Source: Fistulifera solaris (lineage: Eukaryota). Taken from it: a stretch of DNA of 64,000 nt. The DNA is taken from NCBI GenBank assembly GCA_030295235.1, contig AP026155.1:434001-498000 (forward strand), in the 5' to 3' direction. Made by a program: the position numbers and the translations under genes. How positions within the stretch are numbered: the stretch's first letter is position 1; each line of letters starts with the position of its first letter. Shown one piece after another: positions 1 through 64,000 of the stretch. Under the pieces are notes generated by a model, which saw only the letters and a program-made list of their open reading frames with translations, was not told the origin of the DNA and did not search any database.

Positions 1-1329
1 CGTGTTTTCTCACAAAAGATCGGCCTCGGAAGGTGTTTCATGGTGCAGCCTACTCTGGAAAACACGGGTTGCCTCGAGTTCGCGGATCTACCAAAGGATG
101 CGAACGATGCACTCTTGCAAGGCCATGACTTGAAACGCATCATCATGGAAGCGAAACCAGTTCCTCATGAACAGGTTCTATCATTCAGCGATTTGCAAGA
201 CAGCGTGCTGCATGAAATACTGCATCCAGAAAAGTACGAAGGAACCAAGTTACCCAGCTTGCCGAAATTCTCTGCGGTCGTGAAAGGTCTAAGAAGAGGT
301 ACGGATTTCTACTGGTGCTTTCAATATCAGGTGCTTCTGTTTGTTGCTTACAAATCGCCTTTTGTTTTCGTCTTGTTACAGGAGAACTCACCGTCGTGAC
401 AGGACCCACGGGATCCGGGAAAACGACTTTCCTAGGTACGTGTTATCGATTTCTCGCTTTCTTCTCATCGTAAACATTGAGCTTCACTCTCACTATCTGC
501 ATGACAGGTCAAATGTCGCTAGACTTGGCCGAACAAGGCGTGAACGTTCTTTGGGGTAGTTTTGAAGTGCGCAACACAAGACTCATTCACAAGTTGCTGC
601 AACAGTTCGCCCGACAGCCCTTACCGAAAGGCGACCCTTCCTCCGCGGATAAGCTGAAAGATATAGCCAAGCGCTTCGGGGAGCTACCGTTGCACTTTCT
701 CAAGTTCCATGGAGCTTCCGAGCTGGAAGAAGTGCTGGATGCCATGGAATATGCTGTTTACGTCCATGACTGCGAACATATTGGTAAGTTTCAGAGAGTT
801 TCGGTCTTGCCTCCTCTGTCACTTCCCACTCACACAACACGCACTACTACATATTTGGGTAGTCCTGGACAATCTCCAATTCATGATTTCACGCCAAAAC
901 CTCGCAACGCGTAGCGGGAACTCCAATTTCGACAAATTTGATGCCCAAGACATTGCTATTGAGAAGTTTCGCAAATTCGCCACTGAACGAAATGTTCACC
1001 TGTCGTTGGTGGTCCACCCTCGCAAGGAAGACGAGTCGTCCCGTCTCGGCATTTCTTCTATCTACGGCAGCGCGAAAGCGACACAGGAGGCCGACAATGT
1101 ACTGATATTACAAAAAGACAATCAAAAAAAGTATCTCGATGTACGAAAGAATCGCTTTTCCGGTGATTTGGGCGCCACCGAAATCTTTTTCGATCGCGCC
1201 ACGAACCGTTACACGGAAGCACCCACAAATCATGTCGTAACACCCCAAATCATTAACAAAGCTCCTAAAGCATCGATCGAAGATCACTGGGGCAAATATT
1301 TCTCGTCACAACTCACAGAAAACAGATGA
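1..1329 (+). CDS. TWNK: Twinkle-like organellar primase-helicase (SF4/DnaB-type), 3' part, spliced; 5' end outside window
   Basis: End of TOPRIM-like region (PKDAND). Walker A GELTVVTGPTGSGKTT in a short exon ~383-435, then LDNLQFM, VVHPRK, GSAKATQEADNV and KNRFSGDLG. GT-AG introns at ~299-382, ~436-507 and ~784-861. Confidence 0.9.
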
Positions 1330-1402
1330 ATCAACAGAACGCAGGCTTGTTCTATTCATAAAATCTTTAGATTCTCTTTTGCAATGTGCCAGCTTACTAT
1401 CA

Positions 1403-2158
1403 CTATTTGTGCTCCGCAATCAGTTCCTGTAATTTTGAAGGATTCGCCCCCATCATTCGATCGACAATCTCCCCGCCTTTGATAAACAGAAATGTGGGCA
1501 TGGCAGATACTAGATAGAGAGAAAGAATAGAGTGAGAATGGCAATCGTTCCAGAAAATCAAGTTTTTCTAAAAGATCGACTTACCGTTGTACTTCGCAGC
1601 CGCTGTATTGATTAACGATTCGATGCAGGCAACAATTCGAAATAATTGAGAAAATACAAAACAAGAGTCTGATGTTTGTCATTAGCACTTACTATCCGGA
1701 TTCTCGTCAACGTCTACTTTCAGAAAAACAACATCATCGAACGATTCCGACAATTCATGAAACTAGTAAAAACGACGTGAGCTGCTTGTCGTAGGAGGAC
1801 GTGCAACAAACGAGAGATACATACCACCGGAGAAATCATTTTGCAAGGTCCACACCTGCCAAATGGGCCGTGAGACGCCGTTTCACAGAACCTTGAAATG
1901 AGAGAATGCGACTGGACGGACTTACCATGTGGCAGTAAAATCAATCACCACAAGCTTCGATTCCGCACCGGCTTTAAGGAGAATGGCTTCAACATCTTCT
2001 AAACTATCAGGCTCAACGACGGACCCACCACGAACTTGCAAGGCTGGAATACGTTGCGGAATGCCAAACAGCGGTGTCGTCGCCGGTCGAGGAGCGGGCG
2101 TGGCGTGAATCATGATCACGTTCCAAAAGAACAGAAGAGCGAGTTGAAATCGAATCAT
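1403..2158 (-). CDS. Thioredoxin (WCGPC) with N-terminal signal peptide, 5 exons
   Basis: Spliced reading: MIRFQLALLFF...QVRGG...VVIDFTATW|CGPCKMISPV|FHELSESFDDVVFLKVDVDENPD|TAAKYN|VSAMPTFLFIKGGEIVDRMMGANPSKLQELIAEHK*. Four canonical GT-AG introns; one homopolymer indel in the last exon. Confidence 0.9.
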
Positions 2159-3274
2159 GGCAGATTGAAAAGGTCAGGTTGACTATTCAGATAGGAAGCA
2201 AGAAGAAGAACGATTTCAGGTAATCATATACTTGTACTGCGACAGAATGAGGCGATGTGGGCGCGGTGATCTTTCTGGTTGACGGTTGACTCCAAGTGGA
2301 GATTTTGCATGTCCGTGTCAATGTCACAAAGTATCACGTTTCGAGTATAAGCAACACTGTGCCCGGTACGACACGAAAAATGGCCGATCTGAGAAAAGGC
2401 TAAACTGGTCGCATGCTTTGCCACTTGCCACTTCGCCTCTTTAAAATGCTACACGGATAGCACAGAAGCTGTGGGTCGCTTGTCTAAAAGGAAGACCAGT
2501 TCATTTCTAAGAGGAAGTCTTTTTATCAAATATCCTTCTATTCCAAGCAGCTGGCTGTCTTATAAATTGACTTGATGTAATCGAAATTAATGTATCATTG
2601 CCATTATTTTACGTTATGCAACACTGTCAAGCTTCATATGCTAGGGAAGTCGCCGTTTTTGCCGAACGTATCGAGAGAGATGATTGGTTTTTTAAATGAA
2701 AAAGCGATGAATTAGGGCGCAAAACTCAACGCTTTTGGGTCTAATATCGAGGAAACAATCGTCTTCGGAAATTTCAGCGTTCTTTCAAGAGAAATTACAT
2801 GGTTATTGTTGGTTCCAGAGAAAAAGTGAGGTGTTCGGTATTCGGTTTCGTTGGAACGGACGAAGTCTTTTGTGTCTGGGTCTTGGTACAGTAAAATTCA
2901 TTGATGTGTCCCAGTGCGTGATGATGACGTCTAATTTCAGAGCAGTCACCCGCGATAGTCGTATGGCACACAAAGTACTAAATATTTTGAGACCCTTACC
3001 CAACACCCAACCACTTTTTGACTTTTGACTTTTGACCGTTGTCTGTTTTCTTCACCTCTACTTTGTACTTTGTACTCCGATGCTTTATTCATGCCTCCGT
3101 GCATTCACGTATGTGTACCGTCTTCGTAGTCACCTCACCACCGATCAGCGCAAGTATTTCAAAAAAATTGCTCGAGCAGGTTCTTGCAAAAAGGATACCC
3201 ATCAATCGTGTATCTTTTTCACATTTTTCAATATACCTTTTACAATTCGAATCTTGTTAGAGCTAAGATCGAAG

Positions 3275-4957
3275 ATGATGAAAGTAATATCCAGCATTCT
3301 TTTGTTCATGTTGGGCGCGACAGCCTTCGCGAGCCTCGATTGTCCCTTGCAAGGTGACGTCGTGTTGACCGACGGTTTCTCACTCTCTCAGGCGATGAAC
3401 ACAGAAGAGCAGACGGTCACCGTGCAGTTGACTTACCAGGGTCAGGGATGGATTGGTATGGGCTTTGGGACGGGTATGCTGAATTCTGTCGCAGTGATTG
3501 GTTTTCCGGACGAAAACCCCGCTCTCTATAGACTTGGCGGGTATGACAGGGCCAGTGTGACGGAACTAGACGATCAATCGGCACTGCGAGATCGAGATTT
3601 CACGCAAACGGAAACAGAAAGTATTTTGACATTTACCCTGTCGTTGACAGAAAATGTAGGCATTAATCTCATGGCGGGCGAAGAAACTAGCATCATCGCC
3701 GCATTCGGAATGTCGAACACGTTGGACTATCATTCGTTTCGCACGGTTAAGAGCGTGACTTTCACGGAATGCAACGGCGCTATACCCACAGATTCCATGA
3801 CGACGCCTGCTCCCGTGGCCGGCGAGGATGCTATGCCTTCCGTCGATGGTCCTGTAGAAGCTCCTGTGTCGGCGCCGGTGGCCAGCGATTCGTCCCCTGC
3901 CGAGGGCGTCATCAGTATCGGCAATGGTGCAACACTGTTTACCGAAGCAAATGAGGAACAAGGAACTATCTTTTTTGAAATTGTGTACGAAGGACAAGGG
4001 TGGATTGGGTTTGGCGTCTCACCTGGTCAAACGATGGTGGGTAGTGAAGTGATCATTGGCGTTCCGGGCAGTGCCGTCGGACCCACCAACCCTGGAAAGT
4101 ACACCTTATCCAGCCAATCTCTCGGCGGCGTTACCTTATTGCCAAGTGAAAAACAAACGCTGATTGATGCTACCATTGAACAAAACGAAACGCACACTGT
4201 GCTTCGATACTCGAAGCTCATGGAGGAAGATGGAGAGTTTTCGCTTTCTGCAGATGAGCCCAACCCTTTCGTGTTTGCTACTGGTATCAGCAACGCTTTG
4301 GGCAATCATAACCAGCGTTTCACATTCAGTGCAAGCATTGGCGGTAGTGCTTCGGGTTTTAGTAACGAGCCTCGACGTGAACTTTGGGCTGCTCACGGAG
4401 CTATGATGACGATTGCTTGGGGTATTCTCGTCCCTCTTGCAATTAGTTGCAGTCTGCTGCGTGATTTAATTCCCGGACCAGAAGGTTTGTGGTTTAAACT
4501 ACATCAATTTCTTAACTCTCTGGCCATCACATTCACGATTGTCGGGTTTGCCATCGCGGTATATGCCATCAATGATCAGTCAGAGGGAGAACCGGAACAT
4601 TTCGATGACTCCCCAAAACACAAGTTAATCGGCCTGATTATCTTCATCCTGGCAATTGTTCAAGGCTTAATCGCAGCGTTTCGTCCTCACCTCCCGAAGG
4701 CCGACAAAAACGAAGAGAACCCAGAACAGCCGAAGGAGAAGTCAACACTCCGCTTTTTGTGGGAAATCAAGCATCGAGTTGTTGGCTTTACCCTTCTTGG
4801 TTTATCTTGGTACAACGTCGATTCGGGGCTTCAACTATTCGCAGACCTTTTTCAAGTGGACGACATGGGTGTAGTGTTTTGGGTGGTCGTCGGAGTGATC
4901 AGTGGTGTCGCCATTCTCTTGTTCGCATTTACCAAGCTACGACAAAGTAGCGATTGA
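3275..4957 (+). CDS. DOMON (x2) + cytochrome b561 membrane protein (ferric-chelate reductase-like)
   Basis: Signal peptide MMKVISSILLFMLGATAFA. Two repeats with YxGQGWIGxG..M...VIG and a distal His (DYH, NH). C-terminal TM bundle with four His (AAHG, KLHQ, KHK, KHR). Confidence 0.88.
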   Translation: MMKVISSILLFMLGATAFASLDCPLQGDVVLTDGFSLSQAMNTEEQTVTVQLTYQGQGWIGMGFGTGMLNSVAVIGFPDENPALYRLGGYDRASVTELDDQSALRDRDFTQTETESILTFTLSLTENVGINLMAGEETSIIAAFGMSNTLDYHSFRTVKSVTFTECNGAIPTDSMTTPAPVAGEDAMPSVDGPVEAPVSAPVASDSSPAEGVISIGNGATLFTEANEEQGTIFFEIVYEGQGWIGFGVSPGQTMVGSEVIIGVPGSAVGPTNPGKYTLSSQSLGGVTLLPSEKQTLIDATIEQNETHTVLRYSKLMEEDGEFSLSADEPNPFVFATGISNALGNHNQRFTFSASIGGSASGFSNEPRRELWAAHGAMMTIAWGILVPLAISCSLLRDLIPGPEGLWFKLHQFLNSLAITFTIVGFAIAVYAINDQSEGEPEHFDDSPKHKLIGLIIFILAIVQGLIAAFRPHLPKADKNEENPEQPKEKSTLRFLWEIKHRVVGFTLLGLSWYNVDSGLQLFADLFQVDDMGVVFWVVVGVISGVAILLFAFTKLRQSSD

Positions 4958-5030
4958 TCAGGGAAGTCTAACGTTTATACATAAAAAATAGTTTTGTTGC
5001 TGATGAACCAAACTCTTTAACATCGCTAAG

Positions 5031-7147
5031 CTAGATGATCACCGCCGGCGTAGAACGGCTGTTTTGTCGGCGAATTTGCTGGTCCCCAAGCCCAATGATT
5101 CTCATCAAAATCGTCCATAGGCTTAATGGAAAGAAACCTCTGTCACCTGGAGGCCGTAGTACAAGGGCCGTCGACTGCCCTGTGCTAATCTGTTCCGAAG
5201 TTACAGCGATAGAACTGTCTTCCTCGGCTTTACCATTGTCAGTATCAGTCGACTGGCTCTCAACTGTTTCACCAGTAAGTTGAGCTTCCGCCGTAGTGCT
5301 TGAGAGTTCCACGCTTTCCTTCTTTGATAATGTCAAACTGCCTTTATCAGGATTCTGTGACACTGAATGGAACTTAGATTGCAGCAAACTTATCTTTGTG
5401 CAACACTCTGCATCTCCACTCTTAGCTAAAGATATTTTGAAGTCGAGATCCTTAATTTGTTCACGCAATCCGCGAACCAAGTTAATTCCTCCTGAGAGCC
5501 CTCGTTTCTCCACTTCTGACAAATTTCGAGCATTTTCTTCCGAAAGATCAGCGATCGATACTCGGAGCATCCTAATTTTACTTTCAGAAGCTGCAATTTG
5601 ACCAATCAGTTGCTGTCTCTGGTGTTCTTCGTCTTCATTCGACTCGGGCGGTCCCTTATTCTGCACAAATACTTGCGATGCAATTTTTTCTCCTTCTGGG
5701 CCACACTTTTTCACCCAGTATTCCAACTCGTCTTCGCTGTTCACCCATGCTTCCTGCAATCTATCCAATTCATCTTGCTTTGACTCAAGTGTAGACCGCA
5801 AGCTTCTTACATGTGAAGCTAAGGCCGACGCTCCGCTTCCTAAAAGAAGAAGACCACTGCATACAGCAACCTCCTCTCCAAGATTGTCAAGACAACTCGA
5901 TAATGCATTCGACAGCGCATGCGATTCATCAAGACGATTGAGAAGGCTGGAAATGGACTGCGGCTCACCTCGATTTAACACAACTGATTTTTTCGGTCCA
6001 TTGCCATTCGTTGCCGCCCCATTACTAACGTGCAGCTGAGTCGGCCGTAACAATTCTTCGCACTTCAAAGCTCCCATCTCCACACTCCAATCATACAAGT
6101 GTTTGCCTCCGATGTCAATTTGATGCGGCATACCGGATGCCAAAAGCTGTCGCAGTCTGTCTACTTCATCGGACCCAATGCAGCGGAGTGCTTCGGCCGT
6201 AAACGCATGCCGGATCCCCTCTCGTTTCGACAGAGGAATATCCAGCGGCTCAATCTTGGTCCGCCTATGATTTTCATGCGTAGCTTCATTCGACGCACTG
6301 GTATCTCGTCCGAACACCAACTCCCACGCCGATGCATCATCGTAGCGATTGAGGTGACTCGTTGATTTCTCCATTTGTCTCGTCTTTTCTTGAATCACAG
6401 TCACATTGGGGCGAATACTCGGATCAGCACCCATTCTAAGAAGGCAATTCGTGGCGTTGACAGATCCGTACGAGACAGCAATATGAAGCGGTGGTATTGT
6501 GGAATTATCGTTGCCATCTAAGAGGGTTGTGGGTCCATTTTTTCCTCCGCCAGAATCGAATTCAAAATATCAACGCGATCATGTTCTGCGGCAAGTGATA
6601 GCAATGATAGCTTCTCGGCAGTGGAAGTCACATCTTCTTCTTCTTCTTCTTCCTCCTCGTCTTCGCTACCATTTTCTTTAGCATGTTGTCTCTCGCTTTC
6701 CGTTTTTTGTGTATTATTGTTTCCTTGAGACGGCTCGGAATCATCATCCGAGTCTGAGTCAGGCAATTGATACTCGTTTTTATCACGGTCTTCTTCCTCT
6801 CCAAAAGTCAAGCCAGAATCCAGTCTCGCCCGGGCCGATGATTTCGCCGTCTTGACGAACTCGATGGGAACACATTCAAGTTGGTCCTCTAAACCGTTCT
6901 CGTCATTCTCTAAGTTTGCTTCATCTTCACGAGACGGAGGGTTCTCCGTTTCCTGTATCTCTTCCTTTTCTATATTCTTAGCGATATCTTCAGGTTCAGC
7001 ACTCAGGTGTTCGTTTTCTTTAGGAGGCGCTTCATTCGGAGACAAGTCTTCTTCGGAGTCGACCTCCTCCGACGAATACTCCTCCGAACCATATTCACTC
7101 GAGTAGTCGTCTTCGTCTTCCTCGGCCTTTCGCCAAAACCAAGGCAT
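5031..7147 (-). CDS. Ankyrin-repeat protein with acidic N-terminus and coiled-coil C-terminus
   Basis: LAAEHDRVDIL and IPPLHIAVSYGSVNATNCLLRMGADP ankyrin motifs. ORFs 6518-7147 and 5031-6434 join across a frameshift in the T-run near 6540. Confidence 0.75.
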
Positions 7148-7952
7148 AATTGAGTATTAGCACCCTTAAGGAGCAGCTTCTATGCTTGTAAATGTCCAAG
7201 AGAGCCAATCTTTTGAGAGACCCAACAACAACATCAAATAATAAAACGATCATGATCGTCCTTTAGCGTTTGCGGTGCAGTATGCAGTTTGTACTGAACG
7301 AATCTGAGCCTGTTTTGTTGTTAAGGCGTTAACGACAGCGGAGTTCTACTAGTGGGATACAGGCTTGTCGTCTCGTGATTCAGAGAACCAGGGCGATCAG
7401 GCCTAAGCACAAGGCGCGGCCTATACCTGGTAGACAAAAAGTACGCGAGGGCCCAACTCCAATTCGATAGTCTCAAGAAACACTGGTAGAGGAAGACAAA
7501 AATACGGGAATTAAGTTGATGAGCGCTAGGGTAAGCCCTTTTACTTGGTAGTATCTGTCATTCGAGTCCTTGAACATTTTTTCTTCCAGCTAGTTGTCGG
7601 AAATGGAGCTATTTTCGAGCCGTCCGGAGCTACTCGTTGCCACATCTGTATGTCAGAGCTGAAAGACCCAAGTATTCCTTTTCTTACCGGATCCCTCGAG
7701 CTAGACCTAATCAGAAGCTTATTTTACAATATCATTGCTGCACCTTGAAGAACCGAGACGTGAGCGAGATAAGCAATCAAGGATAAAAGACGCACACTAG
7801 AGGACAATGGAAGACATATTATTACTAACAAGTGGGATCGATAGTCAAAAATCTCAGATGAGTTTGCATTAGCTAACGACAACATCTGTAACTAAAGAAG
7901 CCCATGCATAGATAGAATTTGAAGGTACAAGAACAGCGTCTAAGTAAAGCAA

Positions 7953-8723
7953 TTAGGCTTCCGCGGATCCTGTAGCCTTGTCCCAAGCTTTCTTAAGCTG
8001 ACTGGGACTAGCTTCCAAGAAACCAGAGTATCCCATAGCACCTACCAAAGTGGACATAGCTTTGTCAACGTCAACACCGTTATCTTTGGCAAAGGCCTCG
8101 GCTTTAAATTTGGCGGCATCCTTAGTGAACGCCTTGAGTGTGTCTTCCGCCTTTTTCAAGTCGAGACTGACCGTTGAGACAGCCTCCGCAAACCAAGGTT
8201 CGTCTCCACCATCCGCAGCACCCGAGTAGGAACTCTGGCCAACGGGGCTGGTTCCTGGAACTCGCCAGTTGTTGGGGCTTACGGCACCGAATTGACCCTG
8301 GCCACCGTCTCCAGCTGAGGCAGGAACGTAACTGTTCTTTTGCCAAAGTCCAAGTCGAAGCTCATGGACAAAGCCGAGGCTGTTGTTGAGTGAATTAAAT
8401 GCAGGAATGATCAAGGTTCGATGTCAAATAAATCATAGGTGAGGCATCATTGCAATGCACGCAATCAAGACATCCAGAAGCGAATTGTTGAAGAATGACA
8501 GAAGAAGAACGGTAGCATAAGATCAGCGAGAGAGAAAGAGTGAGATTAAACCCCCATAAAAAACATTTACACCAGATATCAAAGTCGGTGCTGGGTTACA
8601 AATGGGTGATAACACGGTTTCAGCCTACATCGGATAAATCTACGTACATCGAACGCCGAACGCGGCGGGAGCGAATGCCGAGGTTGTGGCAGCAGATGCA
8701 ATCAAGGCAGCAATGATCTTCAT
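7953..8723 (-). CDS. Small plastid-targeted protein of unknown function (2 exons)
   Basis: Exon 1 MKIIAALIASAATTSAFAPAAFGVR carries the ASAFAP-type motif. GT-AG intron ~8647-8380. Exon 2 SSALSMSFDLDFGK[indel]KNSYVPASAGDGGQGQFG...KAWDKATGSAEA. Confidence 0.8.
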
Positions 8724-9223
8724 GGTAATAGTGTTGATTGAGCCTTTAGAGTGACTTTGAGAGGAACGCAAACGCAACGTCAAAGATATCCACGCGTTTC
8801 GTCCAGTCTTTTTTTAGGTAACCGATGTTGAGGTAAAAGATCGAACGTTGCGACCGATGCGTCTTTTACTCTATGGGTAAACTGTACGATGGCTCGTCAG
8901 CCTTTCTCGTTTGACCTTTTCCCTTTGTTACGAGTCGAGTCACGAATACATTTGGATGAACTCAGGACTCAGGACTTCTTGGAATTAGACTTTACACGGG
9001 ACTGCCTTTCCCTTTTTCTCTAACAGGTACCGGTACCGGTACCAGTACTGTACGGTCTGTACCTGTACGGTGCTCACTTTAGATTATTTCCCCTTGTCTT
9101 TTGCCCAAACGCGGGACGCCAACGAGGATTTCCTTTTCTCAATCCTTCTCACACAACGAAGACACCTCCTTTGAAATTCGTTCATATTCATTACGCTCCT
9201 TGTCTAGTCTTCATAATCGCCTT

Positions 9224-10236
9224 ATGCTTACACGGCCACTCACAGTCTTCTATCTGCTGGTACCCACTTGCGCTTTTGTGGCAAACCGTTGGCGCATCAG
9301 AGCAACCAACCTTTTTCAGCTAGGGAAACCGTTTCCATTTCCCCAGAATGGAAATTATGGAACGACGATGTACCTTGTGTTCAAATTGTCAACCAAATGC
9401 CAGAAAATCTTCCTAGAGACATGAAGAACAAGTATTACTTGTTGAGACATGGACAATCGACCGCGAATGTCGACGAAATCATCTCATCGGCGAGATCGCT
9501 GGCCTACACCAACAAACACGGCCTCACCTCCAGAGGATACGACCAGGGCTTCGATTCTTCTTCATCACTGATTGAACTACTGAAAGAATCAGCCGAAAAA
9601 GGAGACCGCGTAGTGTTCGTTTCTTCTCCTCTCGCACGGGCGAGGGAAACAGCCAAAGCCTGTCTGGATGGTTTATTCCAAAATGAGACTAATGTGAAGC
9701 AATGGAGAGACGGACTGGGTGTTGCTGTATCGAAGAACATTTACTATCACGATTTGCTAGTTGAAAGAAGCTTTGGAAGGTTAGATGGCGAAGGTAAGTA
9801 CTTCGTTGTTCTTGCGCTCGGTGGTCTCAAATACCTTCCCTCATGTAACCTATTCTGGACGCAAGCAATCTATACTTATGCATACGTCTGGCCGCTCGAT
9901 CGAATGAATGTAACGCACACTGCGTTTGATGTTGAATCGGTTGCAGCTGTTTGTACCCGCATAAAGAGGCTTTTTGAGGATCTCGAAAACGCGGACTTTT
10001 CAAAATCGTTTGACAATACACCGGATTTTAAAGGAGTCGCTCATGTCGTGTGTGTTTCGCACGCGGATGTTTTGCAAATAACTCAGCTCTACGCGGCAGA
10101 AGTGCCGAATGTGGGCGAGTTTTCGTCCTATCGATTTGCGAATGGAGAAATTCGGCGACTGCAACCTGGTGCTGGTCTGGCGTCCTTGCCGGAAGCGAAT
10201 CACTTGCAGAAACCATACAGAGGAACTCGAACATAA
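9224..10236 (+). CDS. Histidine phosphatase / phosphoglycerate mutase family protein, probably plastid-targeted
   Basis: LLRHGQSTAN, SSPLARARETA, LVERSFG and VSHAD motifs. Signal peptide ending TCA-FVA. In-frame intron ~9793-9865; indel near 9315. Confidence 0.85.
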
Positions 10237-10277
10237 ATTGAAACTAGCTCATAACTGCCGGGCTCACTAACATTAAG

Positions 10278-12790
10278 CTACTGCTCTGGGTATTGCTCAT
10301 CATCCAAATTAAAGTCTGGCAAAATGGGACAGTTCTCCAAATGTAGCGAATGCATCTGGAAGCAACACAAGACCGACTCTGGCAACTCCTCCTCGGACAC
10401 TCCTTCTATTATAAAAGCAAAAGCTATTGAAACCGATTTTGTGTGTCCTCTCACCACGCTCAAAATGCCTTTTGCAATCGAAGAGGCAGTTATTATGACA
10501 TCGACTTCGTATACTCCTTTTCGAGTCAGATCCCTGTCGCGGAAGAAATATTGCAAAGGGATGACCTTTCCTAGCAAAGCGGGCGATTTCCCTGGACCGA
10601 CGGCTGCTTTGACAATCCATGGACCCTCAACAACTACCGGAAGCAGTTTTAGGCGGGCATCGCGGTATTCTTGATCACCGTGACAAAACTTGCCCCAGAC
10701 ACCCTGGAGCTTTTGCGGAAACATATCCAGTGGCGGTATCGAAAAGTATGCAACCAAATTGCCGAAAGGTAGCAAAAATTTACTAGAAACGTGTCCTCGT
10801 CGGCTAATCGTCCACCAAGAACGCTGGGATGGCGTGCGATGTTATGTCTAGGGTTATCCGACATCCACATGTCAACTCCTCGACATGTCAGCGGTGCTGG
10901 CCCCGACAAAACTTTTACCTTATCAGTTAGGTAATTTGCGCCACGTACATGAAAGATATTCGTCTCGGGTTGGCTCCAGCATGAATGACCATCTTTCGAA
11001 GGGAATTTTGGCAGCGGTGACGATAGTCGCTCATCCTCGAAAGAAACGAATGGACGAAGGGGGATTGCTTCTTCGCCGTCAGACTCTTCGCAATCATCAT
11101 CGACGGAGATTTCAAGTCGTGTGACCTCAGTATCTTTAATTGTGACTTGGGCAGTGCCGTCAGCATTGTCTCGCTGATTCTTTACAACGGGAGATTGACG
11201 CGGCAAGGAAGTCACTTCGCTACTTTTCTCCATAACTATCGAACCAAAGCATGCAGCACCAGCCCAGGACAAGATTAGCAGATCGAGGCGTATCGTAACA
11301 GCAGGAATAAATTGCCCAAGAACACAACCTGTCAATGGAAGAACAGCCGTCGCAAGGAATAGCATTGATTGAGAAGGAAACGGAACCAAAGCTTTATCGC
11401 ACCAAAGGTAGCCAAAGGAGAGCACTCGGGCGGCAAACTCATCGACTGCCGATTGCTTTGTAGCACACGAGTGTAACCATTCCTTGACGAAACGATCCGT
11501 AGATATTGTACTATCAAGAGCGATTGTTGTCTTTGTCGTCAAGATTGATAAACCATCATGTCCCTCTAACAGGCGCACGGAGAGTGGAGCAACATTTACT
11601 TGTGAAGGCGACGAGGCCGATGACAAGCAAAGAAATGATTTCAATGCGCTGGTATTGACGGTTTTAGCATCCACAACGATGCTTCGAAGCAGGCTGTCAA
11701 CAACGGAAAGCGTCGCTTTCAATTGTTCCACACGTGGACGAGTCGACAGTCGGGATAACTGACGAATCATTCCTCTGCGCGAATCGTCAATTTGAAAGTC
11801 AATAATATCCACCAATTTTTGGAAATCGTTAGCTGTTCGAAGAATAGACCATTGTTCTGCTATATGTCGTCGCTGCAACAACAGCACTCGAATCTCGTAA
11901 GCAATCTCAAAGCGTAGACTTCGCGCTAGTCGGACCACGCGATACTGCGTTACGCGAGTAATCACAATTTTCGAGGGGTTGCTTTCTGCTTTGGAAGTCC
12001 TCGACGCATGGCGCTTCTGAGTCCCAGTTGAACCGCTCTCTCGTGTCGTCACGTCAATCTGATCAGACTCTGTTTCATTCACATGACTGGTCGTTAATGA
12101 TGAATTCTCAGCCAGAGACTCGATTTTCGTGTCTTCTTCTTCAAATAAGCAAGCTTCAAACACGCGCACCCCTAACATGTCCTCATTCTCCGAAACTGAC
12201 TCATCAATCCTGGGTTTTAGTAGCAAGGGTGATGGTAATTCATCTTTCCACCAAGGGCTTACAATCGGTCCTGACCTAGGAGATAATAAGGTGGTTAAAT
12301 GAGTGACATTCCTAGTAGCCGCCCACTGCAAAGCGACAACCCACATCTGAGCCTCTTCCAGAGTCGCTACTGCACACAAAAAATCACGCTGCTCATGCTG
12401 AACTGGATCTGGCGAACATTGCAACGTTTCTGTATCAGAGGACAGCAGCCTTTGCCCCCGAAACATAAAACCATAAGTACTGGTCGGCAATCCGACGTGC
12501 ATATCACGGAAAGTAGTCGCGTCCAGAATTCGAGCTTGAAATAAAATCAGCGTGTACCTAGGAACGCGACATCCCGAACCATTTTCTTCGTAATACCGAA
12601 CCAAACCATTGTCCCAAACTTCCAAATAGCGCGGCCTCCACACGCGGCGAATTTTTCCTCTCACGTGAGCTCGACCAGAGTGACGAATTTGGGGTTCTGT
12701 CGGAAGCAAGGAATGTCGATCGAGTGAAACGCGCCGTGCTTTGCTGTTGACATGCGAACCGTTCTGCGGTGATCTAGCATTGGATTTCAT
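10278..12790 (-). CDS. PH-domain + DUF1336 (EDR2 C-terminal-like) protein
   Basis: N-terminal PH (WRPRYL...EEAQMWVVAL), central hydrophobic segment, C-terminal FHVRGANYLTDKVK...RLKLLPVVVEGPWIVK...EELPE. Frameshift in A-run ~10775. Confidence 0.82.
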
Positions 12791-13435
12791 TTTTTCGTCG
12801 AACGACGGACAACTGCTTGCAATCTAGCACCGCAAACGTTTCACGAGTTTTGTCGTTTACGAAAGAAAAACAGAAGTGAGAGAAAAGATATGATGCCTTT
12901 TTTCCCCAATCATTTGAACGTTTCGTGCTGTTGATGTGCGCTGTTCACGAAGGTGTTCGTTTGAAATAACTTTTCACATCAAAAACTGCGGGAGACGCCC
13001 TACATAGTGTACAATCGGAGCGACTGTCCTCCACACTTGGCTAAGTAAAAAACAAACTTGTACAGAACACGTTTTTTCAACGGGACACCGATTCAGGTCA
13101 CTGAAGCTGTGGTTCGAGACCACTCACTCTCTCGAGAGAGAGACTGTGAAAACGGGTCTCTACCTGGTACTGGACTAGTTTTTGTTGGCTCTAGCTTCTT
13201 CAGTCAACCATCCATGCAACGCTTCAAAACGACAAAGTACACAATATCTTCATTGTCAACAACGCCAACGTTCGTATCTGAACACTCATAACTCACCAAG
13301 TCGTCGATACTTTTGGTGAACGCACCATACTTGTTCACAACAAAGTCTTCCGAAATGAACAGAAGAATCATCATCGTCCGAGGTCGAACACAATAAATTT
13401 AGCTATGAGTAGGGTTACTTCCTGGGTTAAGAAAG

Positions 13436-16400
13436 CTATCGACAGCTATTTGCCACAAGATACTTGTTGACAAGCTTTGCATGTGGGGTGTTCTTAAAAG
13501 CTTGGATCAGAGTAGTGTCTTCAGCTTCTGTATAGACCAAGGGCCAATATCCACCGCACCCTGACACCACCGAGCGAAAGGAAACGCTCGTGAACCTTTC
13601 CGGCCTACCGACATTTATAAGTTGGGAACATGATAGACGGCTGACAATTCCAAGCGTTTCTTTTAGATTTGGAGGAGGAAGATATAATTCATCTCCAGAA
13701 GATTTGGCGAGGTGCTCCATTTTGGTTATAAGTTCTTCCAAGTCGAATCCTTTGCTCTTAATGCCGGTATTTTTTCTTAAGACAGCTAGGGATATTAGAA
13801 GCAGAGCTTCAAATGGTGCGCACTGAACAATGCTTTTGAACTCTGCGGAGCTCGTAGTTTTTTGAACGGCAGCAACCACATCTTTGACCATGACCACTGG
13901 ATTACCTGTGCTTTTTTTCTTCTCGATCCAAAACAATTTCCGCCGCCGCCTGGCAAATATGGAATGCTTTTCGGATGTCTCCGGATGCCATCGATGTCTT
14001 TTTGGAAGCAAATAAAATGGCATCGTCCTGAAATACTTTGTAAAGCGGCGATGCCTGTGATATTTTTGCCGACAGAATGGCGACCGTCTGCGTCACGTTG
14101 TAGGATTGGAAAGGTAAATGGTTTTTCCCGATACGAGATTGTATGCGATGGTGGAGCCTGTCCAACAAGTCCAGCGTATTGGAAATACCGATAACAACAA
14201 GATTAAAGGGCGCTCCAACGCTTCGTGATGTTGCAGGCCAGTTGAAAAAATCGTAAAGAACCTCCTCCTTCGGCGTAACAAGGTAGTCGATTTCATCTAG
14301 AAGGAGGACAATTACACGTGGTTCTTGCGACTCGGACTTTGCTTTTTCAAAGTATCTCGCAAGCTGCTTGCGGGCTGCGTCGGCGGTGTGCCTTTGCCGT
14401 CCCTGCATATCTGTTCCAGGAACCTAGTGTACGCTTCATTGGGATTCCGCATCTCCATGCCATTCAGCGATACAAAGTCAAACGACGATACCAGTCCTTC
14501 TCTTTGGTCTTGTTTCAAATCACCGATAGCTGCCCGAATGCAGGAGGTCTTTCCCACACCTGGAGGACCCGCTACAAAAAACGAGGCTCTGAAGTTGTCT
14601 TGATTTTGGCCAAGAATAGAGTCCCGTAAAAAAGACTTGATAGCGTTTTGCTCGTATTGTCTCCCAATCAAGGCGGTGCTGCGTTCAAAACCTTCTATCG
14701 ACGCGTCCGTAAGCGATAGCTTCTTTATGACACTTCGAAACGATTCTTTCCAGTCTCCGTTTGCATTGAATGACAACAGCGAGCCTCCTTCATGTTTTGT
14801 AGTGTAAAGAAGATCCAACTCCTTGGAATACTTTGAGTGAATTCTTGCTCTCCTAATCCTACCGTTGAGGTCACTGATTGGTATCAGACTGCGACGACGA
14901 GGGGACCAGAAGCGGCGACAATGAAACTGAATTACTGGCATTCCTAACAAGTACTTGGCCTCTGAAACCTTCGCTGTACTCACCAGCTCAACAGGAGCTA
15001 GTAGATTGCACGGAGAAATCTCATCGTAATGGTCGCTTTCGAGTACTTCTTCTAAGGTGTGCCATGTCGGATCCCTCTCGGTGTCAACTCCCTTTATTTC
15101 GGATGCACGGTACAGCCACCTTATTTCGAAAACGATCACAGATTTCAGTTTATCTTCCGATGGTGATCTCTTGATTATGGCGACAAGCTCAGCGACAGCC
15201 CATTTAATTTCGTCCGCGAGCGGAAAGTTCTTTGACAAATTTGGTTGTTCGATGTTTGTTCCAAACGACGTTCTTCCGGAACCGAAACCATGTCTGACGA
15301 TGAAGACATCACCAAGTCGAAGTTTCCAAACGGAATCATCCGGAACGGAACAAGCCGGGAGACTTGGACAGAAGACACCATAGCGAGGTCGTACACAAGC
15401 CTCCTGGTAAAACTCACAACTAGCGCCGTAATCAACGTAGAACGCTGGGCCTAAAAGCCGGGCGTTGCTTTCTAAGAAACGCACAGAAGACGATTCTGAA
15501 GCAGTTGTCTTCTCGTCGTCATAGGACATACTTTTCAGCTGCATATGCGGTTTTATTGTGCCGTGTACTTTTGAGCTGTCATTCACAACCTTTGTGACTT
15601 CGGCAAAGAGCTCTTTAATCGTCGTTTTGTCGTACTGATTGGATGCTTCAAGGCACCGCTTTAGAAGGTTGCACATTCGTTGGGAGTTACTTTGATGCTT
15701 CTCGACCCGAATATCATAAACTCCTCCATAAACGTTAACCGAAACAGGGAGATAGCTCTGCATCTCCACATTAGACCATAGTGCTTTTCTATCACTTCGC
15801 TGTAATTTTGTGATGCCGGTCATGAAAATACTAATTGGACCAATGAGAGCATCACATTTTACAACTTCCACCTGAATGTTTTCTCCATTGGAATATTCGT
15901 AAACGACGCCTAGTCCACTGCCTTGCACTGAAGGAGTAATTTCTCTTCTAAACAGCCAGCGGATTTCAACCATATATTTCTTCTCAAAATCACTTGAATC
16001 CTTTTCCAACCTTTGAAAAATCGATATGATTTGAGCCGGCCTCCACGGTACAGAATACGGAAAGTACGAACTCGTTTTAATAATACTGCTGCGTACAGCC
16101 ACAATGTCGCCAACACAGCCGACCCAAACCCGATCTTTTCGATCGGCTTCTGGATAGAGAACTTCAGAAAGTGCATACCTGTCCCATGACGGAGTAAGAC
16201 GACAACTGAAAAAGAAACGGCGATCCGGATTTGTGTTTTCCTGAGAGCATAAGCGTGTTTCTGTAAAAACGTCTTCATTGCCGGTTGTCCGCAATCGCGT
16301 AGTGGACGAGTGCGGGCAAGCTTTATTATCCAGAAAAGGAACTTGAAGAGCGCACAGCAACTCCTTCCGTTCCTTTATGATCGGAGATAGCTTTAAAGCT

Positions 16401-18866
16401 TTCAATGTCATTGATTGAAACCACCTCACAGGACTCGCTTCCGCGTTGAAAAGGGGCTGAAATTGACCGTACTGGTGTAAAAACAGGTATTTGCAGCGAA
16501 AATCTACCGCCAAGACATTTTCATTGAATTGACCCTGAACTTTTTGAACGTGATTTGCGATGAATAGGTCAACGGCGCCAAGAATCCTTGAAGCTTTGAC
16601 GTCCCTTTCGAAGACGTCAGTTTGAAAAATTTCGGGGACAGGACCCGTTGTCGGCGGCATCCAGCTGGATGTATTTGATGGCATTTCAGACGGCCGATTG
16701 AACATACACAACTCTACTAACGGTTCATTTGACCCTGGACTCTGTTTTGCAGTTTCCCTGTAGATACAAGTAACTTGACCGATCCGCCAGGGAGCAACAA
16801 ATGGATACCATGGATTCGTTGTCTCACGAGACCTTGGAGAAGGGGCTGTATCCCAAGCAACACAAACAATATCACCTATCTTCACCGTCCATGATTGAGT
16901 GTTAAGAGAACCCTTGTTTGCCGTTGCCCGTGATACATTCCGTCGCGAAACGAGAGGAACAAGAGCAGATGAGAGGTAGTCCACACACCGTCCTTTCGAG
17001 GGTTTCTCTTTGTAGATTATTCGACAAGTGGCATCAGTAAATGCTTCAACATTCATGAGTTCCACTGGCCATCGCGTGGAAACTTCATTTTCGCCTGACT
17101 CGGAATACTTGGTTTTACTGTTAAACAACCCACTCTCTAGATTACCACTTAAACCAAGGCGACGTTTGATAGCATCCAAACATCGCATTTGCAAGACAAG
17201 ATCCTTCCCAGGGTGCGCCTTTTCACACAAAAGCCCACGACTTAGCGGCCCCGCAACTCTTTCTTTAAATGAGGTCCAGTCACAAATGTCGTCCAGCGAA
17301 GTGGAAATCGTCTTGCTATGGTAGAAATGCCGACAGATAAGAGGAACTTGGGGACATTTTGTTTTGTCAACGAAACAATTCAACCATTTCAATGAGGGTT
17401 TAGGATCACTTGTAATATCGATGCTTCCGAGAACTTTCTCGACAAGTATCGTACTCACAAACTCATCAATTTCGATAAGCATCTTGTCTGCATGCTTATA
17501 TTCCAGTAGGCCTTTTCTTTCATCGTCTGATAGGCATAAATCTTTGAGGAGATCTATATCCGTAATGCGGTACAGATAGCGAAATTCAACGAAGACCTGA
17601 CTAGAGGGTGAGTTTTCTTTTCGATAAATAGCTAGAACTTGTGCGGCAGCCCATGGCAAAGTAAATGGCATCCAAGGATTCTTCACTCGTTTCTGAGGAA
17701 TTTCAGCAACAGTGGATACTGCTACAACGTCTCCGACATGAAATACAAACTTTCCAGATAGACGACCTTGAATGGACGAGTCATAATTCTGTTGGCACAA
17801 ATTCAACTCGACCGACTCGAAAAAGTAAAGTTCAGCCACGCTCGTGCCTTTTTTTATCCTTGTGACGCATTGTATATAGCGTTTGTTCTGGTAGAAGCTG
17901 TTCCAATTGAGCAAGTATCTCAGGTTCGGCAGTTGAAGCGGAGGTCGACGTAGTCAGTGCGGCCTCATCGAAAGAAGTATCATCGAGTTCGACGCGCGAT
18001 TTCTGCTTTTTTGAAGGACACCCTGACCTACATAGTACAGGTTTGCGCTTGTTACTGGCTTTTGATGTGAAAGAAGGGTTTGGCTTGAGCTTCTTCTCCA
18101 CATTAGTCGCCATTTTTTGCTTAGGGACTCGTGCGTTGCGTCGATTTCGTGAAGGTGACGAACTTTCCATGAAGTGACCCTCCTTTTGCATTGGGAAAAT
18201 GTGCTCTTTGTACAATCTTTGCAAAGTTCGGTTTGATTGTTGCGGTTTGTCGATGCTCCAAGCTCTTAATAGGGAAAGTGGCAACTCGCCGTCGTCGCGA
18301 ACATAATGATCAAGCCCACGACGCTCGAAAGACTTCATTGGATCGAGGAAACCTAGAGGGCAGTAGAAAATAGTATAAGTGCCAGGAACTTGCATTTCTG
18401 GAGGAATCTGGTTTTGATCTCTGAAAAAATCGGGCCTCTTGAGTTCCACCACAGCTGGTAGCAAGCGTTCGATGGGGAACGTTTCTTCGACTTCCGTCTC
18501 AACTATGCTATGTTTAGGTCTACATAGTTCGTTCATGACGCTCTTTGATTCCTTAGTTGCGTGCTTGTCACAGTATGCACTTGATACAAAAGGGAAGCAT
18601 CTGACTGTGACGTCGTATTTTTTGGTCGAGTCTGTTTTCGTCATAGTCAATTGAATCACCTGTCCTATTATCCATTTCTCACTCTGAAATGGGGCCAACC
18701 TTAGCTTTCCCTTTTTCTCAGATCTATAGGCATAGAAATCTCCAAGAAAAATGCGTTGACAAAAGGTCCCATGGTTGATTTCAAGGCCACCAAATGCAGC
18801 ACATTTGTTTGAGTTAGAGCGGTCTACTTGTTCTGTCAGTGCGACAACCTGAAGTTGGGATACCAT
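13436..18866 (-). CDS. ORC1: ORC1-like AAA+ ATPase (~1800 aa) with about five tandem BAH-like domains
   Basis: LIGRQYE, Walker A GPPGVGKT, LNGMEM, Walker B VLLLDEIDYL, VLYDFFNW, IGISNTLDL, SGDIRKAFHIC and a winged-helix-like tail. Four ORFs join through single-base indels in homopolymers at ~17855, ~14393 and ~13915. Confidence 0.85.
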
Positions 18867-19421
18867 ACTTCAAACACAAAAACGCCGCAGTGGATATGGT
18901 TGGTTGTGTGTGTAAAGAAGACTGTTGTGAATCGTTTATTTCAATAGAATGCAAGGCTATAAGTTTTCGCGCTTCATTGTCATTCTTTCACGTCATTGTT
19001 GTTGCGATCGCATCGCATTCGAAATTCGAGCTGGAACTGCGGTTTCCGGTACCGCAGATGGTGCAGCGACCAGCGAGCAGACCGGATCACCGCCCGACCC
19101 GCGCGCGCGAAATCATCACGCGCGGACGGATACGAAAAAAGACACTCCAGCATTTTGGGTCATTCTAATCCTGCACTGCAATAAGTCGTCAAAAGTCATC
19201 GCCGAACTCTTCTAGTACGGAGTCTGGTCGGAGTATTTCGCTGCTTGCCCCACAGTGCACTGCGAAAGCCCATGGATTTTAGATTTGGGCCTGTTGGCAC
19301 TACATGGATACGGAGTATGAATTTTCGATTTATGTTCTGAGATTTCCGCCTTGGCGTTTTCGCCCGCCAAACGCCAAAAGGTCTTCTTTCATTTCCAGAG
19401 CTAAAGAATCGAACAAATGCC

Positions 19422-22400
19422 TTGCAATTGATTGTCAAAGAATTTGCACGCAACAAGCTTCATCCGTCGCAACAATTTCATACTGTTACTATTACCCAGG
19501 CAGGAATTATTAAGTCCTTCAACATGCATCGAAGCTTGCAGCAGGATTGTAAAGAACGAACGTCTATCACAACATCTTTCAATAATGATGATCGGATTCC
19601 TACCTACACCGGCATAATGTTCGAAATATATCCTAACATGGATCTCGAGTTATTAACAATGGAGCTTGATATTCGAATCAATGAAGCAGGTGGACAACCG
19701 GACCTCTGGGTTGAAGTTTATACGCTAGTGGGGAGTTACGAGCTTTTCGAAGCCTACACCGCGGACAGATGGACCTTGGTGACCGAAACAAACGCGGTTT
19801 TGCTACCCGGTGGCCAAGCAGCTATTATACCAACCAGCGTTTTCAACAAGGTTGAGATGAAAGCAGGAGAGCGGAGATCATTCTACGTTACTTTTCGAAA
19901 ATCGGTAAGCTTATTGATCCTCAGCCGTGTTTCTGTTTAGCTTTGTGTCGTCTCACCTCCGGTTTCTCGCTTGCTAATTCAATGCGCAGTACATAGATTT
20001 CGTCGCCGACGCCCTTCAAAAAATCTGGAGAGGTGCAGATGACAACCCCTGAACTCGATATCTCAGTTGGAGTAGGCTTCAACGAATACAAGTTTCCCGG
20101 CGATTTCGACCGAACACTGGATCCGCAGTTCGCCGGAGTACTTCATTTGCGACGATCCGGAGAATGCAGCCTCTTTGTCAAAAACACGGAACTGACTTTC
20201 AGTTACCTTGTGGAAGCCGAGCCTACACCCGAAATTTCGTCTCAGCTAGTCGAAGCAGTACAAGAAGCGATTAAGTCTCTCATGACAACTGATTCAATTT
20301 TGCTCTCGTACCAAGAACAATTTGGTCTGGTTCAACTAATGGAGCCTATTGGGGCGATGGATAACAACAGCGGTAAGTAATTCGGCGTGCTCAATGTATA
20401 TCAGGGATGAAGCACTAACTTTTGAATAGGAGGGTGTCCTGATCAGTGGGCCACTTGTCCAGACAGATACTTTAACATCAACGTTTCCTTCGAGCACAAC
20501 GATAAATTAGATGAAGGAGAACTCAGATATCAATTTTATCGCCACTACGGAATGGTCGACGGTGCTGTGAAAGCGAAAATCACAGATCACAGTTCTCTTT
20601 ACGTCGGACTCGCAAGTGTATCAGCTGATATAACTATGTCCCTGAGTGGCACGCCTGAAAACAGTATAATGGACAGCGTGCAAGCGGATTATTTCAGAGA
20701 GGCTGTGGTATCGTTTCTTCAGGCCCACATCGATCCCAAGGCAAGCATATTTAGTCTCGCTATTGATAGCCAATCGAGGTCCAATAAGCTCCGTCATGCA
20801 CGAGCGTTGCAGGAAAGTGATTTGATGGTAACAGGGAAGCTCTTCGGAGGCCAGGGCCTATATTATTCTGCTGAAGATTTTCGCTCCGAAGTAGAAGATA
20901 CATTTAGGAGTGGACAAGAGATTTTCATAGAAAGCTTAATTACGAATGGCTTACGACCAAGTGATGTCAGCGAGAACGGCGGAATTGAGATATTCAACGG
21001 GATCACCAGCATCGGTGGTTTTGTTAGGGTGGATGAGACACCACAACAATCTGCGCCTGGTATGCAAGGTCCGGTGACGCAGTCTGCTAATTTTGGCTTA
21101 ATAGTTGGTGTAGTCTTGGCTGTCGCTTTCACTTGCCTGGTGGTATGGCTTGTCAGTCATTTTTGGCGTTTATACCAGCAAAGAGAAGACAAAGAGCGCA
21201 TGAGGGAGTACCGGGAAGAGCGAGAGAGAATTGACAGAATGAACTGGCAGAAGCAAATTGACGACGAATATGACGAGGTTTTTGGAGGCGGTAATGAAAA
21301 CAAAGAAGCCGATAATGAAGCGCCACTTGACGCGCGACGCTACTTGGCGTCCATTACAGATACATATGATGATGTGAATTCCTGTGATATAGAGAACGTT
21401 GGCGCACTGAAACGATCAAGCTCTTTCCACGACCCGCGCATAACATCAAAGCGGATGCTCCCAGCCCGATCAAAATCCTGTCAAGGAATTGATGGCGGTT
21501 CATCTCAATACGAAACGACAAGAACCGGTGGATTATACAAAGGCGTCGTAGAGCCAAAGAAAGGACAAAAACCACAACTACCGAAAGCGACACTAGATAA
21601 GTTCCTGGAAGATAAAGCAGGGGCTTTTTTACGGCAAGGTAATTCGAGGAGTGTCTCTTCTTCAGCAATCAGTATTGGTTCTTATTCCGCAGCCAAACCA
21701 CCAACTCGATCACGTTCTGGGCCGGTACTTGGGTATTCTGGCTCTTCATTAGGGCCTCCCGCAACACGAAATGGACCGGTGCCTTCCAGATTGCCACCTG
21801 GAAGGTCGGCATCAGGTCCCAATCTTTTTCAACGTCAAGCGCCTCGTGCAGGGCCACCGGTACGACCACCGCCTGGTCGTGCAAGGTCATATAACTCCCT
21901 TCCGCCAGGAGTCCGCCCTCCTCCTCCACCGCCTCCTCCTGGTTTTGATCCTCGGTCCCAGGGAGCACCTTCACGAATACCTCCTGGTCGATCTCACTCC
22001 CTCAATCAAAATCGATTTCCTCCTGCTGCTCATGCGCAACCTCGTGTTTTCACGTCCGGTCCCCCAAAAGGCTTACCCTCAAAAATATTAGGCTCTCAAC
22101 CGTCACCATGTCGCAATGATCCTAAGCCATTGCGTTTAGGTTCTGAAATTACTGCCAATGTGACACAACAAAGACCAGAGAACCCGCCGATGGCATCGCA
22201 TCGTCTCCAACACACGCCCCCAGTCATGATGCACAAGCAGGTTGCAACGGCAACTTTAGTTCAGCAGATAGACAATCAGGCAGTACCAATGCCTCTGAGC
22301 AGGCATCAAAACACAATTGCAAATGAAAGCGTCACATTATCTAGGAATGACCCGGAAAACTCGTGCGAAGTAGCCCCACAAGCCGCAAGAGACTTGCCTC

Positions 22401-22684
22401 CCCGATCCGAGACGCCACCAGTCGAGACGTACGTGAAACCTGCTAGTTCACCTGCCACTTCAACATCATCTATGTCTCTGGAAGAGGAAACAGAGCACAA
22501 AAAGAACAAAAAGAAAAAGGAAAAGAAAGAGAAGAAGAGCAAAAAGGAAAAGAAAGAAAAGAAGGAGAAGAAAGCGAAGAAGGAAAAGAAGAAATCAAAA
22601 GAAACCAAATCAAACGACGGACAAGGACAGCATGATATGGCCATTAGAAACAATTTGCAGACTGAAGCAAAAGATACTAGATGA
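19422..22684 (+). CDS. Type I membrane protein with RXL motifs, Pro-rich cytoplasmic region and Lys/Glu-rich tail; true start uncertain
   Basis: Exons separated by GT-AG introns (~19905-19989, ~20373-20429). TM segment FGLIVGVVLAVAFTCLVVWLV; poly-Pro; KKEKK repeats. Confidence 0.7.
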
Positions 22685-23062
22685 TAGTTCATAATAATGA
22701 CAGGACAGCATTGGCGTAACGTCTACGAGAGGCGTTACCGTCCGATGCTTGTCAATTCTGCTTGTGGAGTAAGATGCATCTTAATAATGTATATATCGAT
22801 TGATTTGATTTACACTACCCGAAAGTGGTATACTTAATAAGTCTTTTCGCTAGATGAGTATCGTACCTTGACGTATGGGCTCGTCATTGTGTTAAACAAT
22901 AGTGAACTCGTGACAGGAAACGGTTCTCAATTTTCCAGTCACGAATCATCGAACAAAATTGTTTCTTGACACTTGCCCTGATAATACTTTTGCGGCGGCC
23001 TGACGCCTCCTATTCGTTTCAACAATAAGCCACAGAGCTTATTGTTATTCATTACCTTAACC

Positions 23063-23827
23063 ATGGTTGCTGTCAAAATAGAACAAGCTAGTCCGACTTT
23101 GCTCCCGACTGTTCCGTCGAGATGGAGCATAGGATACATCTTCGCTCACGCTTTATCAGTTTTGGTCGTCACCATCGTAGGAATTGCAGCTGCAAGTTTT
23201 CAGGACGCGTCTTCTGCCATGGCGTTCTATGGAGTATATCATCGAGAGCCATTCAATCAATTAATTCATTTCTTTGGTGTGCCCATTATTGTGTGGACTA
23301 TCTTGATTTTTCAAGCGCATTTGCCTCTCACAACGAGGATGACGTTAAATTGGCCGGGAGCCCCACACCATCCTTCTTGGGCTACCGTCACGACTGTCTT
23401 CTACCTTATTTATTACTTTCAAATCGATGCACCGGGAGCTCTAATGTATGCTCCGTTGCTTTGTTATATGTACTACACTTCTGTGATATGGACAGCTCAA
23501 GACCAGTATCAAACAAACAAATCGAAGCTATCATGGACTGGAACTGGACGCTTGTTGCGCCTTGCGGGCTTACTTCATGCCATGGCGTGGTACCTTCAGA
23601 TTTACCCAGGTCACAGAATTATTGAGGGTGCTCAGCCAGCCGTTTTACAAAGTGTGGGTGGAGCTCTATTTACCGGTCCGCTGTTCGCGTTTTACGAAGG
23701 TATTTGGTACGTGGGGCTACGAAAGGAGTTTCAACGACGTGTCCTCACTTTGGTAGATGAGTATACAAGAGAGTTATGCGCGAAAGGCGTACCCATGAGA
23801 GCATGTGATAGTGTAAAACTCTATTAA
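23063..23827 (+). CDS. DUF962 / Mpo1-like membrane dioxygenase-family protein
   Basis: FYGVYHREPFNQLIHFFGVP and WYLQIYPGHRIIEGAQPA motifs; multiple TM segments. Confidence 0.85.
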   Translation: MVAVKIEQASPTLLPTVPSRWSIGYIFAHALSVLVVTIVGIAAASFQDASSAMAFYGVYHREPFNQLIHFFGVPIIVWTILIFQAHLPLTTRMTLNWPGAPHHPSWATVTTVFYLIYYFQIDAPGALMYAPLLCYMYYTSVIWTAQDQYQTNKSKLSWTGTGRLLRLAGLLHAMAWYLQIYPGHRIIEGAQPAVLQSVGGALFTGPLFAFYEGIWYVGLRKEFQRRVLTLVDEYTRELCAKGVPMRACDSVKLY

Positions 23828-23868
23828 GTGTATTAGATGTATAATCGGAAGTACCTGTAACGCGCTAT

Positions 23869-25259
23869 TCAAACTCCTCCGCCGTCAAAACTCGCACACA
23901 AGCTCTCCTCATCGACACGCGACAGTCGGCCGAGTACGGGCATTGGTAGATATTCAGGGTCTCGTGCACTAGGTAACAGACCACAAATCCACGGTCTCCG
24001 TTTTCCAAAAACTTGATCCCAGTTAGCATGAAGACTACCTAAAGAGTACGGATTGCTCCATTTCTTGTTAATAGATTTTGCTCGTCGCCGATGCGACAAG
24101 TTTGCATGGAACTCAATCGTAGTTTGGCCCGTCAATGTTAGGTACACATGAAATCCACCAAGAAGAAGAACCGCAGCACCGACAGCTGCACAAAGCATGA
24201 AGCAAAGCGTTACGAGCATCTTTTCGTCGCGAAACGGGAGCATAGGAGAAAGTCGCTTGGGCTTCATACCTAAACGCTTTTCCATTTTATACTGCTTTTT
24301 GTACTCTTCGGATCCAATTAGAAGAAAGGGTTCCAAGGAAATTAATACTCCATACAGCATGCCGACAAAGATGAAAATAAGGAACGTCACAAAGAAGCGA
24401 TAATTGAAATATCCAACTAATGTCTTGTGAGCCCGGAACATGCACACACAGCAACATGGAGCTTCGAGCTTTCACTTACTTGCATTGAACATCCAAGGGC
24501 AATAATGATCTAAATTCAGCACCAACTTTCGAGAAACATGATCAAAATGAGATCGAGGAGGCTTGGGCTGGTTCGTCTCGCGACAGTATCCCCACTCAAA
24601 TGGACCCATGATCATCCAAGCTCGCAAAGACTCCTTCTTCTGCTGCGTGTTTCCAGTTTCTACTTTGACGCTGCTTGCTGTGGTCGCATGACGCTGCACC
24701 ACATTACTACCATCTACAACTCGCCCAGCTGTCTCCGACCGAGCCATCCGTCGATGCATTCTCAAGAAGATGCGGTCTTCATAATCTTGGCGATATTGCT
24801 GCATTTGTGCCGGCGTTTCCGGATACAAAAGTCCAGTCCTTTGCGCTAGTACCCGAACAACTTGATCATACTTCGGACCGTTGTGTTTTGTCACGACACA
24901 CCAGTAGTAGTTGAAAAGAATGTTTCCGTCGACAAAATGACAAACGCCGTGTGCAATGCCAACAGCAAATTTTTGAAAGGTGACAACTCGTACTTTTGTT
25001 CCATCATCGGCAGCAAAATTGTAAAGTAGGAGAACGTCAGAACTCCTATTATAGCAAGTGCGAGCAGTATCAGCAACGGCCCGATTATATACACGAGGGT
25101 TTCCATCAACCAACTCATTCCGTGAAGTGCGATGTCAATCACACGTGTACTCGAGAGGCTAAAATGGAAGCTCCCCAGTGAAAAAATTCGCCTCCGCCGT
25201 TTTGATTGGGCTCCGTTTTCGAGCGAATGATGATCTGCTTCTGCTGTGGATGAAGGCAT
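23869..25259 (-). CDS. DHHC-family palmitoyltransferase (DHYC variant)
   Basis: KPPRSHFDHV...LNLDHYCPWMFN|AIGYFNYRFF, GQTTIEF and NPYSLG motifs. Intron ~24478-24417; indel ~24925. Confidence 0.9.
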
Positions 25260-25315
25260 CCTTTAACGCTTAAGATGTGTTTGCGAAATAATCAAGAACA
25301 GTCAACGGCGGATTA

Positions 25316-27214
25316 AGGGCCATTTCTAACCTGAAGTTTCGTACCTTGCAAGGGCTGGGGACTCCGTTTGACTGTTTCTCTCGATAGCTCCGTGTTGGTA
25401 CTATTTACTAAAGGTGTGACATTCGTGCGACACAGATGTGACAACGTCCTTGAACCAGCAGTCACGGATAAATATTCCGTGTGCGCGCAGCACACAATCG
25501 ATAGCAGCCGAACATGCCAATTCAAACATCTTTTCTAATATATACCAGGTACTCCAAAGATTTTATTCGACATCATCCACTCTACTCATCAGAAAGCTCA
25601 GCAATCAATTGGTCGAAGAGAGCCGTTTCTTGATCTGCCGTGGATCTGTGTGTTTTGCTGAGTTTCATAAACTTCTCGATTTCGGCATGTTCGACATATG
25701 CATCGCCAAAATACTGGTAAGTCTGCGCATACCTGCGTGTCCTGTTGGTGAATTTGCGACAGTGATCGATGCTTATTTGTCGTAGAGCTTTATCCACTGA
25801 CCCTTGGAAGTCGGTTTTCTTATCTGGAAGAGAAATTTTGCGTCGGTAAAATCGCTTTGCCAATCCCCAGGCGTACTCGATGCCAAGGCCAGCAAGTTCA
25901 CAGTGGTACTTGGGCGAAAAGAGGACCGTGATCTGGCGCTCTGGAGTCGATAGTTGATTACAAAGGTCTTCAAGGTGAGTTATTTCATTCGAAAAGTCAT
26001 TTTGCCAGAATCACTGACAGCACAAATTTGTTCACGTCATCTTTTCTCGCCTCTAGAACTTCCCCATTGGCATCTTTCCAACTGTCCGGAATTTTTGCAT
26101 AATATGTTTCGCCTTCCTCGACATGGCCACGTTCCCAGGCAGCGTGCTTCATCCCTTTTGCTTTGTCCATCCAGCCCTCTACGATCTCGGATACTTCGTT
26201 ATAAAGGACGATGTTCGCTTCTTGGGCCTTTCGCTGGATGTCTTTTTTGTGTCTGTTGACCGCTTTTGAATTCCAAGTTCTTTGCAAAGTTCATCTTTTG
26301 TTTTGGCACTTTCTTCTTCTCGCCTGATGCTGTCGTTTTTTTGGCTCGCGGGACTGGTTGCATTTGCGCTTTCGAGTCAGGGCTCAGTCGGAATGCCAGC
26401 GCTCGTTTCTCTTGTGGTAAAGCGCAAATTGTTTGTGTCTAGGTAGATCTGGTACCACGTGGCTGCTGAGAACGTGAATATTGGCTTTTTGTTGTTCATA
26501 AAGTAGAAGAAAGAATGTTTGAATCGTTGCGCGTCACCAATGACTTTCGGCATCCGATAGCAACCGGTTTGATTTGCCTCGCTGTAGGTTTCAATCAAAC
26601 TAAACTTCATACTCTTACTCAGTGCGAACCGAAGATCATCAACATTAATATTCATTGCTCTGGCAACTGCAGCTTCACTGAACCAACGATCTGATAAACT
26701 TTTGGATTTTTTCAGCTGACCGAAAGCTGACTCAAAAGCGGATAGCTCAACAATGGTAGCTCCCCGCGCCTTCATTTCGTTATATTGTATTCTTCTATAA
26801 TAGTGTAACGTAGTTGTACAAATTTGAACGGTCAACGAGACCTACAACAGAAATTATACGTCTTCGAAATGATGGAATGAGGTTTTTGTCATGGTGAAAA
26901 TGTTTTTCGTCGTGATGTTATCGCGGAAAGTGGCGATAAATTCTTAGGATAAGGTTGAAGGATATTCTAATGTATCACGCAAAAGAGTAGGAACGTAGAA
27001 TATGTACCAGTTGAACGACAAGCAGTGAAATGGCGTCCCCAGCCCTTATTCGTATTTTCGCATTTTGCGTTCGTATCCAAGGTTTTACGGAGAAAGTGAC
27101 AGACGATAACTTCTCTATTTTCCATTTCTCTCCCGTTTGGGCAAAGTGGGCAAGAGTGGGAGCACGCGAAATACGAAAATACGAAATACGAAACTTCCGG
27201 TTAGAAATGGCCCT
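25316..27214 (-). mobile_element. Internally deleted TIR DNA transposon with IS630/Tc1-mariner-like transposase remnant
   Basis: 28-bp TIR: AGGGCCATTTCTAACCTGAAGTTTCGTA (25316-25343) vs reverse complement of 27187-27214, 1 mismatch. A second inner inverted repeat (25351-25374 vs ~27023-27046). Broken minus-strand ORFs read EGWMDKAKGMKHAAWERG...DFSNEITHLE...SPKYHCELAGLGIEYAWGLAKRFYRR...KTHR. Confidence 0.85.
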
Positions 27215-28285
27215 GAGTTATTTTTTTTGATGTGAGGCAATCAGCAATGCGTGACTGTCCACACTCCACACCCGGATCCAGTCAGAACTTAACCCTAATC
27301 CTCAATGTAGGCAAAAACCAATGACCAGCTTGTCTAAAACAGGTGCAAAACAGTACCGGTGCTGGTACCCGGACAATTTTTATAAAAATTAAATCCACCA
27401 TCATGATCCAAAGCCGTATTCCTTTCTTTTCAAACATCGAACGCTCACGAAAACATCGGATATCATAACAGTCCAGACCCGCAGAGTTGTGCAGACTTGC
27501 CGTATCTTGCTAAGATGACCGCATAAACTTCTACAGTAAAAATACAGGCGAATCAAACCCGGCGCCGCACGTGCTGGCGTTGTTGCTAGAATATTGTTAT
27601 TGTATTGATAGCAAAATTAAAAAAATAGCAAAAAAGGTCTATAGAAGAAAATCATGATAATATTCTGCCTTAAAAAAATTAGGAATAAATATAAATTCAA
27701 TGAATGTAAAAATTTAAAAAAATTATAATGAGTTAAACTCATCTAAAAAATGAAAAAGTAACTCTCATATAAATGGCTTAATAAACGTTATATCCGCCTT
27801 TCGTTGCTTCGACCAGTAAGCGTACTTTAACGATATCCAAGAGACGGTGCAACAGTTAGTCCGGTGGAGTTTTGTTACAAAGATACTGATCGTAAAACGA
27901 GTTACTCATCAATCGAAATATAAGAAGACAAGAAATCCAAAAAGGACATCAATTTTTCGTAGGGAACATCAATTGGTGTTGTTAACAACAGAGGCTCGTT
28001 TTTCTGAGATCTTCTCGAAATCAACATACAACAGGCACAAGGACTAACCCAAGAGAATAGGCCATATGTCGCGATGAATACTCAAATTGCATCATGCACT
28101 TATCAAACAATTCGAGTTTTGAAATCTCGCTTTCAACCATAAAATCTATTATCAAGGTCCGCCAACAAATCATTTCTCATGACATTTATCTAGTCCCTTA
28201 CTATTTTTGGTTGAAAAGGCCCGATCGTAAAAAAACTTTTTGTTGTTAACAAGAAGAATAACACTAACCTTTTAAATGTGGAACA

Positions 28286-28677
28286 AGCTTCAGCCAGACA
28301 GAATACTTGAGAAAAAATCATTATTTCAAGTTTGGCCTATTTTGCCGAAGATCCTATTCCCCCCAAAGCTTGTTTTCGCGATTTTCGTGTGATCATACGG
28401 CTTTAATTTAGAGCGAAGACTGTAAAGAGCCTTTTCATCGATTCTGTGCAATGAAGCGGCTAAAATAAGCTTCAGCCAGACAGAAACCTTGAGAAAAAAT
28501 CATTATTTCAAGTTTCGCCTACTGTTATGCAGCATAGCACAAATGATTTTGCCGAAGATCCTATTCCCCCCAAAACTTGTTTTCGCGATTTTCGTGTGAT
28601 CATACGGCTTTAATTTAGAGCTAAGACTGTAAAGAGCCTTTTCATCGATTCTCTGCAATGAAGCGGCTAAAATAAGC
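28286..28677. repeat. Tandem duplication of ~185 bp; second copy has an extra ~24-bp segment
   Basis: AAGCTTCAGCCAGACAGAA...GAAGCGGCTAAAATAAGC at ~28286-28470 and again at ~28467-28677 with few substitutions. Confidence 0.93.
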
Positions 28678-29221
28678 ATCAATGCATTGACCTTAAACAC
28701 TTAAAAACATCAGTGTAAATACTATTTGTGCAATCGGTGTTAGTAATTCATATCACAAATATTTTACTTTTTTTCTTTTATATTTGCTTGTGTCATTTTG
28801 TTCAACCAGTCTTTTCGCCCATCTGCAATGTTTTTCTCCACTTGGTAACAGAGAAAATATATTCTAGGGTGTTTGTTTGCGATTATGAAAATTCGACGTA
28901 CGAAGCAGCAGCCGATATCAGCAAGCACTTAATTCCTGAAGTCTACCTCAAAAATAAAATAGAAAATAAACTCGAGCAATGAGCAAGCGGTAAGGCGAGA
29001 GTAAGCTTTTTCCAGCTTCTGCTTTTTCTGGAGCCCGTTAACAACTATCTCACTTTGTTTCAGAAATGATTCAGCAAGATCAATTCATATTTCTTGAAGT
29101 CGATAAACGACTAAGCTTCATTCGAAAATGTCACTTAATCCGGCCACGTTCCAACCAAGATTAACGAGATTACATAGGCGAGTCTTGATCGGGGCTTCAA
29201 ATTAGGGCTGATAACATATTG

Positions 29222-29550
29222 GCTAAATGCGCTTGATATATCAAGGTATCTATACAATAGGGGCACACCAAAGAAATGAGTTTATTGATTGAATCGCTTT
29301 CGATAATATAATCCGTAGGACACCATGGCAGAATACGCGTCCTGCAAACTTGCAGCTGCAATTCTTACGATGGTGACGACCAAAACTGAAAGCGAAGATG
29401 TATCCTATGCTTCCATCGTATAGGAACAGTCAGCATTAAAGTCGGACTAGCTTGTTCTGTTTTCACAAGACTCATGGTTAAGGCAATGAATAACAAGAAG
29501 CCCTGTGGCTTGTTGTTGAAACGAATAGGAGGCGTTAGGCTGCCGCAAAA
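29222..29550 (-). pseudogene. Decayed inverted copy of the 5' flank and first ~85 codons of the DUF962 gene (source ~22988-23325)
   Basis: Reverse complement matches source blocks such as CGCCTCCTATTCGTTTCAACAA, GAACAAGCTAGTCCGACTTT, GTTTTGGTCGTCACCATCGTA and CATTTCTTTGGTGTGCCC, with frameshifting indels. Confidence 0.92.
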
Positions 29551-29862
29551 TTTTTATCCTGCTTCGGTGGAATCCAGGAGAAGGAGCAATACGGAGATTT
29601 CGCTCGTATCGGGAAACGGGCTAAGGACTCGCTTTCTACTATTTCTAGCTTGGTTTTATTTGTATCTGTGAGAGAATGATTTCGGACAAATATGAAAAGC
29701 AGTTTGAATTCTAAAAATCCTCATATATATTTTATTCCTAATGTTTTAATCGTCAGAATCTAATCTTGACATTCGACTGAATTTTCCACTTTTCATTCAC
29801 ATATATTTCAGTCTGACACTTCAATGAGTAAGCTTTGGTTCTAACTCCCTAGCCTTAGTGCG

Positions 29863-30520
29863 CTAGTTGAGGGCCAGTCCCGAGCCCGTTTCCCAATGAG
29901 GGGGATTCCGTTTTGGCATTCCTTCTCTTGGATTTCGCAGAAGCATACTAACTGACCTGACCAGGGAAAGACTCATGCGCGCCCGGATGAAGCCACAGAT
30001 CTCGGAGTATGGCTTGTTCCACTTCCGCTGAAGTTTTCTTGCAAGCTGTCTCGATGCTGAAATAGCCTGTTGTCCCATCATTCCGTCAATGGAAAAGACC
30101 AGGGGAGTGAAGTCTCGTCTGCGTTCGTGGCAAGGGGGTCCGTACATGCTACGCTTTTCACGCTCTTGAGAAGCCAGAACCTTAATCGGGTCACGGTTTC
30201 TGTATGACGGTGCGTCGGTATCAGTAACTCGGACATCGAAAATGGTCGTTCGTCTCTCATTCCAAAAGCCATAGGCCGAAACATCTCCTCGAAGCTCTTG
30301 AACCTGTGTACTGTTGTTGCTGTTGCCAAATGTGTGAATGGTAGGCTCATCACGAACAGATTTGGGTCCAAAGGCTTGCGTGCAAAGAGACATGAATTCC
30401 GCTTTTCAGATCGTCGTGTCTCTGGATAACAAGTCCACCGTTTTTGCATTGTTGTGCATGTTCGACTGTAAACGGTTTATTGCATCCATCACACTTCTTG
30501 GGGAGATCTAAAAATTGCAT
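29863..30520 (-). mobile_element. 5'-truncated CRE-like non-LTR retrotransposon (zinc knuckle + restriction-like endonuclease)
   Basis: LPKKCDGCNKPFTVEHAQQCKNGGLVIQRHDD[indel]...RGDV..GFW...IFDVRVTDTDAPSY...EREKRSMY...FTPLVFSIDG. This CCHC + PD-(D/E)xK layout is typical of RLE-clade elements; no RT retained. Confidence 0.85.
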
Positions 30521-31069
30521 CTGGATTAAAGAAATTAGGGAATGAGGTTTTAATGGATTTGATTTATTTACATGTATTTTTAAGTTTTATTCGGAAAGAG
30601 ACATGTATCTGATGCTTTTGGTCGCCTGTGACACGAATCGATGATTTGCTACCCTCCTTTTTGTTTTTGAGTGACAAGCCTGTACCAGATTCTCAGTGCG
30701 GTGGATTTCAATGTGGTACGCAGTCTCGGAGTTCGCAACAACATGCTTACTTGTCGCACCAACGAGACGACTCCTACAGTTTCATATCAGGTTTCAAAGA
30801 AATTGTGATTGACATGAGCAGCTGCTGTTTCCGTGTCTTGCTCTTGAGTCTGTTGTCTAGAGCTAGAGCAAATAGGTCGCACCGCAGCGATCAATAGAAA
30901 CTTGGGCTCAGTCTGGCCTTCATCAGTACAACGAGGTAGATCAATATGCGCCTTCGAATTCCCAACCTCAATGTTGCAAAAATTCGATTCGATCAATACG
31001 ACGATGGTTTTTTCCCTGATAATTGGAAAAGTTTCTCACACATCGCTTACTATTACTGCAAGATAAACA

Positions 31070-32573
31070 ATGAAGACAAGGGTTTTGTCTTTAGTAGCGT
31101 GCAGCGTGCTACAAAATTTGCAATACGCGTCAGCTTTCCACAGTCAGTGGCGTCTCACAGATTCTTTGCCAGAGAGCCGTTGTGCTACGACTTTTGCTGT
31201 TCGAAGACCGCGATCGAACGTCCCCGATTTCTCAATAGTAGACGATAGCGACGAAGGAGAGGACTGGGATCCTAACGACGAGCGCGAAACGGGGAAAAGT
31301 CCTGAGTTGTTGAGTGATCATGCTGCTCCTGACAGCGCCGCCAGAGAACCCAAAACGGACCGTCGCGCAAAATTAGAGCGCGGCTCGCGACGACAAGGAG
31401 CCGGGGATCGTAACATAGGATCACTACAATCAGCAAGTTGGATGCAGCGAAACAAGGTGTTCGCAAACAGCAATAGTGACGACTGGAATAATATCGATCC
31501 AGGCATCGATGGAAACGTCGAGAATGTACACTTTCGTCAGAATTTTAGAGGAACTCGAGTTTTCGTTACCGGTCTTCCTGACAACGTAACATGGCAAACC
31601 TTGAAGGATCACTTTCGTCAGGCAGGTGAAGTTGTCTTTGCATCAGTAAGTGCCGACATGGAAACAGGGAAATCCAAAGGATTTGGGGTAGTTCAGTATG
31701 AAACGACGCACGAAGCGCTAAAGGCGATTGAAATTATGCGTGAATATCCGCTCAACGGTTCTCAATTATGTAAGATTATTGTCATGTTTGCTTGCTAGCG
31801 TTATGAGACCTCTCTGACATACACACCTCGGGTCGTAGATGTTCGCCCAGATGTCCAGGAGAAGCAGGGGAAGGAGTTAGGAACGAGTTTCAGCAAGGGA
31901 GCGCGAGGGCCAACACCACCTTCCAAGTGGAAATGTGCAAACGAAGAAAATATTGGCATGCTTTCTGAAAGTGAGCGCAAAGCTATTTTGTCACTTATAA
32001 AAGCTCGTGACGACGCCCGAAGACGTCGTCAGTATGATGCATCGGATACAATGCGCGAGGAGTTGAAGATGCGTTATAACGTCCACTTAGACGATCGATT
32101 GAAAATGTGGTGGTCAAGTATTGATGGAAATCAAGTACCTCAATCTATACATGAAATAAAAGGTGACGGGAGATGGGGAGATCAGAAGCCATGGCGTCAA
32201 ATACCAACTACACCGGAGAACGACGCTTGCGTAGATCCTGACCTTGTTAATGGGTTGCTGACCCAGCGGGATATCGCTCGTCGCGAAAAAGATTTTAAAG
32301 CGGCCGATGTTTTGCTAGAGCAAGCAAGAAATTCTCCATCCGGCGACCTTTTTTTGCGAATACACGACGAAAGCCGAACATGGAGAATATGGACAAATGA
32401 CCCCCCCTCCGAAGGAAGTAAAACACCGAAAGGGTCCAGCGGAGCAATGTATTGAGTTACTTGAAGAATTCGCACCCCAAAAAGTAGACGAAATAAAAGT
32501 TCTTTTGGAGAAATTCCCGGGACGTGAGTACAACATTCTGAAGAAACTGAAACAGCTCTACTTGAAAGAATAA
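31070..32573 (+). CDS. RRM protein with two CysRS anticodon-binding-like repeats, predicted plastid presequence
   Basis: Signal ending YASA-F. RRM RVFVTGLP...KGFGVVQY. Intron ~31770-31838. Repeats ARDDARRRRQYDASDTMREEL and QRDIARREKDFKAADVLLEQ. Indel in C-run ~32405, then ...FPGREYNILKKLKQLYLKE*. Confidence 0.8.
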
Positions 32574-32684
32574 GCTTTGTTACGATGTAATAAGTAGTTT
32601 CTAGTGCAAAGGATCAGTTTTCATCGTTTGTTGCTTTTTCCAGCTGATAAGTGGTTTAAAAGGTGTTGGATTTGTGTACTGGTG

Positions 32685-34337
32685 CTACCCAGCCTCCATG
32701 TATGGATGATTGCGGAGATCTCCTGAAATGAACACGGCATCTTCTTCTTCCGTAACGTCTTCGTGCGGATATAGCTTGACCGCCAATCGACTAAAAATAT
32801 TAGATTCTTGCAGTTCAATATGTTTGTAATCCAAAGGTTGGAAGTTGACCTCGCCGAACATTGGCACAGCAACGACACCTTTGCCTTGTACTGTTGTCCA
32901 TCCTTTCGACTCCCATCTAAGTTTCATTGGGTGGACGGCAGCTTGCCCTCCAAATAAGAGAAGGCGAGCGAATTCGTCGCGACTGACCACCCATGCCCCC
33001 ATCCCAACTAAGCAAACCACCAGTGGCGCAAGGATCACAACAAAAAGCCGAGTCTCAACTTCTACTGGTCGATTCAAAGGTATCACCTCTCCAATCATCA
33101 CAATGAGAACGATGCAAATAAGCGCCGCCAGCGAGTATAAATTTCCGGCGGTTAGCTGCGACTCTGTAAGGCGGTAATACCCGATTTGGTGCCCATAAAT
33201 AATATACAGCAGCGACGCTGAAACGATCGCCAAGAAAGCAATGATCGGAATCAATACGAGTCGCCATCGTATTGAGTCATCACCATAGTCAACCTTTAAT
33301 ATCGTCAACACCACAGAGGAGAATGCGAGAAACCAACACAAGATTCTGAGCAAGTCCTGTGTTTTACAAATTATACCGTTCACGATACCGCCGGTCAACA
33401 ATATCCACAATGGGAATAAAGCCCCAGTTAGTGAGATCGATCTTCGCGTGAGCCGAATGTAAATAAGAATTTCAAAGAGGAATAAACAGAATGACAGAAG
33501 CCCCGTTTTTAAGCCATATTTCAAAGATCGTTGCAGCAATGGCAAATATTCAGTCCGATTGAGATGATCTCGCGAATCAGACCTTTGTCTGTTTTCATTT
33601 GCTTCAGCAATAAACGCTGATAAGGCTTTTGCTGCCAGTACGTGAAGCCAGAGCAAGCCTGCATGAGAGGTCCATGCTGGCAATAGAATAAACCAAAAGG
33701 GTAGACCAGGAAGGAGTCTAGTCCACTTTGACATACCGAATAGGATTGTCAGAGCGAAGCCGACCGACACAACAATCTGAATGACTAGCGTGAGAAAATA
33801 ATGTGACACTTGACGGCGCAAGTTCCCCTCGTCATGACTCACCCATGTTCGAGTTAAGGGCTTGAGCACTGTCAAAGCAGCCTTTCGCACCGTATATACT
33901 TCTTCCGGAATTTCCAAAACAGGTTGATGAGAGGAAGTACTGGTCGACATCCCACTACCCGACGCCTGTATCCCTGAGAAATGCGACCCATATCGTGATG
34001 CGGAATCCGGTTGTGGCGGTAAAGATGACATTGAGCCTGCTTTGTTGTATAGAAGAGACTCCTCGTCTCGGATTGTCTGTCGGGAGGATTGTGCGAAATT
34101 TATGCTGTCATCAAGCGACTCATATCCATCGTGATTAGGAATGATATCATCCTGAGACATCATAGTTTTGAAGTGCTGCTGATCAATGGGCGACGTACTG
34201 GCGCCCCGGCGCGACCGAACCAAACCCGCGCTATTTGTGTTTCGAAGCAGAGGGTCGGTTTCTCTCGCTAATGCAGGAGTGCTACTGTTCTCTTCGTTTT
34301 TCTTCACCTTTTCACTAGATAGCAGTTGGAGACTCAT
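32685..34337 (-). CDS. Multi-pass membrane protein, TMEM185-like
   Basis: Disordered N-terminus then ~8 hydrophobic segments with WFILLPAW, LFPLWI and LKVD..SIRWRLVLIP motifs. In-frame intron ~33841-33778. Confidence 0.6.
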   Translation of the reverse strand: MSLQLLSSEKVKKNEENSSTPALARETDPLLRNTNSAGLVRSRRGASTSPIDQQHFKTMMSQDDIIPNHDGYESLDDSINFAQSSRQTIRDEESLLYNKAGSMSSLPPQPDSASRYGSHFSGIQASGSGMSTSTSSHQPVLEIPEEVYTVRKAALTVLKPLTRTWVSHDEGNLRRQVSHYFLTLVIQIVVSVGFALTILFGMSKWTRLLPGLPFWFILLPAWTSHAGLLWLHVLAAKALSAFIAEANENRQRSDSRDHLNRTEYLPLLQRSLKYGLKTGLLSFCLFLFEILIYIRLTRRSISLTGALFPLWILLTGGIVNGIICKTQDLLRILCWFLAFSSVVLTILKVDYGDDSIRWRLVLIPIIAFLAIVSASLLYIIYGHQIGYYRLTESQLTAGNLYSLAALICIVLIVMIGEVIPLNRPVEVETRLFVVILAPLVVCLVGMGAWVVSRDEFARLLLFGGQAAVHPMKLRWESKGWTTVQGKGVVAVPMFGEVNFQPLDYKHIELQESNIFSRLAVKLYPHEDVTEEEDAVFISGDLRNHPYMEAG

Positions 34338-34673
34338 GTGTCGTCCCCGCGGTACGTGGAAAGCTTCCCTTGCTAAGAGTGGATAGAATGGCGTCAGTTA
34401 CGAGTGTGAGCACATTCATACAGTTAAGATATTATAAAGCATTTTCTCGTTGCTCTCACATGGGCCGAAGTCGCGAAACGACCAACTGTTGAGCAACGAG
34501 CAAGCTCGCGAGCCCTGCTCCGCCATCGCGATAACCATACCAGTACGGTACAAATTTTAGGGTGTCGATTTCGTGAAAGTGACGCACCGGTTATCTCAAC
34601 GGTTTGTGGTTTCGTTCCGAAAAGACGGCGTACTCCGAGTAATAAATAATGCAACGGTGCAACGGTTGAGTTA

Positions 34674-34758
34674 CGGGAAATGACGTCAAAATTCTGCCGC
34701 CAGTACAAAATTCTACGTGGCGTCCACGACGAGGCAGAATTTTAACGCCGTTTCCGGG
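34674..34758. mobile_element. ~85-bp hairpin MITE-like repeat, copy A
   Basis: GGAAATGACGTCAAAATTCTGCC...GGCAGAATTTTAACGCCGTTTCC terminal inverted repeat around the shared core ATTCTACGT.GCGTCCACGAC. Confidence 0.85.
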
Positions 34759-34763
34759 TGATG

Positions 34764-34822
34764 GTCGTGGACGCTACGTAGAATCTTTTTTCCGTGAGGC
34801 AGAATTTTAACGTCCTTCCGGG
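34764..34822. mobile_element. MITE-like repeat, copy B (partial, opposite orientation to A)
   Basis: GTCGTGGACGCTACGTAGAAT...GAGGCAGAATTTTAACGTCCTTCCGGG followed by TA. Confidence 0.8.
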
Positions 34823-35332
34823 TAGCGGTACCTGGTACCGTACCTGCTACCCGATACAAGTACGTAGTAATCACGATGTACACGAGTCACGAGCTGATAA
34901 TTTTTAAATCAGTCATGAATCTCAAAACGTAATTTGGTGTATTGTAAACTGCAAGGTGCGGGAAAAAGTATAAAGTATACACCCACGTAGGCCCCCGGAG
35001 AGAAATGTACCAAGCAGAGGTGCGTTCCCGTGTCTCCCTGTGACTCTACGTCGTGGCTTTCTTTACGTGAGCCAAAGTACGTAGTACACTTTATTGTACA
35101 AGCCCCGTATCGGTACCCCGCACCGTACCGTTTGACTGTGGATCTGGAATCTGGACTGAATGGCAGACATTAATAGCTGACGTCTGCGACCGTTCGCTGC
35201 TCGATCCCCGCAAATCTTTCTCGCATCGCGATGGTTTGGTGCGTTTTTTAGCGACGATGGCGCATTGATGTCGATAGGTTCTCTGTCAATTGGAAACAGT
35301 ACCTTCATCTTAACTTCAGTTACTCAACAAAA

Positions 35333-36815
35333 ATGAGATTTGATATCCTCCTTGTCGCTGCTTTGCTTCGCAGCTTCGGTAACGCTTTCGCGCCCTCTGC
35401 CCGCACTTTCATGGTAAGCAATGATGCTTGATGTTTCTATCGATGGTTCGTCTCTTCGCTCACATTTGCTTATAAAAACAGCAGACTTCGCCTTTGAAAA
35501 TAGCTACCGTGAGACCTTCTTATCTTCCGGCATCGTATCCTAGCCGTTATACTGCTGTAAGTCGGAGCACCAGCTTATGTGTCGATTTGACGAAGCAACA
35601 TTTCCCGGCTGCATTTTCCTGACTCTCACATCTCTTCGCAGCTTGCCTTGTCTGCAGAAGCCAGCGAGGCACCCGAGGCCGCCGAAACACCCGCGGAATC
35701 GGCCGAGAAAAAGATAGAATCATTTGGCTCAAAAGCCTTTGAATTGTACTTGAAGACAGCCGATGTAGCAACAAATTTGTTTCCTTTCTGGACCGTTCTG
35801 TTCACAGCAATTGCTCTCAAGAGTCCCCAGTCCTTCGCATGGTTCTCGACGGAATACTTCACAGCTTGCTTAGCAGCACTCATGCTCTCGATGGGAATCA
35901 CATTGACACCTAAGGACTTCGCTGATGTTGCAGCCAACCCGGTTCCCACTATTCTGCAATTTGCTCTCTGCTATGGTATGATGCCCGGTTTGGCCTTGGT
36001 TCTCGGTAAAGCTTTCGGAATGAGCCCCGCAATTATGGCTGGTATGGTATTGGTAGGTAGCGTCAATGGTGGACAAGCTTCAAACTTGTGCACCTACATT
36101 GCCAAGGGTAATGTTGCTCTTTCTGTCCTTATGACTACAGCAACAACTTTGGGAGCCATTTTCATGACGCCCGTCCTTTGCAAGGCCCTTTTGGGTGCAG
36201 TCGTTCCTATTGATGCTTTGGGAATCGCCCGCTCCACGATTGAGGTACGTCTGGAGAAATTCGGATCGTTTTTTCCGCGTCGGACATTGACTTACGTAGA
36301 GCCGTCCTTCTTGCATTTTAAATCTCGAAATGCAGGTAGTTCTGGTGCCGATCGTTGTCGGTATGACAACCAACAAGTTCTTTCCGAACTTTGTCAAGGC
36401 TATTTTGCCTTTTGCACCAGTTGTTGGTGTCGTCTCAACATGCTTGTTGGTGGGAAGTTCTGTAGCTCAAGTCGCGCCTTCCATCCTGGCTGCTGGATGG
36501 GGCTTGCAGGTTGCATTGAGTCTCTTGCATTTGATCGGAGGTATCGTTGGCTACTACATCCCCAAGTGGACTGGTTTCGGCGAAACGTCATGTCGCACCA
36601 TGGCCATTGAAACTTCGATGAAGTCTTCGGCTTTTGGATTCTTGCTGGCCAAACTGCACTTTGGTGAATTTGCTGCCCGTGTTCCTTCCGCTGTTTCCGT
36701 CGTTTGGATGGCACTAACTGGCAGTATTCTGGCAGTGTTCTGGCGCTCTCGACCGGTGCCTGTGGACGACAAAGATGAGTTCAGCTTGAAGAAGATCTTC
36801 TCCTTTGGCAAATAA
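35333..36815 (+). CDS. Bile acid:Na+ symporter family (BASS2-like) transporter, plastid-targeted
   Basis: MRFDILLVAALLRSFGNAFAP presequence; MLSMGITL, GGQASNLCTY, ALSVLMTT, RTMAIETSMKSS motifs; three GT-AG introns. Confidence 0.9.
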
Positions 36816-36904
36816 GTGGTGTGCTACATGGACTTAGGTTTTTACTAAAACGAAACTAGTACCATCGTTGACCAGATCAGCCTTTTTTAAGTGTCTTACA
36901 TTAT

Positions 36905-37561
36905 CTAGTCTCCCCGCTTTAAATAGCGGTTGAACTCCGAATACGCTGAATTTAAATCATGTTCGAGTTGCAAAGCATCATTGTCCCCAATGACATCAAC
37001 AGCTCTCATTTCATTCAGCTTCTTCAGCCAGGACTGCACTTTCCGGTTCGGTTCAAAGTCACTCGGTGTGTCCGGCAATCGCGTCAAGGCATCCATGAGG
37101 TCGGATAGCAAAGGATGCAATTCGAAAACTTCCCTCTTTCGTAATTGTATGGCATCCATGACCGTAATGAAGCTCTGAACTGCTTCTGCAACTGTTGCAG
37201 CATGATTGGCATTTCCGGAATTCGATTTGAGCGGCTCCGGAACTCCCATACGCAGGAGTCTCTCTGTAGCACGAGGGCAGTTCATCTGATAGAGAGCCAT
37301 GAACGTCTCGGTAGTCATGCTATCGGGCAAAACACGTTCCGCCAGTCGAAACTGACTAATCAATTTTTTACATTGTTCCGTATAATCTTTCGGATCGATT
37401 GCGTCACGGGCAAACGCTCGCTCCAAGTGCTCGGTTGCCATAATTATGGAAAACAAATTCGCTTGCTCGTCTAATTCTTCGCGTTCTCTGCCATTCTCAT
37501 AAAGAGGGACCTCGAATTCCTCGTCCGAATCGTCATTATTCGTTAGTTGAGACACGCTCAT
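36905..37561 (-). CDS. VPS28: ESCRT-I subunit VPS28
   Basis: LFSIIMATEHLERAF..D....Y...C.KLISQF, CPRATERL, FITVMDA, LHPLLSDLMDAL, WLKKLNEMRA, DLNSAYSEF. Confidence 0.93.
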   Translation of the reverse strand: MSVSQLTNNDDSDEEFEVPLYENGREREELDEQANLFSIIMATEHLERAFARDAIDPKDYTEQCKKLISQFRLAERVLPDSMTTETFMALYQMNCPRATERLLRMGVPEPLKSNSGNANHAATVAEAVQSFITVMDAIQLRKREVFELHPLLSDLMDALTRLPDTPSDFEPNRKVQSWLKKLNEMRAVDVIGDNDALQLEHDLNSAYSEFNRYLKRGD

Positions 37562-37834
37562 TGTTAATGTTTGTTGGAATGACTTGTATTCGTGTTGTAC
37601 CATCGATGAAGTTGAAACGTGCCTGGTTTGGTGAAAAGGGGTGTGACTATGTAACGATTAATTTTGGTTGCTTCCGTCTGAATTCTGAATCGCATAAAAC
37701 GCGCATCGCGTCCAAAACCTCTTGGGAACCGGTCCGAGTCTGAGGTAGGGAAAGATTTGTAAGTCCGTTTTCGCTTTGCCGGCGTGACACACACAGTCAT
37801 CAACCTGGCAAAACGAACAACGAACGATAAGGTG

Positions 37835-38704
37835 TGTCAAAGAGCGAGGTCGAGGTTGAGTGTCGGACTGAAAGATTTATTCAGTCATGAGTTGACACGT
37901 CATCGGATGTCGGAATGGTTCGAAATGACCGCCTAGTTTATTGGGAAAGCATTCTACTCGTGAAAGGAGTCTCGGAAGTGTTTCGAACTATATGTTTGGG
38001 GATTTGGGATCACGGAAGAATCCAGTATGCAATTATGGACGATGACTGTTGCTAGTTGCTAAGGAACATGCAATAATGGAGAATCTGGTGGATTGGCAGA
38101 AAGGGCTATTTTATCCTAAAGTTGTTATTGGAGAAATGGACTTGGCAAGATCGGATCATGATCAGATCAAGATCAGATCGGAGACCAGTGAAAAGAGGAA
38201 AGCGAAAGTAATCGTAGGAAATCGTCATAATTCTGTAAACGAGTGTTTGGAGCAAAAAAAAAAAAAAAAAAAAAAAACAGTACGGATCATGATAGTATAC
38301 GGCCAGGGAGGATGTCAGATTGAGGGTCTGGACGTCAATCAGAGTGCTTATATATCATGGATCGGGGTAGAAATACGACGTGATTGGGATGGCTCTGTGG
38401 TTCGATTCCACAGTACGTTAGTATTTTAACATGGTAACGTGCAGGGTTCGAACCCGCGCGGAGTGCGTTTGTTGCCGACTCCTGAGAAGCCGGGAGGATA
38501 AAAGAACAGGGCTGGAAGCGGTCTCAAGTGAGGAGGCTGAAGGGCAAAAACAGTACGGATCATGATAGTATACGGCCAGGGAGGATGTCAGATTGAGGGT
38601 CTGGACGTCAATCAGAGTGCTTATATATCATGGATCGGGGTAGAAATACGACGTGATTGGGATGGCTCTGTGGTTCGATTCCACAGTACGTTAGTATTTT
38701 AACA
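37835..38704 (+). mobile_element. Collapsed LTR retroelement: full 5' LTR (37835-38431), PBS, ~115 bp internal, last 154 bp of 3' LTR
   Basis: TGTCAA...TTAACA ends. AAGGTG on both flanks (37829-37834, 38705-38710). Direct repeat 38278-38431 = 38551-38704. TGGTAACGTGCAGGGTTCGAACCC immediately after the first LTR. Confidence 0.82.
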
Positions 38705-38841
38705 AAGGTGAAAGAAAAGTTGATGATTCCTTCCACTTTGTGACGTAGGGTGAATCTTCATCATTATTTTACTTGGTATTTTTGAATTGCAAGCATCCAG
38801 ACCTTTCATCATCTTTGAATGTTTAAATCTAGAAATGCAAG

Positions 38842-40534
38842 ATGCCGGACCGCATTCACTTTGGTTCCTGCAACAGCCAGCATTACGAAAACGTCATGTG
38901 GCCTCACATGAAGTCGCGTCAACCTTCCGCTTTCGTTTGGGTCGGCGACGCTGTTTACGCCGACGATTTTGAGTGGACGCCGGCCGTCGAACGTCAATCG
39001 ATCAAGGATTCTCTCAAACGTAGAGTCAAAGAGGCTGTACCGGAGGATTTGGAGCGTTTGTATCAGAGTCTCCTAAAGAATGACGGCTACCGAACCTTTA
39101 TTCAGCCAGACAAAGAAAATGAGACCGGACCGCTGATCATGGGGACTTTCGACGACCACGACTATGGGCGAAATAACGGTGATCACACCTACAAGTACAA
39201 ACGAGAGAGTGCGATGTCATTTATGGATTTCATTGCAAAAAGCAACAAGAACGCAATGTCCAGCGACTTCGGAACGATGGAGAACCGGGCTGCTTCTGGG
39301 ATGGGGTTGTATGGTGTCAAAGTTTTAGATTTCAATAAGCCGCCGGATGAACAGGTCTTATCGGATCAAGAGGCTGGTCTGGATGCAGATGCGGTTCCGG
39401 AATGGAATCCAGCTCTTCGGTTGTCTGATAAGACTGTCGCCATTTTTGTGCTAGATTGTCGAAGTAACAAAACACCTTGGCCGAAAAGGTCCTTTCTTGC
39501 ACCGTCTACCAGCAAGGGAGACTTTCTTGGTGAAGAGCAATGGCGATGGTTTGAAGAAGCGTTGCGGCGATCGACTGCACGTGTCAATATTGTTGTACAG
39601 GGACTGCAAGTCCACGCCGAACACATGTTTGACGGAAATATAGCCGAAGAATGGAGGTAAGCTATCATTCGCTCATTAAAAGTGTGCTTCCGCATTTCGA
39701 TATTTCCCTTTCCCTAACATTGTCGACTGTAGTTTGTTTCCTCGATCCCAGCATCGCTTGTATCAATCCATCGTGGAATCAAATGCGAGTGTCCCCATAC
39801 TTGTCAGCGGAGATGTACATATGTTCGAATTGTCGCGGAAGGACTGTAGAAAGGTGAAGAAGACGAATGACCGGTACGATGTGGGTGGGTATTATAGGCC
39901 ACTTCTTGAAGTAACAACTAGCGGATTGACTCATTCGTGGGGAACGAGATCTTGCGCTCGGCCAAAAGAGAACTTTGTTTGTACTTCTCCCTATTTTCAA
40001 CGCGCAATCCGCATGGCGGCACACTTGGCACATTTGAGTGGAGCCTGGACTGAACTCGTCGATTTGGATTGTAACGAGGCACAAGAAGGCGCAAAATGTG
40101 GCATCCAGTACTCTATATTGCAGAATTTTGCCGAGTTTGAGTTCGATTGGCACAAAGAAAAAGTCACACTTCGTGCCTTTGGAAGTGAGCTCAACAGTTC
40201 ACCGTTCGTAAGCACGACGTGGAATTTCACTTTTTTATCGGCTCCTAGCGCAGGCACCGAATCTCCCTTTGTCAAACTGGCCGATTATACTGAAAAGTTT
40301 CAGGATCCAGTGCTGGAAGGATTCGCCCAGGGTGGAGACTGGATTTGCATCAATCACAGAGGACCAGTGACCTTTGCTATGAAAGTCTACGGTGTAGCTG
40401 GTCCCAGCCTTATCATCTGTTTTGCAATGATCATTCCTTTGGTGGTGCCGCTTGTGATCACTTTTGGCCTCATTAAAGTTCAGGGAAGAAAGAACAATTC
40501 TAGACATAATACAGAAGATAATCATCAAAGTTGA
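38842..40534 (+). CDS. PhoD-like alkaline phosphatase/phosphodiesterase with C-terminal TM anchor; start may lie further upstream
   Basis: RIHFGSC, WVGDAVYAD, TFDDHDYG.N, LDCRS, LGEEQWRW, SGDVH and EVTTSGLTH motifs; intron ~39657-39732. Confidence 0.9.
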
Positions 40535-41292
40535 GTTTTGGTGTTGATTGGATGGTTCAACTAGTCAATCAGCTCTACGAGGGGATTGTAATAAGGCGGT
40601 GGAGGGTAGTATTCGACCAGACACGAGTAAGTCTTTAGTCACTAGACCATAGTTTTTGTATGTTACATCATGTTGTGACCAGGTATTGCCCGAATGACGC
40701 GAGGAACATGGTAAGTCATCCACTGTGACATTTCTATTTCGTTTCTCGGATACATGAAAGTAGTGTACTGTGGATTTCAAGTGCATTCCAACGGTACCAG
40801 GTACAGTACCGGTACAAGTACCAGTAGAAGCGATTTTTAACACTCTTCGCTCCTCGCTCCTTGCGCGAGTCGTGATGTCGTGATCAAAGCGTGCTCCGTG
40901 AATGTAGCATCAAGAGTAGGAGCTCGATCGAGTGATTGATTCGGTTTGGATTCTTTTATTCCATCCTTTTTGACGTTAACGAGTCCGGTACTCCGGAGTT
41001 TCGCGGAAGAGCAGAGCATAGATCTTGCGATTGATGAGAGGGAATGCTGGAAAAGAAAAAGTTATTGCCGATTCACTGAAAGTCTAGTCGGTCCCCGTAT
41101 TGCGACGGTAGTTGTTTGTTTTGATCTAACAGCTTTCTTAGAAACACAGATTTTCCCGTCAAGTGAGATTGACTCGTCCGATTAGAACACCCGGAAAGCT
41201 CCAAGGCTTTTTTCTCGTAATTTTTGAGCGTTAACGACGATCGAATAGCAGGTGAACTTCCCGAAACTTTGAACTTGGGTCTGCTTGGAGAT

Positions 41293-43074
41293 ATGACTAC
41301 GACAGACGTTTCGAGAAACGAAAACATCATGGCAAGTGAACTAACTAGTGGCGATAGCAAGATTACATCTACGGACCGCGACGATGCGCACCCTGCTATT
41401 GTGAACAAAGCAGCCGATGGTAAAGATTCTGAAGACACTTTGAAAGCTGTATCACCAGACGGGGCTACCGAGAACGAACCCGAAGTTCCAAGATCGGAAA
41501 GCCAGTCATCTCGACCGCTCCCGGTTCACCCATATACGCACGCGTCTGGATACTTTGAAGGATACACTTACCCCAGTATCAATGCGTCGTCGCTCTCTTT
41601 TAATGACCAGGTTGTGCCTATTCCTTACGAATCTTCATCGGCCGCTTTTGCTCCGCAGCCGGGGGTATTTACAGCGGCTCAGTCAAGTCCCTTCGCTGTC
41701 CCTAGCAACACAACTCTCTCACCTCCAAGGTCCAGCAAAGCTGTCGTGATCGGCATTCCTCCCGCGTCGCCCTTGTTCCCTAGATCGAATAGTTCAGGAA
41801 TGGATAGTGCGCTTCCTTACATTTCACCCGCCCTGGGAAGCTCTGCTTCACCAATGACCTATCAAGCAACATACGCAGGATCGGCTGGTAGAGTAGACTC
41901 TCAGGGTTCGTCCGATGAGGGGGAGTTGGGATCGGTACGTCACGGTTCATTTGTTGCGAGCTAAAAGTAAACCCGCGCGTGATCATTCTAACAGCGTTTC
42001 GATTAGTGGTCCAAATCACAATGCTTATCCGTCGCCGCAGCTGAGTGCTCAAGGCATGATGTACGCGATGCCGAGGGGAACACGTGCTTATTCGTTTGAT
42101 GGGGAAACGGTTCTTTTGCCTGCAATGCTTGATCACGAACAGCAGATCAATCCAGCTTATTCTCCTTACAATGCGAGTCATGTCAGCCCCGCCGGTAGCG
42201 CAGTCTTTGCAGCTCAACAATCTTGGAGCTACCCTGGACCTCCGCCAGATCTTTATAGCACACCCGCATCGCCACTACAGCCCCGCCCTACCGCTCACCA
42301 TATGTACGCAATCGGTGGACCTATGCAACCCATGGGATCGTATGGTGTACCTCCGCAATATTTCCCTGCGTCCTCCCCGGGTCCCCCTATTCAGACAACA
42401 GCCTCCAATAAAGGCCCGGACGGCGCGAATTTGTTCGTATTTCACATCCCGAACAATTTCACTAACATGGACATGTATAACTTGTTTTGTCGGTACGGAA
42501 ATTTATTGAGTGTTAGAATTATGGTTGAAAGAGATACGGGAAGGAGTCGTGGTTTTGGTTTTGTTTCGTACGATAACGCCGCATCAGCTGCTCAAGCGAT
42601 TCAAGAATTGAATGGATATGCCGTAAGTAACGAGGAAGTCATGCTGCTTCGTTTCCGATGGTTGACTAATCTCTCTCCTCTTTCTCAGATCGGTAATAAA
42701 CGGTTAAAAGTTCAGCACAAGCAGATTCGTTCTAGAGACAACGCAGATAGGGAAGGCGTCGAAGGGGTCTCCTACGATCATGGCAGCGACGAGGGCAACT
42801 ATGCTCCAACGGGCAGTTTTTCGTCTTTGCCCCCGCTGCACCTTTGCCAAACACTCAGAATCTATGGTTCGATCCAGTTTCGGAAGGGGTACACAATATG
42901 GAACCAGGGGATGCCGCGACACAAACGATTAATGCTGAACTTATGAAAGATGGAAACGAAGTAGGAACTACCAATGTCGAGCAGCATGGAGAGAACACCG
43001 TAGGATCCCCGCCTTTGGATATGGGAACGCTCCAGTCTGCTCTTTCGGAAGTATCCGGGGAAGCAGAAAAGTAG
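41293..43074 (+). CDS. Low-complexity protein with a single CELF/Bruno-type C-terminal RRM
   Basis: KGPDGANLFVFHIP...SRGFGFVSYDN...ELNGYA|IGNKRLKVQHK. Indels in G-run ~41920 and C-run ~42832; short introns. Confidence 0.82.
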
Positions 43075-43243
43075 CTTTAAGCACCGAGTTGGAATATTCA
43101 AAGGAAAATCCATTGAGTTGGTGCAGTAAGATTTTAATCTAAATTCCAAAAGTGAGGAAAAGGGTTCTAAATCTTGTAAACAAATTAGGTGCGGGGACAA
43201 GGGGCAAATACAACTGGAATAGAGCACCGTCCTTCAAGGATGA

Positions 43244-43751
43244 CTAGTTACAACAATCTAGCATCGTGCCCGTTGTTGTAGGACAACAGCTACCAATCAA
43301 ATGAGCACAATTTGGATGAGCGCTACATGAGGAGCCTTCATCAACATCCTTTGTTTTGAATACCTTTTCATGCTCGACCGACCTGACTGGGCTTATCTGA
43401 TTTCCGCCATGATATTCTACAGCAGATACTGTCGTTGTATGCCCCGCCTCCCCCCTTGATGACTTGTTCGCTTCCACGAGCTGGATAAAGAATTGACAAG
43501 TTGCGTAGCAAATACAGAGTAAAGAATCCCAGCAACAAAGCAGCCAGTATAATGGGCACTGCGGCGACACCGTACTTTTTTAGCTTTTGCTGAAAATTCA
43601 AGTTACTTTCGTTTTTCAAATAGTATGTGTGATCAGCGTCAAAACTGCGGTCCACCGCTTCTTCGTCATCTCGGTCACCCCCGGCTTTCGCAGTGAAGTA
43701 CGACGTTTCTGTAGCTTCACTGACAGATCCGTAGCTAGGCACTTTCGACAT
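43244..43751 (-). CDS. Small single-pass membrane protein with C-terminal Cys-rich module
   Basis: MSKVPSYG...TM (AAVPIILAALLLGFFTLYLL). After an indel near 43450 it ends CSAHPNCAHLIGSCCPTTTGTMLDCCN*. Confidence 0.75.
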
Positions 43752-44194
43752 GATTATTCGGTATTAAATTCTTCTTTTCGAAAGAACTGTTTGATCGTTT
43801 TTATAGTCGAAATACCTGGTAAGCTAGCATTTGCTCCTCTGCGTCCCGCTTCACGGGTCTGTGTGCCAAATTATTTATTGGGAAAGACGGCAACTGCAAC
43901 ATAAGCAACGACAGCATTTTTTCCAGGATCTTCGCGCACTTTTCTGTAATACCTCGGAGTATTTAAAGAGTACTATACAACCCCTTGTATTGGTACAGTA
44001 CGGTAGGTGTACGGTAATGCAACCTCATGCAAGTTCGCACCCAGATAAACGTCGTACCGTTAGCAAAGTAGTAGACAAAATTCGCACTGCGCCGCGCGCT
44101 TTCTTCTTCGTCACCTTTTCGTTGGTTCCTTCATTAATCTTCCGACCATCAATTCTGTCTCGCAATCCATGTTGTCAACAATACTCTCTAAAGA

Positions 44195-45524
44195 ATGGAG
44201 TCTTTGGGACGTTATCCTTTATCAGTATTACTCTCATTTCTTAGCGAAACAGAGGGGACAAGTTTGCTGATAACGAAAAAACGCTATGCATTCTTCCTTC
44301 TCCCCATGTTTCGTTTGAGAAGCGATGCATTCGACGGTTTGAAGGTTAACGGATCGAAAAAGCGCCATCGATTTGTTGTTTGTCCCGCTCAAGATCCTAT
44401 TGTTCTCTTGGATAGGCTCAACACGCGAAAGTTGTTTAAAAGAAAAACTATACCGATCAAGCATCATATGACAACTTCACAATTGGCTGCCGCGGAATGG
44501 AATCAACAACCCCGGAACATCCCGGCACAACTCCAGTGTCTCCGCTTTCTCGATAAGACAATTACTAAGCAATTCACAGATATGATCGGCACACTTCTGG
44601 TATCCTACCCGAGAAGCGGAAATACTTTGATGCGCACCTTGCTAGAAAAAAGTCACCGGACTCGTGACCGGTTCCGATACTCGACCGGATCGTTCCCTCT
44701 CGCTCGAGTTAGCGGAACGCCATAACTTAGTCGGAGAAGGAGTCACCCACCCGTCAATGGTAGCATTTGTCAAAACACATTGGCCGGAGCGCACTGGAAA
44801 TCAAGTCTACAAGGGGAAACGCGCGGTATTGCTGGTGCGAAATCCTTACGACGCCATTGATTCGTATTGGAATCTGAACGTCACAAAAAGCCACACCAAG
44901 ACCGTCACAGAAAGTGTTTACGAAAGATTTCAAGAAAAATTCGAAAGATTGGCGAGAAATGAAATTTGCATCTGGCTTCAATTTCAGGATTACTGGTTGC
45001 GAAAAGCCGGTATCCCCGTCTTGCTGATCCGCTTCGAAGACCTGGTTCGAAGTCCTGCAGAACAACTTGCTCGAACTATCATGTTTGCGGCTGAAGCTAA
45101 TGAGTTACCGCTTTTCTGGAAAGAGCGCATTGACTATGTCGTGAATGGATGTGAAAGTATCGAAGGAATGGGATCTTACAAACCCCGATCGAGTACAGGG
45201 TCCGGCTTCGGAAAATCTATTTTGAAGGGCAGATACAACAGGGATACCATTGACTATATGCACAATGCCGCACAACAAATCTCGTGCAAGGATTATTTGA
45301 GTTGCCTCGGATACAGCGTGAAGGAACACAACTTCCCTTCGGAAGAATCACTGGATCACTTTCGACGAGTTTCTGTTGACAATCTCTCTTCCAAGAAGGG
45401 CGATTACGTGATGGTTAACCAGGGTGTTCCCATTCGTCCAGATACGTGTGAATTCGGTAGACAGATGACGTCCTGGAGGCGCTCTATCACCGACAACGAT
45501 GCTAACCCACTTCCCACCATGTAA
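44195..45524 (+). CDS. Sulfotransferase-domain protein
   Basis: 5'-PSB loop LVSYPRSGNT, FVKTH, 3'-PB LLVRNPYDAIDSY, IRFEDL; indel in A-run ~44650. Confidence 0.85.
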
Positions 45525-46014
45525 ATTGAAGTCCTCCGGTTCCTCAGCGCGTGTCGACGAAGTAAAAACGTCTCGTAGACGTAGAGGGATCATTACTCTT
45601 CCGACAACTGTGCATGCACAAATCCTCCATTTACTATTGAATTTGCTGGAGTTTTCAATCACTGAGTGCTGAAACTGCGGCGTGGCATGAACTTACCTTT
45701 GACGGAGTAGTGAACAAGCAACATAACATGTGACCTGTGGGACGAGAACGGGCGTTGAACTAGAGAGATTTAAGATGAGACTTAGACTATGCGCTCTAAG
45801 CTCTGGGCCATGAGCTATAAGTTAAAAACGGAAGTCCATACTGACTTGAGGACGACTTTCTCACATCCTTTGTTCAAAGGACGCGTCCTTTCTCATTCTT
45901 ACCTTAGTTTTTTTCGGTCATCTCGGTCATTCTTGATATCACTTTTGTTTGTTTGGTTGCACGTCTGCACTATTGCACTTTGTGTAGGGCTGCGTGTCTA
46001 ACTTCATTCTAATA

Positions 46015-46097
46015 CAGGAAATGGCGTTAATATTCTGCCTCGTCGTGGATGCTACGTAGAATCGTGTACCTGAGGCAGAATTTTAACGTCTTTGCAG
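46015..46097. mobile_element. MITE-like repeat, copy C, flanked by TA on both sides
   Basis: TA|CAGGAAATGGCGTTAATATTCTGCCTC...GAGGCAGAATTTTAACGTCTTTGCAG|TA. Confidence 0.85.
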
Positions 46098-46395
46098 TAA
46101 ACATGATGGTCACTTTGATGGCGAAATCATTCATCACACTATACTGTACAGTGGATACTGCATCATCGAACATGTACGGTTATTTTCATAGTCAATTACC
46201 CCGCAACTCGGTGCGCGAGATTGCATGCAAGATGCAAGTTCGGAAGTTGGACTCGGAAGATCCAACGTTATCCGACAAATAAATAAAAACGAGAACGGGC
46301 AATAACTTCGAACATTAACCTGCTTCATTGGCATACTTTTTCGCGCGGTTAACTTTTCGACCTTTGAATTGGCTTGAAGTATTTCACAGTCCACC

Positions 46396-48997
46396 ATGAA
46401 GCTCTTTGGCGTCTCATCGATTCTTACATCTTTCGCGCTTCAATCGATTTGGTTGGAAGTAGCCAAAGCGAACGTTTGCATGATGCTCTATCAGATGGCC
46501 GGTGCGTATCTTTTGAATCTTTTACGCGTCATCGGATCCGCCTTTATTCGCTCACACATCCTTCTTCTTAGACAATGATCTCGAGTACTTTATTCGACAG
46601 GATAACAACGAGCTGATCAACTCGGCTGCCATTCGCGAGCCTACATTGACAACCTGGGTGTATTTTGATAGTCGCAATTACGGCACCGCTGAAGATATCA
46701 CTTTACCCTTGGAGGATGTGTTTGCTCCTGATGGAACTCCTCTCGCAGAAAAGCTCGAAGGCAGTCTTTACATGACCTGGGATCATACGAGAGAACAGAT
46801 GGTCGTCAATGCTTCTTCGACGACCGAGTTGAACGGCGACGATCCTCAGACTCTGTTCGACTTTTTGGCATACGCAATGACCGACTGCGTCGCTCGTGGC
46901 TCCACCGAGTACATGCTTATCTTGTCGTCGCACGGTAGTGGAATGTTTGGATTTGGAGGTGACGAGAATGTGGCTCGTCGTCGCCGTTTGGCACAGGCAA
47001 ATCAAAATATTGTCAACGCGGTGCAGTCGGCCCTTGGTGCCGTGGAGGGTGCCCCCGCGAAATTGGACGTTCTAGGATTCGATGCTTGCTTGATGCAAGC
47101 GGTCGATGCTCTCGATGAATACCACAACATTACAAAGTACTACCTAGCCAGCGAAGCTGTGGAGCCCGGACACGGTATGACTCGTATTGGTTCGTTTGCT
47201 TCGATCAAATTACACCCCTCTCACTCATCAACTGCTTCTTCTCGTCAAAGGCTGGGCTTACGGCTTTTTGGAGCCTGCTGCTACTGCTCTGGAATACGCT
47301 ACCAATTTCCATGACAATTTCCTGCAGCAAACACAGGGTTCCGACGTCCACATGACCCCCAAGACAATGGCCATTGTCGATGCTGACCTATTTATTCCGT
47401 TTCTCAATGCGTGGGATGCATTGTTTTCGCAGCTCAGCATTGAAATTGCAAATGACAAGAACGTACACACAATTATGCAACGTTCTCGCCTGAACACATT
47501 GGCCTTTATGGGTGCCACCGATACTTCCGATACCAACACACCGTCGGCAATGGACATTGGAAGTTTTTTCGAAACATTCCGCACCCTGTGTTCGATTGAT
47601 CCGAACAGCGAAGTGGAAACATTGATGGCAGCTGCTGAAACTGCGTATACTGCCATGTTCGTCTCAAGAGGAAACGGTCCAGGAACACCACCCGCAACCG
47701 GGATGCACATCCTGTGGCCGCAGCGACAAGTTTACGATAGATATGACCTGTCCGTGATTATAGAAAGTGATAGCCTTGCCGCAACTGGCGACGCTCCCAA
47801 CTGGATTAATTTCCTCATGACTTTCTATCAAGCCGCCGCTCCTGAAGCTGTCAGTGACAACTCGGTTTGTCTACAATCGATCATCTCGGATCTTGAGGCG
47901 ACCGCGGATGGTAGCCTGCTTTTGAACCCCGAAGTCGTAGGAACTGACAGTGGAGTTGCTGCATCCAGTGCATTGGCGATTGGAACAGATGAAATCTATG
48001 TGAATTATGGTATCGATATCACGTTCCTCATGGAAGGCCGACTTCGACATCTGAAAGAAACCATTCCTTCCACGGCTAGCGCCAATCGTCAGACGATCAA
48101 CCACCCGCTCAAGCCCCGTTGGGAGAACGCTCAGAGACGCTTGCAAACGGAAACCGGTGATTATTTTATTTTGTTTGGAGGTGATGTTCTTGGTGCATTT
48201 GAAGGACCCGAGTTCGTCGCTACCTGGGACAAGAACTTTTATCTCCTTGGAAACGGTGACTCGGCGGAACAAGTCTACGCCACGGATGGTGAAAGCGGAC
48301 TCAAAAGTATTCCAGTCATGTACTTTGCAAGCAGCAACCCAATCACCGCCGACAGCATTCCCCTTGGCACTACCATTGAGCAGGCAGCGTCTTTGGGGGT
48401 ATCTTTGGATTCCTCACAGTTTCACTTACAGATGCCGTAGAATCTGTTATCAGCAATTACGCTCTTTACACGTTTGATGCAACAACTGGAGCGCTTAGTG
48501 AAACCCCCGCGTCAGCTGGAGGTCAAATTACACCCGTTTTGTTTTCGGAACTTGTTATTGGCGATTTGTTGGTTACTGAACTGGTGGGTGGCTTTGGAAG
48601 TACCATTTTCCCTTGGGGCGCCGATAGCGATATCAGCGTTGTTGTTGTCGATGCGATCACTTGGATCAGTCAATTTGACGGGTTAGATTCTGTTGTGGTT
48701 GACATGACTGCGTATGATAACGATGTCCAGGACGGTGTGGACTTCTTTTCAGCATCGGTAACTTCTAGTGAGTTGGGAGGATCGACTGCTGGACCTCCGA
48801 CTGCAGAAACACCGTCTGCTGGACCTCCTTCTGCTAGCCCTCCTACTGCCGATGCTCCCGCTGCGGGCCCTCCCACGGATGAACCTCCCACTGGAGATGG
48901 TCCCGCTGCTGAACCAACTTCTGGCAGTTACGGAAGTCGTGTCATGTTGTGGACGGCTTCAGTGTTCATTCTCGCTGTGACGCTTGTTTTGTTTTAA
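46396..48997 (+). CDS. Clostripain-family (peptidase C11) secreted, probably GPI/TM-anchored protease
   Basis: Signal peptide; YQMA|DNDLE; catalytic SSHGSG and LGFDACLM; ASEAVEPGHG|W; Pro/Ala-rich stalk and hydrophobic C-terminus. Introns ~46502-46571 and ~47175-47250; indel in G-run ~48395. Confidence 0.88.
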
Positions 48998-49742
48998 ATG
49001 CCAGGAAATCATGGTTGACAAATAAAGATAATCAGGGGACCTAATCGCGAAATTGCCCAAAGTTAATGCAGTATATTACGGAGTATAAGAATAAGAATTA
49101 TCAGTATCGGGAAGCTTTCCATTATTTAACAAATAGACTAATTGCCGTCCTTTCATTGTTTTGTACAAAATTACTCACTTGGTCTCCGTTCCAGTGTACG
49201 GAACCAAATAGAATATCTATGTCGTAAAATTCACTTCGTTTAGTGATTGAATTATGAATGATGAATCATGATTTACGTGCGTAAGTAATCGTTTTGACGA
49301 TGAAACGCTGCATGGATGCTTTAACTAGAGTGAGTCGATTCACGAATCATTCGTGAATAGTTTTTGTGAGACGTGCAGACGGGGTCACATTTATCCTTTA
49401 TTTGACGGAAGGGTCATTGCAAAGGGACATTATTTGAGTTTTGCCACGCGACACCAAGCCCAGTGTGGCCGCTTTGCTCGCCGTTGAAGTAAAAATATTG
49501 TCGCAAAGGCTTTACTATCTATAGTTACAAATAGTCATCTTGTTGCTGCGCTATTGCAACGAAGATCTTGCCAAGAAATTCGTCCAGCGCCGGCGCTAAA
49601 AAGAGAGACACTTTTTCTGCAGACGATAAGCGGTGACCAAGCGTAACCGAAGACTGTCAGCAATCGGCAAATCCACGCAACTCATTCATTTGATTTATTG
49701 ATCGAATCGTTGGGACTTCCCCATAAATACTATCGACTCACC

Positions 49743-50597
49743 ATGACTGAAACATCTCGCCCCGCCGTCAATATGGACCAGAAACTCGCGTTGAACGCGC
49801 AAATCGTTTCAATGGCTTTCGACCAGTTGAGTCCTCGCTCCCAAGTAGACGTCGTTTCAAGGAACATCCGCAGCAGGGCAAATCAGACAACTACAGAGTG
49901 GAATGTAGGTGCCAGCGGTGGTGGAGGTACTTTTCAAGAGGTGTGGCCGAGCCATCTTCCTCGACCGCCGTCGCGCAAAAGGATCACGGTCGACGATGAT
50001 GACGACAACCCGAATGCTCCCCGTGTTGTAATCTTTCAGGCAACCACACAAGAAGGAATTTCCTTAGTCCGCGCCATGTCCGATAGGGGACTCAAAGTCA
50101 ATGCCGTGGTACGTGTTACTTCCAACCCGAAAACAAAGAAGTTGATCAAAATGAAAGGAGTCACCGTCAAGGTTGCCGATCTCAATAACTTGGAAGCCGT
50201 GCAAATGGCCGCCCAAGGCTGTCAGCAAGCTTTCCTCGTTACCAAATACTGGGGACGATTCGAAAATCCCATTGAAGAAGGCATGGCTCGTGTTGTTCTC
50301 CAAGCCTGTTCGGAAGCGGGTGTCACCCGTCTGGTTCTGGCATCTTTCGAAGACACCACGGAACTACGCAATCGCGGCCTCAAGTCCCAGCTCCGTCCTA
50401 CGGCCGACGGGCGTATCTTTCCAAACTTTGATACGATGGCATCGATTGATGCCCAGGCCAAGAAGGTCAATGTTCAGCTAACACACATGTTCACTAGTTT
50501 CTTGGACGAAGCCGACAAGAAGCGTTCACTGATCTTGATCCGTGGAGGCAACGGCAAAATTATTACTCAGTCTCACATTCAAGCTCTGAAGAAATAA
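49743..50597 (+). CDS. NmrA-like (atypical SDR) protein, apparently C-terminally shortened
   Basis: VVIFQATTQEGISLVRAM, VKVADL, AFLVTKYW and GVTRLVLAS follow the NmrA Rossmann layout, with a degenerate Gly-rich loop. Confidence 0.7.
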   Translation: MTETSRPAVNMDQKLALNAQIVSMAFDQLSPRSQVDVVSRNIRSRANQTTTEWNVGASGGGGTFQEVWPSHLPRPPSRKRITVDDDDDNPNAPRVVIFQATTQEGISLVRAMSDRGLKVNAVVRVTSNPKTKKLIKMKGVTVKVADLNNLEAVQMAAQGCQQAFLVTKYWGRFENPIEEGMARVVLQACSEAGVTRLVLASFEDTTELRNRGLKSQLRPTADGRIFPNFDTMASIDAQAKKVNVQLTHMFTSFLDEADKKRSLILIRGGNGKIITQSHIQALKK

Positions 50598-50856
50598 TAG
50601 AAAACTCAATCACCAGAGTTGGAAGTGGCGATCTTTATTAAGGAAAATAGTATCAAATACTTGTGAAAATTTCTAAATTGGAGTGAAAGAAACAAAATAA
50701 TCTATGGTATTTGATATGAAGACTTCACTACCAAAAACTTAGTAAGCCCAGCTCAATGTTTTCATCGCTAGAAAAGGAGTCAACATTCAAGCACTTGAAG
50801 GTGATTGATGTATGCTCTCTTTTCGGCTCATACAATTTAAACGATTATAGGCAATT

Positions 50857-51208
50857 TTAGGACTTGGAAGATTCCTGAGTGGTTTTTTTCTTCGAAGAAC
50901 TTTTTTCTCTTTTCTCTGACGATGCTTTACCCTTATTTTTTCTTCTTTTTCTTTTGTTTTTTCGGACGCGGTGTCTCCTCGTCATCGTCTTCTCCGCCAA
51001 AGTGATCGGCTCTTGCCTCATTCAATTCTTGGTCAGTCCTCTTGGCAGCTGTAACCCATGAATTGATTTTAATACACATACAAATCCCTCCAAGAATAAC
51101 GACGCAAAGGACAATGGCGTAAGCCATGTCGTTGTTCGTCACACTTAATTGGCGCTGAAGAAGATACTCATCTTCCGACAGGAATCGGTCAAAGTTGCGA
51201 AGTGTCAT
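50857..51208 (-). CDS. Small single-pass membrane protein with Lys-rich tail
   Basis: MTLRNFDRFL...QRQL...TM (AIVLCVVILGGICMCI)...KKQKKKKK; indel in T-run ~50938 extends it to ...QESSKS*. Confidence 0.55.
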
Positions 51209-51615
51209 ATCTCTAGGGGATATTTGATCTCCTAAAGCACCGAATACAAGGGCCAGGACACAAAGAGTGGATCGACAGCTAGCTTCTAAACGATTTGAGT
51301 TGGAACGATCGTAAACATAAATAATAATGGTATCATTATTTAGAAAGGGGCGAAATGGCTCTTCCAGAAGAGAACCAAAGCATCCGTGAATCATCAGTCA
51401 TCAGAGATCGAGTATGTGAGACTGATGTGACCAATGACTACTACGTATGAAAGGATGTGTGAAGTACGACATTTGGCGTGTTCCATAAGCGAACACGAAT
51501 ACTAGTACCGATGATATTATTTTATAATCAGGTATCCTGGCTTTTTACTGTACATTCTACGATTACAGATAATACACTAATGGATAGAGTCACATTCCAT
51601 CTCAATCTTCAATCA

Positions 51616-51701
51616 CTGGGAAGGACGTTAAAATTTTTCCTCCCAGTACAAGATTCTCTAGGTAGCGTCTACGACGAGGCAGAATTTTAACGCCATTCCC
51701 T
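51616..51701. mobile_element. MITE-like repeat, copy D
   Basis: GGGAAGGACGTTAAAATTTTTCCTC...CAGTACAAGATTCT...ACGACGAGGCAGAATTTTAACGCCATTCCC. Confidence 0.82.
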
Positions 51702-51786
51702 TATCTTGTCATTCGTGATTCGAAATTCTTTATACGTACCGGTACAAAGTACTGTGCAAGTACCGTACCATAGTCTTCGGTAATGC

Positions 51787-52074
51787 CGAATCTACGGACA
51801 GCCTTGCATGGACCGTCGTCGCGATTTCACGCCTCTTGTCTTTTCCGTTTACGGGCTTGTGGGTAAACGAGCCGTCGCAGCCTCTCGCCAGCTTGCAAGA
51901 AAGCTGCAAAAGAAATGGAAGAGACCGTACTCTGAAATTTGTGGCTTCATCAGATCTCGTCTGAGCCTCTCGTTGGTTTGACCGGTTAGCATGCTATTGC
52001 GAAATCCGAGAGATGGCGCGCAACAGCGCAATCCACCGCACTGGGAATCCGGTGCAGGTTTGTCACTTTATTAG
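51787..52074 (+). mobile_element. Second 5'-truncated CRE-like retroelement fragment with internal stop (not in ORF track)
   Basis: Translates RIYGQPCMDRRRDFTPLVFSVYG...PYSEICGFIRSRLSLSLV*PVSMLLRNPRDGAQQRNPPHWESGAGLSLY*. About 67/93 aa identical (hand count) to the C-terminus of 29863-30393. Confidence 0.88.
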
Positions 52075-52434
52075 AAATTATTTTCTAATGCACGCGCGTG
52101 CAAGGTAATTCCGCAAAGAAATTTTAATACGTTGTTCACTCAATCTCAGAGCCATATTTATTCCAACGAGGTTGCTATCAATGGCCGACCCGGTGCATAC
52201 CGTGATCCGTGAGAGTTACGGGTTGCTTGGCTGACGTACAGAAAGTGGCAAGCAACATCGGCCTCACCCGTCTTTGCAAACTCTAGCTAACACTAACGAC
52301 TTAGCAGGTGAGACGATTGCGTCCTCTACAGTTCGAACAGAAGACACGTAACATAAAGACATTTAACTATTAACATTAAATCAAGTGTTGAATCTAAGAC
52401 ACGAAATAAAGAGAACGAATGATGAGACTGATGT

Positions 52435-53175
52435 TTACTTCTCTTCGAAGAATGTTGCATTCACCAAAAGCGCAGATCCCATCAAAAGGGCCTTCTGAGT
52501 TACATTGGCGTCACTGGGGAAAGTAACATCGAATGCATCGGAGTCGGTGAATACTTCGACCATGAGACTCTTGGGGACTTTGACAATCTTTCCAAGCAGC
52601 TTGGCGTTAGACCCATTTGTTTTGTTGTCCTTCGCATCAAAGACCCAGAATGGCACCTTGCAGCAGCCCTTTCCGCAGCACGGGTTACCCTCAGTAAAGC
52701 AGTTGACGCACATTCCGCAGCAACAGGTGGGAGGATGAAGCTTGTAGATCTCTTCATTTTGAGCTCCGTAAATCTTAAACTCAGGAACACAATAATAGCA
52801 AGTTTCTTTGATCGATCCCATAGGCTGCCCTCCAGATGTCATGATCAACTCTTGGTAGCAGCAGCACTTGCAAAAGCCAGCCGCGCAGCGGCATGGGCGC
52901 TCCACCGAGAGAAGCTCAGCATCCGAATTGAGCTCCTTGACCTGTGCGGTGAAGGGATAGATGGGCTTGCAGAAGATGCGGCAGCAGCAGTTGGCATCAT
53001 CCAAGGATTGAGCGACCTGATTGTCTCCAATGAAGTACTTGAACTCGGTACGAGCTTCGCAGCCGAAGCACTCCTGCAACCATCCTCGTCTGGTCTGGCG
53101 AATGCTCATACTTGCTGTGCCACTCAAGTGGGCCTTGAGGGCGTCAGTTCCGCGGTCCATCTCTTGCTTTTGCAT
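52435..53175 (-). CDS. Phospholipid scramblase family protein
   Basis: Cys-rich CCCRIFC, ERPCRC, CCCYQE motifs; FTDSDAFDVTFP and QKALLMGSALLVN C-terminal helix. Confidence 0.9.
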   Translation of the reverse strand: MQKQEMDRGTDALKAHLSGTASMSIRQTRRGWLQECFGCEARTEFKYFIGDNQVAQSLDDANCCCRIFCKPIYPFTAQVKELNSDAELLSVERPCRCAAGFCKCCCYQELIMTSGGQPMGSIKETCYYCVPEFKIYGAQNEEIYKLHPPTCCCGMCVNCFTEGNPCCGKGCCKVPFWVFDAKDNKTNGSNAKLLGKIVKVPKSLMVEVFTDSDAFDVTFPSDANVTQKALLMGSALLVNATFFEEK

Positions 53176-53659
53176 GGTTTCTTGTTGTTCAAAGGCACGG
53201 GAACGAGCTTTATCGATTTTAATATATTGTCCGAGAACGAGAAACGTGATTATGGTGCGTTTAATGGGTCCAGTTTTGGCAACAGAAATTCACGGGTGGG
53301 AAGTAGTACACAAGTATCTTTGGAGATGACTTTCAAGATCGACCGCACACAACGCACAACGCTCGGAGTTGACCAGCGACTGAACGAAAATATCAAAATA
53401 ACGAATATCGATATTCGCGCTATAATAGCGTATTATATCAGAGCCATTTTTCACAATATCGACATCTGCCGAAATGCGTACGCCTGACAGATGGATTGTT
53501 AGGCTTTTGACGCATGAATGGGTCATTATGCGGACGAGGACAGACGGTCACCGTTATTAATATCGGTTACGGAGTATAATAATATCGTATAATACGATTT
53601 TGTTATTCGCAAAAATCCAATTATCGATATTTGTCGAACAAAAACGAAGAACGAAACAT

Positions 53660-53744
53660 CATGAAATGACGTTAAAATTCTGCCTCTGGTACAAGATTCT
53701 ACGTAGCATCCACGACGAGGCAGAGTGTTAAAGCCCTTTCCATG
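53660..53744. mobile_element. MITE-like repeat, copy E
   Basis: GAAATGACGTTAAAATTCTGCCTC TGGTACAAGATTCTACGTAGCATCCACGAC GAGGCAGAGTGTTAAAGCCCTTTC. Confidence 0.85.
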
Positions 53745-54078
53745 AAGAATGAAACATACTCATGGAAGATCGACGCGCGCGCCGCGGATTTTTATGTTTT
53801 CATTATTTAGAAAAAAAACAGAACAAAGGCAAAGAACACACAGTCATAAGTCATAGTCATCGGTCCAATAATTGTCAACTATATACTGGGAACTTATTCC
53901 AAAAAAAATTTGGCTTCTGTTGTTCGGTGTCACCTTCACTCGTCACGCACTCGTCATTCACCATCGTCCTTCCATCGATCGTCAACAAGCTGGCGCCTCG
54001 GCCTCGTTGAGGAGTCTCTGATTCACTTTTCCTCTCTCATTATTTTCGCTCCTGGAATCTTACAGAAAGAGATAAACA

Positions 54079-54789
54079 ATGTTTTACGTTAATAGTATTT
54101 CCTTAATGAGGCGGGGGAGAAATCTTGGGCCCTTAATTTCCGCTCTTGTTGCAGGGTGCTACGCCTTTCAACTGGAAAGATCGCGAGTCCGACCGCCAAC
54201 GTATTGTCACGATAGATCATCGCACGAGCCCGTTCACGTTCCTTCTTTCTCGACGGCTTCAACTCATGCTATTTATGGGAGTTTGTTGACGGCTCAAAAT
54301 GGCATTTTGTCGTACAATGTCTTCCGTTTAATAGCGTCACGACCATGGATTAGAAATTACAGAGAGCAATGGCTGACGCAACAAAAGACTGACAGAGAAA
54401 TTGAACCCGATTTACTCCGAGAAATGCCGATACCTTTGGTAGAGTCCATTGTACAACTAGGAACAGCTTTGGATGGTCATGTCGGTACGGTGCACGGGGG
54501 TATACTGTCGTTGCTAATCGATGATCTTTTGGGGTATGCGTTCGAGGCTCTCGGCATCACTGATGCCGTTACTGCAAACCTCTCCATTGATTTTCGATCG
54601 CCAGTTCCGGCCGGATCAAAGGTCAAGCTCAGGGCCATACTGACTGGTTGGGAAGGCAGAAAGCTGTACTTTAATGTACATCTCACTGATCCTGAGACGG
54701 ACAGGTTGCACTGTGAAGCTGTGTCCTTGTTCATCATCCCCCGAGAAGCACACGAAAAGCTCATACAAAATGGTTTCATTAAACAATAG
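54079..54789 (+). CDS. Hotdog-fold acyl-CoA thioesterase (PaaI/THEM4-like)
   Basis: LDGHVGTVHGGILSLLIDD, VTANLSIDFRSPVP and EGRKLY motifs. Confidence 0.88.
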   Translation: MFYVNSISLMRRGRNLGPLISALVAGCYAFQLERSRVRPPTYCHDRSSHEPVHVPSFSTASTHAIYGSLLTAQNGILSYNVFRLIASRPWIRNYREQWLTQQKTDREIEPDLLREMPIPLVESIVQLGTALDGHVGTVHGGILSLLIDDLLGYAFEALGITDAVTANLSIDFRSPVPAGSKVKLRAILTGWEGRKLYFNVHLTDPETDRLHCEAVSLFIIPREAHEKLIQNGFIKQ

Positions 54790-54885
54790 CACGATGCTAT
54801 TATATGAAGCTTTAAAAGTATTTGAGACTGTGCCTACATCTTACGGTGCCAAATGGAAAATTTACCGTCTGAGTTGTGCCTCTCT

Positions 54886-56952
54886 CTAAACGTTTGCAAA
54901 TCTCTCAAGCCGCAGTTTATGAAGCAATTGAATATGCAGGTGTCGGTCTTCATGTTTCGAGCAGATCCACGCTTTTGTCACTGCGAGGAGCAACTCAAGC
55001 GTCGGACCTTCGCTGATCTTTTGACTGTGACAGAGCTGATCCATCTCGAAGAGCAATTCCTCGGCGCGTTCGGGGGCATCATTAGACGCCATGCTCATTA
55101 CGATGCGCGAATACGTGACAGAGCGTGGACAAATGCTGCGGAATTTCTGTGAGGAATGGAGGTCCCACATGTGTCGTAAAAGGGCTTCGGCTCGGTGAGG
55201 ATCTGGGTCGTTTTTGTATGCTCCAGTCCAGCTGTTCAAAACAATTTCAAACAATTTTAAGTTCGGCTTGGCCTTCTGATTTCCACCCAAATAATCCTCG
55301 CACATCTCTTGCAGAAGCGATTCGGCGCGGTCGGGGTTTCCATTCTTGGCCAACGCACTGATACACGTTGTGTACTTTATCACGTCGGGGCAAGCAGCTT
55401 CATCGCCTTCAATGAACTGCTCTTTCATCCAATACAAACATTTGACGGCTTGGGAAATACCTTCTGGATGCTTGGAGGACGCCCTAAATCACAGCAAGGG
55501 TGTGAGGTTATGAGAGTGTAAAGGGTATCAGTTGCGAACGAAAAGTACCTACCATGTTTTCAAAAGGAGACAGTATGTATACGAATCGGGCGCCATGTTC
55601 AAGATTTTTTCTTTGCAAAATTCAAGCATCCGGAGAACTATAGTCTGAGCTTTGTATGGCGCGATATCCTCCGTCGATTTGGACCACATGGCCATGATCG
55701 TATTGAAGTTGCGAATCTTTGGCTCTGCAAATTTATTTCCCGTGAGAAAGTCATGAACCATTGCCCAGAGTAGTTCTTCTGCGCGGTGGTTTGTCGTTGC
55801 ATTCTTGGTGAAAATATTGATGACGTTCGAGTATAAAATCGCGTCTGGTTGCAAACCGCTCTCTCCAGCCATGTATCGGCTCTCCATTTCACGGAACAGA
55901 TGATCGGCTCGCTTTGCGGCTTCGTTGCGGTTTGATTCCGCCCAGCAATGGAAGGCAACTGTATACGAAAAAGCGTCGGGTTTGCAGTTAGGAAGAGCGC
56001 CGGTGTCGGATAGTCGATTCATTGTTCCGAGAATCTTCTCGCATCGCTCTGGAGCATCAGGCGATTTCGATTTTCGCCAAGCATGTAAGATGTTAGTATA
56101 GATTTTCGCGTTCGGCTCGGCATTTGAGTTGCCCTTCTCGAAATCCTGATGCATTAGCGTAAGAATATGTTCAGCAGCGTGTGCGTCGCCCATTTCAGCG
56201 TAGGCGTGAATCACGGCGTTGAAGCATGCTCCATCGGGACGATACTTGGATCGCTTACTCTCAAAATCGTCGATCATTTTGCGCAGCATTCGTTCCGACA
56301 GCTTCGCTCCCTCCGTAGGACTTCCCGTTTTTGCCGCATCTCGGATGGCTCGACCAAAATCAGCTGGCGTTTGAATCTTATCCGGAAACTGTGAATAGAA
56401 TAAGCCTCCCGGTTCGGCCTTAGAAGCATAAGAGTAGCTTGGTGCGGGGAGCTTTGGTGGAGGCGGCGGCAAATTTGCGCGCACGGCATGTGCAAACGAG
56501 ACTGGTTTCTCTGCTGGTATTGCGACTCCCGTGATCTGAGTGGGGACGGCACGATGACCAAGAATGGATAGATTTGACCCTTGGAGTGAGTCTGAAAAAG
56601 GAATCGTGTTTTGCTTCCACGGCATCTTTTGGGTTGACACAGTAGGAAGTGAAGAAAGATTCTGGGATGCGATGATGGACCGGTCCTCAAAACTCTCAGT
56701 AAATATGCTTTGCCAGTTCAAACTCGATCCATTTGCACATGTTGGATTACTACTGGTCGGTGGGTAAGTAAAATCCTGTATGTGGCCCCCTAAGCGGTGT
56801 TGGGGAGGAGGAACGTTTTCCTTGTCAGCAGCTGTGGATGCAACTTGAAAAGGTTGTTGCTGCTTCTTGCCTTGCTCATATGCAGGGCCCCATGAGTCCG
56901 ATTCCGGGACGAGTAGGGGACGGATATTAGTGTTTCGCGGATGGAAAGCCAT
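54886..56952 (-). CDS. Pentatricopeptide-repeat protein (2 exons)
   Basis: Repeated PDxxxFNAVIHAYA, PNAKIYTNILHAW, PDAFSYTV, PDAILYSNVI and PDVIKYTTCISALAK units; intron ~55552-55489. Confidence 0.9.
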
Positions 56953-57308
56953 AGTTTATTAATCAAACTGCATGTGCTGCTATTTTATGTTCCATTTGCA
57001 AATGCGTTCTTGTTGTTGATGGAAACGTTTATTTGTTCTTATCCAAAATTTTGGATCCAATAATTCGTCTACTGAACAGTTTATTCTGTGGTTTCTCTCA
57101 AGAATAGGAGTACTCAATATTTAGGGCTAAATACTTTGTATTGGTGCGACGAGCACTGGACACCTGATAACTGATACCCCGGAGTAAGTGATAACATCAT
57201 CATGATGATGTGATTTCTGTGACGTGACGCATGCCGATTTACTGTTAAAACTTAAGGAGTAGTTTTTAGAAGCGATTATTTATCACTATTTACAGTCAAC
57301 AAATCCTC

Positions 57309-58723
57309 TCATTTTACGCTACAAACCAGAGGATTGCTCGAGACTATCTGGTAAATGGTAGAAGTAAGCACATCTTCCGATGATTCGTCATTGCCATCCG
57401 AAATTCGAGCGAGGGCGTCCACCCATTGTTGTAAAGAGCTGGTTTCGGGAGCCAAGTCCCAGTATTGCGCCCGATTTAGTCCTGTTGAAATACCAATCTG
57501 GCATATCGCTGCAGCACAGGTTGTGCAAGCCTTGCTCTCGAGTAAATATTCGACTACGACTGGATCAAAACTGACTTTGGCAACGGACAAATTCTCTGAA
57601 ACAAGATCACGGACTGCATGAAAGAATACCCGGAGTCCTTCCATCGATGAATCACAAACATTTTCATCTCCATTATGAATTAAAAACTGAGTATCGACTG
57701 TGTCGACGAGATTGAGCTCCCGGATGCAAGGATGGCCGGAAATTGATTTCAACATGCGACACAGACGAGCTCCATGCAAGATAGGATCAAAAGCCATGCG
57801 TGTTTTCGCCAGAATTAAGAATTTCAAAGACTCGTTCTTCAAGAATGCCGCTGATAGTCCGGAGACTTCCAGCGGTAACATAGAAGCTGTTAAGTCAAGG
57901 CGTTCGATGGATCGATTTGAGTCTAATCCCGAGAGCAGTGACGAGGTATCCTTTTCGTCGTCTCCCATACGATGATGCTCGGCGGCAGCAAATACGCAAG
58001 CAGTAAGTGCCAGGTCCTTCAGTGATGTGTTGCGGCGAATTGCTTCGGCGCAATAGAGCGCACTACCAGCGCCCCATAGATTGAAATGGTGAGCGGATAG
58101 TCGCTGTAACCGGTCATGCGAAAGCATTGACAGTAAGGCCGACAAGGTCAAAATGGGCCGGCTAAAGTACGCCGTCGTCGAAGATATGCTCAAGCTAGAA
58201 AGATTCGGAGAAGCAGAGACTGCTTGAACAAGCTGACTGTAGAAAAGCCAGGAATCGGCCCTATTCTGCTGCACAAAGTAAATTTCGTCCAAATCGATCG
58301 CGACAATGGTGCAGTGATGTTCTGCAGCCTTTTTAGTTTCTCAAAAGGTCTAGTTTCTTTACGACTGCCATGATCTGGCTCCATTGATAAGCCGACACCA
58401 TGTAGATGCAATTTGGTGAGGTTAGGGCAATGCTGGAACATGTCGGCTAGCTCGGAAATTGTCAACGCATGTTTTCCCGTATGATCAAAGAAGCAAGTCA
58501 GAGAAAGACTCGTCAAAGCCGGAAAGGCGGTATATACGCAGGGAAGAGCTGTATTCCATGTGACTTTTGAAGCTTCGGGTTCTTCGTGGTCATTCTTTCG
58601 AATCTCAATGCTAAGGGACGTTACATGATCGCGGCATAAGGGCGTTTGGAGGAAGTCGCCCTCTTCCGCTGAATCGGTCCTCTTGTAGACCAAAGACAGA
58701 TGATTTCCTTCCAACTGCATCAT
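57309..58723 (-). CDS. RNI-like leucine-rich-repeat protein
   Basis: LTSLSL, LTKLHL, NTSLKDLAL, NRSIERLDL and NESLKFLIL repeats; C-terminal LNRA...WVDALA...IYQIVSSNP; indel in A-run ~58332. Confidence 0.75.
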
Positions 58724-58953
58724 TTTACACAGACACTTCTTTTCTCTCGGGTCAAGTAAAAGGCAAGCTGATTTTTGGTAATCCGACGGATCGACTTTTC
58801 ATTTTTGATGGCTGTCGACGAAAGAATGTCGGAACAAAAACGAGGAGGAAACAACGAGAAAGGAAGCATTATCCTGTCTTGAGTGACGTCACTGTATTGT
58901 CAAAAGTACATGTGCTGCAGTCGGTAATCACACGTCATACGTCATCCTTTTCT

Positions 58954-58990
58954 CCACCACCACCACCACCACCACCACCACCACCACCAC
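58954..58990. repeat. (CCA)12 microsatellite
   Basis: Perfect CCA run between two divergent genes. Confidence 0.95.
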
Positions 58991-59328
58991 GGAGGCAAAT
59001 TTCCGCCAGGACGTCATTGTCCTTCCGGGCGCGGTCATTGGCAATTGGCAAAGGGTGATGTCATCCGCTGGTTTTCCCAGTCCCGTAAAACTCACGACTG
59101 AAGGATCCGTGGATGAGATCGGTCCCCTAATTGAAATTGAAGGGGGATCTTTTGGATGGACAACAGACGGCCGCATTTTTCACTTATGTCCACAAGGAAA
59201 GCATTGAGACGAATAACACTCGACGAAAGCATTCTCAGCCTATTCAAGGATTGATAAGAGTCTAATCATCAATCAGCACGGCTGTAGAAGAGATCAATTT
59301 TTGAAACCGAACAAATTTGCGCCCAACA

Positions 59329-59794
59329 ATGCACTATTCTTGTTTCACAATACTACTTGCACTCATCGCCTCTTTTGTTGTTTCCCCCCATTGACGGTTT
59401 TTCAGTCGCTACCAAGACCATCAACTTACAAAGGCGTCAATCACACGACAATAGCCCTTTTTTTAAAGGACATACACGACAACGAACATTCTTCCGCTCG
59501 TCGTCGGATGATACAGACGACTTGGCGAAATCAACCGAAACTCCAACCGATGCATCGGAACCTGCGAAAGTGCCCTCTCAAAAGTCTTGGGGTGTTACCA
59601 AAACCATTCTATTGACTGTACCGCTGTTCTTTAAGTTTCTCGTGGTATTGGTGATCAAGTTCATGACCGATTTGGTGGTATTCCCTCTCCTGTTTTCGTA
59701 CCGATTGTGTCGTCGGGCGAAACGAAAAGTTCTCGGAGTGTTTAGTAAAACAAAGAAGGACACCAAACTACCCAACGGGGAAACGCGTCCATGA
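59329..59794 (+). CDS. Small membrane protein with probable plastid presequence
   Basis: MHYSCFTILLALIASFVVSP[indel in C-run]IDG-FSV..., later hydrophobic ILLTVPLFFKFLVVLVIKFMTDLVVFPLLF. Confidence 0.65.
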
Positions 59795-59960
59795 AGTGGA
59801 TACTGCTTTGTTTGTATGAACTTGTGAATAGTGTCCATGCCCGATGTGTAAACTGAAAAATCATAAACCCTGATATTTGTGCACCTATTATTGTAATCAT
59901 AGTTTGCTGTGTGTTTCTGCAGACGCCGAAAGAACGAACCGCTTCAGCTTACCGCAAATA

Positions 59961-61151
59961 TCATTGACTTGGGAATTGCGAATGGAGCCACAGACTAATT
60001 CCAGCCAGCAAGCCTCCCATCCACTGCTGTAAACTGACTCGTTTTTGTTCATGCTCAATCTGATTCTGCAAGGCACCGGAAAGAACCATTCCTAATATTA
60101 GAGCAAAACCCTTTTCTACGGCACCCGCATACTTTGTCACCAGTCCTACCAAAATTCCTCCCAGAGCGTTCGTCACGACTGGTATCCACGTCCACAGCGA
60201 CCAGCCCGTAGTCCAAGTGCTAGATGGTTGTTGGGGTCGTACAAAGAGCAATTCACCCGCCAACAATCCAATCGAAATGCATGCCAATTCTACGGAAAAG
60301 AGCAACGAATCCCGTGTTTGCAACGTGCGCTGTATCAATGCACCGGCCAAACCGGAAATGGCGCTCGCGAGAAGAACAGGGATAACTCCCAGCAGGTAGT
60401 ATTCGCGGCGTTGTGCATTCGACATTCGGATTCTTTGAGTCTTGTCCTCATTTTCGTGTTTTTGATTTGTTGGGGAGAGCCATTTTGTTAGATCCACTTC
60501 CATAACGAAGACTGCCAGCAAGAGCAGAACCAGTGCCCCCATTTGCACTTTTGATTGAGCCTGCCCCAGTATCAAGAAACAAAAGATAGCCGCCGACAAG
60601 GTTTTGCTCTGATTTAGAACATTGAACGTAATCGGCGAAAGATGCTGGTACGCTGTCAAACTGAATCGATTCTGTAAAATGTAGAGCACTGCCGGTATTC
60701 CTACGGTCTTGAAACACACGCGATAGTTCCAACCCCTGGTAGCACCTTGCCAATTTCCCGTCAAAAGTAAGAGCGACGTTGCCGTAACGAGACGAACTAG
60801 TTCTTGTGCCAAGACGTATGTGCTCTTGACAATAGTTTTGGGAGCAAATTTCTGTGTCAAAATGGGCTGGGATGCAAATTGCAGAGCCAATAAGAACATG
60901 TAGAGATATCCAACTGTCGATGTCGCTGTCGACGTCCAAGTGGAAGCAATGCTGGCGTAGCGAGTCGTCTTGATGAGACGGTTTTGTCTTGTTGTATGTA
61001 ACGCATTATGTTTATGCTGTAATGGTGTTGATGTAGACTGTAGAAGTCTCATAGGATTTCGGCAGGGAGACGTGAAGGAATAAGCAGGGAATGTACTGAC
61101 GACAACCACAAGAACGGCTATTCGAAGCAGCGATCTTGTTTGAGTGTTCAT
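59961..61151 (-). CDS. Nucleotide-sugar transporter (SLC35A-like)
   Basis: PAVLYILQN, FNVLNQSKTLSAAIF, SGLAGA and ALGGILVGLVTKYAGAVEKGFA motifs. Confidence 0.9.
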   Translation of the reverse strand: MNTQTRSLLRIAVLVVVVSTFPAYSFTSPCRNPMRLLQSTSTPLQHKHNALHTTRQNRLIKTTRYASIASTWTSTATSTVGYLYMFLLALQFASQPILTQKFAPKTIVKSTYVLAQELVRLVTATSLLLLTGNWQGATRGWNYRVCFKTVGIPAVLYILQNRFSLTAYQHLSPITFNVLNQSKTLSAAIFCFLILGQAQSKVQMGALVLLLLAVFVMEVDLTKWLSPTNQKHENEDKTQRIRMSNAQRREYYLLGVIPVLLASAISGLAGALIQRTLQTRDSLLFSVELACISIGLLAGELLFVRPQQPSSTWTTGWSLWTWIPVVTNALGGILVGLVTKYAGAVEKGFALILGMVLSGALQNQIEHEQKRVSLQQWMGGLLAGISLWLHSQFPSQ

Positions 61152-61487
61152 GAGATTTGAGAGGATTGTTTGAGGAGAAATGATTTCTCGTCGTTGTTAC
61201 TTGGTAATGTCGTCACTATCACTCATCACACGCTCTCGCGTCCAGCCGAAAATGAATACGAGATGAATGAAGTGAAACAAATTAGTGGTGTCAAAAACCG
61301 TCATAAGAAGAATTTCGTGTCAAAGCTCGTACCGGTACTGTTCTTTTCGACCGCTTTTTTGCGAACGAATAATGACGAGAACAAGCTGCATTCATTTTGC
61401 CATGGGATCCTTTCCTATTCATTAATGTGTTTCTATCTTCCCTTTATTTAAGAAAGGACTTAACTTATTTAACCGACACAAGGCAAA

Positions 61488-62371
61488 ATGTCGAAAGCTA
61501 CGTTTGCTGTTCCAGCCGAGGAATCGGCGCATCATCCGCATATTACGATCAATGATAAAGCTCCGCCGACTGAGGAGGTAATTACTGCGACAAGAATATC
61601 ACCCGATCACGCGTCTAAACGATCCGACAAATGCCTTCGTCGTACACCTCGCAACACACAGTGTATACGATTTCCCCTAAAACGTCTCTCTGTTACCGTC
61701 GTCTCGATCAACTCTTCTTTTCTTCAACGCCCAAGAGGGCACTGAGCTCGTACAAGAAACCTTGGGAAAAGGTTCACGCAGAACCGAACATTTATGTCCT
61801 CGAAAACTTTTTAACGACCAAAGAAATTAGTCATTTGATGGAATTTGTCGCCACGAAACGGTTCCAGCGATCCTTTGTGGACGGAGAGAACAACATTTCC
61901 AGTATCGATCGATCGCATCGTACGAGTACGTTCTTGTCTTTCGCGAAGCAACACGACAAGACGATTGCTACCATCGAACAACGTGCCGCGGATCTATTAG
62001 GAACACAAACGCGGGCACTGGAGGGACTCCAACTCGTGCGCTATGAACAAGGACAATTTTTTGGTGTTCATCATGATCTAGGAATTTATGATGAAGAAGA
62101 AGATACCGTCGCATTACCCCCCAAAACGACATGGAGTCCACGGCGTTTGGTCACCTTATTTTGCTATTTGAATGACTGTTCCGAAGGGGGTGCTACGGTT
62201 TTCCCGAAAGCTCAGTTGCGGGTGCAACCGGCAGCAGGAAATGCGGTCTTGTTCTCGAATGTAATGTCGGGTGGTATGCCCGATGTTCGGACACTGCATG
62301 CGGGAGAACCGCCTACTTCGCCCCAATGTGTCAAGTATGGATTGAACATTTGGTTTTGTGAGGAATTTTGA
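61488..62371 (+). CDS. Prolyl 4-hydroxylase-like 2OG-Fe(II) oxygenase
   Basis: PNIYVLENFL, RTST, LQLVRY..GQ.F..HHD, YLND..EGGATVFP, LHAGEP and KYGLNIW; probable indel in the 5' part. Confidence 0.88.
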
Positions 62372-62955
62372 GGCTTGGCTCGTGGCTAAGCAACGTGAAT
62401 GGATCTTGCAACTCTAGGTGATTCACTAGTCACCCCTCCGCTAAACTTAAGCCCCTGGCTTGGTGGAAACAAAAATATTTGTTGACTTTGACAAACAGAG
62501 TCAGGCATCCTCAGTTACGGGTCCCAATCTCGTTTAACCGCGTCATGCCGAAGCGTTTTGGGAGTTCTTCTGAGATACAAGAAGTTGCCGCCCGCATCGA
62601 ATCGAACGAAATTCCACGAGTGGGGACTTCGCAGGGTCACTTTCCGAGTCCCGTTCGGGGAAACTCGTAGATGGAAGCACCGGCCTTTGAATGTCAGGGC
62701 AATATATCAGATTACGAAACCAAAATCCGAAAAGGTGAACATCGATCATGGTAGGCGTTATCAACATGTCAACTTGAACTGGGTTGGATAAATGAAATGC
62801 ACCGGGTTTTAATAGTAAGGCAGGTCAGCGTTCGAACCTAAACGCCGTTGTCGGAGACTCCAAGTGAAGCAAACTGTTTGCAGTCAAATCTGATCATAAA
62901 CGCAACATCCGCGGCGGTGAACACGAAATTACTTTGAGACTTGTCGACTTTCAAG

Positions 62956-64000
62956 ATGAGACGATTTCCAGCTAATTTTAGATGGGGAACAGCCACTGCA
63001 GCTTATCAGATTGAAGGCGCGACTCGTATCGATGGTCGTGGGCCTAGCATCTGGGATGCCTTTTCTCAAATACCCGGTAAGATTTATGGGGGGCATACCG
63101 GAGACATTGCGTGCGATCATTATCGCCGATTTAAGGAGGACGTTGGCCTTCTTAAATCAATGGGTGTCAAGTGTTACCGATTTTCTATTGCCTGGCCTCG
63201 TATTTTGCCCCAAGGACGAGGGGATGTCAACGAGAAGGGTGTAGCGTTTTACAACGAACTTATTGATTGTCTCATTGAGAATGACATTGAACCGTGGGTG
63301 ACGATTTATCACTGGGACTTGCCGCTCGCATTGCAAATGGAAATGGATGGGCTATTGAATCCTGACATTGCCAAATGTTTTGCCGATTATGCTCGTGTTT
63401 GTTTCGATCGCTTTGGAGATCGTGTTCGTCACTGGATCACCTTGAACGAACCGTGGTGCAGTGCCGTGTTGGGACATGGAGTCGTGTGTCTGAAACAGAA
63501 CCGTATGTGGCCGCTCACAATCTTTTGCGCGCCCATGCTTATATGGTTGATGTTTATCGCCGCGAGTTTCAAGAAAGTCAACGAGGTGTGATCGGTATCA
63601 CAAATAATTCTGACTGGCATGAGCCCCTCACAGACTCTTCGGAAGACCGCGAAACCGCAGATCGTGCTCTGGAGTTTTCGTTGGGATGGTTTGCAGATCC
63701 TGTCTACTTTGGTGATTATCCACCTAGTATGCGCGACCGGCTTGGGTCTACTCTACCCCATTTCAGCGAAGAAGACCACAAACTTTTGAAAGGATCATCT
63801 GATTTTTTCGGTCTCAATCATTATAATACTAACATGTCTGCGGCGGAGGGTAGTATCGACTCGATGTTGCAAGACTTGTACAACAATGAGGGCGATCATG
63901 TCGATCTTTTGCGCGATCCCTCGTGGAAGCAAACTGATATGGGTTGGAATATTGTGCCATGGGGGATCCGGAAGTTGCTCGAATGGATCGACAGACGTTA
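62956..64000 (+). CDS. Glycoside hydrolase family 1 beta-glucosidase, runs off window; frame disrupted near 63480
   Basis: FPANFRWGTATAAYQIEG, ACDHY, YRFSIAWPRI, TIYHWDLP and TLNEP; continues in another frame EPYVAAHNLLRAHA...DFFGLNHY...MGWNIVPWGIRKLL. Confidence 0.92.

Follow-up and report, generated by a model that had tools for sequence, protein, structure and literature searches.

The 64,000-nucleotide window analyzed here (positions 434,001 to 498,000 of the Fistulifera solaris contig AP026155.1) carries on its reverse strand an ORC1 gene in which five related, BAH-like units precede the AAA+ module (Table 1). Four minus-strand open reading frame pieces (17832-18869, 14312-17953, 13902-14423 and 13436-14092) become one protein once three single-nucleotide frame breaks are bridged. 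The repaired frame covers 5428 nt, from 18866 to 13439 with a net change of -1, and encodes 1809 aa, close to the ~1800 aa estimated in an earlier, sequence-only reading of this DNA. The gene is collinear with the NCBI ORC1 of F. solaris (P0005) and with a full-length JGI relative (P0007). The gene itself is already present in public databases, where it is annotated as ORC1. ORC1 is the largest of the subunits that make up the origin recognition complex (ORC).

Table 1. Features of the ORC1 gene in the window, ordered from the start codon.
Feature	Position	Strand	Remarks
Whole ORC1 gene	13436..18866	-	ATG 18866-18864, stop 13438-13436; no intron; three 1-nt frame breaks
BAH unit U0, most N-terminal	18192..18824	-	beta core ~18321-18803; P0005 model starts inside
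U0-UA linker	17819..18191	-	K/R/S-rich; holds frame break 1
Frame break 1	17849..17855	-	A7 run; A6 in other sources; within U0-UA linker
BAH unit UA	17156..17818	-	core ~17321-17815 plus helical extension; structure model residues 1-221
BAH unit UB	16361..16963	-	core ~16454-17020
BAH unit UC	15584..16201	-	core ~15716-16222
BAH unit UD, adjoins AAA+ module	14750..15397	-	Pfam BAH best stretch P0002 934-1024
ORC1 AAA+ ATPase core and lid	13905..14671	-	Walker A GPPGVGKT, Walker B LLLDEID
Frame break 2	14393..14395	-	A3 run; A4 in other sources
Frame break 3	13912..13918	-	A7 run; A6 in other sources
C-terminal region, presumed winged helix	13439..13904	-	40-50% identity in eight distant orthologues

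The sequence-only reading had attributed the breaks to three homopolymer indels, and the run lengths in independent contigs and in P0005 indeed each depart from that of the window by a single base and keep the frame open. These contigs come from public sequencing and are denoted X1 and X2. The X1 contigs, which are 99+% identical to the window, represent DNA or RNA and possibly derive from the same sample as P0005, so X1 and P0005 are perhaps not independent of each other. At break 1, the single covering X1 contig is without one base at 17849 (depth 20.6/20.6). At break 2, an extra T follows position 14392 in both X1 (13.4/13.4) and X2 (11.2/11.2). At break 3, a base is missing in X1 at 13912 (19.4/35.1) or 13914 (15.7/35.1), which leaves each of the two X1 contigs over this site shorter by a single base, and a base is also missing in X2 (11.2/11.2). 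P0005 is in frame across all three sites and is 100% identical to the window protein over one uninterrupted stretch of 1023 aa. Because the breaks are absent from the independent contigs and from the public protein, they are most likely single-base assembly errors in homopolymer runs, and at the very most differences between strains. The X1 comparison also revealed a fourth 1-nt indel at 18878, shortly before the ATG, which fits homopolymer noise general to this assembly.

Three frameshifts within 5.4 kb could also mark a real pseudogene, that is, a decaying homoeologue with genuine lesions, and the two homoeologous F. solaris copies (P0005 and P0006) could tolerate the loss of one. We consider this very improbable, however, given that every break is a 1-nt length change in an A run, that the X1 contigs and P0005 show in-frame sequence, that the window copy has neither a premature stop nor a substitution load, and that the indel at 18878 fits assembly-wide noise. 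Even more far-fetched is the idea that the N-terminal ORFs belong to BAH-protein genes of their own, with a short ORC1 gene lying downstream. The window does present distinct ORFs, and the public models P0005 and P0006 begin at internal methionines, inside or after U0. However, the ORF limits fall on the homopolymer indels rather than on a stop followed by a start, and one ORF spans each of the full-length, collinear relatives (P0007, P0009, P0010 and P0030), the ORFs of orthologues being 1815-2145 aa long. Transcripts that split off the N-terminal ORFs had been named as a result that would count against a single protein, and transcriptome-derived 'type:complete' proteins of other diatoms (P0064 and P0199) instead hold several units and the AAA+ module in one chain.

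The units themselves are recognizable by a recurring signature. The intact relative P0007 has exactly five copies of the motif [VIL]GD[VIF][VYFI], at residues 41, 377, 663, 919 and 1187, and in the window the motif begins at 18746 (U0), 17737 (UA), 16879 (UB), 16114 (UC) and 15316 (UD), which is 11-16 nt inside the starts originally given for five recurring units. The longer motif series described at that time (GD..PF/Y..PW..AQV..VE.RW.YR..E..D..LG) can likewise be followed when the five window units are aligned. Each unit comprises a beta core of ~130-190 residues and a helical extension, and poorly conserved linkers lie between the units. Profile-profile comparison of the five unit alignments with hhalign connected all 10 of the 10 pairs (probability 94.9-99.6%, E 4.6e-8 to 1.9e-24), with U0 matching the other four at 94.9-96.8% and UC matching UA, UB and UD at 99.3-99.6% (E 3e-20 to 1.9e-24). 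Judged by these profiles, the repeat is beyond chance and all five units are homologous. BLASTP does not pick up repeats this diverged: P0007 and P0010, each compared with itself, gave no off-diagonal match. Searching PDB sequences with a profile built from the five window units gave no match at E<=1, and searching with UD alone gave none at E<=10. The Pfam BAH model (PF01426) scores 40 bits from two stretches of the ORF piece P0002 as a whole, against a gathering cut-off of 30.8. When the units are scanned singly, UB (20.8 bits, E 3.9e-4) and UD (21.2 bits, E 2.7e-4) fall under this cut-off, and no Pfam BAH match appears for U0, UA or UC.

The AlphaFold2 model of U0 (pLDDT 89.9, pTM 0.89) returned 82 PDB matches at E<=0.001 in Foldseek, with a BAH-containing protein in each row among the matches listed, including the mouse ORC1 BAH domain 4dow_B (E 6.8e-7, TMt 0.66). 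For a model spanning UA, UB and UC, a VIA-align search performed without Foldseek placed BAH-containing proteins in all of the top 19 rows (17 chains at Z>=8), and the first non-BAH row was a PWWP domain at Z 5.4. UA aligned with the PtSHL BAH domain 5znr_A (Z 10.8, rmsd 2.7, 122 aligned at 1..177) and the yeast Orc1 BAH domain 6om3_L (Z 10.1, 149 aligned at 1..205). UB, like U0, resembles the mouse ORC1 BAH domain (4dov_A; Z 11.7, rmsd 3.0, 146 aligned at 257..457), and also matches PBRM1 BAH1 (Z 11.6) and the Arabidopsis ORC1b BAH-PHD structure (Z 11.3). Among the structural alignments of this model, there were no single-BAH rows on UC alone; two-BAH chains (DNMT1, MET1 and DIM2) align over UB and UC for 221-285 residues, and 25 of 30 ESM-Atlas feature neighbours of UC belong to the BAH set (top score 0.93, 193 shared features). 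The proposal that the units are BAH domains is supported: the models show the BAH fold, a distorted beta barrel with flanking elements, for U0, UA and UB; for UC the assignment draws on profile homology, the ESM-Atlas neighbours and the two-BAH alignments, and for UD on profile homology and a weak Pfam match.

Following the fifth unit is the ORC1/CDC6-type AAA+ module that had been recognized from the sequence, for which Pfam reports AAA, AAA_16 and AAA_22 along with a Cdc6/ORC-like lid (PF22606; E 4.9e-10, 39.6 bits, cut-off 27). When P0005 was compared with PDB sequences by phmmer, ORC1 outscored CDC6 for human (E 2.1e-39, 137.9 bits versus 1.7e-34, 121.6 bits), fly (2.2e-33 versus 7.2e-20) and yeast (3.5e-26 versus 1e-8). 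By these pairwise scores, the AAA+ part is closer to ORC1 than to CDC6 in all three species pairs, with a small margin for human. The order of UD and the AAA+ module also agrees at the sequence level with the ORC1 layout, in which BAH lies N-terminal to AAA+. Identity as CDC6 was rejected because BAH units are present and CDC6 ranks below ORC1 in all three species. Supplementary Table 1 of PMC7058166 lists cdc6 for diatoms as a gene in its own right. The orthologue of Nitzschia inconspicua carries the NCBI label CDC6. The C-terminal piece (P0004) gave no Pfam match, including to the Cdc6_C winged helix, and the human ORC1 alignment stops at residue 1642 of the 1699 in P0005; a winged helix is presumed here by analogy with ORC1 architecture.

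The multi-BAH layout is not peculiar to one protein. When units were counted across diatoms, as the sequence-only reading had suggested, ORC1 proteins with two to six units were found in 15 of 16 named species sampled, with one further protein carrying seven; Proboscia has one unit. Counts are approximately three in Thalassiosirales and Dactyliosolen, four in Ditylum and Fragilaria, five in naviculoid raphid pennates, and up to six or seven in Bacillariaceae. Among relatives that look complete and contain a unit, all 84 have a UD-type unit adjoining the AAA+ module, and by this sequence classification UD is the conserved, ancestral ORC1 BAH domain. Among 86 complete-looking proteins, 27 have five units, ordered U0-UA-UB-UC-UD in 23 and UA-UA-UB-UC-UD in the other 4. 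In eight distant orthologues compared with P0007, the five cores are 18-40% identical and the four linkers 7-33%, the linker being less conserved in most comparisons. The better conservation of cores and the maintained unit order both speak for selection acting on the five-unit array. No region is less conserved than the basic U0-UA linker, which is 9-19% identical in the eight distant orthologues; this linker is probably disordered and might possibly serve as a nuclear localisation region. In F. solaris, both homoeologues (P0005 and P0006) bear the array and our searches of this species turned up no ORC1 copy without it, so the array appears to belong to the replicative ORC1 itself. No description of a multi-BAH ORC1 turned up in the literature searched, in keeping with the earlier impression that this architecture was not a known one.

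Comparison with established systems clarifies what is unusual. Like the ORC1 proteins of animals, fungi and plants, the diatom protein has an ORC1-like AAA+ domain and lid with a BAH domain directly upstream. Those proteins have one BAH domain, whereas the F. solaris protein has five and is about twice as long, and nothing in them corresponds to its four distal units. Plant ORC1 has a PHD inserted in its BAH domain that the diatom protein lacks. The top Foldseek matches were DNMT1, MET1 and DIM2 (3pt9, E 3.1e-7 for U0; 3pta_A, E 1.8e-12 for the UA-UC model), whose BAH1-BAH2 pair aligns over two neighbouring diatom units. The rmsd of 11-15 A indicates that the orientation of neighbouring units in our model differs from that in DNMT1, and in these enzymes the two BAH domains are packed on a methyltransferase domain, a catalytic partner unlike that of diatom ORC1. 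Yeast Sir3, an Orc1 paralogue, shares with the diatom protein a BAH domain followed by an ORC1-type AAA+ fold, and UA aligns with its BAH domain, the helical subdomain included (Z 9.2-9.7 over 1..206-210). However, Sir3 has a single BAH domain, a degenerate ATPase and a fungal-specific silencing role, whereas the Walker A and B motifs of diatom ORC1 are intact. PBRM1 (Polybromo) and yeast Rsc2 are remodeller subunits with one or two BAH domains; they differ in combining two BAH domains with bromodomains and in having no initiator-family ATPase. According to PMC10425938, PBRM1 carries one intact and one degenerate aromatic cage, and the diatom array likewise mixes intact and degenerate triads.

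An aromatic cage for a (methyl-)lysine is a mark of reader-type BAH domains and not of the fold as such. Mapped from conserved motifs and PBRM1 numbering rather than by residue-level structural alignment, the three cage positions in the window are W/C/P in U0, W/Y/Y in UA, W/M/N in UB, W/W/F in UC and W/W/Y in UD. Only UA, UC and UD have aromatics at all three positions, which weakens the case for multivalent chromatin reading by the array, a possibility raised in the sequence-only reading. The triads of UA and UD are conserved, that of UD being kept at its W, W and Y in 142, 168 and 155 of 172 aligned units, and the third position of UC is variable among orthologues (Y in only 10 of 67). The BAH domains of Sir3 and yeast Orc1 are cage-less, and BAH domains that bind nucleosome surfaces are not known to have the aromatic triad. 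By analogy, the likelier binding partners of U0 and UB, which have lost the triad, would be nucleosome surfaces, unmodified tails or other proteins of the complex or chromatin. Since UD keeps the W..W-x-Y triad, it is the likeliest candidate for a methyl-lysine reader. For comparison, the cage of PBRM1 BAH1 (H976/W997/Y999) is called similar to that of ZMET2 in PMC10425938.

Overall, we think it probable that the locus encodes a single-exon F. solaris ORC1, intact in other sources, with five BAH domains and an AAA+ module, in which the array acts as a multivalent chromatin tether. The AAA+ and C-terminal module would bind ATP and DNA within ORC, as in other ORC1 proteins, and together with CDC6 would load MCM. 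The array would tie ORC to chromatin through several weak, simultaneous contacts with nucleosomes or histone tails, and these could yield avidity and perhaps combinatorial specificity. Origin licensing through such an array might be independent of DNA sequence. According to a preprint on Phaeodactylum (bioRxiv 10.1101/2024.07.07.602421), ORC2 and ORC4 ChIP-seq sites have no common sequence motif. A bolder and more doubtful speculation is that diatom ORC reads chromatin rather than DNA sequence, that the ORC1 array grew stepwise during the diatom radiation and spans more than one nucleosome, and that its cage-bearing and cage-less units form a combinatorial nucleosome code that defines origins and may also compensate for a reduced ORC.

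Somewhat less likely again is a non-replicative role in which ORC1 serves as a heterochromatin or silencing scaffold in the manner of the yeast Orc1 BAH domain and Sir3, with origin choice independent of the distal units. Silencing had already been raised in the sequence-only reading. The alignment of UA to both yeast BAH domains including the helical subdomain (Z 9.2-10.1 over 1..205-210) and the missing triads of U0 and UB would suit such a role. However, the replicative ORC1 itself bears the array, UD keeps a reader-type triad, and the two roles are compatible rather than exclusive. We regard as distinctly improbable the further option that the distal units are protein-protein scaffolds in a remodelled ORC, perhaps replacing hard-to-find subunits, rather than histone readers. 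Supplementary Table 1 of PMC7058166 lists orc3 0 and orc5 0 in Phaeodactylum and orc4 0 and orc5 0 in Thalassiosira pseudonana, and the helical subdomain of the yeast Orc1 BAH domain binds Sir1 (PDB titles 1zhi and 1zbx). However, absent subunits may be detection failures, as the same paper says of domains; moreover, reader BAH domains bound to histone peptides are among the top structural matches of UA and UB, and UA and UD have conserved aromatic triads.

Most BAH units of these proteins are missed by routine domain annotation, and the public F. solaris ORC1 models begin inside or after U0. Because Pfam detects none to two units per protein, surveys that score the ORC1 BAH domain as 'patchy', as one comparative survey did (PMC7058166), may undercount it. 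Phaeodactylum and Thalassiosira, both of them transformable models, belong to the multi-BAH lineage. Autonomously replicating elements are important for diatom episomal vectors, and the array is a concrete, testable candidate for a diatom origin-targeting module. No connection of chromatin state with origin licensing is better understood than the single BAH domain of ORC1, which reads H4K20me2 in metazoans, binds nucleosomes in yeast and is part of a BAH-PHD cassette in plants. Diatom ORC1 proteins with three to seven BAH domains represent a natural experiment in multivalent origin targeting.

The ORC1 gene of the window lies on the minus strand and is spread over four open frames, which are listed in the table with the sites that break them and with the neighboring frames. 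Translated, the four frames are collinear with P0005, the public protein 'origin recognition complex subunit 1 [Fistulifera solaris]' (1699 aa), which an exhaustive HMMER search matched at 100% identity to 1023 window residues in a single stretch. The F. solaris ORC1 locus is already public and annotated as ORC1. The gene is intronless, and its start at 18866 is the first ATG past an in-frame stop, where the window reads MVSQLQVV and P0007, a full-length JGI relative (1815 aa, 81% identity), reads MASQLQVV. After repair, the frame measures 5427 nt, or 1809 aa. The public model P0005 starts at an internal methionine, residue 111 of this frame and within the first BAH unit, and that of its homoeologue P0006 starts at an internal methionine further downstream. 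As a result, these models are without part or nearly all of that unit.

Open frames of ORC1, its frame breaks and neighboring frames
Feature	Position	Strand	Remark
Open frame 1	17832-18869	minus	345 aa
Open frame 2	14312-17953	minus	1213 aa
Open frame 3	13902-14423	minus	173 aa
Open frame 4	13436-14092	minus	218 aa
Frame break 1	17849-17855	minus	window A7; A6 needed by P0005, P0006 and P0007
Frame break 2	14393-14395	minus	window A3; A4 needed by P0005, P0006 and P0007
Frame break 3	13912-13918	minus	window A7; A6 needed by P0005, P0006 and P0007
EDR2_C-containing ORF	10652-12823	minus	724 aa, downstream of ORC1
Histidine-phosphatase ORF	9217-10233	plus	
Proline-rich ORF with K/E-rich tail	20426-22681	plus	752 aa, upstream of ORC1

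Upstream of the AAA+ module, the protein carries five units that we call U0, UA, UB, UC and UD from the N-terminal end, the last of which adjoins the module. The motif [VIL]GD[VIF][VYFI] is present in five copies in P0007 and occurs nowhere else in that protein. Its copies in the window start at 18746, 17737, 16879, 16114 and 15316, and all five starts fall within the intervals in which the sequence-only reading had placed a five-fold motif repeat, which is thereby borne out. Self-BLASTP of P0007 and of P0010 (an unbroken collinear ORF) gave no off-diagonal match at E<=10, so the repeats are seen by profiles only. When unit alignments cut from an alignment of 11 orthologues were compared by hhalign, all 10 pairs matched. 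Probabilities among UA, UB, UC and UD were 99.1-99.6% (E 6.6e-19 to 1.9e-24), and those of U0 with the other four were 94.9-96.8% (E 4.6e-8 to 2.4e-10). A profile search with alignment A1, whose words were drawn from the variable N-terminus, returned five proteins, one of them new.

On the 1213-aa piece, the Pfam BAH profile scores 40 bits against a cut-off of 30.8 over two stretches, and the best stretch (934-1024) is UD. Scanned singly against this profile, UD (E 2.7e-4, 21.2 bits) and UB (E 3.9e-4, 20.8 bits) fall under the cut-off, and U0, UA and UC give no match. Searches of PDB sequences yielded 0 matches with a profile of the five window units (E<=1) and 0 with UD alone (E<=10). The model of U0 (21-row alignment; pLDDT 89.9, pTM 0.89) has 82 Foldseek matches in the PDB at E<=0.001, and every one of the matches listed contains a BAH domain. 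These include DNMT1, BAHCC1, TNRC18, MET1, Sir3 and yeast Orc1, as well as the BAH domain of mouse ORC1 (4dow_B; E 6.8e-7, TMt 0.66). The 745-aa stretch from UA to UC was modeled from a 31-row alignment (pLDDT 77.4) and has 85 Foldseek matches at E<=0.001, with DNMT1 on top. By VIA-align, UA is matched by the BAH domains of plant SHL/EBS (Z 10.6-10.8; 122 residues at rmsd 2.7), of yeast Orc1 (Z 10.1) and of Sir3, and UB by those of mouse ORC1 (Z 11.7; 146 residues at rmsd 3.0), PBRM1 (BAH1, Z 11.6) and Arabidopsis ORC1b (Z 11.3). In a control search independent of Foldseek, the top 19 rows were all BAH proteins, 17 chains reached Z>=8, and the next row was a PWWP domain at Z 5.4.

No single-BAH chain fell on UC alone in either VIA search, and the rows on this unit were weak Tudor-like matches only (Z 3.8-4.7). 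However, each chain reports its best placement only, so the lack of a single-BAH row says nothing against UC. The two-BAH chains DNMT1, MET1 and DIM2 align over UB and UC together (221-285 residues), the strand order of UC in the model is that of UA and UB, and 25 of its 30 ESM-Atlas feature neighbors are members of the BAH set (193 shared features at the top score of 0.93). Our reading is that the ORC1 array comprises five BAH domains, with the predicted fold visible in the models of U0, UA and UB, and with UC and UD assigned as BAH from their strong homology to these three.

The three homopolymer indels claimed by the sequence-only reading were also confirmed, the window having A7/A3/A7 versus A6/A4/A6 in the proteins, in agreement with contigs from the public sequencing run X1. 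This run contains 0.91 of the words sampled from the ORC1 stretch and is possibly from the same sample as P0005, such that the two lines of evidence are perhaps not independent. Its contigs show 1-nt differences from the window exactly at all three breaks: one base fewer at 17849 (depth 20.6/20.6), an extra T behind 14392 (depth 13.4/13.4), and one base fewer at 13912 or 13914 in two covering contigs (depths 19.4/35.1 and 15.7/35.1). P0006, P0007 and a further protein, P0008, run in frame through all three sites. Because X1 differs from the window there and P0005, P0006 and P0007 are intact, the breaks most likely stem from wrongly assembled homopolymer lengths, or at most from variation between strains. 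The broken frames could also be taken to mean that the window copy is a true pseudogene, which is unlikely in view of an in-frame P0005 that is 100% identical and of the 1-nt differences in X1. Likewise, it is unlikely that the N-terminal ORFs are separate genes, given the one-stretch match to P0005, the in-frame lengths in X1, and the orthologues from other diatoms.

A fourth 1-nt length difference between X1 and the window is located at 18878, preceding the ORC1 start codon by 12 nt. It suggests that this assembly is generally prone to homopolymer indels and that other genes in the window may be artificially broken. Over parts of the ORC1 gene, X1 has two contig sets, at 99+% and at 90-95% identity, and its pieces over 13400-18900 number 27, 2 and 7 by identity band. 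The two sets would fit the homoeologous P0005 and P0006 (83% identical proteins) of an allodiploid genome. No RNA run was listed for the gene; X1 may be RNA, and its contigs showed no joints there. A second run, X2, comes from a wetland metagenome, contains only a minor fraction of the words and covers only parts of the gene, mostly at 90-99% identity, and runs X3 and X4 gave no contigs over it.

The C-terminal part carries Walker A (GPPGVGKT) and Walker B (LLLDEID) motifs and a Cdc6/ORC-type lid (PF22606, E 4.9e-10), and has no Pfam match for a C-terminal winged helix. When P0005 was compared with PDB sequences, three species offered both ORC1 and CDC6, and ORC1 scored higher in each of them, namely human (137.9 versus 121.6 bits), fly (E 2.2e-33 versus 7.2e-20) and yeast (E 3.5e-26 versus 1e-8). 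Furthermore, the order seen here, a BAH domain with the AAA+ module immediately after it, is that of ORC1. Phaeodactylum and Thalassiosira have separate cdc6 and orc1 genes (PMC7058166, Suppl. Table 1). Two Nitzschia inconspicua proteins of 2136-2139 aa with six BAH-like matches (P0185 and P0186) bear the NCBI label 'cell division control protein 6', and they look like ORC1 judging from their architecture and from the fact that the Fistulifera protein scores higher with ORC1 than with CDC6.

In an exhaustive search, 166 proteins reached E<=0.001, of which 53 reached E<=1e-30. A set of 246 proteins, some of them truncated gene models, was scanned with HMMs for each of the five units and for the AAA+ part. 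Of these, 86 look complete (M start and an AAA+ score of at least 300 bits) in a set that includes cluster members and is therefore redundant. Counting units of at least 25 bits, 2 of these 86 have none, 13 have one, 15 have two, 19 have three, 10 have four, and 27 have five. The last unit before the AAA+ module is of the UD type in 84/84 proteins with a unit. The sequence-only reading had proposed a count across diatom orthologues, and at E<=0.01 the named diatoms have between one and six units and protein P0040 has seven. There are six in Nitzschia inconspicua (one only 17-18 bits), Cylindrotheca fusiformis (one weak) and a Bacillariaceae MAG (one only 9 bits); five in Mayamaea pseudoterrestris and Epithemia clementina; and four in Fragilaria crotonensis, Pseudo-nitzschia australis and Ditylum brightwellii. 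Three are found in the cluster with Thalassiosira pseudonana records, Conticribra weissflogii, Dactyliosolen fragilissimus, Skeletonema menzelii and a record with the prefix CCRYP, which we infer to be Cyclotella cryptica. Two were detected in Skeletonema potamos and one in Proboscia alata (764 aa). As the training sequences of the HMMs came from pennates, the numbers given for centric diatoms are minimum values.

Pfam under-calls throughout, listing BAH for 8 of 11 of these proteins and, at E<=1e-4, for none of the T. pseudonana-cluster protein, Dactyliosolen and Proboscia. In some cases its best BAH stretch falls on the first unit and not on the last (44-150 in Fragilaria, 114-225 in the CCRYP record), and the precomputed Pfam list for P0005 contains no BAH. 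A 1432-aa protein (P0222) in the 90%-identity cluster P0198, which holds the T. pseudonana ORC1, is labeled in EukProt as Alexandrium tamarense, a dinoflagellate; this label is probably due to diatom contamination of the data set.

Identity to P0007 across eight distant orthologues with five units is 18-40% for the five cores, 7-33% for the four linkers (lower than the cores in most comparisons) and 45-53% for the AAA+ part. Because the cores are mostly more conserved than the linkers, all five appear to be under selection. Neither the unit profile nor UD matched a PDB sequence, so cage positions were assigned from motifs and not by structural alignment, using the W of a P/K-W motif and the W-x-Y of R-W-x-Y-R. 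According to passages of PMC10425938, the cage of PBRM1 BAH1 is formed by H976, W997 and Y999 and is 'similar to' that of ZMET2, and BAH2 has R/I/I at these places and binds more weakly. The cage residues of UD, the ancestral unit next to the AAA+ module, suggest a reader. UA is probably a reader as well, and U0 and UB in this species probably are not.

Residues at the motif-assigned cage positions of each unit
Unit	Window	Units compared	First	Second	Third
U0	W/C/P	15	W 10	W 10	no dominant residue
UA	W/Y/Y	62	W 60	W 54	Y 37
UB	W/M/N	70	W 64	R 27, W 24	L 18, Y 17, F 10
UC	W/W/F	67	W 65	W 39	variable
UD	W/W/Y	172	W 142	W 168	Y 155

The neighbors of ORC1 appear unrelated. In the 724-aa ORF, the EDR2_C match covers only profile positions 1-77 of 213 and lies at the C-terminal end, on residues 616-684, and the domain seems cut off at the ORF end; an intron or another assembly indel could be the cause. 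The sole Pfam match of the 752-aa proline-rich ORF is SR-25, which is weak and sub-threshold (24.1 bits versus 40). GC content at 26001-30000 is 0.39-0.41, versus 0.45-0.48 elsewhere in the window.

The AAA+, lid and C-terminal part probably works like that of ORC1 elsewhere, and five BAH domains on flexible linkers would most likely give ORC several nucleosome or histone-tail contacts at once. A multi-contact array would fit the motif-free sites of ORC2 and ORC4 in Phaeodactylum. Passages of the sole diatom origin-mapping study found (bioRxiv 10.1101/2024.07.07.602421) describe ChIP-seq sites with no shared motif, for which its authors propose sequence-independent binding; its text names neither ORC1 nor BAH (0 occurrences each). 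Rival proposals are that the array has a silencing or heterochromatin role, or that it is a scaffold inside a remodeled ORC.

We found no statement of a BAH array on diatom ORC1 in the literature outside subscription journals. The BAH passages of 10.1101/2021.11.30.470311 hold none on ORC1, and parts of the same source report a single reader domain in most reader-domain genes (92%). The ORC1 BAH is described as 'patchily distributed' in passages of PMC7058166, whose Supplementary Fig. 1 on ORC1 architectures might depict a diatom with two or more Pfam BAH domains. ORC1 and BAH are each familiar, and it is the three-to-seven-fold BAH array on ORC1 that is unfamiliar.
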